Source: Selaginella moellendorffii (Eukaryota; Plantae; Lycopodiophyta). Taken from it: a stretch of 64,000 nucleotides of DNA. The position numbers were made by a program, and so were the translations under genes. Numbering within the stretch: position 1 is the first letter of the stretch; each line of letters begins with the position of its first letter. The stretch covers positions 237,296 through 301,295 of the forward strand of contig NW_003314336.1 of NCBI RefSeq assembly GCF_000143415.4. The letters run 5' to 3'. Positions 1-64,000 of this stretch are shown one piece after another. The notes under the pieces were generated by a model. It made no database searches. It saw nothing but the letters and a program-made list of their open reading frames with translations, and had not been told where the DNA came from.

Positions 1-136
1 TGAACCTCGGGTTCCTATGGACATGTGGCATGGACACGTGGTATGTGACATGTGGCATCTGTCACGTGGCACAAAGAGGGTTTAGGTTCCGCTTTGTGGT
101 GTTAAAGGATAAAGGGTCAAAACCACGTGCGCTACA
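1..136 (+). mobile_element. 3' end of a family-B LTR
   Basis: Ends ...ATAAAGGGTCAAAACCACGTGCGCTACA, closely matching the LTR end at 39670-39698, which is followed by a PBS. Confidence 0.7.
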
Positions 137-749
137 AATATGAGGAACAACCTTCTCAAATATCCATTTTTCGGTCCCCACTAAGTCCCTTTTCGTCCCT
201 AGCCATATTTGCCAACACTACTATTGGGTCAGGGCCCAAAGGCCCAACCACTACGTCCCATTGACTTCTAAGACTTTCTTCCCATATGACCACATCCTTG
301 GTCACTACACAAGAGGACTGTTCCTCTTCCTTTTCATAATTTGAGATTTTAGAACAACATTTCAAAACACTGTGGCACTACATGAGCCTTGTGGGTACTC
401 TCCCCAACTTCTGCCTTTTGGGTGCCCTAGCCATGTGGCTAAAGTGAGGTTCTGATGAGCCATGCCAAGTCCCACACTTGGATTAGGAATACGACCATTT
501 GATTTTCTGGAGGAGCTAGAGTCAGCTATTGAACACTTCACTAAATTACCCCACTTGTTTATCCATATTTACTTTAGCCTTAGACTCCTTTGTGGTTATA
601 TCATCACCCACCACATGGGTATAGCTTCCTTGGTCACACTGGCCTTTCTTGGCCAAACTGGCTCTACTAGAGTTTTCCCCCTACTATACTTTTGGAGTTC
701 ACCAAACCCCCCAGGGTCTGGGAGATGATCGCTTTGGGCTTTCACCCTT

Positions 750-1110
750 AGACTTGGACTTGAACTTAGACTCAGCCTTGGACTCAGATTTGCACTTGGA
801 CTTGAACTTAGACTCAGTGTTGGACTCGGTCTTAGTCTTAGTCTTGAACTTGGTTTTGGTTTCAATCTTGGTCTCGGCCTCGACCTAGGGCTCCATCTCA
901 AGTCCATCTTGGACTCGACCTTGGACTCCTTCTCGGGTCCATCTCGGACTCCATCTGGGGTCCATCTTGGACTCCATCTCAGGTCTATCTTGAACTGCAT
1001 TTCGGGTCTATCTTAGACTCTATCTCAGGTCCATCTCAAACTCTATCTCAGGTCTATCTTAGACTCCATCTCAGACTCCATCTCAAGTCTATCTTAGACT
1101 CCATCTCAAA
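750..1110. repeat. GGACTC / GGACTCCATCTC microsatellite-like array inside LTR A
   Basis: Direct inspection; same array at 44452-44975 and 50210-50640. Confidence 0.85.
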
Positions 1111-2408
1111 TCTATCTTAGACTCCATCTCAAGTCTATTTCGGATTCCTTCTCAAACTCCATCTCGGACTCCTTTTTGGACTTGTTTTTGATACTTCCAT
1201 ATGTCACAGCACCTTGTCATGTGTCAGTCCTTCTTGTGTCCTTTTTTAGAGACTCATTCACTGATTGCTTCATGCTTATTCCTCGAGCACTTTGTTTGGA
1301 TTTCCACTCCCACTCTTGACTTTCCAAGTTGGAGCCTTTGGTTCAAACATATTACACTTGTTAGGCTTCTGCTTCAGCCACTACCAAATGGCACCCTTTT
1401 TACTCCACTTTGGGGCTTAGGGATTTATGTCTTACAATTCCACCACCCATAGATGAAATTTGATGTCCTCATCAAACGATAAACCATTTTATAAAGTAAC
1501 CCTATCATGGATTACTATTTTTCATCCTTGGCACCAAGCCAATATTCATCATTGGTTCGACACTGAAGGCTAACCATTCCTTGCCCATCCTCTAAGGAGC
1601 ATATTCTCTCCAACTTAAAAACTCATTAAACCACTTATGGTGATCCTTCCCCTTTTGTTCGTTTAGTTCATGCTAAACTTGTTAGAAACACCTTTTTTAT
1701 TTTTATTTTACTACTCATTCAAAAGTAGTCTCAGTCTCTATCAACATAACTATCACATTTTGGAACTTTAATATTGATATCTAGAGTCAATTTCTTAAGT
1801 GTGTTTAACACCTTACATTGCACTAGTTACGTAAACACCACTTCCCCATCCTAGGAAATTCTTTACTTGAAGGTACTATCATCTTCTTTTTTATTTCGTG
1901 CCACCTTTAGCACTAAATTCCACTTATTCATAATTTGTGCTAAGGTTATCCATGGCCATATCATTTGGCTACTTTGCCGCTCCATCTTTTAGCTTTCACC
2001 TTTGCCAAATTGGAGCATTTGGGAATCCATCATTGAAAATATATTTCTTTTTTCACAATCTGTTAACATCCAACACATGAGTGTTCTTCACTTAATTTTG
2101 CCATTTGGATTCCTTCCAATGATTTCTATAACTCAATCTTGGCCATTTATCTTTTGTTCCTATCCTTTAACTATTGCACTAAGCAAGTTAAGATCACTAT
2201 TGAAGTATCCTTTTAGTTCCATAGCAAAGGCTCTACTTCGCTAAGTCTAGGGGGTGTTCACCCCTAGTAAGTCTCTTTAGCATTATTTGCTGTGGGCTCT
2301 ATCCACGGCCCAACTTTATGACCCGGGTCCATCTTTAAAGACTATTTTGTTAGACTTATAACACTATTGCATTACCACAACTCATTTCCCTTAGGTGTCC
2401 TTTTCATT

Positions 2409-3027
2409 TAGTCACCTTGACTAAGTCACACCATTATCAATAGTTTAAATCAACACTTTGAACTAGGAACTTTGAACTTTGTTCTTGTTTAGCCACAAGA
2501 TCGCTTAATGATCTCACCTTGACACCTTCACAGGTTTTCCAATAAGTGCTAAGTCTTCCAGACTTTTAAATTGTTGACCATGACCCCGGGGGCATCCCCC
2601 AAGTGCATTTACTAAGTCACACCATTATTAATAGTTCAAATCAACACTTTGAATTAAGAACTTTATTTTTTAACCTCACAAGGACTTTGTCCTTGTTTAG
2701 GTATAAGATCACTTAATGATCTTACCTTGACACCTTCACAGGTTTTCCAATAAGTTCTAGATCTTTCAGACTTTTAAATTGTTGACTATGACCCCGGGGG
2801 CATCCCCCAAGTGCATTTAGTCATCTTGACCAAGTCACACCATTATTAATAATTCAAATCAACACTTTGAACTAAGAACTTTATTCTTTAACCTCATAAG
2901 GACTTTGTCCTTGTTTAGCCATAAGATCACTTAATGATCTCACTTTGACACCTTCACAAGTTTTCCAATAAGTGCTAGATCTTCCAGACTTTTAAATTGT
3001 TGACCATGACCCCGGGGGCATCCCCCA
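2409..3027. repeat. Triple tandem repeat, unit ~200-210 bp
   Basis: Unit AAGTCACACCATTAT...GACCCCGGGGGCATCCCCCA occurs three times; single copy at ~46170-46380. Confidence 0.85.
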
Positions 3028-3975
3028 TACTTGGTGGTACACCCAAACCAGCCTTTCTGGCCAATGGTCCATGGCAATTGAGATTGAGTGTCCTCATTTC
3101 ATTCACCATATCTTTAGCGCCATTTGCACCAAAGTGTAAGTTTTGATATTTAGATTTCTTGGGAGGTCACCTAACCCAGTACTATTCAAACCCAAGGACG
3201 TTTAACCCCAAATATCCGAAAACCCTTGACCAATAGGAAAAAGGGGTGCACTCTTATTCATAGGCCCTTTCCCTTTATATTTGAACTCTTATGGATTGTA
3301 TCTCAAGCCATTCTTTTTAGTTGCTTACACAAAGTTGTTCAAGTTAGATATGGTGAGCTTTCACCCTAAGCAATCTAACTATGCATCATGACTCTAAGGC
3401 ATCCCTCACTTGGTAGTGTGCCCAAACTAGTCTCCATATTAAGAATCCATGACTATTGAGAAATGAGTATTGCCATATTCCAAACCATCATCATGCCCTA
3501 GTGAGTTGGGACTTAAACCCAAGCACTAGAGAGTTGGGACTCAAACCCAACCTCCGCATATACATCTATGTGTGGCATCACCAAGGATGCCTGGCATAAC
3601 TCCCCATGCTAGTGCACCAAATTATACCCAATTGTGCACTATAAATCATAACTTAGGAACCTAGTTCCTTTGAACTACCAAGTGACAAGTTTATGATTAT
3701 GTATAGACTCCTCCATGCTTGGCCCCATGGGCCACCCCTTTTGAAGTCAATACCTTTAACTAAAATTTTTGTTCCCCTAACTTGCCAATCTCGCTTAGCA
3801 AGTCACTTGACTAACGTAACATAGTTTTATGCATAAGCATGAAAGTCTTTAACTATCGATTTTCATTCAAAGCCATCTCTTTGAACATCCAGGAATTACT
3901 TCCCCACACTTGATACCTCGCCTCATAACAAATTTCAAGGCTACACTTCTATTATGCTATTTTGATTTTACACAT

Positions 3976-3999
3976 AAGCTCTATTTCGTTAAAGTGGGA
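3976..3999 (+). repeat. Left TIR, copy 1
   Basis: Reverse complement of 18663-18686. Confidence 0.95.
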
Positions 4000-4417
4000 A
4001 TTGTCATTATCCCACTTGTAAAATAAGGTTTCCAAACCTTTATATAGTATATAAATATAACAAAATTCAACTGCATTGAGGCACATGCCATTTTATTTTA
4101 AACAAGGAAATGTCTACTCAATCACTTCTCCTCCCCCTGCCACTGCTTCACCTCACTCTTCTCCTTATCATCGTCGTCTAATTTCTTTCCATCCTTTTAA
4201 TATTGGCTCAGTTGCTCCAAGACTAGGTGGAGCCCAAGTCCCCATTCAATCTTTACTTTCCCCTTATTAATAAAACAACTTCGTAGACTTCCAATAACAT
4301 GCTGTAACACTTCTAGTATAATGCAAATCCTCTCAAAGAATTGTCTTTTAATATTAATACAATGGCATGGAACCCCATGCCATAATAAGTTACATTTTTA
4401 AATAAATACATGCCATC

Positions 4418-7400
4418 TCAGACTGTTATTTTTTGCCTCCAACGCCTATACAATAATCTTGGAATTTCATCACTCTCCACACTATCAGGATTTAAACCCA
4501 ATAGTAATGCCATCTCTTCTCTAATACGTCCACGCTCATGTTCAGTGGTCGAAGAACCCATCCGGTTGAGCAGATTATGGAGATGCGGATAGTGCTTGGC
4601 TAGACAATATACATGCCATAAATGATGATTGGTGTCTGTCCGATCAAATGGCTTCTGATATACCGTTCCATTTGCCATTTGGTTGATTTCTGCAGCCACC
4701 TCCTGGACTGGCCGGTTCTCTATCACCATCGCTCCAAGCCGTTTTGCAAGGTCCCCCAGAACATACGGTTTCTTCTCCCTAGTTTCCATACTGCAATAGA
4801 TGGGGTGCATTGCATATGTGTGTGTGTTCGCTGCAGTTTTAATCGGCGAGTCATCGATGATGAGGATTTCACTTGACCTAGCAGTCCGGTTCATCACTAC
4901 AACCTCTGCCTTGACGAAGATGGGCTTGCTACCCCTCACATGGACCATAGTCAAGCAATCCTTCTGCGTTAGGAGAAAGTCAAATGGTAATATTACTCGC
5001 GTTGATCGTGCATCATCTGTAGCAACGTTAATGCATTGTGGCGCATCATGGATGTCCAAACTCCCAATTGCAAATTGAACCCGGCCCTCTGTTTTAAGTG
5101 TCGTATGGTCATTATTAGATCCCGCAGTTTCTCCCGTGTGATTAATGTGAATCTGTCTCTTTTGACCAACTTGCGACCGCAGGCTTTGGAGGGTGCAGTG
5201 ACATTCGAGGATGAGCCATGCTCATGGGAGAAAAGGACACCGTTCAGATCAAAAACGATACAGTACCTTCGCCGTGACTCTGAAATGAAATGCGTCAGCA
5301 TAAAAAATGGTACAAGTCAATTTTACCATCTACAATATTAGCGAATGGTGCTCCCGATGGTTGTTGAGAGGGTTTTGGTCGAGGAAACGTGAAGGGCAGA
5401 AATACTCTCCTCTGCAATGTGGGGTCAATCGCATCCGATGGCGTGTGGGCACATGCCATTTCAGCTGTAGACTCTGGTACAACTGGCTCAACAGTGGCAT
5501 GGGGTGGTTCCGATGGCGTGTGATCACACGCCATTTCAGCTTGTGCCTCCGTTGGCAAAGTGGACATGACCGAACAAGCAGCAGGGGCGGTGTAGGGAGG
5601 TTCCAACGGCGCGTAGTCAGACGATTGGGCACACGTTGAGTCTGTTGGAAATGAGGATACGACCGGCTCGGCGGCTGGGGCGGCCTCATGCAGGTCCAAT
5701 GGCGCCTGGTCACCGTCAGTTAGATACGTGGACAAGATTGACTCAGTGGTATGGGCAGCATCAAGTGGAGCGTAGTCAGCTTGCTTGGCGTTGATATGGA
5801 TAGTAGCCTCCACTAGCTCTGATGACTCTTGCAGGCAAGTAGAGTCCACTGGCGGATCCATATGCATGTCCAAATATCTCCCTTCGATTGAGATGGTATC
5901 CTCCCTACTGGCTACTAAAAACAAACTCATTAGCACATTGAATCGACTATACTATATTTACCATCAACTGCTATAGGACCGATATCACTTGGGCGCACTA
6001 CTGATTCTAAAGGATTGGACATACGTTTTGACCCTTGCTTGGCACTATCCTTCCTCGACACTAAAGGCTAGAGTTTGTATCTTAATTCAATTGAATAATC
6101 TCTACTTACCATTTGCTCTGCGACCTACATGGACAATGTTAAAAATGGTAAAAGGTTAGGAATGGATGTACTATTATTTACCTGATGGTTTGTTTTGTAT
6201 GACCTTCCTCCGCTGCTCTTTGGCCACCTCAGGCTGGCCATCGTCGTCATCATCGTCGTCGTCGTTATTGTGATCATCACCATTGTGAGGACCATCCAAG
6301 TCCTCTTCGTCCTCCTTTTCTTCGTCCTCCTCTTCTTTGTCCTCCTCTTCTTTGTCCTCCTCTTCGTCCTTCTGCTCTTCCTGCTCATTATCTTTCTCTG
6401 GCTCCTCATCCCCCTCCTGCATTTCTTCCATAGGCTGCTCAGGCTGGATGGCTTGTTCTTCCAGGACCATCTTGGGAAAATCATCTGGCCGAGTCTCCAT
6501 CTCAAAATACAAGACATCCATAGCCTGTTTTAGTGCGTGACCTAGGACCGTATCCTCACCCGACTGTCTTAACATGGTTTTTGCACGTTCTTGCACCCTT
6601 CGAAGACGACGAGATGAGAAAAACGTGGCCTTGACTTGAAAAGCATCCCTCATCTATTGTACCTCTCCATTGAGATTGGGGAAGGGGAGTCCGCCATAGG
6701 AATCTGAGTCAGGAGGTGGTGACTAGCTGCTTTCACTTAGCCCTTGATCTGCAATGAATGGCATGAGCACACACGCCATAACCGCGAGGCATTACCTATC
6801 ATCTTTTCGTTGCCCTTCTTCCTTTTCGAATCAAACGCCTCTGATCCCGACGACTGTCCAACGTGCTTTCGCTTTTTATGACCACTGTCAATTTGAGCTT
6901 GGCTGGTGCTTGCCTGTTTTGCCTTTGAAGAAGTGTCTCCTGCAAGGAATGGCATGAGACCACACGCCATTGCAAATATAATTTGTACCTCCTTTTCTCC
7001 TATTGCTTGTCTGTTTGTCCTTCTTCGACGTGCCACCAGTGCGCTTTTCAGTCCTCGTGTCTGAATATTCACAACGATCTATAATCAAAATGGCGTGAGG
7101 CCTCACGTGACCTTACCTTGTGCAGGTTGTGAGCTCGGCCCAACATGGGTATCTTCAACAGTAGCTGTTAACGCCGTTTCAGCATCTGGGGGTGGCCACG
7201 CTCCTGCATACATAGCTTGTGAGATAACATTTAAACTTAAAGTGCGTACTCACCAGGTTCGCAGAGAAGATACTGTTTTTCTTTGGCAATTGTAATTATA
7301 TGCTCCATTGAAGTCACCTCTTCAATGGAGTTTGTCACCGCAACACACGGGACACCCTTGAGTAGTGCGGCTCGAAAGAATAGTCCGCTGCAGTTGTACT

Positions 7401-10032
7401 CGACAACGCATTTGCCCTTGGAGTCGGAAGCAGGTGACCCACCCGCTATTGCGTTGAAGACCTGCACCTGGAGCTTTCTTTGGATTTGAAAGCTCCATAG
7501 CTGTCTTCAGTTCCTCAGGCACGGGTAAATTGACCTCCCTCAGATCAATTCAATCGGCCTTGTCGAACGAAGCTGGGAAGTCACTCCAGTCCCACTCTGC
7601 TGCAGGACCAATAACAAGGGCAAGTGTGAAGATGCGGACATTCGTCGGTATCTTCTTCTTAGCCATTATCCCATGGATCTCCCGCATCTCCTTGCCTTTC
7701 AACCGAGCCTTCACCTCGTTCAAGGCCTTCCAGAACTTGTGATAGGATTCGGAGTCGTAGATCATATAGTGGACTGAAGATTCCACCTCCGCAAGTCCCA
7801 CCATTAAGTCAATGATGGAGCTGACTTCGTCTGCATGAGTGATCTCCTCGTTTGTGAAGTCCATCACACAAAAGATGTTCTTGACCTGCTCATCTCCGCG
7901 GGAAACGATGTTCCTCCACCTTTGATCCTCATCCGAATTCACGTATACCCGGTAAGGTTCTCGATAGGCCTCTGCTGCGGGGTCGAGCTGTTTCTGAAGC
8001 CGGCAGTCGACATCCCTCTTAATGAAATTTGGATACTGATCCAACTTCTCAGCTTTACTTTTCGTGGCATCCCGCAGCAGATCGATGAACTTGGGGGCCC
8101 CCTTCACGTACTCGTCGATGTCTTCATTTGACAACTCCAGCGCTTCCATCATCTCTTGCGTGGTGTCGATGCTCACCCTCTCCACGGCCACTTGCTCGAA
8201 GATCCAATCCTTCAATAGCGCATGAGCTCTCAGAGTCGTGTACAAGTCCTCGTATGTCACAATATGGCCGGGAGTCATTTTGGTCTTGTTGAAGACTACC
8301 TCACCACGTTGAAGAGCATTAGCCACTGTCAGAAGGTCGTCATCGTCTAGAGACCGCGAGAAACGCAAGGCGTTGAGCTTCAAATCATTGGGCTTCCGGC
8401 TGTCCTCCACACCCATTGAGTTTAGCAACTCCCCGTCATGGTACTTCCTCAGCACATCTACCCATTTGTCAAAAACAACTTTTGTCGCGAGTAGAATGTT
8501 ATGGATGCTGAGTGTGTCATTGACCCCCAGTGTTTTCGAGAGAAGACTCGAGAATTCCTGCAATGGAAATGGCGTGAGGCCACATGCTATGCCACATGCA
8601 ACGAGGCTTATCTGCCAGGCGCTAGTTGCTAGTGCACGTCCTTGTCCTGGTTTTTGTGGCTTCTTCAGTTGAACCCAGAGCTTCCGTGTTCGTGCCAATG
8701 TCTCGTGCAGACCCGATTTGTAGCACGTTTCTTGCTTGACATTCTGTGCGTGGGAGATGTATATGATAGATCGGAGGGGCGAGTTGCCTTTTATCAGGCG
8801 GACAACTCTTGTCTTGAAGACTTTCTTCACCTCCTCGCCCACCATAATATCCACAACTATCTCTTGCATTGCCAAGCTAGAATGCTGCCCGGAGACGGCA
8901 TAGAACCGGATGTTCTGATCGTCCAACACCTTCCTATTGATCAAGTCTGGAAACCTCGTCTCGCCCTTCATTGTTCGGTAGTAGGGGATCACGTCTGCGA
9001 TGTCGGGTGTTACTGGACTTGCCAGCATCTTCTGCTTCAGTTTCTCCACCCACTCATCAGATACTAGCCTGTGGTTGTATTTGCTTTGGATGTTGATACG
9101 GCTCATGTCAATTGTATATACTTTGTTGGAATAGTAACAAGTACTATTATCTGCGACGATTTTTGCTACCTCTTCTTGCTCTTTCTGCTCTTTGCGGCTC
9201 TTCTTTTTGGTGGGTGTAGTGTTCGAACCCGAGGCAATGGCATCACCGAGTAGCTTCTTTTTTGGAGCAGGAGAGTCGGACGTCGGCTTGAGCTTGACCA
9301 CCCTTTTCTGCTTCGGGGTAGTTTCCAAATCGACCCCCTTCCCCTTCGCTTCGCGAACTGGAGGCACTCTCAACGACTCAATGTTGGAATATAGTTTTTG
9401 AACATCGCCGTAGGTGAGGTCCGTGGATTCCATGTGATCTTCATAGACCCGCAGCGTCTTTGAAATTGTGGGCCTCCTAGACAACCTCTCCCTAGCTCCC
9501 TCTAGGAATTCCTCATAGCCACTGCCCCCCTCCGGGAAGCCGCTAGGATGTGCAAGGTGGATCTTGAAGGCGGACGCTGTCTCTACCACAAGTGCCAGTC
9601 CATATTCTTGCATGGAACTGCATGGAGTGTCTGTCACTTGGATGAGGATCCCCATGCATTCTTTTCTCCCACCATCTGTGTTGTACAGCCTCAGATCCTC
9701 GCCTTCCATCCCGAAAGTCCAACTGGTGAGCTCCTCCCCCTTCTCTGCATCCACATTGACAGTGGCTGGAAGAAGAACACAATTCCTCGCCTGTTCAGAA
9801 ATGCACAACAATTAGAGCTGACAGATGAAAAGCTAGCAGCTGGAAATAACGTGAGGCCACACGCCATTCACCACTGCATCAGATGTCTTGAGGCTGCATC
9901 CTAAGATGGCGTGAGGCTACACGCCATCTGTAACCGGACTGCACTCGAGAGCCCAATCGGTGCATGCCAATGTTGCTACTGAATGGCATGTGGCCTCATG
10001 CCATTTTCTACTTGGCCTAAAAGACTTACCAT
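4418..10032 (-). pseudogene. Multi-exon cargo gene, copy 1 (ParB-like, MTase-like, acidic/Pro-rich, FCP1-type HAD phosphatase)
   Basis: ATG at 10032-10030. GT-AG introns at 9791-10029, 8558-8611 (donor mutated to AT here), 7204-7253, 7079-7116, 6940-6988, 6749-6795, 6125-6181, 6061-6109, 5915-5961, 5280-5326 join the ORF-track pieces in frame. Copy-specific stops (7550, ~6725, ~6655) and frameshifts (~7450, ~5001). Confidence 0.75.
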
Positions 10033-10239
10033 TTGAAGCCGAATGGAGGCGTGACAATCAAGGCCAGACTTGCTGGCGAATGTGCACTGTGTGTGCAGCG
10101 GATTGTAGCAGCAAGGCTACTCTGCCACTTACAGTTGGAGAGTGGCGCTGAAATCTCCCGGGACGCCAAGTGGGCTGCGTGTGGGTGGCGGAGTGGGCGG
10201 CGGAGTTGGCGACGAAGTTACAAACTGGGTGTGTCTTGA

Positions 10240-10402
10240 AGTGGACGCCGATGCACACGAGCGGGATGCGAGTGCGAGTGTGATGCAAGCGCGAGTGGAC
10301 GCCGATGCACACGAGAAACCTGTAGAGAAGGTAGATGAGCGCGAATGTGAGCGTGATCGCGAGTGGGAGCACAATGCGAGCGCGAGTGTGCGAGCGCGAG
10401 TA
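10240..10402. repeat. CG-rich GCGAG(C/T)G-type low-complexity repeats upstream of the cargo gene
   Basis: Direct inspection; length differs among the three copies. Confidence 0.7.
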
Positions 10403-12673
10403 CGAAGCAAAATGCAAAACCTAACCTCACACACGCGAAATGTCACGACGGTTGGTAATCCCGCCACGTCATCATTCCTCGGACTTGGGCGCCACCATTA
10501 ATTTCTGGATCGCCGCGCGCATGCATGCACGTGAAATCCAAAAGAAATCCGCAACGTCATCATTCCTCAGACTGCATGCACGCAAAATATCATTTAATAC
10601 CCTCGCTATATTTATACCATGCATGATTGGATATTCCAAAGCATCTTGTATTTCCAAAAATGCCAGATGTTCAGCTAAATAAAGAATGGTATACAAAAAA
10701 TCCCAAAAAATGCACCAAAAAATGCTCGGTGTCATCTGGCGTAATCTCTTGAATGGCGTGGGGCCGCATGCCATTTTTAGGGGCACATAGGAGTATATTC
10801 CTAGAATATTCTGACATGCGCGAGATTTTTTTGAGTTTTTTGGAGATCCAACCGTTAGATCGCTAAACATATATGTACATTACCCCAATCCCAAAGGGAT
10901 CAAAACAACATTGAGAGCGCACTCTCGAAGAAACTAGTGAAACTATGAGCGCGAACGCCCGGCGCTGCTCTTGGGCCGTCCACCTCCCAGGTGACTCCAC
11001 CGCGGAGCTTGAAGCCACCTGCTTCGCCTCGCCACTCCTCCACTCGGTCACAATGATGTCAAGCCGGACGAACACCATGTCGATCTAGCTCGACGTCGTC
11101 GCAGCCAAGCAGTCCAACTCGAGCACGATGACCCGGCATCGCTCATGGGTCACTCGCCTCCAAGGTGATTCCACTGCACAAGCTGAAGCCACCTGTTACG
11201 CCCCAAGATGTGATGCTATGTCTTGGAGCGCCTACCTCCCCAGTGTACTTCCAGCACTAAGTCGGTGCCCATTGCGAACAAACTCCAAGGCGTAGAACAA
11301 GCAAGGTGTGAGCCTCCTCCAGCTCTAGACTAGAGCGTGCTACCTTGCCTCCCACACTAGACAAGTGCGCTGGCCCCCTTCAATGATATACGAGCCCCCA
11401 TTGCCGGCATCGCGACAATCACAAGACTTGCAAGCCTCCGCGAACCTCCTCAAAGGACTAGCCCTGAAGCAAGAACCATGTGGGATCCCCTCCGCGAGCA
11501 AACCAACTTGGCCATCCGCCACTGGCCCCCTTTGTGACAGCACTTCCCTGTCACTAGATCCAAAAATGCGCCCATAGTGTCTTCCACGTCCATCCACCAC
11601 AGACACTTCGCTATGTCGGGATGTCGTCCTGAACTGTCCTCCACCAGTCAACAAAGTTCCCATGACTTGGTCGTGTTTCCACGACTCAAGTCGCCAAGAA
11701 CCTCCGACACATGCAGCTTCACGCTCCCCGTACCTCAGTCGCCACCTTGCATGGCCCGACCTAAGGCGAGAAATCCCACTCGAAGCTGCGAGACCAGCAA
11801 CCGTCGCGTTTCCACCATGTTGCTGCCGTGCCAACCACATGCAACGAAGATCCCTGACACTTAGAGTGGCCGGATCAAAGATCGCGCCGCCACCCTGAGT
11901 CCTGCCCTAACCGTAGTTAGGGCAAAAGCCAGCCAAGAACCCTAACCCTAGCCACGAATTAGGGCAGGTGAGAACTCTGAGACCGTGAAGAATTTTTGCC
12001 TGCGCTTCTGGGAGGGTGTGAGGCTCCCTCCCAGCTATCCCCCTGTGAATTTTTGTGGAAAAATTCCAAGCCGTTCAGGAGTTATGAGCTCCCAAAAAAC
12101 TTGAAACCATGAGAAGCGAAAAAAGAAGAGGAGGAGAGGAGAGCGTCCAGATCTGCGTGTTGCTGCTGCAGCCGTGGTGTTCCTAACTGCCCTCTCCACT
12201 CCTCCAAATCTCTGAGCCCCGAAAAACCCTAGCCGCCGCCGAAGAGACCTAAAAACAGCAGCGACCTAGGTCCAACCGTTAGATCGCAACTAGATTTTAC
12301 AGAATGGTATACAATGTCTTTCTTGATGACCCTGCAAAGAAGCATCTCGATCGGACACCACATAAGACCACACGAGCCTTACAATGTTTCAGGGGCATTT
12401 GCCATAGATCCGACCGTTATTTTGCTCCAAGATTTTACAGTTTGGTGTGCATTGACCTTTCCATCGAAACTGCAAAGGGACATCACAATCAGATGTGGGA
12501 TCACAAGAAACTAACTTCACTAACTCTGGTTTCACCAAGATCTACGTAAGGAGTTATGAAATGAAAGGACCCTCTCTATTGAAATGTGTTTATGGTCCTA
12601 GGGGCATTGTGACATATCGAAGGATTTTGCATCAAGTTTTGTATTTGCATGTTTATCAAGCTACTGAATTGCT

Positions 12674-12697
12674 AAACCCTAAACCCTAAACCCTAAA
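12674..12697. repeat. Plant telomere-type (AAACCCT)3 / telo-box in the central spacer
   Basis: AAACCCTAAACCCTAAACCCTAAA; also 32631-32654; a single unit in copy 3 (~60097). Confidence 0.8.
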
Positions 12698-13499
12698 CAT
12701 GTGGCAAATGCTGCGTGAAGAAAGATGCCCTTTCTGGGCAAATGCTGTAAGAGGCAGATGCCGAGCAGATGTATCTCAGGCTAGCGAAGGGGACAAACGA
12801 AAACTAGCTATAAACATGATGGGATGCAAATAGATTACTAGGCTGGTCTTGCAAAAATCAAAAACCATAATTGAAAACATTGAAAATGCAAAAAGAAAGG
12901 TTTATAATATTTTTAAATTTTAAGCAATCAAAGGAATGTAAGTAGGGCATGTGTTTGTAAGTTTAAAAATGCCTCAACCACTTAAATTCCCAAGTAAATA
13001 AAGCTGTTTCTATTTTTGGTACAGATAAACTTTATAGTGTGTGGGCTCATGCAATTTTGAACCCAATTTTGAAAATGCACCAAAAAATGCTCGAGTAGCA
13101 TTATTCTTTGAATGACGTGTGGCCTTATATTGCCATAAATGGACGTACACACACAGCATAATTATTCCTTTACACGGCGAATAATCTTGGCGCGGATCGC
13201 TGATATGGCATGGCAAAGTTCGAATCACTCACATGGCACAACTGGATCGAGGCAAGGATATGATGTGACAAAGTTCAACCTCCGACAGCAAAGTCTAGAA
13301 GCTACTCAGTTTGAAATTTGTCAGAGGAATCATAAGATCTGGTTTGTCAGAGGATTTGATGTGACGTTCAAGCGTGTGTTATTTTTGAATTCTCGAACTC
13401 ATTCCTAGGTCTATCATTTTTGTGCACCGTGTTCTTGGTTCCGCTGAGCGCAGTGAGCGCTGCTTGTGTAAGCGGTGTTGTGAGCTGTGGTTTATGCGT

Positions 13500-13635
13500 C
13501 TACGAGCGGTTGCGGCATTGTGAGCGCCATTGCGAGCGGCAGTTTATGCGAGTGGCAGTTTGTGCGAGCGGCACTACGAGCAGTTGCGGTGTTGCGAGCG
13601 GCGCTACGAGTAGTTGCGGTGTTGCGAGCGGCACT
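13500..13635. repeat. CG-rich ~30-bp tandem repeats upstream of the transposase
   Basis: GCGAGCGGCGCTACGAGYAGTTGCGGTGTT-like units; also ~33487-33620 and ~60903-61035. Confidence 0.75.
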
Positions 13636-13998
13636 GTCTTTGGTGTGGCTACCGCTTCCTCTTGATATTCGGCACTTGTGCTTCCTGGTATGTTCACCAT
13701 GGAATGGCTTAGGACCACATTTAGAAATGGCATGAGGCCACATGCCATCTTAGGCCCTTGCAATTTCATGGCTAGCGTATTGTCATGTATGTTTTTACTT
13801 GCCTGCAACTGTGTGTATATCAAGATAGCATGAGGCCTCATGCCAATTTTGTGAATGCGAAATTTCACGTGGGTGTCAATAGCATGTTTGAATAATGGCA
13901 TGTGGCCTCATGCTATTGAGGTTGTTTGGTATGTTATGATTTAGGCCATTCTCCAATCATTTTTTGTATGGTCTTAACTTCTTTTCTGCACTTTCAGA

Positions 13999-16900
13999 AT
14001 GGCCTTCAGGGTTGGGGAAAAGGTTTACATTTTGAATGGTGGGAAGAGAGTTGCAAAAGGGACCCTTGTGTCTATGGATCGGAACTTTGTTATACACTGT
14101 CAAAGGCTTGGGGAAGGCAATGCTGCTGTATCAATAGAGACTGTCTTCGATGGGAATGTGGTCGTTATTGAACGAGGAGAGATGGTCGTCGGGGTAAATG
14201 TTGTTGTTGCCTTGAAAAATCTTCAGAAGAAAGCAGATGTTGGGGACAGCGCAAGTGCGACGCATGTTCCCTCCGTGGATCTTAAGAACCGTGCTACATG
14301 GATTCAGGCAAAGGTGTTTCTAAACAACCCCGAAGGGGAGGTGGTAGCTGAGGGCTTAGCCACAGTTGTCGATCCAAGAGATGCGGTTGCTAATCAAGAA
14401 TTGGGCTGGGATGATATTGGAGTTGCGATTTTAGAGGTTGTTGACACAGAAGAAAATAGTCTGACTATTGGAAGCATTGTGCGGTGGAAATTGAGGCACT
14501 TAGTGTTTGAGAATGTGAAGGATTCACAATCAAACACCACTACAATTGATGACAAAACATCTCTTCATGGGAAAAGAAAGTACACCTTCCTAAAGCGTAG
14601 CCAAAGGGATCTGAGCAACGAACCGAAAAGGCAGAAAATGGCGATGGAGGTTCGAATGGTCTCGACAGTTGCTTGTTGCAAGAGGAGGTGCTGTCAACAT
14701 GCTGATTGGGATGCTATTGAAGAGGAGAAAGCAAGATACAAGACATTGTCCTGGAAGGCAGCTCGCAATTTTGTGTATGAGGCATTACGGTCATCTGTTG
14801 ATGCTTCAGAACATCAGGTGGGGGGCATGGTCTTCCAGAGGGGTTTGGTCTGCATGAAGGCATGGAGAATCATTTATGGAGACCCTCGAACCACATTCTA
14901 CAGAATCAAAACTGAGTTCGAGGAACAAAGGGTTCAATAGGCAGTCCATGGGAACGACGGTACGCACAAAACCAGGGGTCATGTTGTATATGGAGAGGCA
15001 ATCTTCAAGAGGTTTGTCGAGACATGTAGCGAGCAGCAACCACATAAAACCCGCCTCTTGGAAGATGGAACACGAGACACCCAACGAGTTCTCCCTTCCA
15101 TGTATACCAAGGGGGCCATATTGGAAGATGTGAATCGGGAACTCCAGAGTAATGGCTACAGGAAGCTGAGCCAATCTAGATTTAGTAGATTGTGGAGCAA
15201 CAGGTTCAAGGATGTGAGTATAGGAAAGTACTCCAGCTTTTCAAAGTGTGACGAGTGCACTGCTATCAAAATGGCTTTGTCGAAGAATTCTTGCAGCGCT
15301 CAAGAGCGAGAGACGTTGGTTAGAAGGCGGCTCGACCACAACATCGAGCAGAGAAGCTGCAGGACTGCATATTATCATAACAGGATTCTCTCCATGGAGA
15401 GACCTGACTCTTACCTCTACATCATCCACGACAAAATGGACCAGAAAAAGACGTGCTTACCTTGACTCAATCCTGCCCCCAAGGCAATCTCTTCATCCAT
15501 GCAGCTGCCTGTGTCTCTGTTTGGCATAATCGCTCATGGGCATGGTGCCCAGAACTATGGGAACTTCTTTGTACCTCTATGTGCAAACATGATGATTGCG
15601 TCCCTAGCAAAACACTTAAGGTCTCTGCAAAGTGCGCAGACTGAGCTGAACGGCCAACCCTTGCATAAGGCCCTTGTCGATCGAACCCCATACAGGGTTC
15701 AGCTAGAGGAGGAGCAAAGGCTTGCAGTATCGCGTAGGGCCCCATGCCATCCCAGTGAATATGTTGGCCGTCAGATTGTAGGGTTATCACGTGAGGCCTC
15801 ATGCCATTCCGACGAGGCTGGTCGCCCGGTGAATGCACAGCCTCATCCAAACGAAGCAGAATCTCAAGGAAGTTCTTGCGGCCGATGTGGCCTTCCACCC
15901 TATCTTCTGCTCCAAACAGACAATGCTGGCAGTGAGAACAAAAACATGTACGTCTTCGCGTACTTGGCGATGCTTGTTGCCAAAGGCATATTTGAAACGG
16001 TTACACTTGGCTTTCTCATGGTTGGGCACACTCATGAAGACGTCGATGCCATGTTCAGTCACCTGGCAGAGTCCCTCCGGCGATCCAATGTCCTCACCCT
16101 CCCACAACTCTACGATGAATTCCAAAATTGCATCAAAGGCACTGTTGAAGCTGCACTTCTGACAGAGGTTCCAGACTTTAAGGGGTTTGTAAGAGGCTAC
16201 ATCAAGGACGGATCTGAAACGCTGATTGGCCACTCCAAGCCTCTTCAATTTCATTTCAGCATGCGTGACAGTGCTCCAATGATGAGGTACAAGATGAGAG
16301 AATGGGACACAATGTGGCTGCCAGTGGACGGCATTGAACTCTTCAAGAGAGATCCCATAACTGGGGAACCTATGATTCCTCAGGGTTCCCCACGGCCGAT
16401 GCACCCGGATGGACTCAAAGACCAGGAAAGTATAGTGGCCGGGATTAGACAGCATATTGCCTTCTGAAAGAGGGGGTTGGTGTTTAGTGGAGAATCCTAT
16501 TTTCAGAGGTGCAAGCCTTTGCTTGAATACTGGGAGAAGATTATATCTGCTATCCAAAATGGGCCGGTTGTATATGAAGAATTGGAAGAGTCCTTTTGGC
16601 CAGAACCCAGAGCACCAGATAGTAGCGGAACAATGTCCTCTGGAAATGCAGTGACAGATAACGATGTTGAGGATCACTATTGTGGGCCGAGGAACAAGAA
16701 GCCGGATTCAGCATTCAATCCAGTACAGGTCTACAAAGGAATGGTCGTGCTTGTCAGACCCAGTAATAAAAAACAAATGATATGGGTGGGGCACTGCATC
16801 ACTGATGCAGAGGAGGACGCGGAAACTAACTCCTTCAATGTAACTATGGAGTGGTTCAAGCCAAGTTCCGGATATACGAAGGATTGCCTAGAAAAGAGAT

Positions 16901-17128
16901 GGGTGCTGAATCCAAGGGATCTCAGCATGAGCATATCGGTGGATAATGTTGTGCATGGTTTGATGCGGAAGCAGAGTGCCACCATCACCTTGCCAGACCA
17001 TGCAAGAGATGCAGCAAGAGCATTCATAACCCGGGTTCAAGGTGAGATTCATTAATATTCCTTTACTAAGTTTCTAATGTATTTTATTTCAAGGTGAACA
17101 ATCCGAATCTGAATCAGAGGAGGCGTGA
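13999..17128 (+). pseudogene. Sola-like DDD transposase, copy 1 (three premature stops)
   Basis: ORFs 13999-14940, 15058-15465, 15499-16467 and 16477-17055 share one frame. Motifs IIHDKMDQKK, LQTDNAGSENKN, GFLMVGHTHEDVDAMFS. Probable last intron 17042-17093 adds GEQSESESEEA*. Confidence 0.85.
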
Positions 17129-17768
17129 TGGCATGTGGCCTTACGCCATTCCTAGGTGAGATGATACAAATAACAAGTATAAATTCTTAGTTGTTCTAGC
17201 AAATCTTACTTAAAGTTCAAGGTGAACAAGCCGAATATGAATTCATCGGATTGTTATAACAAATTGCGAGGTGATGGCATGAGGCGATACGCCATTTGAG
17301 AGTGGTAGCCATTCCTATATGAGGTGAGTGAAATATTTATTAGAAATACCTCATTCAATTGTGCACTTCTAAGTCTTGGTCCACTCAGTACTGTTTGCAT
17401 GTTTCTATTTTAATTCTTTCTCTAAAATGTTATTTAGCATGTGGCTTCATGCCATTGCTCTCCACAATCATGCATTGAATTTTTCTATCCTTGCATAATA
17501 CTTCTCCATATATATAGCATGTGCGCACATGTGATATGGTTCATTAGGCCTGATATAGTGTGTGAGGTAAAACAAAGATGATATGACATATGCATTTACC
17601 AATCACACGTGCATAAATCTAATAATATGGCGTGTGGCCCATATTAATGGCACATAAACCCATATTGTGGGCTTACGTGCTTTATGTACCATCATTCCCT
17701 TGCAGTGTGTGTGTTGGTTTCCTTTTATAACACAACGAACTCCATATTTTAGGGTGAAGAGCGTTCTC

Positions 17769-18026
17769 ATGGCAAGCACAAAATCTGTAAGTGAGGCAGA
17801 AAAGGAGACGGAGAAGGAGATAGGTGAAGATGTAGAATATATAAGTCTTCCAAACTCCCCGTACTATACTCCAGGTGATCATTTTTCTAAACAAACGGCA
17901 ACATTAACAACTATCGAGAGCGCCCCCGTAACGTCAGAGACAACAATCCAAAGCAAAACAACTGACTCGGAGAAGGATGATAGTACCGCTGAGAGTACCA
18001 AAAAGGAGGTGTCCACTAGCGCTTAG
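17769..18026 (+). CDS. Short Ser/Thr/Glu-rich ORF or downstream exon, function unknown
   Basis: MASTKSVSEAEKE..., preceded by a TTTTAG acceptor-like site; open in copy 2 (37972-38229). Confidence 0.3.
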   Translation: MASTKSVSEAEKETEKEIGEDVEYISLPNSPYYTPGDHFSKQTATLTTIESAPVTSETTIQSKTTDSEKDDSTAESTKKEVSTSA

Positions 18027-18662
18027 GCTTATAATGGCGTGTGCCCTCATGCCATTTACTTGATCACCAAATACCTTTTTCCCTTTGCACTAGTATATCT
18101 TAATACTAGTCTGAGAAATAGAATGGCATGTGCCCTCAGGCCTTTTACTAAATCACCTTTGAAAGAAATGCAAGCCTCTATGTCGTAAAAAAAAGGTACT
18201 AGAGAAATTCCTTAATAATATGAATGTTATTTAGTTTCATGAAAATACACTAAGGGTCAAATGAGTTAAATGACTTCTCCAGACTAGCAATGCCTCTTGC
18301 TACACCTTCACAATTAGATTTGTTATAAAAAGATAACATTGAATAATATCTAAATGTTCTCACCATTAAGTTATATGTCTGGCTAATAGGAATGACGTTC
18401 ATCTTGGAAAGCTCACCACACGCTCAATGAACAAACAAATAGTGTGTGCGCGCATGCCATCGCTCTTCTTTAGCTTCAGATTCGGCTTGTTCACCTTGAC
18501 AATGAGATTTATTATACAACCAGATGGACTCAGTCTGGACACAAAGTCATTGCGCTAGTCACCATGCCCCAGATATGTCTAGCCCCTGGACAAAAAACAT
18601 ATAATTTCACGTCATTTTCAAATACTTGAAAATTTGTACCTAGTCCCATTTTACTGAATAAA

Positions 18663-18686
18663 TCCCACTTTAACGAAATAGAGCTT
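18663..18686 (-). repeat. Right TIR, copy 1
   Basis: TCCCACTTTAACGAAATAGAGCTT. Confidence 0.95.
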
Positions 18687-19033
18687 AAAGGGCATGATAG
18701 CAAGAGTGTTTGGAAAACATAGTAAACTATCATCTAGTGATATTAAGGGATTAGTCCCAATATATTGGGGTTTTTGTCACTAGCCAGTGTGAGACACAAC
18801 AAAACTAGAACTCTTTATTGGGTTAAGTATATTTAGCTAATAGCATGTAAAAATTCCATCCTTATGTTCATCCAATTTAAGTACACTCGAAATGCTTAGT
18901 TAACTCCACTAGCACAAGAAGGACTGATAAAGGGTATAGCAATATCGACCTCCTACTGTTGTGGCAATAAAGAAAAAATATCCAAAAGGACTCATCGACA
19001 AGTAACTTTTAATACTCAGAGTCATATCCACAA
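18687..19033 (-). mobile_element. Diverged 5' part of a family-B LTR in inverted orientation
   Basis: Reverse complement aligns by eye with 20911-21260 and 24630-24983. Confidence 0.75.
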
Positions 19034-20245
19034 TAGAAACAGATTATCAAGATAGGCAATGACTATACTCCATTGACTAATGCTTTAGAGTTGGTGATTA
19101 AGCCTCTTATAGTCAAGATAGATGCGAGTGACATTGTTGTTAGGGCCATATTGCTTTAAAATGGGCATCCTCTTACATATATGAGCCATAAGTTTGATGC
19201 CACTGTAAGCAACTAAATTTCAATTTTACTTTAGTTATTTAACCACACCACCGACCACTTGAAGGAGTTTCACTCACAACCTCCATTAGTCTTATTCCAG
19301 ATTTGCTAGCCTCGAGAATGGCATTTATGCTACTCAACCTTTGCACTTGGCCCAAATCCTCCATATATCCAATCTCATGATCGACACAGAAAGGTATTAC
19401 CAACATATTAGCCTGTTACACTAAAGCTATGCCCATTCACCTTTGTTACACTAGTAATTCAACACTATCTACATCACAGTCCCATCTCTCCAAGACTAGG
19501 CCATCTGTCCATGAGTGATCATCCCTGATCCAATATGCTTACCTAATAGCATGTAAAAATTCCATCCTTATGCGTGTCCAATCTAAGTACACTCGAAATG
19601 CCCAATTAACTCCACTAGCACAAGAGGGACTGATAAAGGGTATAGCAATACTGACCTCTTGCCATTGTGGCAATAAAGAAAGAATATCCGAAAGGATTCA
19701 TCGACAAATAACTTTTAATACTCAGAGTCATATCCACGATTGAAATAGATTGTCAGGATAGGCAATGACTATACTCCATTGACTAATGCTTTAAAGTTGG
19801 TGATTAAGCCTCTTATAGTCAAGATAGATGCAAATGACATTGTTATTGGGGCCATATTGCTTTAAAATGGGCATCCTCTTGCATACATAAGCCATAAGTT
19901 TGATGCCACTGTAAGCAATTAAATTTCCATTTTACTTTAGTCACTTAACCACACTACCGACTACTTGGAGAAGTTTCACTCACAACCTTCATAAATTTTA
20001 TTTCAGACTTGGGGACTTGTTAGCCTCGAGAATGGCATCTATGCCACTCAACCTTTGCACTTAGCCCAAATTCTCCACGTATCCGATCCCATGATCAACA
20101 CGGAAAGGTACCACCAATATATTAACCTATTACACTAAGGCTATGCCCATTCACCTTTGTCACACCGGTGATCCAACACTATCTACATCATAGTCCCATC
20201 TCTCCAAGACTAAGTCATCTATCCATGAGTGATCATTCCTGATCT
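18837..20245. repeat. 706-bp tandem duplication spanning LTR-B / RNase H / LTR-A junctions
   Basis: CTAATAGCATGTAAAAATTCC at 18837 and 19543; LTR-A terminus TGTAAGCAA at 19204 and 19910. Confidence 0.85.
19100..19195 (+). pseudogene. Ty3/gypsy RNase H remnant (second copy 19806-19901)
   Basis: Translates to KPLIVKIDASDIVVRAILL*NGHPLTYMSHKF, resembling the TDAS...GAVLxQxGHPxAYxSxK segment. Confidence 0.7.
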
Positions 20246-20832
20246 ACTCCATAACATCCTTAAGATGCTCATAGACATGGGGAATTACCTTCTCTAATAT
20301 CCCTTTTTTCAGTCCCCATCAAATCCCTTTCCGTCTATAGCTGTATTCCCCAACATTGCCATTAAGTCAGGGCTCGAAGGCCCAACCACTATGTCCCATT
20401 GACCTCTAAGAGTTTCTTTCTACATGACTGTATCCTTGGTCACCACATAAGAGGACTACTCTTCTTTCCCATAGTTTGGGACTCTTGGATAACATTTCGA
20501 AACATTGCAGCCCTATATGAGCTTTGTGGGTACTCTCCCCACTTTTTACATTTGGGTGCCCTAACCATATAGCTAGAGTGAGGTTTCGATGAGCCATGCC
20601 AAGTGTCCAAGTAGGTAGTGCCACCCACACTTGGATTGGAAGCATCGACCATCCGATCCCCCAAAGGAGCTAGAGCCGGCTCTTGAACACTTCACTAAGC
20701 TATTCTGCTTGTCTGTCTGTATTCATTCTAGCTTTGGACTCCTCAGTCCAATGCTATATCATCCATCATCCAACACATAGGTATAGCCTTCCTATGTCAC
20801 ACTGGCTTTTCTTGGCTAAATTGGTTCCACTA
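19910..20832 (-). mobile_element. Truncated family-A LTR
   Basis: Collinear with 49207-50125. Confidence 0.75.
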
Positions 20833-20910
20833 CCCTGACACTCTCTCTACTATAATTTTAGAACCCTCTATAATGAAATTGTTACAATGTTTACAAGCCC
20901 CATTAGAAAG

Positions 20911-21830
20911 TGTCGCGAATGTGACTTCGGGTATCGAAAGATACTTGTTGACCAGTCCTTACGGACACTCTTTCCTTACTGCCATGACGGCAGGAGATCG
21001 GTACAGTTGGATCCCTTTAGTAGCCGCTCTTGTGCTAGTGGAGTTAACTGGGCATTTCGAGTGTACTTAGACCGGACGAGCATAAGGACGGAATTCCTAC
21101 GTGCTATTAGCTAAGCATACTTAGCCTGGTAAGGAGTTCCCGTCTCGTTTTGTCTTGCACTTGCTAATGACAAGAACCCTCGCGTATTGAGATTAGTCCC
21201 TCAATATCGTTGGATGATAGCTTACCGTGTCTGCCGAACACCCTTGCTATCATGCCCTTAGCATTAGTCTCAATTCGGTCCCAAATGCTATTTATGGAAA
21301 GTGTCCAGATTTGCTCATTTGGCATAACTACGGAATGTAGAGATCCTGAACACGATGGTGTTCATCCCGTGTCCAAATTCGCAATTTAAGGACATTCCAT
21401 ATTTAGTAAGTTTCGAGCTTGTCCCACAGACTAACTCTTGGTACTAAGGGAGGCTTGGGGTGAAAGCCCAAAGCGTGTGTCCCTCAAGGGGGGGGGGGGG
21501 GCTGTGGGGGGTTCCAAATGTATAGTAGAGATAGTGGTTGGAATGCATGTCCGACCACCTGAGACATTAGTTTGGCTCCTGCTAGGCTGTGTCGCTCCTT
21601 GTTCTACATTCGGCTTGGGTCCAAGCCCAAGCTCCACGCTGCTCTAGTCGGTGGAGTACCCTCCTTCTCGCGTTAGGCCACTAGTATGCCAAAATTGTGC
21701 CAGACTCCGTCTGACACCATTTTGCATGGAGGTGCCGGATACGGGGAGCTGGTGCTCGTGGGATTGTACCGAACCTTTGTTTCGTAACGCAACGGGCTTG
21801 GAGTTCGGCTCCAAATTCAGGTGCGCTACA
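20911..21830 (+). mobile_element. 5' LTR (family B, 920 bp) of a Ty3/gypsy element
   Basis: TG...CA termini; followed by a PBS and gag-pol. Confidence 0.8.
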
Positions 21831-21832
21831 TT

Positions 21833-21843
21833 TGGTATAAGAG
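21833..21843 (+). promoter_or_regulatory. Primer-binding site, tRNA-iMet type
   Basis: TGGTATAAGAG versus canonical TGGTATCAGAG, 2 nt after the LTR end. Confidence 0.7.
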
Positions 21844-22021
21844 GATTTGTCTCAGCGATTCCTATCAACCTTTTGTCGGATTTTCTAACTCAAGTTGCAT
21901 ACACAGAGACTTTTCTAGTAGATCCGAAGCGACCTGTGTAGGATTAATTGGATTGCACCATTCGGTAAGAACGTTGTATGCATGTTCAGTTACTGATAGA
22001 GGCATGCATACAGCTAGCGGG

Positions 22022-24315
22022 ATGGTGAAACGGAACCATACTAATGACGCTGAAACCTCTAGATGGGCGAATCGAGAGGAGGAAACTCTTGCTAGAGATG
22101 CTGCGGAAGAGGTTGAGGCTAAGTCAGAAGAGGAAGAGCCGAGGCTGAGTCAGAAGAGGAAGAGCCGGATGCTACGGCACTGTAGTGTACGGCTCAGGAA
22201 GTTGAGATTGAGAATTTGCGAAAGGAGATTCGCAAATTGAAGAAGGAGAACAAGAAGAGGAAGAAAGAGGCTGAGGTAGCTAAACCAGTTAAGCCTAAGC
22301 AACCAGACTCCTCTTCGAGTTCTGAGGATGATGAAGTTCTGCAGCCGCCCCCAGTTGCACGAGTTTCAAAGTTCAAGCCCCCGAAACCACCCAACTTCAG
22401 AGGCATACGGGACTATCAGGTTTTGGAAGACTGGGTCTACGATATGGAAAACTATTTCATAGTAGCAGACGTAGATGATCTTACAAAAGTTGCATATGCA
22501 CAATCCTTTCTCACCGATCATGCCAAAACTTGGTGGCGCTAGGTGTGTGCTGAAAAAGGGTAGACTAGAAGTTGGACCAAGATGCGGTCTCGTATCCGTA
22601 AGGAATACTTGCCGGATGATCTTGGTCTGAGATTTTGCGCGGAGCTGCGGCGATTAAAGCAGCGAGGGGATCTCATGCATTATGTTAATGTGTTTGCTCA
22701 GAAGCGCATTATGATTGCAAATATGAGTGACGAAGATGCTCGGAGTTACTTTCTAGAGGGTTTAAGTTCACTTTCTCGTAATGAGATTTTGAAGTTTAAG
22801 CCAAAGACATACCTGGAGTGTAAGGAGGCGGCGCAGCAAATTGCCTTTAGTCACTCGCTCATGGAACAATATCAGCAACCGTATGTTGGTAACTTGGATA
22901 AGAATAAAAATTTTGGGAATAAACAAGGTGATCGGAAATAGAGGGTGGAAAGTAGATTCCGCCCTGGAGGCTCACAAGCAACAGTTAACAAAGGTGGTGG
23001 TGGTTGGAGACCACCAACAGCTTCTTCTGGTCCTAGGCCCTCTGTTCCTCCTCCTGGTGGGTACAAGCAGTAGCAGCCTGCAAAACCTGCTCCTAGCGGA
23101 ATGGGTAGTGTGGCTCATTGCTTCCATTGTGGAGAGTTGGGACATAGGTCCTCGGAATGTCCCAACAAGCATAAGACAAGATCTCGAGTTAATGTCATGA
23201 GGGAAGACGGTGGTGGTGAAGCCGAAGGGGTTGACGAGTTGGTCAATGCAGACTATGAGGAAGAAGAGGTGAGTAACTTTCGTTGCTTTCCTGAAGCTTT
23301 TCTTGCAGTCAATGCAAATACTGATCCGTTGATGTATCTGGTAGGCTTTGTCCGTGCACACCGAATCCGAGTGATGATTGACACAGGAGCTACGCACAGC
23401 GTGATATCCGAAGACTTAGTTAAGTTGTTAGGATTGAATGCTGAGCAAATGTCGCCTATGCACTTCCGGTTTGCGGAAGGTGGGCAAGTAGCCAGAAAGT
23501 TTGTGAGTGATGTTCCAATAAAGATATCTAAGTGGAAAGAAAGAGTGGACTTGGTAGTGTTGAAGATACCAGATTTTCAGATGGTGTTTAGTATGGATTT
23601 CTTCAACAAGTATATAAAAGGGATTTATGGTGCTAGACAAAGTCGTATCACATTGAAGTCCGAGGAGCGACCCGATGTGTCCTTCCAATTGCAAAAACGT
23701 TCCTCAAAGGATTGGGATGGAAAGTTCCTGACTGCGAGGGCCGCTCAAAAAGCAGCTAAGAGGGGATGTCGGACCTTTTGGGTTCAGGTGATGGAAGCTG
23801 AGGGTATTGGTGACTCAGTTCGAATCGGTGACGGGGTTGATCCTGTATCAAAGAAGATATTGGAGTTGCTGGTGCGGAATCAAGATATCTTCCCAAAGGA
23901 TTTGCTGCCAGGGCTACCTTCTAGCTGTGAGGTTGACCACCGGATTGAGGTTATTCTGGGTTCTAAACCACCTACAAAAGCTCCATATCGGTTGAACATC
24001 AAGGAGATGGCTGAACTTAAGAAGCAACTCACGAAGCTTCTTGACAAAGGTCATATCCAACCAAGCAAGTCACCTTATGGAGTGCCGGTCCTTTTTGTTA
24101 TGAAAAAGGATGGAACCATGAGGATGTGTATTGACTATCGGGCACTCAACAAGATCACGGTTAAAAACAGTTATCCTTTGCCTCACATTGATGACTTGTT
24201 TGACCAACTCTTAAAGGCTAAGTATTTTACGCGACTTGATTTGCGGTCCGGGTATCATCAGATACGGGTGGCGGATCAGAATGTGAAGAAGACAGCCTTT
24301 AAAACTCGGTACGGA
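22022..24315 (+). pseudogene. Ty3/gypsy gag-protease-RT pseudogene, truncated within RT
   Basis: Gag LEDWVYDMENYF...AKTWW; zinc knuckle [14 protein letters not shown]; protease MIDTGATHS; [12 protein letters not shown]...LDLRSGYHQ...KTAFKTRYG. Stops at 22540, 22561, 22939, 23071; no YxDD. Confidence 0.92.
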
Positions 24316-24629
24316 TTTAGTCCCTTGGGCTTTATTTATTGCCCTTGCAACACTAAACACCACCTCCTGGTGTTCTAAAGTGTTTGGGTGTCCCAATGAT
24401 TGCCTCCTTGACAATGAGCATTTCCTTTTACGACAGACTTACTATATCGCAACATAAGTAATTTATCCCCCGTAAGGGTATATCTAACTTCCTTACGCCA
24501 TTAAGAAGTCTTGGGTAGTTACCTTCTACCTATTTAACCAATTATCTTGCACCTCTTGTTTAGTTGCCTCATAGTTGTTAAGTCCTACAACTCATTGCTA
24601 GTGCTTCCACACCACCATCATTATCTGGG
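24316..24629 (-). mobile_element. Family-A internal-region fragment
   Basis: Collinear with ~47720-48033. Confidence 0.7.
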
Positions 24630-25425
24630 TGTCATGAATGTGATTTCAGGTATCGAAAGTTACCTGTTGGCTAGTCTTTACAGACACTTTTACCTTACTG
24701 CCATGATGGCAGGAGGTCAGTATTGTTGGTTCCCTTTATTGGCCTGGCCCCCTTGTTCAAGAGTTAGTGAACTAAACTTTGCATCTGTACTTGGCCAGAT
24801 GAGCATAAGGACGGAATTCCTAAATGTTTATTTAGCCAAACATATTTGGCTTGGCTTTTTAGTTCTCTTTTGCTTTGTCTTGCACTGGCTTAACAAGAAC
24901 CCTTGCGTATTGAGATTAGTCCCTCAATATCGTTGGATGATAGCTTACCTTGTCTGCCAAACACCCTCGTTATCATGCCCTTAAAGCTCTATTTCGTTAA
25001 AGTGGGAATTGTCATTATCCCACTTGTAAAATAAGGTTTCCAAACCTTTATATAGTATATAAATATAACAAAATTCAACTGCATTGTGGCACATGCCATT
25101 TTATTTTAAACAAGGAAATGTCTACTCAATCACTTCTCCTCCCCCTGCCACTGCTTCACCTCTCTCTTCTCCTTGTCATCGTCGTCCAATTTCTTTCCAT
25201 CCTTTTAATATTGGCTCAGTTGCTCCGAGTCTAGGTGGAGCCCAAGTCCCCATTCAATCTTTACTTTCCCCTTATTAATAAAACAACTTCGTAGACTTCC
25301 AATAACATGCTGTAACACTTCTAGTATAATGCAAATCCTCTCAAAGAATTGTCTTTTAATATTAATACAATGGCATGGAACCCCATGCCATAATAAGTTA
25401 CATTTTTAAATAAATACATGCCATC

Positions 25426-28400
25426 TCAGACTGTTATTTTTTGCCTCCAACGCCTATACAATAATCTTGGAATTTCATCACTCTCCACACTATCAGGATT
25501 TAAACCCAATAGTAATGCCATCTCTTCTCTAATACGTCCACGCTCATGTTCAGTGGTCGAAGAACCCATCCGGTTGAGAAGATTATGGAGATGCGGATAG
25601 TGCTTGGCTAGACAATATACATGCCATAAATGATGACTGGTGTCTGTCCGATCAAATGGCTTCTGATATACCGTTCCATCTGCCATTTGGTTGATTTCTG
25701 CAGCCACCTCCTGGACTGGCCGGTTCTCTATCACCATCGCTTCAAGCCGTTTTGCAAGGTCCCCCAGAACATACGGTTTCTTCTCCCTAGTTTCCATACT
25801 GCAAGAGATGTGGTGCACTGCATATGTGTGCGTGTTCGCTGCAGTTTTAATCGGCGAGTCATCGATGATGAGGATTTCACTTGACCTAGCAGTCCGGTTC
25901 ATCACTACAGCCTCTGCCTTGACGAAGATGGGCTTGCTACCCCTCACATGGACCATAGTCAAGCAATCCTCCTGCGTTAGGAGAAAGTCAAATGGTAATA
26001 TTACTCGCGTCTGATCGTGCATCATCTGTAGCAACGTTAATGCATTGTGGCGCATCATGGATGTCCAAACTCCCAATTGCAAATTGAACCCTGCCCTTTG
26101 TTTTAAGTGTCGCATGGTCATTATTAGATCCCGCAGTTTCTCCCGTGTGATTAATGTGAATCTGTCTCTTTTGACCAACTTGCGACCGCAGGCTTTGGAG
26201 GGTGCAGTGACATTCGAGGACGAGCCACGCTCATGGGAGAAAAGGACACCGTTCAGATCAAAAACGATATAGTACTTTCGCCGTGACTCTGAAATGAAAT
26301 GCGTCAGCATAAAAAATGGTACAAGTCAATTTTACCATCTACAATATTAGCGAATGGTGCTCCCGATGGTCGTTCAGAGGGTTTTGGTCGAGGAAACGTG
26401 AAGGGCGGAAATACTCTCCTCTGCAATGTGGGGTCAATCGCATCCGATGGCGTGTGGGCACATGCCATTTCAGCTGTAGACTCTGGTACAACTGGCTCAA
26501 CAGTGGCATGGGGTGGTTCCGATGGCGTGTGATCACACGCCATTTCAGCTGGTGCCTCCGTTGGCAAAGTGGACATGACCGAACAGGCAGCAGGGGCGGT
26601 GTAGGGAGGTTCCAACGGCGCGTAGTCAGACGATTGGGCACACGTTGGAAATGAGGATACGACCGGCTCGGCGGCTGGGGCGGCCTCATGCGGGTCCAAT
26701 GGCGCCTGGTCACCGTCAGTTGGATACGTGGACAAGATTGACTTAGTGGTATGGGCAGCATCAAGTGGAGCGTGGTCAGCTTGCTTGGCGTTGATATGGA
26801 TAGTAGCCTCCACCAGCTCTGATGACTCTTGCAGGCAAGTAGAGTCCACTGGTGGATCCATATGCATGTCCAAATATCTCCCTTCGATTGAGATGGTATC
26901 CTCCCGTGCTACTAAAAACAAACTCATTAGCACATTGAATCGACTATACTGTATTTACCATCAACTGCTATTGAGGAACTAGGACCGATATCACTTGGGC
27001 GCACTGCTGATTCTGAAGGATTGGACATATGTTTCGACCCTTGCTTGGCACTATCCTTCCTCGACACTAAAGGCTAGAGTTTGTATCTTAATTCAACTGA
27101 ATAATCTCTACTTACCATTTCTTCTGCGACCTACATGGACAATGTTAGAAATGGTAAAAGGTTAGGAATGGATGTACTATTATTTACCTGATGGTTTGTC
27201 TTGTATGACCTTCCTCCGCTGCTCTTTGGCCACCTCAGGCTGGCCATCGTCGTCATCATCGTCATCGTCGTTATTGTGATCGTCACCATTGTGAGGACCA
27301 TCCAAGTCCTCTTCGTCCTCCTCTTCTTCATCCTCCTCTTCTTCGTCCTCCTCTTCTTTGTCCTCCTCTTCGTCCTTCTGCTCTTCCTGCTCATTATCTT
27401 TCTCTGGCTCCTCATCCCCCTCTTGCATTTCTTCCATAGGCTGCTCAGGCTGGATTGCTTGTTTTTCCAGGACCATCTTGGAAAAATCATCTGGCCGAGT
27501 CTCCATCTCAAAATACAAGACATCCATATCCTGTTTTAGTGCGTGACCTAGGACCGTATCCTCACCCGACTGTCTTAACATGGTTTCTGCACGTTCTTGC
27601 ACCCTTTGAAGACGACGAGATGAGAAAAACGTGGCCCTGACTTGAAAAGCATCCCTCATCCATTGTACCTCTCCATTGAGATTGGGGAAGGGGAGTCCGC
27701 CATAGGAATCTGAGTCAGAAGGTGGTGACTGGCTCCTTTCACTCAGCCCTTGATCTGCAATGAATGGCATGAGCACACACGCCATAACTGCGAGGCATTA
27801 CCTATCATCTTTTCGTTGCCCTTCTTCCTTTTCGAATCAAACGCCTCTGATCCCGACGACTGTCCAACGTGCTTTCGCTTTTTATGACCACTGTCAGTTT
27901 GAGCTTGGCTGGTGCTTGCCTGTTTTGCCTTTGAAGAAGTGTCTCCTGCAAGGAATGGCATGAGACCACACGCCATTGCAAATATAATTTGTACCTCCTT
28001 TTTTCCTATTGCTTGTCTGTTTGTCCTTCTTCGACGCGACACCAGTGCGCTTTTCAGTCCTCGTGTCTGAATATTCACAACGATCTATAATCAAAATGGC
28101 GTGAGGCCTCACGTGACCTTACCTTGTGCAAGTTGTGACCTCGGCCTAACATCAGTAGCTGTTAACGCCGTTTCAGCATCTGGGGGTGGCCACGCTCCTG
28201 CATACATAGCTTGTGAGATAACATTTAAACTTAAAGTGCGTACTCACCAGGTTCGTAGAGAAGATACTGTTTTTCTTTGGCAACTGTAATTATATGCTCC
28301 ATTGAAGTCACCTCTTCAATGGAGTTTGTCACCGCAACACATGGGACACCCTTGAGTAGTGCGGCTCGAAAGAATAGTCCGCCGCAGTTGTACTCGACAA

Positions 28401-31031
28401 CGCATTTGCCCTTGGAGTCACCCGCTATTGCGTTGAAGACCCAGCTGAGCATTTCCCATGCTGCACCTGGAGCTTTCTTTGGATTCGAAAGCTCCATAGC
28501 CGTCTTCAGTTCCTCAGGCACGGGTAAATTGACCTCCCTCAGATCAATTCGATCGGCTTTGTTGAACGAAGCTGGGAAGTCACTCCAGTCCCACTCTGCT
28601 GCAGGACCAATAACAAGGGCGACTGTGAAGATGCGGACATTCGTCGGTATCTTCTTCTTAGCCATTATCCCATGGATCTCCCGCATCTCCTGGCCTTTCA
28701 ACCGAGCCTTCACCTCGTTCAAGGCCTTCCAGAACTTGTGATAGGATTCGGAGTCGTAGATCATATAGTGGACTGAAGATTCCACCTCCGCAAGTCCCAC
28801 CATTAAGTCAATGATGGAGCTGACTTCGTCTGCATGAGTGATCTCCTCGTTTGTGAAGTCCATCACACAAAAGATGTTCTTGACCTGCTCATCTCTGCGG
28901 GAAACGATGCTCCTCCACCTTTGATCCTCATCCGAATTCACGTATACCCGGTAAGGTTCTCGATAGGCCTCTGCTGCGGGGTCGAGCTGTTTCTAAAGCC
29001 GGCAGTTGACATCCCTCTTAATGAAATTTGGATACTGATCCAACTTCTCAGCTTTACTTTTCGTGGCATCCCGCAGCAGATCGATGAACTTGGGGGCCCC
29101 CTTCACGTACTCGTCGATGTCTTCATTTGACAAGTCCAGCTCTTCCATCATCTCTTGCATGGTGTTGATGCTCACCCTCGCCACGGCCACTTGCTCGAAG
29201 ATCCAATCCTTCAATAGCGCACAAGCTCTCAGAGTCGTGCACAAGTCCTCGTATGTCACAATATGGCCGGGAGTCATTTTGGTCTTGTTGAAGACTACCT
29301 CACCACGTAGAAGAGCATTAGCCACTGTCAGAAGGTTGTCGTCGTCTAGAGACCGTGAGAAACGCAAGGCGTTGAGCTTCAAATCATTGGGCTTCCGGCC
29401 GTCCTCCACACCCATTGAGTTTAGCAACTCCCCGTCATGGTACCTCCTTAGCACATCTACCCATTTGTCAAAAACAACTTTTGTCGCGAGTAGAATGTTA
29501 TGGATGCTGAGTGTGTCATTGACCCCCAGTGTTTTCGAGAGAAGACTCAAGAATTCCTGCAATGGAAATGGCGTGAGGCCACATGCTATGCCACATGCAA
29601 CGAGGCTTACCTGCCAGGCGCTAGTTGCTAGTGCACGTCCTTGTCCTGGTTTTTGTGGCTTCTTCAGTTGAACCCAGAGCTTCCGTGTTCGTGCCAATGT
29701 CTCGTGCAGACCCGATTTGTAGCACGTTTCTTGCTTGACATTCTGCGCGTGGGAGATGTATATGATAGATCGGAGGGGCGAGTTGCCTTTTATCAGGCGG
29801 ACAACTCTTGTCTTGAAGACTTTCTTCACCTCCTCGCCCACCATAATATCCACAACTATCTGTTGCATCGCCAAGCTAGAATGCTGCCCGGAGATGGCAT
29901 AGAACCGGATGTTCTGATCGTCCAACACCTTCCTATTGATCAAGTCTGGAAACCTCGTCTCGCCCTTCATTGTTCGGTAGTAGGGGATCACGTCTGCGAT
30001 GTCGGGTGTTACTGGACTTGCCAGCATCTTCTGCTTCAGTTTCTCCACCCACTCATCAGATACTAGCCTGTGGTTGTATTTGCTTTGGATCTCGATACGG
30101 CTCACGTCGATTGTATATACTTTGTTGGAATAGTAACAAGTACTATTATCTGCGACGATTTTTGCTGCCTCTTCTTGCTCTTTTTGCTCTTTGCGGCTCT
30201 TCTTTTTGGTGGGTGTAGTGTTCGAACCCGAGGCAATGGCATCACCGAGTAGCTTCTTTTTTGGAGCAGCAGAGTCAGACGTCGGCTTGAGCTTGACCAC
30301 CCTTTTCTGCTTCGGGGTAGTTTCCAGATCGACCCCCTTCCCCTTCGCTTCGCAAACTGGAGGCACTCTCAACGGCTCAATGTTGGAATATAGTTTTTGA
30401 ACATCGCCGTAGGTGAGGTCCGTGGATTCCATGTGATCTTCATAGACCCGCAGCGTCTTTGAAATTGTGGGCCTCCTGGACAACCTCTCTCTAGCTCCCT
30501 CTAGGAATTCCTCATAGCCGCTGCCCCCCTCCGGGAAGCTGCTAGGATGTGCAAGGTGGATCTTGAAGGCGGACGCTGTCTCTACCAGAAGTGCCAGTCC
30601 ATATTCTTGCATGGAACTGCATGGAGTGTCTGTCACTTGGATGAGGATCCCCATGCATTCTTTTCTCCCACCATCTGTGTTGTACAGCATCAGATCCTCG
30701 CCTTCCATCCCGAAAGTCCAACTGGTGAGCTCCTCCCCCTTCTCTGCATCCACATTGACAGTGGCTGGAAGAAGAACGCAATTCCTCGCCTGTTCAGAAA
30801 TGCACAACAATTAGAGCTGACAGATGAAAAGCTAGCAGCTGGAAATAACGTGAGGCCACACGCCATTCACCACTGCATCAGATGTCTTGAGGCTGCATCC
30901 TAAGATGGCGTGAGGCTACACGCCATCTGTAACCGGACTGCACTCGAGAGCCCAATCGGTGCATGCCAATGTTACTACTGAATGGCATGTGGCCTCATGC
31001 CATTTTCTACTTCGTCTAAAAGACTTACCAT
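25426..31031 (-). pseudogene. Multi-exon cargo gene, copy 2 (least damaged; premature TAG at 28993)
   Basis: Same exon structure as copy 1. FCP1-like exon intact (YIVFDLNGVLF...LGVWTS...ILIIDDSPIK). Confidence 0.8.
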
Positions 31032-33810
31032 TTGAAGCCGAATGGAGGCCGTGACAATCGAGGCCGGACTCGCTGGCGAATGTGCACTGTGTGTGCAGCG
31101 GATCGTAGCAGCAAGGCTACTCTGCCACTTACAGTTGGAGAGTGGCGCTGAAATCTCCCGGGACGCCAAGTGGGCTGCGTGTGGGTGGCGGAGTGGGCGG
31201 CGGAGTTGGCGGCGAAGTTACAAACTGGGTGTGTCTTGAAGTGGACGCCGATGCACACGAGCGCGATGCGAGCGCGAGTGTGATGCAAGCGCGAGTGGAC
31301 GCCGATGCACACGAGAAACCTGTAGAGAAGTGAGCGTGATCGCGAGTGGGAGCGCGATGCGAGCGGGAGCGCGAGTGTGATGCGAGCGCGAGCGCGAGTG
31401 TGCGAGTGCGAGTACAAAGCAAAATGCAAAACCTAACCTCACACGCGCGAAATGTCACAATGGTTGGTAATCCTGCCACGTCATCATTCCTTGGACTTGG
31501 GCGCCACCATTAATTTCTGGATTGCCGCGCGCATGCAAGCACGCAAAATCCAAAAGAAATCCGCAACGTCATCATTCCTCGGACTGCATGCACGCGAAAT
31601 CCAAAAGAAAGATCATGATTGGGATATCATTTAATACCCTCGCTATATTTATACCATGCATGATTGGATATTCCAAAGCATCTTGTATTTCCAAAAATGG
31701 CAGATGTTCAGCTAAATAAAGAAATTCTATCTATTTCTATTTTTCTCTCAAATCAATATTATAGCGTGTGGGCTCATGCAATTTTGAACCAAAGAAACCC
31801 AAAAAACGTTGGACCCAAAATATTTTGAAAAAACCCAAAAAACCCTAAACATTTTAAACCTTAAAATCCAGGCGTCCTGTGGCGTTATTCCTTCAATGGC
31901 GTGTGGGCGCATGCCATTTTCAGGGCCAAATGCTGAATGGAGAAAAATTCCCTTTCAGTGCAAATGCTGCAAGAGGCAGATGCCGAGCACAAAGGACTGT
32001 AACTACCTCACATGACACAGATAAACTTTTCTCTATTTGGCAAAGATAAACTTTATAGCGTGTGGGCTCATGCAATTTTGAACCCAAGAAATGCACCAAA
32101 AAATTCTCGGCGTCATCTGGCATTATCTCTTGAATGGCGTGGGGCCGCATGCCATTTTTAGGGGCACATAGGAGTATATTCCTAGGATATTCTGACACAC
32201 GCGAGATTTTTTTGAGTTTTCTGGAGATCCAACCGTTAGATCGCAACTAGATTTTACAGAATGGTATACAATGTCTTTCTTGATGACCCTGTAAAGAAGC
32301 ATCTCGATCGGACACCACATGAGACCACACGAGCCTTACAATTTTTCAGGGGCATTTGCCATAGATCCGACCGTTATTTTGCTCCAAGATTTTACAGTTT
32401 GGTGTGCATTGACCTTTCCATCGAAACTGCAAAGGGACATCACAATCAGATGCGGGATCACAAGAAACTAACTTCACTAACTCTGGTTTCACCAAGATCT
32501 ACGTAAGGAGTTATGAAATGAAAGGACCCTCTCTATTGAAATGTGTTTATGGTCCTAGGGGCATTGTGACATATCAAAGGATTTTGCATCAAGTTCTGTA
32601 TTTGCATGTTTATCAAGCTACTGAATTGCTAAACCCTAAACCCTAAACCCTAAACATGTGGCAAATGCTGCGTGAAGAAAGATGCCCTTTCTGGGCAAAT
32701 GCTGTAAGAGGCAGATGCTGAGCAGATGTATCTCAGGCTAGCGAAGGGGACAAACGAAAGCTAGCTATAAACATGACGGGATGCAAATAGATTACTAGGC
32801 TGGTCCTACGAAAATCAAAAACCATAATTGAAAACATTGAAAATGCAAAAAGAAAGGTTTATAATATTTTTGAATTTTAGGCAACCAAAGGAATGTAAGT
32901 AAGGCATGTGTTTGTAAGTTTAAAAATGCCTCAACCACTTAAATTCCCAAGTAAATAAAGCTGTTTCTATTTTTGGTACAGGTAAACTTTATAGCGTGTG
33001 GGCTCATGCAATTTTGAACCCAAAAATGCACCAAAAAATGCTCGACTAGCATTATTCTTTGAATGGCGTGTGGCCTTATGTCGAGCATTATTCTTTGAAT
33101 GGCGTGTGGCCTTATATTGCCATAAATGGACGTACACACACAGCATAATTATTCCTTTACACGGCGAATAATCTTGGCGCGGATTGCTGACATGGCATGG
33201 CAAAGTTCGAATCACTGACATGGCACAGCTGGATCGAGGCAAGGGCATGATGTGACAAAGTTCAACCTCCGACAGCAAAGTCTAGAAGCTACTCAGTTTG
33301 AAATTTGTCAGAGGAATCATAAGATCTGGTTTGTCAAAGGATTTGATGTGACGTTCAAGCGTGTGTTATTTTTGAATTCTCGAACTCATTCCTAGGTCTA
33401 TCATTTTTGTGCACCGTGTTCTTGGTTCCGCTGAGCGCAGTGAGCGCTGCTTGTGTAAGCGGCGTTGTGGGCTGTGGTTTATGCGTCTACGAGCGGTTGC
33501 GGCATTGCGAGCGCCATTGCGAGCGGCAGTTTATGCGAGTGGCAGTTTGTGCGAGCGGCGCTACGAGCAGTTGCGGTGTTGCGAGCGGCGCTACGAGTAG
33601 TTGCGGTGTTACGAGCGGCACTGTCTTTGGTGTGGCTACCGCTTCCTCTTGATATTCGGCACTTGTGCTTCCTGGTATGTTCACCATGGAATGGCTTAGG
33701 ACCACATTTAGAAATGGCATGAGGCCACATGCCATCTTGGGCCCTTGCAATTTCATGGCTAGCGTATTGTCATGTATGTTTTTACTTGCCTGCAGCTGTG
33801 TGTATATCAA

Positions 33811-34038
33811 GATGGCATGAGGCCTCATGCCATCTTTGGCCCCTGCTAGCCTATTGCCATATTCCTTTTGCCTTGCTGCAACTGTATATATTTTTGTATG
33901 GGTGACTAGTCACGTACACAAAAATATATACAGTTGCAACAAGGCAAAAGGAATATAGCAACAGGCTAACAGGGGCCAAAGATAGCATGAGGCCTCATGC
34001 CATTAGTGGTACCACTAATGGCATGAGGGCTCATGCCA
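33811..34038. repeat. Long fold-back palindrome flanked by 22-bp palindromes
   Basis: Arms ~90 bp centred on GTGACTAGTCAC (33902-33913), then CATTAGTGGTACCACTAATG. Confidence 0.9.
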
Positions 34039-34191
34039 ATTTTGTGAATGCGAAATTTCACGTGGGTGTCAATAGCATGTTTAAATAATGGCATGTGGCC
34101 TCATACTATTGAGGTTGTTTGGTATGTTATGATTTAGGCCATTCTCCAATCATTTTTTGTATGGTCTTAACTTCTTTTCTGCACTTTCAGA

Positions 34192-37100
34192 ATGGCCTTC
34201 AGGGTTGGGGAAAAGGTTTACATTTTGAATGGTGGGAAGAGAGTTGCAAAAGGGACCCTTGTGTCTATGGATCGGAACTTTGTTATACACTGTCAAAGGC
34301 TTGGGGAAGGCAATGCTGCTGTATCAGTAGAGACTGTCTTCGATGGGAATGTGGTCGCTATTGAACGACGAGAGATGGTCGTCGGGGTAAATGTTGTTGT
34401 TGCCTTGAAAAATCTTCAGAAGAAAGCAGATGTTGGGGACAGCGCAAGTGCGACGCATGTTCCCTCCGTGGATCTTAAGAACCATGCTACATGGATTCAG
34501 GCGAAGGTGTTTCTAAACAACCCCGAGGGGGAGGTGGTAGCTGAGGGCTTAGCCACAGTTGTCAATCCAAGAGATGCGGTTGCTAATCAAGAATTGGGCT
34601 GGGATGATATTGGAGTTGCAATTTTAGAGGTTGTTGACACAGAAGAAAACAGTCTGACTATTGGAAGCATTGTGCGGTGGAAATTGAGGCACTTAGTGTT
34701 TGAGAATGTGAAGGATTCACAATCAAACACCACTACAACTGATGACAGAACATCTCTTCATGGGAAAAGAAAGTACACCTTCCTAAAGCGCAGCCAAAGG
34801 GATCTGAGCAACGAACCGAAAAGGCAGAAAATGGCGATGGAGGTTCGAATGGTCTCGACAGTTGCTTGTTGCAAGAGGAGGTGCTGTCAACATGCTGATT
34901 GGGATGCTATTGAAGAGGAGAGAGCAAGATACAAGACATTGTCCTAGAAGGCAGCTCGCAATTTTGTGTATGAGGCATTACGGTCATTTGTTGATGCTTC
35001 AGAACATCAGGTGGGGGGCATGGTCTTCCAGAGGGGTTTGGTCTGCATGAAGGCATGGAGAATCATTTATGGAGTCCCTTGAACCACATTCTACAGAATC
35101 AAAACTGAGTTCGAGGAACAAAGGGTTCAACAGGCAGTCCATGGGAACGACGGTACGCACAAAACCAGGGGTCATGTTGTATATGGAGAGGCAATCTTCA
35201 AGAGGTTTGTCGAGACATGTAGCGAGCAGCAACCACATAAAACCCGCCTCTTGGAAGATGGAACACGAGACACCCAACGAGTTCTCCCTTCCATGTATAC
35301 CAAGGGGGCCATATTGGAAGATGTGAATCGGGAACTCCAGAGTAATGGCTACAGGAAGCTGAGCCAATCTAGATTTAGTAGATTGTGGAGCAACAGGTTC
35401 AGGGATGTGAGTATAGGAAAGTACTCCAGCTTTTCAAAGTGTGACGAGTGCACTGCTATCAAAATGGCTTTGTCGAAGAATTCTTGCAGCGCTCAAGAGC
35501 GAGAGACGTTGGTTAGAAGGCGGCTCGACCACAACATCGAGCAGAGAAGCTGCAGGACTGCATATTATCATAACAGGATTCTCTCCATGGAGAGACCTGA
35601 CTCTTACCTCTGCATCATCCACGACAAAATGGACCAGAAAAAGACGTGCTTACCTCGACTCAATCCTGCCCCCAAGGCAATCTCTTCATCCATGCAGCTG
35701 CCTGTGTCTCTGTTTGGCATAATCGCTCATGGGCATGGTGCCCAAAACTATGGGAACTTCTTTGTACCTCTATGGGGTGGCGGGGGTGCAAACATGATGA
35801 TTGCGTCCCTAGCAAAACACTTAAGGTCTCTGCAAAGTGCGCAGACTGAGCTGAACGGCCAACCCTTGCATAAGGCCCTTGTCGATCGAACCCCATACAG
35901 GGTTCAGCTGGAGGAGGAGCAAAGGCTTGCAGTATCGCGTGGGGCCCCATGCCATCCCAATGAATATGTTGGCCGTCAGATTGTAGGGTTATCACGTGAG
36001 GCCTCATGCCATTCCGACGAGGCTGGTCGCCCGGTGAATGCACAGCCTCATCCAAATGAAGCAGAATCTCAAGGAAGTTCTTGCGGCCGATGTGGCCTTC
36101 CACCCCATCTTCTGCTCCAAACAGACAATGCTGGCAGTGAGAACAAAAACATGTACGTCTTCGCGTACTTGGCGATGCTTGTTGCCAAAGGCATATTTGA
36201 AACGGTTACACTTGGCTTTCTCATGGTTGGGCACACTCATGAAGACGTCGATGCCATGTTCAGTCACCTGGCAGAGTCCCTCCGGCGATCCAATGTCCTC
36301 ACCCTCCCACAACTCTACGATGAATTCCAAAATTGCATCAAAGGCACTGTTGAAGCTGCACTTCTGACAGACGTTCCAGACTTTAAGGGGTTTGTAAGAG
36401 GCTACATCAGGGACGGATCCGAAACGCTGATTGGCCACTCCAAGCCTCTTCAGTTTCATTTCAGCATGTGTGACGGTGCTCCAGTGATGAGGTACAAGAT
36501 GAGAGAATGGGACACAGTGTGGCTGCCAGTGGACGGCATTGAACTCTTCAAGAGAGATCCCATAACTGGGGAACCTATGATTCCTCAGGGTTCCCCACAG
36601 CCGATGCACCCGGATGGACTCAAAGACCAGGAAAGTATAGTGGCCGGGATTAGACAGCATATTGCCTTCTGGAAGAGGGGGTTGGTGTTTGGTGGAGAAT
36701 CCTATTTTCAGAGGTGCAAGCCTTTGCTCGAATACTGGGAGAAGATTATATCTGCTATCCAAAATGGGCCGGTTGTATATGAAGAATTGGAAGAGTCCTT
36801 TTGGCCAGAACCCAAAGCACCAGATAGTAGCGGAATAATGTCCTCTGGAAATGCAGTGACAGATAACGATGTTGAGGATCACTATTGTGGGCCGAGGAAC
36901 AAGAAGCCGGATTCAGCATTCAATCCAGTACAGGTCTGCAAAGGAATGGTCGTGCTTGTCAGACCCAGTAATAAAAAACAAATGATATGGGTGGGGCGCT
37001 GCATCACTGATGCAGAGGAGGACGCGGAAACTAACTCCTTCAATGTAACTGTGGAGTGGTTCAAGCCAACTTCCGGATATACGAACGATTGCCTAGAAAA

Positions 37101-37333
37101 GAGATGGGTGCTGAATCCAAGGGATCCCAGCATGAGCATATCGGTGGATAATGTTGTGCATGGTTGGATGCGGAAGCAGAGTGCCACCATCACCTTGCCA
37201 GACCATGCAAGAGATGCAGCAAGAGCATTCATAACCCGGGTTCAAGGTGAGATTCATTAATATTCCTTTACTAAGTTTCTAATGTATTTTATTTCAAGGT
37301 GAACAATCCGAATCTGAATCAGAGGAGGCGTGA
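34192..37333 (+). pseudogene. Sola-like DDD transposase, copy 2 (stops at 34945 and 35080)
   Basis: Single frame 34192-37260 (1,022 codons); catalytic motifs intact; probable short last exon. Confidence 0.88.
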
Positions 37334-39698
37334 TGGCATGTGGCCTTACGCCATTCCTAGGTGAGATGATACAAATAACAAGTATAAATTCTTAGTTGTT
37401 CTAGCAAATCTTACTTAAAGTTCAAGGTGAACAAGCCGAATATGAATTCATCGGATTGTTATAACAAATTGCGAGGTGATGGCATGAGGCGATACGCCAT
37501 TTGAGAGTGGTAGCCATTCCTATATGAGGTGAGTGAAGTATTTATTAGAAATACCTCATTCAATTGTGCACTTCTAAGTCTTGGTCCACTTAGTACTGTT
37601 TGCATGTTTTTATTTTAATTCTTTCTCTAAAATGTTATTTAGCATGTGGCTTCATGCCATTGCTCTCCACAATCATGCATTGAATTTCTATCCTTGCATA
37701 ATACTTCTCCATATATATAGCATGTGCGCACATGTGATATGGTTCATTAGGCCTGATATAGTGTGTGAGGTAAAACAAAGATGATGTGACATATGCATTT
37801 ACCAATCACACGTGCATAAATCTAATAATATGGCGTGTGGCCCATATTAATGGCACATAAACCCATATTGTGGGCTTACGTGCTTTATGTACCATCATTC
37901 CCTTGCAGCGTGTGTGTTGGTTTCCTTTTATAACACAACGAACTCCATATTTTAGGGTGAAGAGCGTTCTCATGGCAAGCACAAAATCTGTAAGTGAGGC
38001 AGAAAAGGAGACGGAGAAGGAGATAGGTGAAGATGTAGAATATATAAGTCTTCCAAACTCCCCGTACTATACTCCAGGTGATCATCTTTCTGAACAAACG
38101 GCAACATTAACAACTATCGAGAACGCCCCAGTAACGTCAGAGACAACAATCCAAAGCAAAACAACTGACCCGGAGAAGGATGATAGTACCGCTGAGAGTA
38201 CCAAAAAGGAGGTGTCCACTAGCGCTTAGGCTTATAATGGCGTGTGCCCTCATGCCATTTACTTGATCACCAAATACCTTTTTCCCTTTGCACTAGTATA
38301 TCTTAATACCGGTCTGAGAAATAGAATGGCATGTGCCCTCAGGCCTTTTACTAAATCACCTTTGAAAGAAATGCAAGCCTCTATGTCGTAAAAAAAAGGT
38401 ACTAGAGAAATTCCTTAATAATATGAATGTTATTTAGTTTCATGAAAATACACTAAGGGTCAAATGAGTTAAATGACTTCTCCAGACTAGCAATGCCTCT
38501 TGCTACACCTTCACAATTAGATTCGTTAGAAAAAGATAACATTGAATAATATCTAAATGTTCTCACCATTAAGTTATATGTCTGGCTAATAGGAATGATG
38601 TTCATCTTGGAAAGCTCACCACACGCTCAATGAACAAACAAATAGTGTGTGCGCGCATGCCATCGCTCTTCTTTAGCTTCAGATTCGGCTTGTTCACCTT
38701 GACAATGAGATTTATTATACAACTAGATGGACTCAGTCTGGACATAAGGTCACCACGCTAGTCACCATGCCCCAGATATGTCTAGCCCCTGGACAAAAAA
38801 CATATAATTTCACGTCATTTTCAAATACTTGAAAATTTGTACCTAGTCCCATTTTACTGAATAAATCCCACTTTAACGAAATAGAGCATCTTAGCATTAG
38901 TCTCAATTCGGTCCTAAATGCTATTTATGAAAAGTGTCTAGATTGACTCATTCGGCATATCTACAAAATGTAGAGATTGTCTTGAACACAATGGTGTTCG
39001 TCCTGTGTTCAAATTCGCAATCTAGCACCATTCCATATTTAGTAAGTTTCGAACTTGTCCCAGAGACTAACTCTTGATACTAAGGGAGGATTAGGGTGAA
39101 AGCCCAAAGTGTGTGTTCCTCAAGGGGGGGGGGGGGGAGGGGCTATGGGGGATTCCAAATGTATAGTAGGGATAATGGGTAGGTCAGGCATGGCCGACCA
39201 ACCTGAGGCATCGTTTAGCTCCTGCTTGTGTGCCTGTCCTTGTTTTGCATCCGGCGTGGGTTTAAGCCAAAGTTCCATTCCATGCTAGCTGGTGGAGTAC
39301 CTATGTTCTTGCATTAGGCCACCGGTATGCCGAAATAGCGCTAGACTCCATTTGGCTTTGTTTTGCATGCTAGTCCTAGCATTGGGATGCTGGTTGCTCC
39401 AAGACTGTTCTAAGTCGCTTCAGGCTCCTGTCCCTTCGCTCCTTGGGCTGTATGTTCAAGAATTGCTCCATGGTCCGGTTCCATCACTCCTTGGCTCCAT
39501 GCTTGGGAGTTTGGTACCGTTCCTTCATTTAGTGGCCCAAGGCCCTAAACCTTGGGTTCCACACCACTGTCCTTTGGACACATGGCATATGACACATGGC
39601 ATGTGTCATGTGGCATAAAGAGGGTTTAGGTTCTGCTTCGTGGTGTTATCCTATGGTAAATCACTATAGGATAAAGGGTCAAAACCACATGTGCTACA

Positions 39699-42600
39699 TT
39701 TGATATCAGAGGATGAGTCTTAGTGAGTACTATACAATGAGATTGGGCAACTAGTCTCGTTGCATACGCAGAGATGAAAACAATGATCTGAGTGGGTACA
39801 CGTTTGGGTGCAAAAGCTTTGTAATCGTTCCTTGGGTATAGATTTGGTTACCTTGTTGTACTTTATGACGTGAGCTTCTTCTTGGGGTCATAAGATGGAT
39901 TGAGGTGCTCCGTTTGCACAAGTTTACACTTGGGCTCATGAGTGAGGCACATTAGCAACTCAGGGTTACACTTTGAGTTGGCTGGATTAATGTTAGCCTA
40001 TTGGTGGTTCCATGAGTTCTATGTACTATGGGTGAAAGCAAACCTCCCTGGGTTTGTTATGAGTGGCAAATAGAGTGGTCCGTAGCTGTTTAGCACAGCA
40101 CTAGTGGATCCTTCCTAGGCATGATTATAAGTGGATCAATCAAGACTATAGAGATGAGTCTATTAATTCAAGTAATCATTGCCATGCTCTCTCATAAACT
40201 TTTCTTGGATTGGACTGAATGTAGTGTGAAAGCAAGCTTGAGGTTTAGTCAAAATGAGACCGAAAAGAGAGTCATTGGGGACAAAGGATCAAACACGTAA
40301 ATCATCTTCCTTTCTTGGAGAGATGATTTGCAACGCGGTGTTAACTCATTGCTCGTGTTCATATTATGCAATCAAGAGTCCTTACCTTGATGCATCTTGG
40401 AAATGATGGTCTTACAAATGGTGAGTTGTAAGATGGATAGCGATGAAGCGCTAAACCATTTTGTTTAAATTTGCTATTGGAAGACTTGGGTTGCAATGCT
40501 CAATTCTTTCCGGGGAACCTTGTTATTGCTCCTTGAATAGCTTGGTGTTGGATTAATGTTGAATTTGGTCGGATAGAGAGTGGCGTGAGTTTGTCCGTGT
40601 TGTGAATAAAAGTTGGTAGTGTTGGGTGTTGTAAATCTCTATTGGTGGAGTGTGGCATTTATGTTGCATTTTATCAAATCGAGTTGGCACTTGATATTTA
40701 AATAAACCTTTGAAGTAATGACATTGGCATTGTTCGTGGTGTTGCTCAATTGATGATCAAGTCATTGTGATATTTATATCATATCCATGTGATAGTGAGC
40801 AATGTGTTTACAAAGTTGCTTGGTTAAACAATAATTAACCCCAAAGTGGTTGATGGTGAAGCTAGTCTACTTGCACGTAGTAGCATTGTAGTAGCTTTGA
40901 TTAAATTCTCGATGGTGATCCATTATGCTAAGTTTAAGTTGGTTCCTTGTTCCTTGAAAGGTTTGCCCATAAGGTGTTGGAAAAGGGTTATAGCATTCAT
41001 TTGCTATAACTCATTGGTTGATCTGTTAGCACTTGGAGTAGATTGTTGGATGGAGGAGATGTGTAGTTGAGGCATTGACATCACTAACACTTGTGTTAGT
41101 GGAAGTGGCATTGTTATTTCGAGTGATGAGGAATTTTTCATTAGAGCTTGATTTTCCATGTCATTTTTCTTGTTAGTGTTTTGGCTTCACATTGGATTTT
41201 GAAGGTGATTGAAGAAGAGTGTTAATGCAATGTGGATGTCCGAAGATATGGTCTTCGTGATCAAGCCTTGGATGTTCCTTTTGCATTTTGCAGATGTGAG
41301 TGTTGGATGTCAGAAGTATGGGCAAAAAGATGTTGATGCTTAAGCATATTGTTAGATCATGAGAATTTGTGTTGAGGTGAACCTATGTGAAGTTGTAGGT
41401 AGAAGGAAGTTGGTTAAGTCTTGAAAGTTTGCATTCCTAGACTAAAAGTCATTCTTTCTCTGGGATGGAAAATTTTCCATAAATTTTCTTAGACTTTTCC
41501 AATGGCTGATCTGTTAGTCACTTTGCTCGAAAACCATTCTGTTTTCGTAAACTAATACAAACTAGTGAAGGGGTTGGGGTTGGCTTTGGTTAACTTAAAC
41601 CTTAATAGGTAGTTTGTATGATGTGACTTGAAAAGGGATGCTTACTTTTGGGGCTAAGGCAATTGAGTTGGATAGAGTCTGGAGTTGGTGTAGAAAGTGG
41701 CTGTTGCACTTTTCTAAGAAAAGTGACCCTTGTGCTTTTCTTCTTTAGCATTATGCTTGGCGGTAGATTGCACTTTGTATTTTGTTAGACTCTATGAGAG
41801 GAGTGAGCTCTCACTGATCTTGACTTGGTCTTGGTGACCCTACGCCTTGGTTGAGGATAGTGATGTTTAACTTAGTTGTTTGAGTTTTAGATATTGGTAC
41901 CCATACTATAACTTTGTCTAAGTGGAGGTTGTGTACCGATATGAGTCCATCTCATGGTCTTCACTTGAGTTTCGACTTAGTGTTAATCATGTATAGCTAG
42001 CCTCTTCAAGGCATATTCAGAGCTATTGACTAGACGTGTTGGTGAGCTTATTACGGTTGAGTTAGATTCGAGTGGTCATTTAGTTTGTGTTTGTCCATAA
42101 ACCTTTATTTCGTATATGGGGTATTAACTTCATGCTGGACAAGTATATAACTCGATGACATAAATTTAGTGTTAGGTCTTGTGAAGACAAGTTGAAGAGT
42201 GATTGTTGGTTGCTTTGCAACTAGTGATTACCTGTAAACTTAGTCGAGGACTGTTGACACTTGCTTCACTTGATGAAGAATTATCAGTGATGGGTTTACT
42301 TTACCAGATGGTGTTGCGGAGGATCGTGTCATTAGACTTACATAGGCTTTCCATGTTGGCATGTCGACTCTACTTCTGTCGATATCATTTGGTTGCGTTT
42401 AATTTGTGGTGTTAGAATTCATTGAGTCTTGGATGTGGTGATTCACTCCTTGATGAAGTGTTATCTGTAGCTAAGTATTGTTGAAGAATTGGTCTCAAAT
42501 ACTGACTAAGGTATCTTCGACTTTGGTTAGCTTAGTTGCTAGAGAGTTTGAGTGGTGATTCACTCTTGCTTTCTTTTAGCTTTGTTCTAGTGTTGATGAC

Positions 42601-44094
42601 ATTGAAGTGATGCCTTGTCATTAACATTGTTAATGTTGAGATTCAAGTGAAATGAAATGTCTTTTCTTAGGATTGATATTGAGTTTCATTAGTCTCGATA
42701 ATGATAGTGTTGATGATTTGGTTGTAGCTTTGTGTTATTAGCATTCGTACTTTTGCTAGTTAGTAACTATGTTAACGTTCAAACGAATTGAGTGGCAAGT
42801 TGAGTTAGTTGTGTTCTAGACAAGATTGTTTAGTAGAGGTTGAGTTTTGGCTTTTCCTTGAAAAGTGATTTAGTCGTGGACTATATTAGCTTTACGAGAG
42901 GAAAAGTTAGTGATTGCTATTGGAATGTTTGAAACCTTATTGGATTTGAATTGAGATATATCAATTATTGATGATTTTTCTTGTGCTTGTTATGAAGTGA
43001 GTTACGTCTTGCTATAGATGGATTTTTAAAGGATCGTTTAATAATCACTTGTTGAGTATAACTTCATTGTACTTGGCTTTTGGATTGATGTAGATATGCT
43101 CTTCATTAGCTTTGGCATTATGAAGTTTAGCTTATGGATGTGTTGAGGAGAATATTATGGGTTGTACCATAATTTCTTCTTTAGCATTGAAGTTAATTCA
43201 TGCGAGACTCTCATTATTCAGCAAGACTTAGCTATAGACTTCTTTAAGCTTTTGGTTCTTTGAGTTTTATCCTCATGTTCCATTTGTTAGCAGTAGTTGG
43301 GGAAGGCATTTTGGCTCATTAGCTTCGATGTTGAAGTTGGCTTTTGCATCTGGCAATCATTGGTAACATCTAGGATACTTGATTATCCTTATCAAAAGAT
43401 TTTTTCTTGATAATTGTTGATATAAAATGATTTGCCATTCTATAGGATGGTAGATTCTTTCTTCAATGATGATTATTCATCTTTTTATTGATGGGATGAT
43501 TGATGGTCTTTCATGATGGTTAGTGATTCTCTTTGATGGTTTTTAGCTTTTCGTATTACCAGATGTTCTTTGTGGTTTGCTTTGGATTGGTCCTTTGGGT
43601 TTGAAACATCAATAGGATGTTGCCAATACTTGCTTGAGCAACTCTGGTTCCTTGATATTATTGATCGGGATCTATTCAGATTGGCTTCTATGATAGTTGG
43701 CATGAATGGGTGTTTGTTGGTCTTACCGCATTCATTCTATTCTATTGATTATTACTTAGGTTAATTCTGATAGATTGGCTTTTGCGTGATATATTCGCAA
43801 GCATTGTGCTTGTTGGTCAATGATACTTTATGTTCTTTGAGTTGTCTTTGGTAAGTTGTTTGGCATACTATCTGCCATCTTCAGTAGTTAAGTTTTATCA
43901 TTGAGTTTTCTTGATGATAAGCTGACTATTGAATTTTGTTGAATAAGGAATCCTATCTTTTCCAATTACAATGATCTTAGTGGTTCTTATACTATCATAC
44001 TAGTTTATCGAATGATAACTTACTTGGAATACTTTTGTGTTCTAATCTAAGATATATTCACTGATAATTAAGTCTCTAAGATATCATTGTCTTT
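39699..44094 (+). mobile_element. Degenerate G/T-skewed internal region of a family-B LTR element; no recognisable ORF
   Basis: Directly follows the LTR and PBS-like site; only short ORFs. Confidence 0.45.
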
Positions 44095-47000
44095 GACTTT
44101 GGGTGCTCTAGCTATGGGCTTAGAGCGAGGTTCTGTTAAGCCACGCTAGGTATCCAAGTAAGGAGTGCCACCCACACTTGGACTAGGAGCATGAACCATT
44201 CGATCTCCCGGGGGAACTAAAGTCGACTCTTGAACACTTCACCAAACTACCTTGCTTGTTGGTCCGTATTCACTCTAGCCTTGGACTTCCTAGTGGTTAT
44301 CCCATCACCCAACACCTGGGTACAGTCTTCTTGGGACAAACTAGCCTTTCTTGGCCAAATTAGCTCCACTAGAGTCCTCCCCCTACTATACTTTTGGAGC
44401 TCACCAAACCCCCTAGGGTCTGGGAGACGAATGCTTTGGGCTTTCACCCCCTCAGACTCAAACTCGGACTCAGACTCGGACTTGGACTCGGACTCAGACT
44501 CGGACTTGGACTCGGACTCAGACTCGGACTTGGACTCGGACTCAGACTCAGACTCGGACTCAGACTCGGACTCGAACTTAGGCTTGGGCTCAGTCTCGGT
44601 CTTAACCTCGGCCTCGGTCTCGGTCTCGGTCCCATCTCAGTCTTGATCTCGACTTTGGACTCCATCTCGGGTCCTTCTCGGACTCCATCTCAGATTCCAT
44701 CTCGGACTCCATCTCGGGTCCATCTCAGACTCCATCTCGGGTCCATCTTAGACTCCATCTTGGGTCCATCTCGGACTTCATCTCGGATTCCATCTTGGGT
44801 CCATCTCGAACTCCATCTCGGTCCATCTTGGACTCCATCTCAGACTCCATCTTGGGTCCATCTTGGACTCCATCTCGGTCCATCTCAGACTCCATCTCAA
44901 GTCCATCTCGGACTCCATCTCGAACTCCATCTTGGATTCCATCTCGGGTCTATCTCGGACTTTATCTCGGGTCCTCTTGTGTCCTTTTTCTAGAGACTCA
45001 CTTATTGTTTGCTCTGTGTTTGTTCCTCGAGCACTTCATTGGGAGTTCCACTCCCGCTCTTGACCTTTCAAGTCAGAGCTTTTTAGTTCAAACATGTTAC
45101 GTTCATTTGGCTTTCGCTTCAGCCACTACCGTGTGGCACCCTTTCGGCTCCATTTTGGGGCCTAGGGATTTTGTGTTTCACAACTCCACCACCCATAAAT
45201 GATGTTTAATGTCCTCATCGAACGATAAACCATTTTATAAAGTAATACCAACATGTATTACCCTTTCCATTTTTGGCACGTCGCCAATATTCGTCAATGG
45301 TTTGATACCGAAGGCTCACCATGCCTTACCCATCCTCTAAGGAGGATAGTCTCTTCAACTTAGAGACTAATTGGACCACTTATAATGGTTATCTCCTTTT
45401 ATTGGTTTAGTTTTTGCTAAACCTATTAGAGACACCGTCTCTATCTCAATCCCACGACTCCTTCTTGAGTAGTTTCAATTTCCATCGATATAACGTTTGC
45501 ACTTTGGAACTTTTACTTTTGACTTTTTGAAGTCAATTTCCTAAGTGTCTCCAACACCTTGCATTGCATATATTGTGCAACTCCATTTCCCCACCCTAGG
45601 AAGTTCTTTACTTGAGGGCACCATCATCCTCTCTTCTATTTCGTGCCTCTTTAGGCACTAAGTTCTAGTTATCATAATTTGTGCTAGGGCTGTCTATAGC
45701 CTTATCATTTGGCTACCTTACTGCTCTTTCTCTTGGAGCTTCCACTTTCACCAAATCGGAGCAATTGGGAATCCATCTTTGGAAACACCTTGCTTTTCCC
45801 ACAATTCGTTAGCCCTCAACACATTAGTGTTTTTGGCCTAACTTTGCCTTTTGGATTCTTTCCCATGGTTCCCATGGCTCTTTTCTTAACCATTAATCTT
45901 TTGCTCTTATCCTTTGATAGTTGTACCCAACAATATAGAATTGCTACCTCCATTCTCGAGGTATCCTTTTGGTTTTATAGCAAAGACTTTGGTTTCCAAG
46001 TCCAGAGGGTGTTTACCTCTAGTATGTTTCTTTATGATTTTTTACTATGGCTTTATTCATAACCCAATTTAGTGACCCTCCCATGGGTCTCTTATAGAGA
46101 CTACTTTCCTCGGACTCACTATGCCATCGCATGGACATAGCTTATTTACCTTAAGTGCTCTTCCCACTTGGTCATCTTGACCAAACGCCACCATCATAAA
46201 TAGTTCAAATCAACACTTTGAACCAGGAACTTCATTCCTTAACCAACCAAGGATTTTGTCCTTATTTAGCCACAAGATCACCTAGTGATCTCATCTTGGC
46301 ACTTTAACAGAGTTGCCAAGAGGTATTTGGTCTTCTAGACCTTCAAGTTGTTGACCATGACCCCGGGGGTATCCCCCACATTTGGTGGTGCGCCCAAGCC
46401 AGCCCTTACAGTGAAGGGTCCATAGCAACTGAGGTTAGGTGTCCCCATCTCATTCACCACGTCCTTGGTGCCAGTCGCACCAAAGTGTTTAAGTTAGATA
46501 TGCTGAGCCACACTAAACAATCTAACTGTGCATCATGACTCTGAGGCATCCCTCGTTTGGCAGTGTGCCCAAACCAGTCTCCTCACTGAGAGTCCATGAC
46601 CACCAAAAAATGAGTGTCCTCATATTCTAAACCATCACCACGCCTTAGTGATTTGGGACTCAAACCCAAGCACTAAAGGGTTAGGACTCGAACCCAACTT
46701 CGTATATGCATCTACCGAAGGCATCATCTAAGATGCCTGGCGTGACTCCCCATGCCTATGCACCAACTTATAGTTAAAGCGCGCTATAGATCACAGCTTA
46801 GGAACTTAGTTCCTCCGCACTACCAAGTCCTCTCATTTGACATGTCTGTGATCATGCATGGACTCCTCCATACTTGGCCTCATGGCCACCTTTTTTTGAA
46901 GGCAGCACCTTCAACTAGGGTATTTATTCCCCCAACTTGCCAATCTCATTTAGCAAGTCATCTGGCCACCGTAACATGGTTCATGCATAAGCGTGAAAGT

Positions 47001-50000
47001 CCTTAACTATAGATTTTCATTCAAAGCCCTCTCTTTGAACACTCGGGGACTACTTCCCCAACCTTGATAGCTTTGCCTCATGACAAGCTTCAAGACCACG
47101 CTTCTGCTGCACCACTCCAATTTTGTGTGCTCTAGGAACCATTTACACTTGGCTTTCTAGGTACTTATCTACCTAGAATTGTCTTTGGGAACCTTCAAGG
47201 AATTTTATTCCTTAGCTTGCTAAGGCTTCTCTTTTTTGCAAGCTCCCTAATCACCATATGGTCTAATATGGATAATTCCACATTTTAGACTCTCCATGGC
47301 ATCACAATCATTAATAATAACCCGTTCGAGCACTTATTTGATTCTCCACTCCCAACTCGCATAACCACCCTTGGTTATGCCCTTTGATTCCTATGGTTCG
47401 GTTCCCCTTTACTACTTTGCTTTTTGGCCTCACATGTTTCCTTCAGTAAAAGGATAGTTTTGCATTTTCTACCATGCCTTAGCAAGTATTCATAGGGATG
47501 AACCTACTCGATAGTCTAAGGAGTGGTTCCTCAATCTAGGTATACTCACTTTGTAATCCTACATACCGGGATTAACGTTGCTTCTCATGAGCCTTTATAT
47601 GCCCATCATTAACCTTGCAAAATCCTTTTTTGGCTTTGTCCAATTCGGTAGAGAGATTTCTCCCGTTTCTGCAACTTCGAACGTTTGGATAACACCTTCT
47701 ATCCATCATTCACTAAGGACTTTGTCCCTTGGGCCTTATTCATTGCCTTCATGACACAAACACCACTTCTTGGTTTTCTAGAGTGCTTATGTCTCCCAAT
47801 GATGGCCTTTTTGACAATGAACATTCCCTTTATGATATTGACTTACTATATTGCAACATAAACAATTTATCCCCCATAAGGGTATACCCAACTTTTTTAT
47901 CCCAATAAAAAGTCTTAAGTAGTTATCTTCTGCTAGTTTAACCAATTATTTTGCACCTTTTGCTTAGTTATCTCATAATTGTCAAGTCTTACAACTCATT
48001 GCTAGTCCTTCCACACCTCCATCATTATTTGGGTCACCACACTCTAACCGCATGCCTTCTAGCTTAGGCTATGCCATTCCCATTTCCATTGGGATTCCTT
48101 TGGAAGGGTTCTCATAAACTCGCCAACTTGACCTCAAGGTAGCATGCCTTGCCACACCATGGGCTTCATGAGCCTACCTCTATGATACTTCTTACTTGTG
48201 TTTAGGTCTTTGCCAAGACCAATATGGTAGTTTCTTATGCTAATTATCCATTAACACTACACCATAGAGTTTATGCACAACTTTGTGTCAAAGTTGTTTT
48301 CTTCCGGAAAACTTTTTCCCATGACTTTAGCATGGCACATTCTACCACCCATGAGATAGCCACTGTTCTTATACTTGGATTTTACGATCCTCCCCATCCT
48401 TCGTGTGGCACCATACACCTCAGTCCAAATGCTTTTTCCAATCCCTTAGGGTCATTCCTTGACTCTTCTTGAATCATCCAGCATTTTTGGACTTTGGTAA
48501 ACCAACGACCCGTAAGGTCCTATTTTTGAGGTGCTAACTCGCTAGAATACAACTTCATGTATTCATGTCCTACTTATAAGGACCATCTTTCAAGTGTTAC
48601 TCCAACACTTTATTATTTTCCATTTTCTGTGGGCTACCTTTGCCCCTTAGGACTATCCGTCCCTATGATGAGAATACCGACTTATCCTTTGAGCACACCC
48701 CGAACTCCTTGGGCTTGTTCTAGCATTTATAAAAGGTAGCCCCGGCTACCATTTTGAGGACTCGTGTCCTCATCCGTACTTGACTTCTTATGGTCATTAA
48801 TTTTGGTCTCAAATTCATGAGCACCCACCTCAACTATGTGAGGATAATCTTGTGACTCCTTTATTGTTTTGGAGTCTCTATCTTTCCCGTGATCCCAACT
48901 ATAGTTGTTTACCATAACTACCTTAACCAATTTACTGAGTCAACCGCTCATTCAGATCACATCCTCAACTCTCTGAGGGAAACCTTATACTATTCCCAAA
49001 ATCCCAAAGTTGCTCCCTTACTGGCCCTTTTCCAACCACCATATCACACACAAGTTCACGCATGAACTTGAGTGGAGAGCCATATCCTCTCGACATGCTA
49101 CTCCTCGAGGATAAGTCTATATCTAGGACCTTTCAATTCCAATACAAGCAGTGATATACTTGGCCACCAATAAGAGTCGGACTAAGGAACAGTTCCGATA
49201 CCAAGTTGTAAGCGACTAAATTTTCCATTCTACTTTAATCACTTAACCACACCTCCGACCACTTGGAGGAGTCTCACTCACAACCTCCATAAGTCCTATT
49301 TTGGACTTAGGGACTTACTAGCCCCAAGAATGGCATCCATGCCACTCAACCATTGCACTTGGTCCAAGTGCTCCATATGTCCAATCCCATGATCAACACC
49401 CCAAGGTACCACTGACATATCAGCCAGTTATGCTAAGGCCATGCCAATTCACCTTGGTCACACCGGTGGCCTGACACCACCTACATCACAGTCCCATCTC
49501 TCAAAGACTAGGCCATCCGTCCATGAGTGATCATCCTAGATCCACTCCTTAGCATCCTTAGGATGCCCACAAACATGAGGAATAGGCTTCCTCAATATCC
49601 CTTTTCCAGTCCCACCAAGTCCCTTTCTGTCCATGGCCATGTTTGCCAACACTGCCACTGGATCGAGGCCCACAGGCCCGACCACTAACTCCCACGGTCC
49701 TCTGGGACTTCCTCACCACCCGACTGTATTCTTGGTCACTACACCAGAGGACTACTCCTCTTCCTTTCCACAGTTTGGGCCTTTGGGACAACATTTTGGA
49801 ACACCGTGGCACTATGCGAGCCTCATACATACTCTCACCGCCTTTTGCCTTTGGGTGCTGTAGCCATGGGCATAGAGTGAGGTACCGTTGACCCATGCTA
49901 GGTATCCAAGTAGTGAGTGGCACCCACAGTTGGACTGGGAGCATCGACCATTTGATCTCCCAGAGGAACTAGAGCCAGCTCTTGAACACTTCACCAAGCT

Positions 50001-50758
50001 ACACCGCTTGTCAGTTTGTATTCACTCTAGCCTTGGATTTCCCACTCAGTGGTTATCCCATCACCCAACACCTGAGTACAGCCTTCTTGGGACAAACTGG
50101 CCTTTCCTGGCCAAACTGGCTTCACTAGAGTCCTCCCCCTATTATACTTTTGGAGCTCACCAAACCCCCCAGGGTCTGGGAGATGAACGCTTTGGGCTTT
50201 CACCCCCTTAGACTTGATCTCAGACTTAGACTCGGACTCGGACATGGACTCGGACTCGGACTCAGACTCGGACTTGGACTCGGGCTTGGGCTTGGTCTCG
50301 GCCTCGGCCTCGGTCTCGGTCTCGGTCCCGGTCTCGGTCTCAATCTCGGCCCTGGTCTCGGTCTCAATCTGGACTTCAGACTCCATCTCGGGTCCTTCTC
50401 GAACTCCATCTCAAATTCCATCTCAGGTCCATCTTGGACTCCATCTTGGGTCCATCTTGGACTCCATCTCGGACTCCATCTTGGGTCCATCTCGGACTCC
50501 ATCTCGGACTCCATCTCAGACTCCATCTCAAGTCCATCTTGGACTCCATCTTAGACTCCATCTCGGACTCCATCTCGGACTCCATCTCAGACTCCATCTC
50601 GGACTCCATCTCGGGTCTATCTCGGACTCCATCTTAGGTCCTCTTGTGTCCCTTTCTAGAGACTCACTTATTGCTTGCTTTGTGTTTGGTCCTTGAGCAC
50701 TTCATTGGGAGTTCCACTCCCGCTCTCAACCTTTCAAATTGAAGCTTTTTAGTCCAAA
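44095..50758 (-). mobile_element. Family-A non-autonomous LTR retrotransposon: partial 3' LTR 44095-45182, PPT 45183-45196, ~4-kb interior, PBS ~49192-49203, 5' LTR 49207-50758 interrupted by copy 3
   Basis: Two similar LTRs; minus-strand PBS TGGTATCGGAAC; PPT ATGGGTGGTGGAGT. Confidence 0.8.
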
Positions 50759-51600
50759 AAGCTCTATTTCGTTAAAGTGGGAATTGTCATTATCCCACTT
50801 GTAAAATAAGGTTTCCAAACCTTTATATAGTATATAAATATAACAAAATTCAACTGCATTGAGGCAAATGCCATTTTATTTTAAACAAGGAAATGTCTAC
50901 TCAATCACTTCTCCTCCCCCTGCCACTGCTTCACCTCTCTCTTCTCCTTGTCATCGTCGTCCAATTTCTTTCCATCCTTTTAATATTGGCTCAGTTGCTC
51001 CGAGTCTAGGTGGAGCCCAAGTCCCCATTCAATCTTTACTTTCCCCTTATTAATAAAACAACTTCGTAGACTTCCAATAACATGCTGTAACACTTCTAGT
51101 ATAATGCAAATCCTCTCAAAGAATTGTCTTTTAATATTATTACAATGGCATGGAACCCCATGCCATAATAAGTTACATTTTTAAATAAATACATGCCATC
51201 TCAGACTGTTATTTTTTGCCTCCAACGCCTATACAATAATCTTGGAATTTCATCACTCTCCACACTATTAGGATTTAAACCCAATAGTAATGCCATCTCT
51301 TCTCTAATACGTCCACGTTTATGTTCAGTGGTCGAAGAACCCATCCGGTTGAGCAGATTATAGAGATGCAGATAGTGCTTGGCTAGACAATATACATGCC
51401 ATAAATGATGACTGGTGTCTGTCCGATCAAATGGCTTCTGATATACTGTTCCATCTGCCATTTGGTTGATTTCTGCAGCCACCTCCTGGACTGGCCGGTT
51501 CTCTATCACCATCGCTCCAAGCCGTTTTGCAAGGTCCCCCAGAACATACGGTTTCTTCTCCCTAGTTTCCATACTGCAAGAGATGGGGTGCACTGCATAT

Positions 51601-53848
51601 TGTAAGCGACTAAATTTTCCATTCTACTTTAGTCACTTAACCACACCTCTGACCATTTGGAGGAGTCTCATTCACAACCTCCATAAGTCCAATCCAGGAC
51701 TTGGGACTTGCTAGCCCCGAGAATGGCATCCATGCCACTCAACATTTGCACTTGGTCCAAGTGCTCCACGTGTCCAATCCCATGACCGACACTCAAAGGT
51801 ACCACCGACATAGCAGCCCGTTACGCTAAGGCCATGCCCAATCACCTTTGCCACACTGGTAGTCCAATACCACTTGCATCACCGTCTTGGCTCTCCAAGA
51901 CTAGGCAAACCATCCGTGAGTGGTCATCTCAGATCCACTCCTTAGCATCCTTAGGATGCCCACCGACAAGGGGAATAGCCTTCCCCAATATCCCTCTGTC
52001 AGTCCCCACTAAGTCCCTTTCTGCCCCTGGCCGTGTTTGCCAACACTGCCACTGGATCGAGACCCACAGGCCCGACCACTAAGTCCCACGGTCCTCTGGG
52101 CTTCCTCACCACACGACTGTGTCCTTTGTCACTACCCCAGAGGACTGCTCCTCTTCCTTTCCACAGTCTGGGCCTTTGGGACAACATTTCGGAACACCGT
52201 GGCCTTACGCGAGCCACCTGGGTACTCTCCTCGCCTTCTGCCCTTGGGTGCTCTAGCCATGGGCTTAGAGCGGGTTCCGTTGAGCCACACCAGGTATCCA
52301 AGTAGGTAGTGCCACCCACACTTGGACTGGGAGCATCGGCCAGTCGATCTCCCGGGGGAACTAGAGCCGGCTCTTGAACACTTCACCAAGCTGCCCCGCT
52401 TGTCGGTCTGTGTTCACTCTAGTCTTGGACTTCCCAGTGGGCAGCTCATCACCCAACACTGGGTCCGGCCTTCCTGGGCCAAACTGGCCTTTCCTGGCCA
52501 AACTGGCTCCACTGCAGTCCTCCCCCTACTATACTTTTGGAGCTCACCAAACCCCCCAGGGTCTGGGAGACGAACGCTTTGGGCTTTCACCCTCTCAGGC
52601 TCCGGACTCGNNNNNNNNNNNNNNNNNNNNNNNNNNNNNNNNNNNNNNNNNNNNNNNNNNNNNNNNNNNNNNNNNNNNNNNNNNNNNNNNNNNNNNNNNN
52701 NNNNNNNNNNNNNNNNNNNNNNNNNNNNNNNNNNNNNNNNNNNNNNNNNNNNNNNNNNNNNNNNNNNNNNNNNNNNNNNNNNNNNNNNNNNNNNNNNNNN
52801 NNNNNNNNNNNNNNNNNNNNNNNNNNNNNNNNNNNNNNNNNNNNNNNNNNNNNNNNNNNNNNNNNNNNNNNNNNNNNNNNNNNNNNNNNNNNNNNNNNNN
52901 NNNNNNNNNNNNNNNNNNNNNNNNNNNNNNNNNNNNNNNNNNNNNNNNNNNNNNNNNNNNNNNNNNNNNNNNNNNNNNNNNNNNNNNNNNNNNNNNNNNN
53001 NNNNNNNNNNNNNNNNNNNNNNNNNNNNNNNNNNNNNNNNNNNNNNNNNNNNNNNNNNNNNNNNNNNNNNNNNNNNNNNNNNNNNNNNNNNNNNNNNNNN
53101 NNNNNNNNNNNNNNNNNNNNNNNNNNNNNNNNNNNNNNNNNNNNNNNNNNNNNNNNNNNNNNNNNNNNNNNNNNTCCTCGAGCATTTCGTTGGGAGTTCC
53201 ACTCCCGCTCTTGACTTTTCAAGTCGGAGCTTTTGGTCCAAACGTGTTACGCTCGTTTGGCTCTCGCTTCGGCCACTACCATGTGGCGCCCTTCCAGCTC
53301 CACTTTGGGGCCTAGGGATTTTGTGTCTCACAACTCCACCACCCATAGACGAAGTTCGATGTCCTCATCGAACGGTGAACCATTTTATAAAGTAACACCC
53401 GCATGTGTTACCATTTCCATCCTTGGCGCGTAGCCAATATTTGTCAATGGTGTGACATTGAAGGCTCACCATGCCTTCTCCATATTCGTCAATGGTTGGA
53501 CATTGAAGGCTCACCATGCCTTTTGCATATCCTCTAAGGAGGGTAGTCTCTCCAACTTAGAGACTGATTGGACCACATATAGTGGTTCTCTCCTTTTATT
53601 GGTTTAGTTCTCGCTAAACCTCTTAGAGACCCTTCTCTAAATCAATCCCACTACTCCTTCTCGAGTAGTCTTAATTTCCATCGATATAACCTTTGCACTT
53701 TGGAACTTTGAATTTTGACTTCTTGGAGTCAATTTCAAGTCGGAGCTTTTGGTCCAAACGTGTTACGCTCGTTTGGCTCTCGCTTCGGCCACTACCATGT
53801 GGCGCCCTTCCGGCTCCACTTTGGGGCCTAGGGATTTTGTGTCTCACA
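51601..53848 (-). mobile_element. Internally deleted family-A LTR element nested in copy 3, 5-bp TSD CATAT
   Basis: TGTAAG...CTCACA termini; TSD at 51596-51600 and 53849-53853; full LTR 51601-53332, PPT, ~400 bp interior, ~115 bp of the second LTR. Confidence 0.88.
52611..53174. other. Assembly gap (N run) over the LTR-A microsatellite
   Basis: 564 N, with flanks matching both sides of the GGACTC array. Confidence 0.95.
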
Positions 53849-56800
53849 CATATATGTGTGTGTTCGCTGCAGTTTTAATCAGCGAGTCATCGATGATGAG
53901 GATTTCACTTGACCTAGCAGTCCGGTTCATCACTACAGCCTCTGGCTTGACGAAGATGGGCTTGCTACCCCTCACATGGACCATAGTTAAGCAATCCTCC
54001 TGCGTTAGGAGAAAGTCAAATGGTAATATTACTCACATCTGATCGTGCATCATCTATAGCAATGTTAATGCATTGTGGCGCATCATGGATGTCCAAACTC
54101 CTAATTGCAAATTGAACTCGGCCCTCTGTTTTAAGTGTCGCATGGTCATTATTAGATCCCGCAGTTTCTCCCGTGTGATTAATGTGAATCGTCTCTTTTG
54201 ATCAACTTGCGACCGCAGGCTTTGGAGGGTGCAATGAGATTCGAGGACGAGCCACACTCATGGGAGAAAAGGACACCGTTCAGATCAAAAACGATACAGT
54301 ACCTTCACCGTGACTCTGAAATGAAATGCGTCAGCATAAAAAATGGTATAAGTCAATTTTACCATCTACAATATTAGCGAATGGTGCTCCCGATGGTCGT
54401 TGAGAGGGTTTTGGTCGAGGAAATGTGAAGGGCGGAAATACTCTCCTCTGCAATGTGGGGTCAATCGCATCCGATGGCGTGTGGGCACATGCCATTTCAG
54501 CTGTAGACTCTGGTACAACTGGCTCAACAGTGGCATGGGGTGGTTCCGATGGCGTGTGATCACACGCCATTTCAGCTGGTGCCTCCGTTGGCAAAGTGGA
54601 CATGACCGAACAGGCAGCAGGGGCGGTGTAGGGAGGTTCCAACGGCGCGTAGTCAAACGATTGGGCACACGTTGAGTCCGTTGGAAATGAGGATACGACC
54701 GGCTCGGCGGCTGGGGCGGCCTCATGCGGGTCCAATGGCGCCTGGTCACCGTCAGTTGGATACGTGGACAAGATTGACTCAGTGGTATGGGCAGCATCAA
54801 GTGGAGCGTGGTCAGCTTGCTTGGCGTTGATATGGATAGTAGCCTCCACCAGCTCTGATGACTCTTGCAGGCAAGTAGAGTCCACTGGCGGATCCATATG
54901 CATGTCCAAATATCTCCCTTTGATTGAGATGGTATCCTCCCTACTGGCTACTAAAAACAAACTCATTAGCACATTGAATCGACTATACTGTATTTACCAT
55001 CAACTACTATTGAGGAACTAGGACCGATATCACTTGGGCGCACTGCTGATTCTGAAGGATTGGACATACGTTTCGACCCTTGCTTGGCACTATCCTTCCT
55101 CGACACTAAAGGCTAGAGTTTGTATCTTAATTCAACTGAATAATCTCTACTTACCATTTGCTCTACGACCTACATGGACAATGTTAGAAATGGTAAAAGG
55201 TTAGGAATGGATGTACTATTATTTACCTGATGGTTTGTCTTGTATGACCTTCCTCCGCTGCTCTTTGGCCACCTCAAGCTGGCCATCGTCGTTATCATCA
55301 TCGTCATCGTTATTGTGATCGTCACCATTGTGAGGACCATCCAAGTCCTCTTCGTCCTCCTCTTCTTCGTCCTCCTCTTCTTTGTCCTCCTCTTCGTCCT
55401 TCTGCTCTTCCTGCTCATTATCTTTCTCTGGCTCCTCATCCCCCTCCTGCATTTCTTCCATAGGCTGCTCAGGCTGGATGGCTTGTTCTTCCAGGACCAT
55501 CTTGGGAAAATCATCTGGCCGAGTCTCCATCTCAAAATACAAGACATCCATAGCCTGTTTTAGTGCGTGACCTAGGACCGTATCCTCACCCGACTGTCTT
55601 AACATGGTTTCTGCACGTTCTTGCACCCTTCGAAGACGACGAGATGAGAAAAACGTGGCCCTTACTTGAAAAGCATCCCTCATCCATTGTACCTCTCCAT
55701 TGAGATTGGGGAAGGGGAGTCCGCCATAGGAATCTGAGTCAGGAGGTGGTGACTGGCTACTTTCACTCAGCCCTTGATCTGCAATGAATGGCATGAGCAC
55801 ACACGCCATAACCGCGAGGCATTACCTATCATCTTTTCGTTGCCCTTCTTCCTTTTCGAATCAAACGCCTCTGATCCCGACAACTGTCCAACGTGCTTTC
55901 GCTTTTTATGACCACTGTCAGTTTGAGCTTGGCTGGTGCTTGCCTGTTTTGCCTTTGAAGAAGTGTCTCCTGCAAGGAATGGCATGAGACCACATGCCAT
56001 TGCAAATATAATTTATACCTCCTTTCTTCCTATTGCTTGTCTGTTTGTCCTTCTTCGACGCGCCACCAGTGCGCTTTTCAGTCCTCGTGTCTGAATATTC
56101 ACAACGATCTATAATCAAAATGGCGTGAGGCCTCACGTGACCTTACCTTGTGCAGGTTGTGAGCTCGGCCCAACATGGGTATCTTCAATAGTAGCTGTTA
56201 ACGCCGTTTCAGCATCTGGGGGTGGCCACGCTCCTGCATACAGAGCTTGTGAGATAACATTTAAACTTAAAGTGCGTACTCACCAGGTTCGTAGAGAAGA
56301 TACTGTTTTTCTTTGGCAACTGTAATTATATGTTCCATTGAAGTCACCTCTTCAATGGAGTTTGTCACCGCAACACACGGGACACCCTTGAGTAGTGCGG
56401 CTCGAAAGAATAGTTTGCCACAGTTGTACTCGATAACGCATTTGCCCTTGGAGTCACCCACTATTGCGTTGAAGACCCAGCTGAGCATTTCCCATGCTGC
56501 ACCTGGAGCTTTCTCTGGATTCGAAAGCTCCATAGCCGTCTTCAGTTCCTCAGGCACGGGTAAATTGACCTCCCTCAGATCAATTCGATCGGCCTTGTCG
56601 AACGAAGCTGGGAAGTCACTCCAGTCCCACTTTGCTGTAGGACCAATAACAAGGGCAAGTGTGAAGATGCGGACATTCGTCGGTATCTTCTTCTTAGCCA
56701 TTATCCCATGGATCTCCCGCATCTCCTTGCCTTTCAACCGAGCCTTCACCTCGTTCAAGGCCTTCCAGAACTTGTGATAGGATTCGGAGTTGTAGATCAT

Positions 56801-59800
56801 ATAGTGGACTGAAGATTCCACCTCCGCAAGTCCCACCATTAAGTCAATGATGGAGCTGACTTCGTCTGCATGAGTGATCTCCTCGTTTGTGAAGTCCATC
56901 ACACAAAAGATGTTCTTGACCTGCTCATCTCTGCGGGAAACGATGCTCCTCCACCTTTGATCCTCATCCGAATTCACGTATACCCGGTAAGGTTCTCGAT
57001 AGGCCTCTGCTGCGGGGTCAAGCTGTTTCTGAAGCCGGCGGTCGACATCCCTCTTAATGAAATTTGGATATTGATCCAACTTCTCAGCTTTACTTTTCGT
57101 GGCATCCCGCAGCAGATCGATGAACTTGGGGGCCCCCTTCATGTACTCGTCGATGTCTTCATTTGACAACTCCAGCTCTTCCATCATCTCTTGCGTGGTG
57201 TCGATGCTCACCCTCTCCATGGCCACTTGCTTGAAGATCCAATCCTTCAATAGCACACGAGCTCTCAAAGTCGTGCACAAGTCCTCGTATGTCACAATAT
57301 GGCCGGGAGTCATTTTGGTCTTGTTGAAGACTACCTCACCATGTAGAAGAGCATTAGCCACTGTCAGAAGGTCGTCATCATCTAGAGACCGCGAGAAACA
57401 CAAGGCGTTGAGCTTCAAATCATTGGGCTTCCGACTGTCCTCCACACCCATTGAGTTTAGCAACTCCCCGTCATAGTACCTCCTCAGCACATCTACCCAT
57501 TTGTCAAAAACAACTTTTGTTGTGAGTAGAATGTTATGGATGCTGAGTGTGTCATTGACCCCCAGTGTTTTCGAGAGAAGACTCGAGAATTCCTGCAATG
57601 GAAATGGCGTGAGGCCACATGCTATGCCACATGCAACGAGGCTTACCTGCCAGACGTTAGTTGCTAGTGCACGTCCTTGTCCTGGTTTTGTGGCTTCTTC
57701 AATTGAACCCAGAGCTTCCGTGTTCGTGCCAATGTCTCGTGCAGACCCGATTTGTAGCACGTTTCTTGCTTGACATTCTGCACGTGGGAGATGTATATGA
57801 TAGATCGGAGGGGCGAGTTGCCTTTTATCAGGCGGACAACTCTTGTCTTGAATCCTTCACCTCCTCACCCACCATAATATCCACAACTATCTCTTGCATC
57901 GCCAAGCTAGAATGCTGCCCGGAGACGGCATAGAACCGGATGTTCTGATCATTCAACACCTTCCTATTGATCAAGTCTGGAAACCTCGTCTCGCCCTTCA
58001 TTGTTCGGTAGTAGGGGATCACGTCTGCGATGTCGGGTGTTACTGGACTTGCCAACATCTTCTGCTTCAGTTTCTCCACCCACTCATCAGATACTAGCCT
58101 GTGGTTGTATTTGCTTTGGATGTCGATACGGCTCACGTCGATTGTATATACTTTGTTGGAATAGTAACAAGTACTATTATCTGCGACGATTTTTGTTGCC
58201 TCTTCTTGCTCTTTCTGCTATTTGCGGCTCTTCTTTTTGGTGGGTGTAGTGTTCAAACCAGAGGCAATGGCATCACCGAGTAGCTTCTTTTTTGGAGCAG
58301 GAGAGTCGGACGTCGGCTTGAGCTTGACCACCCTTTTCTGCTTCGGGGTAGTTTCCAGATCGACCCCCTTCCCCTTCGCTTCGCGAACTGGAGGCACTCT
58401 CAACGGCTCAATGTTGGAATATAGTTTTTGAACATCGCCGTAGGTGAGGTCCGTGGATTCCATGTGATCTTCATAGACCCGCAGCGTCTTTGAAATTGTG
58501 GGCCTCCTAGACAACCTCTCCCTAGCTCCCTCTAGGAATTCCTCATAGCCGCTGCCCGCCTCCGGGAAGCCGCTAGGATGTGCAAGGTGGACCTTGAAGG
58601 CGGACGCTGTCTCTACCACAAGTGCCAGTCCATATTCTTGCATGGAACTGCATAGAGTGTCTGTCATTTGGATGAGGATCCCCATGCATTCTTTTCTCCC
58701 ACCATCTGTGTTGTACAGCCTCAGATCCTCGCCTTCCATCCCGAAAGTCCAACTGATGAGCTCCTCCCCCTTCTCTGCATCCACATTGACAGTGGCTGGA
58801 AGAAGAACGCAATTCCTCGCCTGTTCAGAAATGCACAACAATTAGAGCTAACAGATGGAAAGCTAGCAACTGGAAATAATGTGAGGCCACACGCCATTCA
58901 CCACTGCATCAGATGTCTTGAGGCTGCATCCTAAGATGGCGTGAGGCTACATGCCATCTGTAACCGGACTGCACTCGAGAGCCCAATCGGTGCATGCCAA
59001 TGTTGCTACTGAATGGCATGTGGCCTCATGCCATTTTCTACTTGGCCTAAAAGACTTACCATTTGAAGCCGAATGGAGGTGTGACAATCGAGGCCAGACT
59101 CGCTGGCGAATGTGCGCTGTGTGTGCAGCGGATCGTAGCAGCAAAGCTACTCTGCCACTTACAGTTGGAGAGTGGCGCTGAAATCTCCCGGGACGCCAAG
59201 TGGGCTGCGTGTGGGTGGCGGAGTGGGCGGCGGAGTTGGCGGCAAAGTTACAAACTGGGTGTGTCTTGAAGTGGATGCCGATGCACATGAGCGCGATGCG
59301 AGCGCGAGTGTGATGCAAGCGCGAGTGGATGCCGATGCACACGAGAAACCTGTAGAGAAGGTAGATGAGCGTGAATGTGAGCGTGATCGTGAGTGGGAGC
59401 GCAATGCGAGCGCGAGTACGAAGCAAAATGCAAAACCTAACCTCACACGCGCGAAATGTCACGACGGTTGGTAATCCCGCAACGTCATCATTCCTCGGAC
59501 TTGGGCGCCACCATTAATTTCTGGATCGCCGCGCGCATGCATGCACGTGAAATCCAAAAAAAATCTGCAACGTCATCATTCCTCGGACTGCATGCACACG
59601 AAATCCAAAAGAAAGATCATGATTGGGATATCATTTAATACCCTCGCTATATTTATACCATGCATGATTGGATATTCCAAAGCATCTTGTATTTCCAAAA
59701 ATGCCAGATGTTCAGCTAAATAAAGAATGGTATACAATGTCCTTCTTGATGACCCTGCAAAGAAGCATCTAGATCGGACACCACATGAGACCACACGAGC

Positions 59801-61226
59801 CTTACAATGTTTCAGAGGCATTTGCCATAGATCCGACCATTATTTTGCTCCAAGATTCTACAGTTTGGTGTGCATTGACCTTTCCATCGACACTGCAAAG
59901 GGACATCACAATCAGATGCGGGATCACAAGAAACCAAATTCACTAACTCTAGTTTCACCAAGATCTACGTAAGGAGTTATGAAATGAAAGGACCCTCTCT
60001 ATTGAAATGTGTTTATGGTCCTAGAGGCATTGTGACATATCAAAGGATTTTGCATCAAGTTCTGTATTTGCATGTTTATCAAGCTACTAAATTGCTAAAC
60101 CCTAAACATGTGGCAAATGCTGCGTGAAGAAAGATGCCCTTTCTGGGCAAATGCTGTAAGATGCAGATGCCAAGCAGATGTATCTCAGGCTAGCGAAGGG
60201 GACAAACAAAAGCTAGCTATAAACATGACGGGATGCAAATAGATTACTAGGCTGGTCTTGCGAAAATCAAAAACCATAATTGAAAACATTGAAAATGCAA
60301 AAAGAAAGGTTTATAATATTTTTGAATTTTAAGCAACCAAAGGAATGTAAGTTGGGCATGTGTTTGTAAGTTTAAAAATGCCTCAACCACTTAAATTCCC
60401 AAGTAAATAAAGCTGTTTCTATTTTTGGTACAGGTAAACTTTATAGCGTGTGGGCTCATGCAATTTTGAACCCAAAAATGCACCAAAAAATGCTCGACTA
60501 GCATTATTCTTTAAATGGCGTGTGGCCTTATATTGCCATAAATGGACGTACACACACAGCATAATTATTCCTTTACACGGCGAATAATCTTGGCGCGGAT
60601 CGCTGACATGGCATGGCAAAGTTCGAATCACTGACATGGCACAGCTGGATCGAGGCAAGGACATGATGTGACAAAGTTCAACCTCCGACAGCAAAGTCTA
60701 GAAGCTACTCAGTTTGAAATTTGTCAGAGGAATCATAAGATCTGGTTTGTCAGAGGATTTGATGTGACGTTCAAGCATATGTTATTTTTGAATTCTCGAA
60801 CTCATTCCTAGGTCTATCATTTTTGTGTGTCATATTCTTGGTTCTGCTGAGCGCAGTGAGCATTGCTTGTGTAAGCGGAGTTGTGAGCTGTGGTTTATGC
60901 GTCTACGAGCGGTTGCGGCATTGCGAGCGCCATTGCAAGCGGCAGTTTATGTGAGTGGCAGTTTGTGCAAGCGACGCTACGAGCAGTTGCGGTGTTGCGA
61001 GCGGCGCTACGAGTAGTTGCGGTGTTGCGAGCGGCACTATCTTTGGTGTGGCTACCGCTTCCTCTTGATATTCGGCACTCGTGCTTCCTGGTATGTTCAC
61101 CATGGAATGGCTTAGGACCACATTTAGAAATGGCATGAGGCCACATGCCATCTTGGGCCCTTGCAATTTCATGGCTAGCATATTGTCATGTATGTTTTTA
61201 CTTGCCTGCAGCTGTGTGTATATCAA

Positions 61227-61420
61227 GATGGCATGAGGCCTCATGCCATCTTTGGCCCCTACTAGCCTATTGCCATATTCCTTTTGCCTTTGCTGCAACT
61301 GTATATATTTTTGTATGGGTGACTAGTCACGCATACAAAAATATATACAGTTGTAGCAAGGCAAAAGGAATATAGCAACAGGCTAGCAGGGGCCAAAGAT
61401 AGCGTGAGGCCTCATGCCAA
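61227..61420. repeat. Fold-back palindrome, copy 3
   Basis: Equivalent to 33811-34003. Confidence 0.88.
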
Positions 61421-61571
61421 TTTTGTGAATGCGAAATTCACGTGGGTATCAATAGCATGTTTGAATAATGGCATGTGGCCTCATGCTATTGAGGTTGTTT
61501 GGTATGTTATGATTTAGGCCATTCTCCAATCATTTTTTGTATGGTCTTAACTTCTTTTCTGCACTTTCAGA

Positions 61572-64000
61572 ATGGCCTCCGCAAGTGCGACGCATGTTCC
61601 CTCCGTGGATCTTAAGAACCGTGCTACATGGATTCAGGCAAAGGTCTTTCTAAACAACCCCGAGGGGGAGGTGGTAGCTGAGGGCTTAGCCACAGTTGTC
61701 GATCCAAGAGATGCGGTTGCTAATCAAGAATTGGGCTGGGATGATATTGGAGTTGCGATTTTAGAGGTTGTTGACACAGAAGAAAACAGTCTGACTATTG
61801 GAAGCATTGTGCGGTGGAAATTGAGGCACTTAGTGTTTGAGAATGTGAAGGATTCACAAGCAAACACCACTACAACTGATGACAGAACATCTCTTCATGG
61901 GAAAAGAAAGTACACCTTCCTAAAGCGCAGCCAAAGGGATCTGAGCAACGAACCGAAAAGGCAGAAAATGGCGATGGAGGTTCGAATGGTCTCGACAGTT
62001 GCTTGTTGCAAGAGGAGGTGCTGTCAACATGCTGATTGGGATGCTATTGAAGAGGAGAAAGCAAGATACAAGACATTGTCCTGGAAGGCAGCTCGCAATT
62101 TTGTGTATGAGGCATTACGGTCATCTGTTGATGCTTCAGAACATCAGGTGGGGGGCATGGTCTTCCAGAGGGGTTTGGTCTGCAAGAAGGCATGGAGAAT
62201 CATTTATGGAGTCCCTCGAACCACATTCTACACAATCAAAACTGAGTTCGAGGAACAAAGGGTTCAATAGGCAGTCCATGGGAACGACGGTACGCACAAA
62301 ACCAGGGGTCATGTTGTATATGGAGAGGGAATCTTCAAGAGGTTTGTCGAGACATGTAGCGAGCAGCAACCACATAAAACCCGCCTCTTGGAAGATGGAA
62401 CACGAGACACCCAACGAGTTCTCCCTTCCATGTATACCAAGGGGGCCATATTGGAAGATGTGAATCGGGAACTCCAGAGTAATGGCTACAGGAAGCTGAG
62501 CCAATCTAGATTTAGTAGATTGTGGAGCAACAGGTTCAAGGATGTGAGTATAGGAAAGTACTCCAGCTTTTCAAAGTGTGACGAGTGCACTGCTATCAAA
62601 ATGGCTTTGTCGAAGAATTCTTGCAGCGCTCAAGAGCGAGAGACGTTGGTTAGAAGGCGGCTCGACCACAACATCGAGCAGAGAAGCTGCAGGACTGCAT
62701 ATTATCATAACAGGATTCTCTCCATGGAGAGACCTGACTCTTACCTCTGCATCATCCACGACAAAATGGACCAGAAAAAGACGTGCTTACCTCGACTCAA
62801 TCCTGCCCCCAAGGCAATCTCTTCATCCATGCAGCTGCCTGTGTCTCTGTTTGGCATAATCGCTCATGGGCATGGTGCCCAGAACTATGGGAACTTCTTT
62901 GTACCTCTATGTGCAAACATGATGATTGCGTCCCTAGCAAAACACTTAAGGTCTCTGCAAAGTGCGCAGACTGAGCTGAACGGCCAACCCTTGCATAAGG
63001 CCCTTGTCAATCGAACCCCATACAGGGTTCAGCTGGAGGAGGAGCAAAGGCTTGCAGTATCGCGTGGGGCCCCATGCCATCCCAGTGAATATGTTGGCCG
63101 TCAGATTGTAGGGTTATCACGTGAGGCCTCATGCCATTCCGACGAGGCTGGTCGCCCGGTGAATGCACAGCCTCATCCAAACGAAGCAGAATCTCAAGGA
63201 AGTTCTTGCGGCCGATGTGGCCTTCCACCCTATCTTCTGCTCCAAACAGACAATGCTGGCAGTGAGAACAAAAACATGTACGTCTTCGCGTACTTGGCGA
63301 TGCTTGTTGCCAAAGGCATATTTGAAACGGTTACACTTGGCTTTCTCATGGTTGGGCACACTCATGAAGACGTCGATGCCATGTTCAGTCACCTGGCAGA
63401 GTCCCTCCGGCGATCCAATGTCCTCACCCTCCCACAACTCTACGATGAATTCCAAAATTGCATCAAAGGCACTGTTGAAGCTGCACTTCTGACAGAGGTT
63501 CCAGACTTTAAGGGGTTTGTAAGAGGCTACATCAAGGACGGATCCGAAACGCTGATTGGCCACTCCAAGCCTCTTCAATTTCATTTCAGCATGCGTGACA
63601 GTGCTCCAATGATGAGGTACAAGATGAGAGAATGGGACACAGTGTGGCTGCCAGTGGACGGCATTGAACTCTTCAAGAGAGATCCCATAACTGGGGAACC
63701 TATGATTCCTCAGGGTTCCCCACGGCCGATGCACCCGGATGGACTCAAAGACCAGGAAAGTATAGTGGCCGGGATTAGACAGCATATTGCCTTCTGGAAG
63801 AGGGGGTTGGTGTTTGGTGGAGAATCCTATTTTCAGAGGTGCAAGCCTTTGATCGAATACTGGGAGAAGATTATATCTGCTATCCAAAATGGGCCGGTTG
63901 TATATGAAGAATTGGAAGAGTCCTTTTGGCCAGAACCCAGAGCACCAGATAGTAGTGGAACAATGTCCTCTGGAAATGCAGTGACAGATAACGATGTTGA
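61572..64000 (+). pseudogene. Sola-like transposase, copy 3 (in-frame N-terminal deletion, stop at 62268, cut by window end)
   Basis: MA joined directly to SASATHVP; same catalytic motifs. Confidence 0.85.

Follow-up and report, generated by a model that had tools for sequence, protein, structure and literature searches.

A dispersed 22-bp palindrome in a Sola1-like transposon of Selaginella moellendorffii as a candidate binding site of the predicted ParB-like protein encoded by the element

Described systems and the Selaginella element

Two papers published in 2025 propose, in the portions of these sources that are accessible, that the ParB-like accessory proteins encoded by algal transposons bind the very elements they come from (PMC12477816; 10.1101/2025.02.11.637652), and one of the two names VANC as the sole transposon protein shown to bind and modify its own sequence. 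The element analyzed here, which is present in a 64-kb stretch of the Selaginella moellendorffii genome (the window, i.e., the whole stretch of DNA that was analyzed), appears to be a land-plant version of this design, which was published in 2025 for transposons of brown and red algae.

According to the accessible parts of the respective article, Sola1-1_Ec32 of Ectocarpus and the window element are both giant Sola1-type transposons with an accessory gene, on the strand opposite to the transposase, that combines a ParB-like part with an N4/N6-methyltransferase part, the latter putative in the window element, and with termini that begin with AA (AACCG and AAGCT, respectively); the target site duplication (TSD) of Sola1-1_Ec32 consists of 4 bp with a bias to a final A, with which CTTA in the window agrees (PMC12477816). 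The terminal inverted repeats (TIRs), in contrast, are 282 bp long in the algal element and 27 bp long in the window element, which differs also by its land-plant host, an additional FCP1/HAD domain and a degenerate-looking methylase motif. The main text of PMC12477816 does not mention palindromes, and their single mention in its supplement concerns an EnSpm family.

In the red algal Plavaka elements with PAG3, inverted-repeat arrays adjoin the ParB-like gene and, as in the case of the window element, self-binding has been proposed (bioRxiv 10.1101/2025.02.11.637652). Given that Plavaka uses a transposase of a different superfamily, the repeats there seem to follow the ParB-like gene. The presence of a ParB-like gene and inverted repeats in one element is common to the two systems as far as the accessible text goes, whereas the EnSpm/Plavaka transposase and the 2OG-oxygenase effector are unlike those of the window element, and the Plavaka repeats form tandem arrays by the gene, instead of being dispersed over the element and its introns.

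The VANDAL elements, as characterized in the accessible part of PMC5735166, similarly encode an accessory protein, VANC, and have amassed lineage-specific motifs within introns, between genes and in the non-coding DNA of the termini. However, VANC is combined with a Mu-like transposase, whereas the window element combines a DUF7869 transposase with a ParB-fold accessory protein; the VANC motifs are 9 bp long and non-palindromic, in contrast to the 22-bp palindromes of the window; and demethylation by VANC has been demonstrated, whereas the window copies gave no sign of a methylation footprint.

The bacterial ParB-parS, Noc-NBS and KorB-OB pairs share with the window element the nucleotide-binding/helical fold, which in our case is predicted for the nucleotide-binding domain and putative for the helical one, and multiple dispersed palindromic sites. 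The bacterial sites are 13–16 bp long, compared with 22 bp here; the window protein has GQHS where bacterial ParB has GxxR, and a ParA partner was not seen in the element. Among the Atlas feature matches of the ParB-like part, the best is the fungal DUF3723 (PF12520; 0.97), for which the Pfam HMM gives no match. DUF3723 is linked to fungal Starship elements. The methyltransferase-like part recalls MpDN4MT1 of Marchantia, which belongs to the bacterial-type N4/N6 methyltransferase family, putatively shared with the window protein, in another seed-free plant; the latter, however, is a host enzyme with an intact TSPPY, whereas the window protein has VMDFTN at the inferred position, and the accessible part of the respective paper does not mention a ParB domain (bioRxiv 10.1101/2021.02.12.428880). 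The literature accessible outside most subscription journals and Repbase Reports yielded no account of palindromes dispersed over a Sola/ParB element in land plants.

Palindromes in three copies of the transposon

The palindromes sit in three copies of a 14–15-kb Sola1-like DNA transposon that are 96–98% identical to each other (Table 1). The element has 27-bp TIRs and the termini AAGCT...AGCTT. The 4-bp TSD was identified for copy 2, by comparison with its empty LTR site; the flanks of copy 1 do not match as a TSD, and the right end of copy 3 lies beyond the window. In the DUF7869 transposase, residues D181, D348 and D388/D390, which we take to be the Sola catalytic triad, are conserved in at least 24 of the 25 aligned sequences. 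No mention of a link between DUF7869 and Sola was found in the searchable literature, and the Sola1 label is based on the DDD residues, the TSD and the termini. The N-terminus of the transposase shows weak, below-cutoff matches to the TNP1/EnSpm family PF03017 (E 0.004–0.04); a PDB search with the transposase profile gave no match, and a search of viral contigs detected no relatives.

Table 1. Coordinates of the features in the window
Feature	Position	Strand	Basis and remarks
Copy 1, Sola1-like TIR DNA transposon	3976..18686	+	self-BLAST and termini; 14.7 kb, of which a nested insert makes up 1.4 kb
Left TIR, copy 1	3976..4002	+	starts AAGCTCTATTTCGTTAAAGTGGGA; inverted repeat, 96%
Right TIR, copy 1	18660..18686	-	inverted repeat
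Degenerate subterminal near-site	4070..4091		6 mismatches; its centre and the left end of copy 1 are 104.5 bp apart; absent from the first list of sites
Palindromes 1–12 of 24, copy 1 (starts)	4362, 5438, 5513, 6758, 6949, 7090, 8569, 9846, 9906, 9983, 10753, 13034		
Palindromes 13–24 of 24, copy 1 (starts)	13727, 13825, 13895, 15729, 15786, 17128, 17274, 17434, 17514, 18034, 18123, 18439		
Accessory gene, copy 1	4418..10032	-	predicted; frameshifted; nine predicted introns
Predicted intron, copy 1	6749..6795	-	47 nt, one palindrome
Predicted intron, copy 1	6940..6988	-	49 nt, one palindrome
Predicted intron, copy 1	7079..7116	-	38 nt, one palindrome
Helical domain, copy 1	8204..8650	-	aligned to ParB/Noc/KorB DNA-binding domain; putative HTH
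Predicted intron 2, copy 1	8558..8611	-	54 nt, one palindrome; the GT donor is intact in copies 2 and 3 but mutated here
ParB/Srx-like nucleotide-binding domain, copy 1	8651..9178	-	HMM, structure model and fold searches; motif SGQHS
Predicted intron 1, copy 1	9791..10029	-	239 nt, three palindromes
DUF7869 DDD transposase, copy 1	13999..17055	+	premature stops
Copy 2	24984..38889	+	13.9 kb, 30 sites; within an LTR; TSD CTTA
Accessory gene, copy 2	25426..31031	-	1,605 codons after excision of nine predicted introns; one premature stop
FCP1/NIF-like HAD domain, copy 2	25426..26288	-	Pfam NIF 24.4 bits (cutoff 21.8); motif DLNG
Degenerate N4/N6 DNA-methyltransferase-like domain, copy 2	28248..28992	-	Atlas 0.88–0.89; Selaginella homolog, E=1e-5
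DUF7869 transposase, copy 2	34192..37260	+	stop and frameshift, both in the N-terminal third
Copy 3	50759..64000	+	self-BLAST; interrupted at 51604–53848; runs off the window end

All 23 starts that the preliminary description listed for copy 1 are 22-mers with at most 5 mismatches from ATGGCRTGWGGCCWCAYGCCAT, and both half-sites it reported, at 13112 and 17627, were recovered; the site at 17514 (5 mismatches) had been overlooked. At this threshold, the window contains 71 sites, namely 24 in copy 1, 30 in copy 2 and 17 in the truncated copy 3. The predicted enrichment over the background is evident from the comparison of the 24 sites in copy 1 with none in the 23,824 bp outside the elements (at most 5 mismatches), and 100 dinucleotide shuffles yielded 0.06 sites on average and 1 at most. 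The fixed length and the arms are as had been described, but the supposedly variable centre is not a free spacer and is more constrained than claimed: among the symmetrized half-sites (n = 48), positions 10/13 are conserved in 44 and positions 11/12 in 34, whereas the arm positions 3/20, conserved in 35, are about as variable as the central 11/12. The flanks indeed differ, with 13/20 identity reached in just 2 of the 1,104 flank comparisons, and the palindrome, judged by eye, bears no resemblance to the TIR, in agreement with the original observation. A tandem satellite is ruled out by the spacing of the sites, which ranges from 36 to 1,846 bp.

The distribution of the sites within the element is strongly uneven. 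Coding DNA accounts for 57% of copy 2 yet holds only 4 of its 30 sites (P=1e-6), the remaining 26 being non-coding, and in the accessory gene of this copy, 7 of the 9 sites are intronic although introns comprise 14% of the gene (P=3e-5). The palindromes cluster upstream of both the accessory gene and the transposase gene, and two of those in copy 1 fall within a hypervariable insertion of the transposase catalytic domain. The copies differ in the number of sites as a result of duplications and deletions, and of an inversion of the fold-back type at 31700–34100. Excess conservation of the arms, which the preliminary description had anticipated, does not reach significance in the comparison of the three copies, where 11.8 variable sites were expected and 7 observed (P=0.10). 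The decay of CG/CHG near the sites, an indirect test on three broken copies, is not reduced (24/231 vs 167/1258, P=0.28), and the observed/expected CpG ratio of the element is not above that of the neighbouring Gypsy element.

The accessory gene and its predicted ParB-like fold

The accessory gene, encoded on the strand opposite to the transposase, has the predicted domain order ParB-like, helical, methyltransferase-like, disordered linker and FCP1/NIF-like. In contigs of run X15, which we guess to be RNA, the predicted introns 1 and 9 are retained. No relatives of the accessory protein were detected by word-based protein searches, a full HMMER search gave 17 matches (E 1e-9 to 8e-4), and searches of Pfam and PDB by sequence produced no match.

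The ParB-like assignment is supported by structural modeling. The model of this part has a mean pLDDT of 70, with values of mostly 85–95 in the ParB part itself, and the best 10 Foldseek matches are all Noc, KorB and ParB (E 0.004–0.04, none below 0.001). In an unbiased fold search among 48,161 chains, the best 8 matches have the ParB/Srx fold (Z 9.4–6.0), followed by a match with Z 4.4. The model aligns with ParB 7bm8 over 98 residues (Z 10.3, rmsd 2.2) and with the parS-bound ParB 6t1f (6t1f_B) at Z 8.4, with 184 of 190 residues aligned at an rmsd of 5.7. In the helical region, alignments reach residue 319 of the model, which includes an 18-residue intron-derived peptide, with rmsd of 5.6–12.5. 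A homodimer prediction scored 0.10 and was given no weight as evidence. GxxR is the CTP-binding motif of ParB; its arginine is absent in all 17 motif-bearing sequences (16 with S, 1 with T), which makes a CTP clamp doubtful.

For the methyltransferase-like domain, the 10 best Atlas family matches all belong to one family/clan (0.88–0.89); this domain has no Pfam match, and its C-terminal model is poor (pLDDT 46), so that Foldseek is uninformative. The catalytic [DNS]PP[YFW] is not seen in this domain, where VMDFTN occupies the position assigned by eye. The FCP1/NIF-like domain likewise lacks its catalytic motif DxDxT, with DLNG here as well as in Adiantum P0087/P0098.

Related elements and the likely role of the palindromes

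Related elements carry palindromes of their own, which are 20 bp long. One of these, with the core GTGGCCAC, was returned independently by 18 of the 63 scanned loci, and two more, in L001 and L022, are present in 10 copies each (shuffle maximum 1). The de novo scan is imperfectly specific, given that an unrelated tandem repeat of 12 bp accounted for 12 matches in the flanks and that many single loci scored no better than their own shuffles. The five relatives with both TIRs, two of which (L009 and L074) have the TSD ATAT, contain 52 sites, with none in 54,750 bp outside. In the GTGGCCAC clade, which has the termini AACAC, the centre of the nearest site lies 82.5–84.5 bp away at 18 of 34 right ends and 100.5–104.5 bp away at 3 of 7 left ends. 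This clade and the window element share the central core GWGGCCWC/GTGGCCAC, whereas L001 has the TIR core in common with the window element but a different palindrome. Among 80 loci, none encodes a ParB-like gene at E<=1e-3; a relaxed scan of the same loci yielded weak remnants (9.6 and 2.4 bits) in two, L034 and L074, which belong to the GTGGCCAC clade, are 81% identical to each other, and contain a decayed ParB-like gene preceded by a palindrome array. In the complete elements L009, L033, L051 and L063, palindromes are present and a ParB-like gene is not detectable.

We propose, with a probability of roughly 0.55, that the 22-bp palindrome is the binding site of the predicted ParB-like dimer encoded by the element. 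The original idea of a site for a dimeric protein is partly supported: it fits all the findings, and the element encodes a suitable candidate of the predicted ParB fold, suitable because the solved ParB-fold relatives bind palindromes. By analogy with ParB, Noc and KorB, we infer that such a dimer would read both half-sites, with its helical domain contacting the two. The sites would spread through local duplication and be retained where harmless, i.e., in introns, UTRs, intergenic DNA and unconstrained loops. Such retention throughout the element suggests that the ParB-like protein could claim the element over its full length and that internally deleted copies could be served in trans. The accessory protein might then be a scaffold that coats the element and aids its expression or end pairing; this role is favoured over that of an element-methylating enzyme given the degenerate appearance of all three motifs, for nucleotide, methylase and phosphatase alike. 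The effect of coating is the weakest step of this proposal.

A different possibility, to which we assign a distinctly lower probability, is that the palindromes are subterminal or internal transposase-binding sites that form an end-pairing enhancer, the ParB-like gene being a passenger or acting elsewhere. The subterminal repeats of hAT and CACTA transposons provide a precedent for transposase-bound enhancer sites. The fixed phase of sites relative to the element ends in the related clade, which the left near-site of the window matches at 104.5 bp, suits a transposase role equally well; common descent by itself, however, can keep the phase, and the right end in the window has no good site near 84 bp (the best, at 18549, has 8 mismatches). 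Elements of 4.3–4.6 kb with a mere transposase remnant still retain 6 sites each, but these might be deletion derivatives served in trans. Transposase binding could also be reflected in the motif type, which tracks the transposase clade (131 columns, bootstrap not settled), and in the weak PF03017 matches of the transposase N-terminus. Against it, the TIR core is retained between the window element and L001 while the palindrome is replaced, and an unrelated transposase superfamily, as described in the accessible text on Plavaka, also pairs inverted-repeat arrays with ParB-like genes.

The variation in site number among copies that are 96–98% identical, along with the lack of significantly raised conservation, could be expected if local duplication and template switching, in an element prone to repeats, had produced the sites as neutral by-products. 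This appears unlikely because just 22 bp are common to the sites, with unrelated flanks in nearly every pair, fixed-length palindromes are found in each of several independent lineages, and sites are placed even in introns of 38–54 nt. Binding by a transcription factor or a chromatin protein of the host, which could account for the site clusters ahead of both genes and for the core shared with the related clade, seems slightly less plausible still, considering the absence of sites from the flanks, which comprise 23.8 kb of DNA from the host and retroelements, the unrelated palindromes of L001 and L022, and the length of 22 bp, which is long for a plant factor. We give the least credence to an RNA hairpin that functions in splicing or to a mark of self-copying introns: in four short introns, the motif ends 9–11 nt upstream of the AG, and two of these fold better than shuffles (z -2.5 and -3.1), but the other two do not (z 0.45 and -1.17), the arms of the same site are no more complementary than random pairs of half-sites (200 vs 198 matches, P=0.37), 19 of the 30 sites in copy 2 belong to neither the accessory gene nor the transposase CDS, and an Rfam search gave no match.

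Extending the binding of the ParB-like dimer by analogy, we tentatively speculate, while regarding it as rather improbable in its entirety, that a parS/ParB system borne by transposons exists in seed-free land plants. In such a system, a protein derived from ParB, its methylase and phosphatase domains being dead, would load at lineage-specific palindromes, even within its own 38–54-nt introns, and spread over the entire element in the manner of a bacterial clamp, providing a silencing shield or end joining, with the site and the recognition helix co-evolving by lineage.

The window locus combines, within one young family, a candidate site that is both precise and long with a predicted protein, and relatives with different palindromes are available for swap experiments, so that the self-binding proposal can be tested directly and now includes land plants. 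If the proposal is true, a ParB-type binder from a eukaryote that recognizes 22 bp would also serve as a module for specific targeting.

The palindromes and their placement

The palindromes are a real feature of this DNA. Each of the 23 starts proposed in the preliminary description opens a 22-mer with at most five mismatches to the consensus, both proposed half-sites are present, and a further palindrome, absent from that list, lies at 17514. The sites are confined to the element: copy 1 holds 24, there are none in the 23,824 bp outside elements, and 100 dinucleotide shuffles gave a mean of 0.06. Positions 11 and 12 vary, in keeping with the proposed variable center, but only about as much as arm positions 3 and 20; the usual core is GGCC, i.e., the center is not free. 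An excess conservation of the sites was not borne out at significance, the within-site variation among the three copies being 7 observed against 11.8 expected (P = 0.10). Because there is likewise no excess of symmetry inside single sites (P = 0.37), hairpin formation is less favored, which argues for palindromes that are read by a protein.

Coding DNA makes up 57% of copy 2 yet contains only 4 of its 30 sites (P = 1e-6), and these four occupy a low-complexity linker and a transposase insertion that cannot be aligned. Within the accessory gene of this copy, the predicted introns account for 14% of the length but for 7 of the 9 sites (P = 3e-5); four of them, of 38–54 nt, hold one site apiece, which ends 9–11 nt before the AG. 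Site number varies among the copies through duplication, deletion and fold-back.

The transposon and its accessory gene

The copies (see table) carry a 27-bp TIR, and copy 2 interrupts an LTR and is flanked by the 4-bp duplication CTTA, as comparison with the unoccupied site of the sister LTR confirms. The plus-strand gene encodes a DUF7869 protein with conserved D181, D348 and D388/D390; its closest named relatives belong to the liverwort Riccia, and weaker ones occur in marine animals. The termini, target site duplication and layout agree with those of Sola1-1_Ec32 from Ectocarpus; on these features, we call the element Sola1-like. Summed contig depth in one DNA run is 650,000–910,000 across most of the element and 8,000–37,000 across the nested insert of copy 1; this measure is no copy number, but it suggests that the family is abundant. 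The copies differ by C-to-T changes at rates (CG 14%, CHG 8%, CHH 2%) that follow the pattern expected of methylated plant DNA.

Features of the window and of related loci (L001, L009, L074)
Position	Feature	Observations
3976-18686	Transposon copy 1	96–98% identity among the three copies; two flanks unlike each other
24984-38889	Transposon copy 2	96–98% identity, as above
50759 to window end	Transposon copy 3	96–98% identity, as above
857-1190, 44460-44990, 50200-50655	Separate repeat family, 11–12-bp tandem units (CTCCATCTCGGA)	Flanks elements
10096-10135	~40 nt also matched by contigs of other loci	No Rfam match; loose ends of these contigs presumably resemble large-subunit rRNA
10849-12288	GC-rich 1.4-kb insert, copy 1 only	16-bp direct repeat on either side; part with the highest coverage in two runs guessed to be RNA; three ORFs with no Pfam match
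12673-12693, 32630-32650	Three plant telomere repeats (TAAACCC)	5' of transposase, copies 1 and 2
17658-18026	Acidic 122-codon ORF and repeated splice-like units	3' of transposase; no Pfam match; might be a third small gene
18686-19027 versus 20919-21260 and 24983	Right end of copy 1 and left end of copy 2 at the same homologous-LTR position, in opposite orientation	Suggests a preferred target site or inter-copy rearrangement
20910-24983, 38890-39349	Gypsy-type LTR retrotransposon (protease, RT, zinc knuckle)	3' LTR split by copy 2
33812-34044	Fold-backs with 96-bp and 34-bp arms, copy 2	Add palindromes; matching stretch between two sites missing from copy 1
L009 2470-5367; L074 13700-15486	Two or three NIF-like domains in tandem	
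L001 525-1831	Palindrome TTTTGGCCATATGGCCAAAA	Holds the window's ATGGC/GCCAT word in reversed arrangement; may be chance

For the minus-strand accessory gene, we predict a nine-intron spliced model. The splice signals of eight introns can be placed in all three copies (one donor is mutated in copy 1) and a ninth is predicted in copy 2, from which removal of all nine leaves 1,605 codons, interrupted by a single premature stop. Retention of any one of eight introns results in 4–81 stops. The remaining one, of 54 nt, keeps the frame; the case for it is instead that homologs lack this stretch. Contigs of run X15, which is RNA only by guess, span two predicted introns unspliced.

HMMER identified 17 homologs of the product, and of 10 clusters that were looked up, the four with a name belong to Selaginella, Calypogeia, Riccia and Adiantum; the Adiantum homolog likewise joins a ParB-like part to a NIF domain. 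A ParB-like fold is predicted: the structure model of residues 210–753 matches ParB, Noc, KorB and PadC. Its alignment with parS-bound ParB covers 184 of 190 residues (Z 8.4, rmsd 5.7), and the fit to the ParB nucleotide domain is tight (Z 10.3, rmsd 2.2). Only language-model features liken the domain that follows to N4/N6 methyltransferases. All three enzyme-like motifs look degenerate, namely GQHS, without the arginine, in the ParB-like part (17 of 17 sequences), no PPY motif in the methyltransferase-like domain, and DLNG in the HAD domain.

Related elements and the likely binding protein

A scan of metagenome contigs yielded 487 confirmed matches. The best 80 loci among them were retained, and 63, with near-duplicates removed, were scanned for palindromes. 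The palindromes are lineage-specific: 18 of the 63 loci share one, with core GTGGCCAC, other than that of the window, and L001 and L022 yield another two. A single 45-row clade, which is based on few columns and has unsettled bootstrap values, contains the GTGGCCAC loci. In five relatives that have both TIRs, the element holds all 52 sites, and the 54,750 bp beyond its ends hold none.

We consider the ParB-like protein of the element itself, acting as a dimer, the likeliest palindrome binder, with a probability of roughly 0.55. Among the best 80 loci, a stricter first scan detected no ParB-like gene, and a relaxed one detected a frameshifted gene, with weak scores, in two loci related to each other (L034 and L074), in each of which a palindrome array precedes it; in L074, NIF genes come next. 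In four other complete elements, sites are present and a ParB-like gene was not found. The main rival, the transposase as the binder, is unlikely by our estimate and owes its standing chiefly to the fixed phase of the sites relative to the element ends, the last site in the related clade being centered 82.5–84.5 bp from the right end for 18 of the 34 ends, and to the existence of small elements.

The ParB-like protein may act in trans, and its binding may affect chromatin or end pairing. Among the three copies, CG/CHG decay does not differ significantly between positions near and far from sites (P = 0.28), and CpG observed/expected is 0.54–0.87 in the element and 0.68–0.70 in the neighboring Gypsy element; because neither these tests nor that of site variation added any, anti-silencing is left without support.

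Several sources describe comparable arrangements: a ParB and methyltransferase gene opposite the transposase in Sola1-1_Ec32 (PMC12477816), tandem inverted repeats adjoining a ParB-like gene, as its proposed targets, in red algal Plavaka (bioRxiv 2025.02.11.637652), the accessory protein VANC directed by motifs in non-coding parts of its element (PMC5735166), and ParB-HTH/methylase fusions in chlorophytes and chytrids (Iyer 2016; PMC4738411). PMC9033089, PMC4455052 and PMC5751038 place Sola in the classification. The literature search returned no account of a land-plant version, degenerate effector domains or sites dispersed into introns. The element differs in these respects from the systems of its kind that were described recently, and it gives the published proposal of self-binding a precise candidate site and a predicted protein with which to test it.

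What the first reader, a model, noticed from the sequence alone, without database searches (positions are those of the whole stretch)
6749..10029. Tiny introns built around the palindrome
Introns 6749-6795 (47 nt), 6940-6988 (49 nt), 7079-7116 (38 nt) and 8558-8611 (54 nt) are little more than donor + 22-bp palindrome + acceptor, with the palindrome ending 9-11 nt before the 3' splice junction. Intron 9791-10029 holds three copies. Removing them restores one reading frame. Inference: introns let the element place binding sites within coding DNA, or the RNA hairpin controls splicing (autoregulation), or the motif spread in an introner-like way.
Basis: partly seen in the sequence, partly recalled or inferred. 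Interest (0 to 1): 0.8.

Follow-up and report, generated by a model that had tools for sequence, protein, structure and literature searches.

The report
Transposon palindrome doubles as intron branchpoint
A 14-kb jumping gene, probably of a plant, carries a 22-letter palindrome along its whole length, likely a landing site for its own ParB-like protein, and in four tiny predicted introns the palindrome likely also serves as the splicing branch point.

Summary
They lie in the accessory gene of a 14-15 kb TIR DNA transposon (DUF7869 transposase, 4-bp TSD; Sola-like), present three times in the window.

Corrections: intron 8558-8611 starts AT in this copy (GT in the other two). The five introns alone restore no frame. 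Five more tiny, palindrome-free introns are needed, and every copy is broken.

The motif is element-wide: all 71 strong sites lie inside the elements, and only 4 of 30 in copy 2 are coding. Its arms vary independently, as expected of a double-stranded DNA site rather than an RNA hairpin.

The 9-11 nt spacing has an explanation: the 3' arm places CTCAY at -16/-18, where 4 of 5 palindrome-free introns have their branch motif.

Introner spread fails: the 8558 intron position appears shared with 25-30% identical homologues, and the introns match only over palindrome and acceptor.

The host gene encodes a ParB/Srx-fold domain, a weakly methyltransferase-like part and an NIF domain. Best reading: VANC/TnpA-like self-recognition sites parked in introns. 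Splicing and binding remain untested; gene A was silent in the RNA runs.

The parts
3976..18686 (.). Copy 1 of the TIR DNA transposon (with a ~1.5-kb insertion at about 10700-12270 that the other copies lack)
   Evidence: 28-nt terminal inverted repeat 3975-4002/18660-18687; 95-99% identity to copies 2 and 3; ends read
24984..38889 (.). Copy 2, the most intact; flanked by a CTTA 4-bp target duplication
   Evidence: Filled site versus related empty site near 21257-21260
50759..64000 (.). Copy 3, interrupted at about 51600-53849, runs off the window
4421..10032 (-). Gene A (predicted 11 exons, about 1640 aa in copy 2): ParB/Srx-fold domain, helical domain, weakly methyltransferase-like domain, disordered region, NIF phosphatase-like domain; broken in copy 1
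9791..10029 (-). Intron 1 (239 nt, right after the ATG), three palindromes at 9846, 9906, 9983; its own branch motif CTAAT at -22 lies outside them
8612..9190 (-). ParB/Srx-fold domain at the end of exon 2
   Evidence: Model pLDDT 77.8; top 8 VIA rows all ParB/Srx fold, Z 9.8-6.3; Foldseek best hit Noc E=1e-4
8558..8611 (-). Intron 2 (54 nt, phase 0), palindrome 8569-8590, CTCAC at -18; donor is AT in this copy, GT in copies 2 and 3; position apparently shared with distant homologues
7204..7253 (-).
7079..7116 (-). Intron 4 (38 nt), palindrome 7090-7111, CTCAC at -18
6940..6988 (-). Intron 5 (49 nt), palindrome 6949-6970, CTCAT at -16
6749..6795 (-). Intron 6 (47 nt), palindrome 6758-6779, CTCAT at -16
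5280..6181 (-). Predicted introns 7-10, no palindrome: 6125-6181, 6061-6109, 5915-5961, 5280-5326 (47-57 nt); acceptors of 7-9 have alternatives
5438..5534 (.). Two palindromes inside a Pro/Ala-rich coding stretch of gene A
13688..13997 (+). Predicted 5'-UTR intron of the transposase with 3 palindromes (5 in copy 2, 4 in copy 3); indel breakpoints at palindrome centres and a fold-back duplication
13999..17055 (+). DUF7869 transposase (three internal stops in copy 1); two palindromes (15729, 15786) in its least conserved linker
   Evidence: Pfam E=3e-43; linker 5% identity to relatives against 36-69% in the next 75 residues
17128..18460 (.). Seven palindromes in the 3' non-coding region

Best explanation
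The 22-bp palindrome lies along the whole transposon, mostly outside coding DNA, and is likely a double-stranded DNA binding site for a dimeric protein of the element, most likely gene A's own ParB-fold product, while in the four tiny predicted introns its 3' arm likely doubles as the splicing branch point. Shown by sequence: element-restricted distribution, depletion in coding DNA, even spread, independent variation of the two arms, CTCAY at -16/-18, local gain and loss of sites through fold-back duplication and centre-to-centre deletion. Predicted: the ParB/Srx fold. Inferred: the element needs a site every 1-2 kb, so long genes carry sites in introns or in unconstrained linkers; a 38-54 nt intron has room for a 22-mer only if the motif also supplies the branch adenosine; the bound protein would load at these sites, possibly spread, and protect or activate its own family against host silencing, as VANC and TnpA do.
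For: Distribution: 71 of 71 sites over 15 bits lie inside the three copies (24, 30, 17); none lies in about 24 kb outside, where one 10.9-bit match occurs. 4 of 30 copy-2 sites are coding against 57.5% expected, P=7e-7; the largest gap is 1846 bp, P=0.048 to 0.0009 by cluster threshold. The two transposase sites fall in a linker with 5% identity to relatives. DNA-level constraint: arms pair no more than chance at the variable positions (13 of 30 vs 14.1; 10 of 30 vs 11.3). Half-site positions 5-6 read CA 34, CG 23, TG 1 of 60, where neutral CpG decay would give CA and TG alike. Sites differ between copies at 12 of 902 bases against 205 of 8059 in other non-coding DNA, P=0.02, biased by site selection. 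Branch point: 4 of 4 tiny palindrome introns have CTCAY at -16/-18, and 4 of 5 palindrome-free introns have CTVAY at -15 to -17 (0 of 200,000 shuffles reach 4). Random site, strand and place would give this at 7e-5, or 9e-4 if one of the two similar introns is dropped. In the long intron 1 the palindromes are not so placed. Protein: ParB/Srx fold, with ParB_N and DUF3723 look-alikes in the Atlas. Precedent: VANC21 binds motifs in introns, intergenic and terminal non-coding regions of its own transposon (PMC5735166, passages).
Against: No binding, methylation or splicing data. Three raw RNA-seq runs (about 12% of each read) had zero depth over 6420-9383 and no joint. Contigs of four runs guessed to be RNA cover up to 9533-10024 with intron 1 unspliced; they stop 5 nt short of the donor and share seven substitutions, so they probably come from another, truncated copy. 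No ParB-type HTH was shown: the helical domain against a ParB alignment gave probability under 1%, E 0.05-0.11. The family has invariant G-Q-H where the fetched ParBs have G-E/A-R-R. The methyltransferase likeness is weak (model pLDDT 45; Z up to 5.4; E 0.12 at best). The -15 to -18 window was set after looking, and three acceptors were chosen among alternatives. Sites are not independent, since some arose by local duplication. No related element's DNA could be fetched.
Confidence: 0.55

Rival explanations
1. The palindrome is a DNA site, but it is read by the transposase itself or by a host transcription factor, not by gene A; intron placement and branch-point use stay the same.
For: All distribution and constraint results are silent on who binds. 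A 2026 preprint reports sequence-specific activation by the AtMu1 transposase (10.64898/2026.08.24.746577; abstract and section 4 read). No HTH was shown in gene A.
Against: Sites are not concentrated at the termini, where that preprint places TnpA binding. They are absent from about 24 kb of flanking repeats, which a host factor's site need not be. Gene A carries a fold whose best-known members act at palindromic sites (function recalled).
Confidence: 0.2
2. The palindrome matters as an RNA hairpin that hides the branch adenosine and acceptor, limiting or auto-regulating splicing of gene A.
For: Introns 5 and 6 fold at -14.5 and -17.0 kcal/mol (z -3.0, -2.7) with the branch A fully paired, and the stem extends towards the acceptor.
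Against: Introns 2 and 4 fold no better than shuffles (z 0.68, -1.05), and the branch A of intron 2 is unpaired. The arms do not co-vary. Most sites lie outside tiny introns, in intergenic, terminal and opposite-strand positions.
Confidence: 0.12
3. The motif has no function; it multiplies by fold-back duplication and conversion, and survives only where coding and splicing tolerate it.
For: Site number differs among copies (3, 5, 4) through fold-back duplication and centre-to-centre deletion; intergenic sites share duplicated flanks.
Against: Dispersed sites with unrelated flanks keep T7 in 60 of 60 and C5 in 58 of 60 half-sites while position 6 varies freely. The spread is even, and four sites persist in coding DNA.
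Confidence: 0.09
4. The tiny introns are introner-like insertions of a palindromic mini-element.
For: Introns 5 and 6 match at 90% over 31 nt of palindrome plus acceptor (family D9); intron 2 has a 4-nt junction repeat.
Against: The 5' parts (5-21 nt) are unlike each other, there are no inverted ends, and junction repeats are 2 nt or less in three of four. Flanking direct repeats around sites are only slightly above chance (9 vs 6.9, 4 vs 2.1, 2 vs 0.7 of 30). All ten introns are present in all three copies. Nine of 11 homologues covering the region end in [W/F]-x-V and stop within 32 residues at the intron 2 position, with no motif-encoded peptide, so that position is probably older than the motif.
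Confidence: 0.04

Closest known systems
VANC/VANDAL anti-silencing system (Arabidopsis Mutator-like elements; PMC5735166, passages read)
   Same: Element-encoded accessory gene; family-specific motif concentrated in introns, intergenic and terminal non-coding DNA, including introns of the accessory gene itself; motif number changes through local repeats.
   Different: The VANC21 motif is a 9-bp non-palindromic word in same-orientation arrays. Here it is a 22-bp palindrome, often single, overlapping the predicted branch point, in a DUF7869 element. Gene A showed no Pfam match in its first 746 aa. Binding and demethylation are untested.
Spm TnpA and transposase-mediated self-activation (bioRxiv 10.64898/2026.08.24.746577, abstract, section 4 and one passage read)
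   Same: Family-specific motifs read by an element-encoded protein.
   Different: TnpA acts at the termini and derives from a transposase; here sites cover the interior, and the candidate reader has a ParB fold.
Bacterial ParB/Noc/KorB with palindromic sites (structures; mechanism recalled)
   Same: ParB/Srx N-terminal fold followed by a helical domain; many palindromic sites on the same DNA.
   Different: G-Q-H in place of the arginine patch, no HTH shown, no ParA found, eukaryotic intron-rich gene fused to methyltransferase-like and NIF parts.
Sola superfamily DNA transposons (PMC10741241, passages read; original 2009 paper not held)
   Same: TIRs, 4-bp TSD, three conserved aspartate motifs, large size; relatives in a liverwort, corals, a sponge and lancelets.
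   Different: Not compared with reference Sola sequences; I found no description of such an accessory gene or motif.
Introners (10.1101/2022.06.06.494994, passages read)
   Same: Several short introns share sequence.
   Different: Similarity does not reach both ends; no TIR/TSD pattern; one position appears ancient.
DUF3723 cargo of fungal Starships (10.1101/2021.12.13.472469, passages read)
   Same: Conserved accessory gene of giant eukaryotic elements; Atlas feature score 0.95 to the gene A domain.
   Different: Lead only, no alignment. That paper links DUF3723 to TIGR02168 segregation proteins; no held paper has both DUF3723 and ParB.

Membership tests
Sola DNA transposon | Terminal inverted repeats | tested here: met
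   28 nt, 96% complementary
Sola DNA transposon | 4-bp target site duplication | tested here: met
   CTTA on both sides of copy 2 versus the empty site; copy 1's flanks do not match each other; copy 3's right end is outside the window
Sola DNA transposon | DDD transposase related to reference Sola proteins | tested here: inconclusive
   Three aspartate motifs conserved in DUF7869 relatives; no Sola reference sequence available, paper not held
Introner | Similarity reaching both intron ends | tested here: not met
   5' parts unlike each other; criterion
Introner | TIR and/or TSD at intron ends | tested here: not met
   No inverted ends; junction repeats of 4, 2, 2 and 2 nt
Introner | New, polymorphic intron positions | tested here: inconclusive
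   Intron 2 position apparently shared with distant homologues; all introns present in 3 of 3 copies; no sister-family DNA for introns 4-6
VANC-type anti-silencing system | Family-specific motif enriched in the element's non-coding DNA, introns included | tested here: met
VANC-type anti-silencing system | Accessory protein binds the motif and hypomethylates the element in trans | not testable with these tools
   Needs EMSA/ChIP and methylomes
VANC-type anti-silencing system | Mutator-type host element | tested here: not met
   DUF7869 transposase and 4-bp TSD; Mutator TSDs are 7-12 bp
ParB/parS partition system | ParB/Srx N-terminal fold | tested here: met
   PadC Z 9.8, rmsd 3.0, 99 aligned; KorB Z 9.1, rmsd 2.7, 94 aligned; first non-ParB row Z 3.7; Noc E=1e-4
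ParB/parS partition system | GxxRxxA arginine patch for CTP (motif recalled) | tested here: not met
   Invariant G-Q-H in 12 of 12 rows versus G-E/A-R-R in 9 of 10 fetched ParB-like proteins
ParB/parS partition system | HTH DNA-binding domain after ParB-N | tested here: inconclusive
   Helical domain present but no significant profile match with a 5-row alignment
ParB/parS partition system | ParA ATPase partner | tested here: inconclusive
   None among 9 element ORFs scanned against Pfam; not every ORF was scanned
N4/N6 DNA methyltransferase (beta class) | SAM-binding Rossmann fold | tested here: inconclusive
   Atlas rank 10, 0.88, PF01555 on 39% of members; weak top fold hits are methyltransferases, low-confidence model
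N4/N6 DNA methyltransferase (beta class) | Catalytic [DNS]PP[YFW] motif (recalled) | tested here: not met
   Not present in exon 3, read by eye in the translations

The most novel reading that the evidence does not exclude
A eukaryotic cut-and-paste transposon has adopted a bacterial-style ParB/parS system. Its ParB-fold, methylase-like, phosphatase-fused protein loads at 22-bp palindromes spaced along the element and spreads to mark or shield its own family. The element fits those sites into 38-54 nt introns by making the site double as the branch point, which also couples the protein's own splicing to its binding site.
Probability: 0.3. Interest if true: 0.87.

Novelty: new variant of a known kind. 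Interest (0 to 1): 0.63.

Why it matters
It would extend transposon self-recognition systems (VANC, TnpA) to a third superfamily, with an unrelated, bacterial-type fold. It would also show one 22-bp sequence under dual DNA-binding and splicing constraint. A single base swap at the motif's variable A/T position should separate the two roles, so the idea is directly testable. The ParB-like reading may also apply to DUF3723, a common Starship cargo gene.

Tried and rejected
No whole genome is held, so genome-wide copy number and host introns could not be examined.

RNA: the run search listed no holder on record as RNA. I laid 8 of the 23 listed runs and saw no junction of gene A. Contig run X1 covers introns and intergenic DNA unspliced and behaves like DNA.

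Homologue searches: word-based searches for gene A found nothing. Locus scans of metagenome and viral contigs matched 66, 66 and 11 stretches, none confirmed. The genome-contig scan could not be built. PDB sequence searches and PHROGs gave nothing meaningful. Of the 15 HMMER hits, P0012 is a repeat that matched only through the intron peptide and was dropped.

Ideas tested and dropped: tandem exon duplication as the source of introns 4-6 is not supported (P=0.04, 0.96, 0.25). A ParB-type HTH was not detected. Rfam gave only chance-level hits. A first intron-chain script had a stopping error and was redone. No complex was predicted.

Earlier findings: three look-ups returned nothing.

Literature: searches found no paper describing a ParB-fold protein or dispersed palindromes in a Sola/DUF7869 element; the library lacks most subscription papers. 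PMC4738411 (passages) mentions ParB-HTH fused adenine methylases in chlorophytes and chytrids, not this element. Search 96 and PMC4007552 (passages) gave no usable host intron-size figure. No supplements were read.
Full report
Setting. The finding lies in a DNA transposon present three times in the window at 95-99% identity: 3976-18686, 24984-38889 and 50759 to the window end. It has 28-nt terminal inverted repeats. Copy 2 is flanked by CTTA on both sides where a related empty site has it once, a 4-bp target duplication; copy 1's flanks do not match each other. The plus-strand gene at 13999-17055 is a DUF7869 transposase with three conserved aspartate motifs. Its named relatives come from a liverwort, corals, a sponge and lancelets, and its unnamed closer relatives are about 40% identical. 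This fits the Sola superfamily as described in PMC10741241 (passages), but I could not compare it with reference Sola proteins. The host is probably a seed-free land plant; that is an inference, and no genome is held.

Observation. Intron 8558-8611 begins AT here but GT in copies 2 and 3. The five introns alone give no continuous frame in any copy, because all copies carry lesions and a palindrome-free intron at 7204-7253 is also needed. A chain search found that at least four more tiny introns join the gene to a downstream NIF-domain frame. With ten introns copy 2 encodes 1642 aa with one internal stop, and homologue P0013 has the same helical-to-NIF fusion in one ORF. So five of ten predicted introns carry the motif, and the five without it are as small (47-57 nt).

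Are the introns real? Intron 2 has protein support. Removing its 18-aa peptide raises the scores of the three homologues that span it (43 to 59, 39 to 52 and 34 to 46 bits). Nine of the 11 homologues covering the end of the upstream domain read [W/F]-x-V and stop within 32 residues at this position, as read-through of a GT donor would. P0007 and P0010 look like the spliced and unspliced forms of close relatives. The others rest on frame and splice signals only. RNA did not decide. Three raw RNA-seq runs had no depth over 6420-9383 and no joint. Contigs of four runs guessed to be RNA span intron 1 unspliced, but they end at 10024, short of the donor, with shared substitutions, probably from another truncated copy.

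The motif is element-wide and behaves like a DNA site. All 71 sites over 15 bits lie inside the copies, against 0.03 per shuffled window (matrix seeded from 13 sites). In copy 2, 4 of 30 are coding against 57.5% coding DNA (P=7e-7), and no gap exceeds 1846 bp (P=0.048-0.0009). The coding sites sit in a Pro/Ala-rich stretch and in the transposase's least conserved linker. Half-sites keep T7 (60 of 60), C5 (58) and T2 (58), while positions 6 and 9 vary, and the arms vary independently. CpG decay appears on one side only (CA 34, TG 1), which points to selection on C5, although locally duplicated sites are not independent. Sites multiply locally: the transposase's predicted 5' intron holds 3, 5 and 4 sites in the three copies, with breakpoints at palindrome centres and a fold-back duplication.

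Why 9-11 nt from the junction. In all four tiny introns the motif is oriented so that its 3' arm reads CTCAY with the A at -16 or -18. Four of the five palindrome-free introns have CTVAY at -15 to -17, and none of 200,000 shuffles reached four. A random site, strand and place would hit this window in all four at 7e-5, or 9e-4 if introns 5 and 6 count once. In the 239-nt intron, which has its own CTAAT at -22, the palindromes are not so placed. The window was defined after looking, and three acceptors had alternatives, so these P values are generous. The branch consensus itself is recalled. I infer that the palindrome supplies the branch point.

Rivals. An RNA hairpin hides the branch A in introns 5 and 6 (z about -3) but not convincingly in 2 and 4, and there is no covariation. 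Introner criteria are not met: the 5' parts are unlike each other, there are no inverted ends, and intron 2's position appears older than the motif. Exon duplication was not supported.

The candidate reader. The end of exon 2 folds (pLDDT 77.8) as a ParB/Srx domain: the top eight structural rows are all of that fold, Z 9.8-6.3, and the next is 3.7; Noc is the best Foldseek hit. The Atlas lists unnamed sponge and mollusc clusters, DUF3723 (0.95) and ParB_N (0.92). Against a simple ParB reading, G-Q-H replaces the arginine patch, and no HTH was detected in the following helical domain. The end of exon 3 is weakly N4/N6-methylase-like in the Atlas and in four fold searches of one low-confidence model, without the catalytic motif. 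That gene A binds the palindrome is therefore inference.

Comparison. It works most like VANC/VANDAL, whose motifs lie in introns, intergenic and terminal DNA of the cognate element (PMC5735166, passages), and like TnpA (preprint). It is a member of neither. Six searches found no description of this arrangement, within a library lacking most subscription papers.

Verdict. The feature is real. New variant of a known kind, interest 0.63; about 0.87 if binding by gene A is shown.

Noticed in passing
window 10096-10135: A 40-nt stretch upstream of gene A's start draws 100-240 RNA reads per run with loose ends on both sides. From recall it resembles large-subunit rRNA; Rfam did not confirm this.
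   Followed up: partly
window ~10700-12270: Insertion present only in copy 1; related, diverged sequence is abundant in RNA runs.
   Followed up: partly
window 18687 and 24983: Copy 1's right end and copy 2's left end sit at the same position of a flanking repeat, in opposite orientation; target preference or rearrangement.
   Followed up: no
window 51600-53849: Repeat insertion with an N gap interrupts copy 3's NIF exon.
   Followed up: no
window 23074-24378: Retrotransposon gag-protease-RT fragment between the copies.
   Followed up: no
window 5280-5326: The 3' end of palindrome-free intron 10 resembles a half-site plus acceptor, and introns 5 and 6 have inverted symmetry beyond the 22-mer; the palindrome may have arisen by fold-back of an intron end (speculation).
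   Followed up: no
window 8612-9190: Atlas links this ParB-fold domain to DUF3723, a Starship cargo family, and to sponge and mollusc clusters; no held paper has both DUF3723 and ParB.
   Followed up: partly
window 17658-18026: Short Ser/Thr/Glu-rich ORF among the 3' palindromes, no Pfam match; possibly an exon.
   Followed up: no
window 12672-12698 and 32629-32655: About four telomere-like CTAAACC repeats inside the element between its two genes.
   Followed up: no
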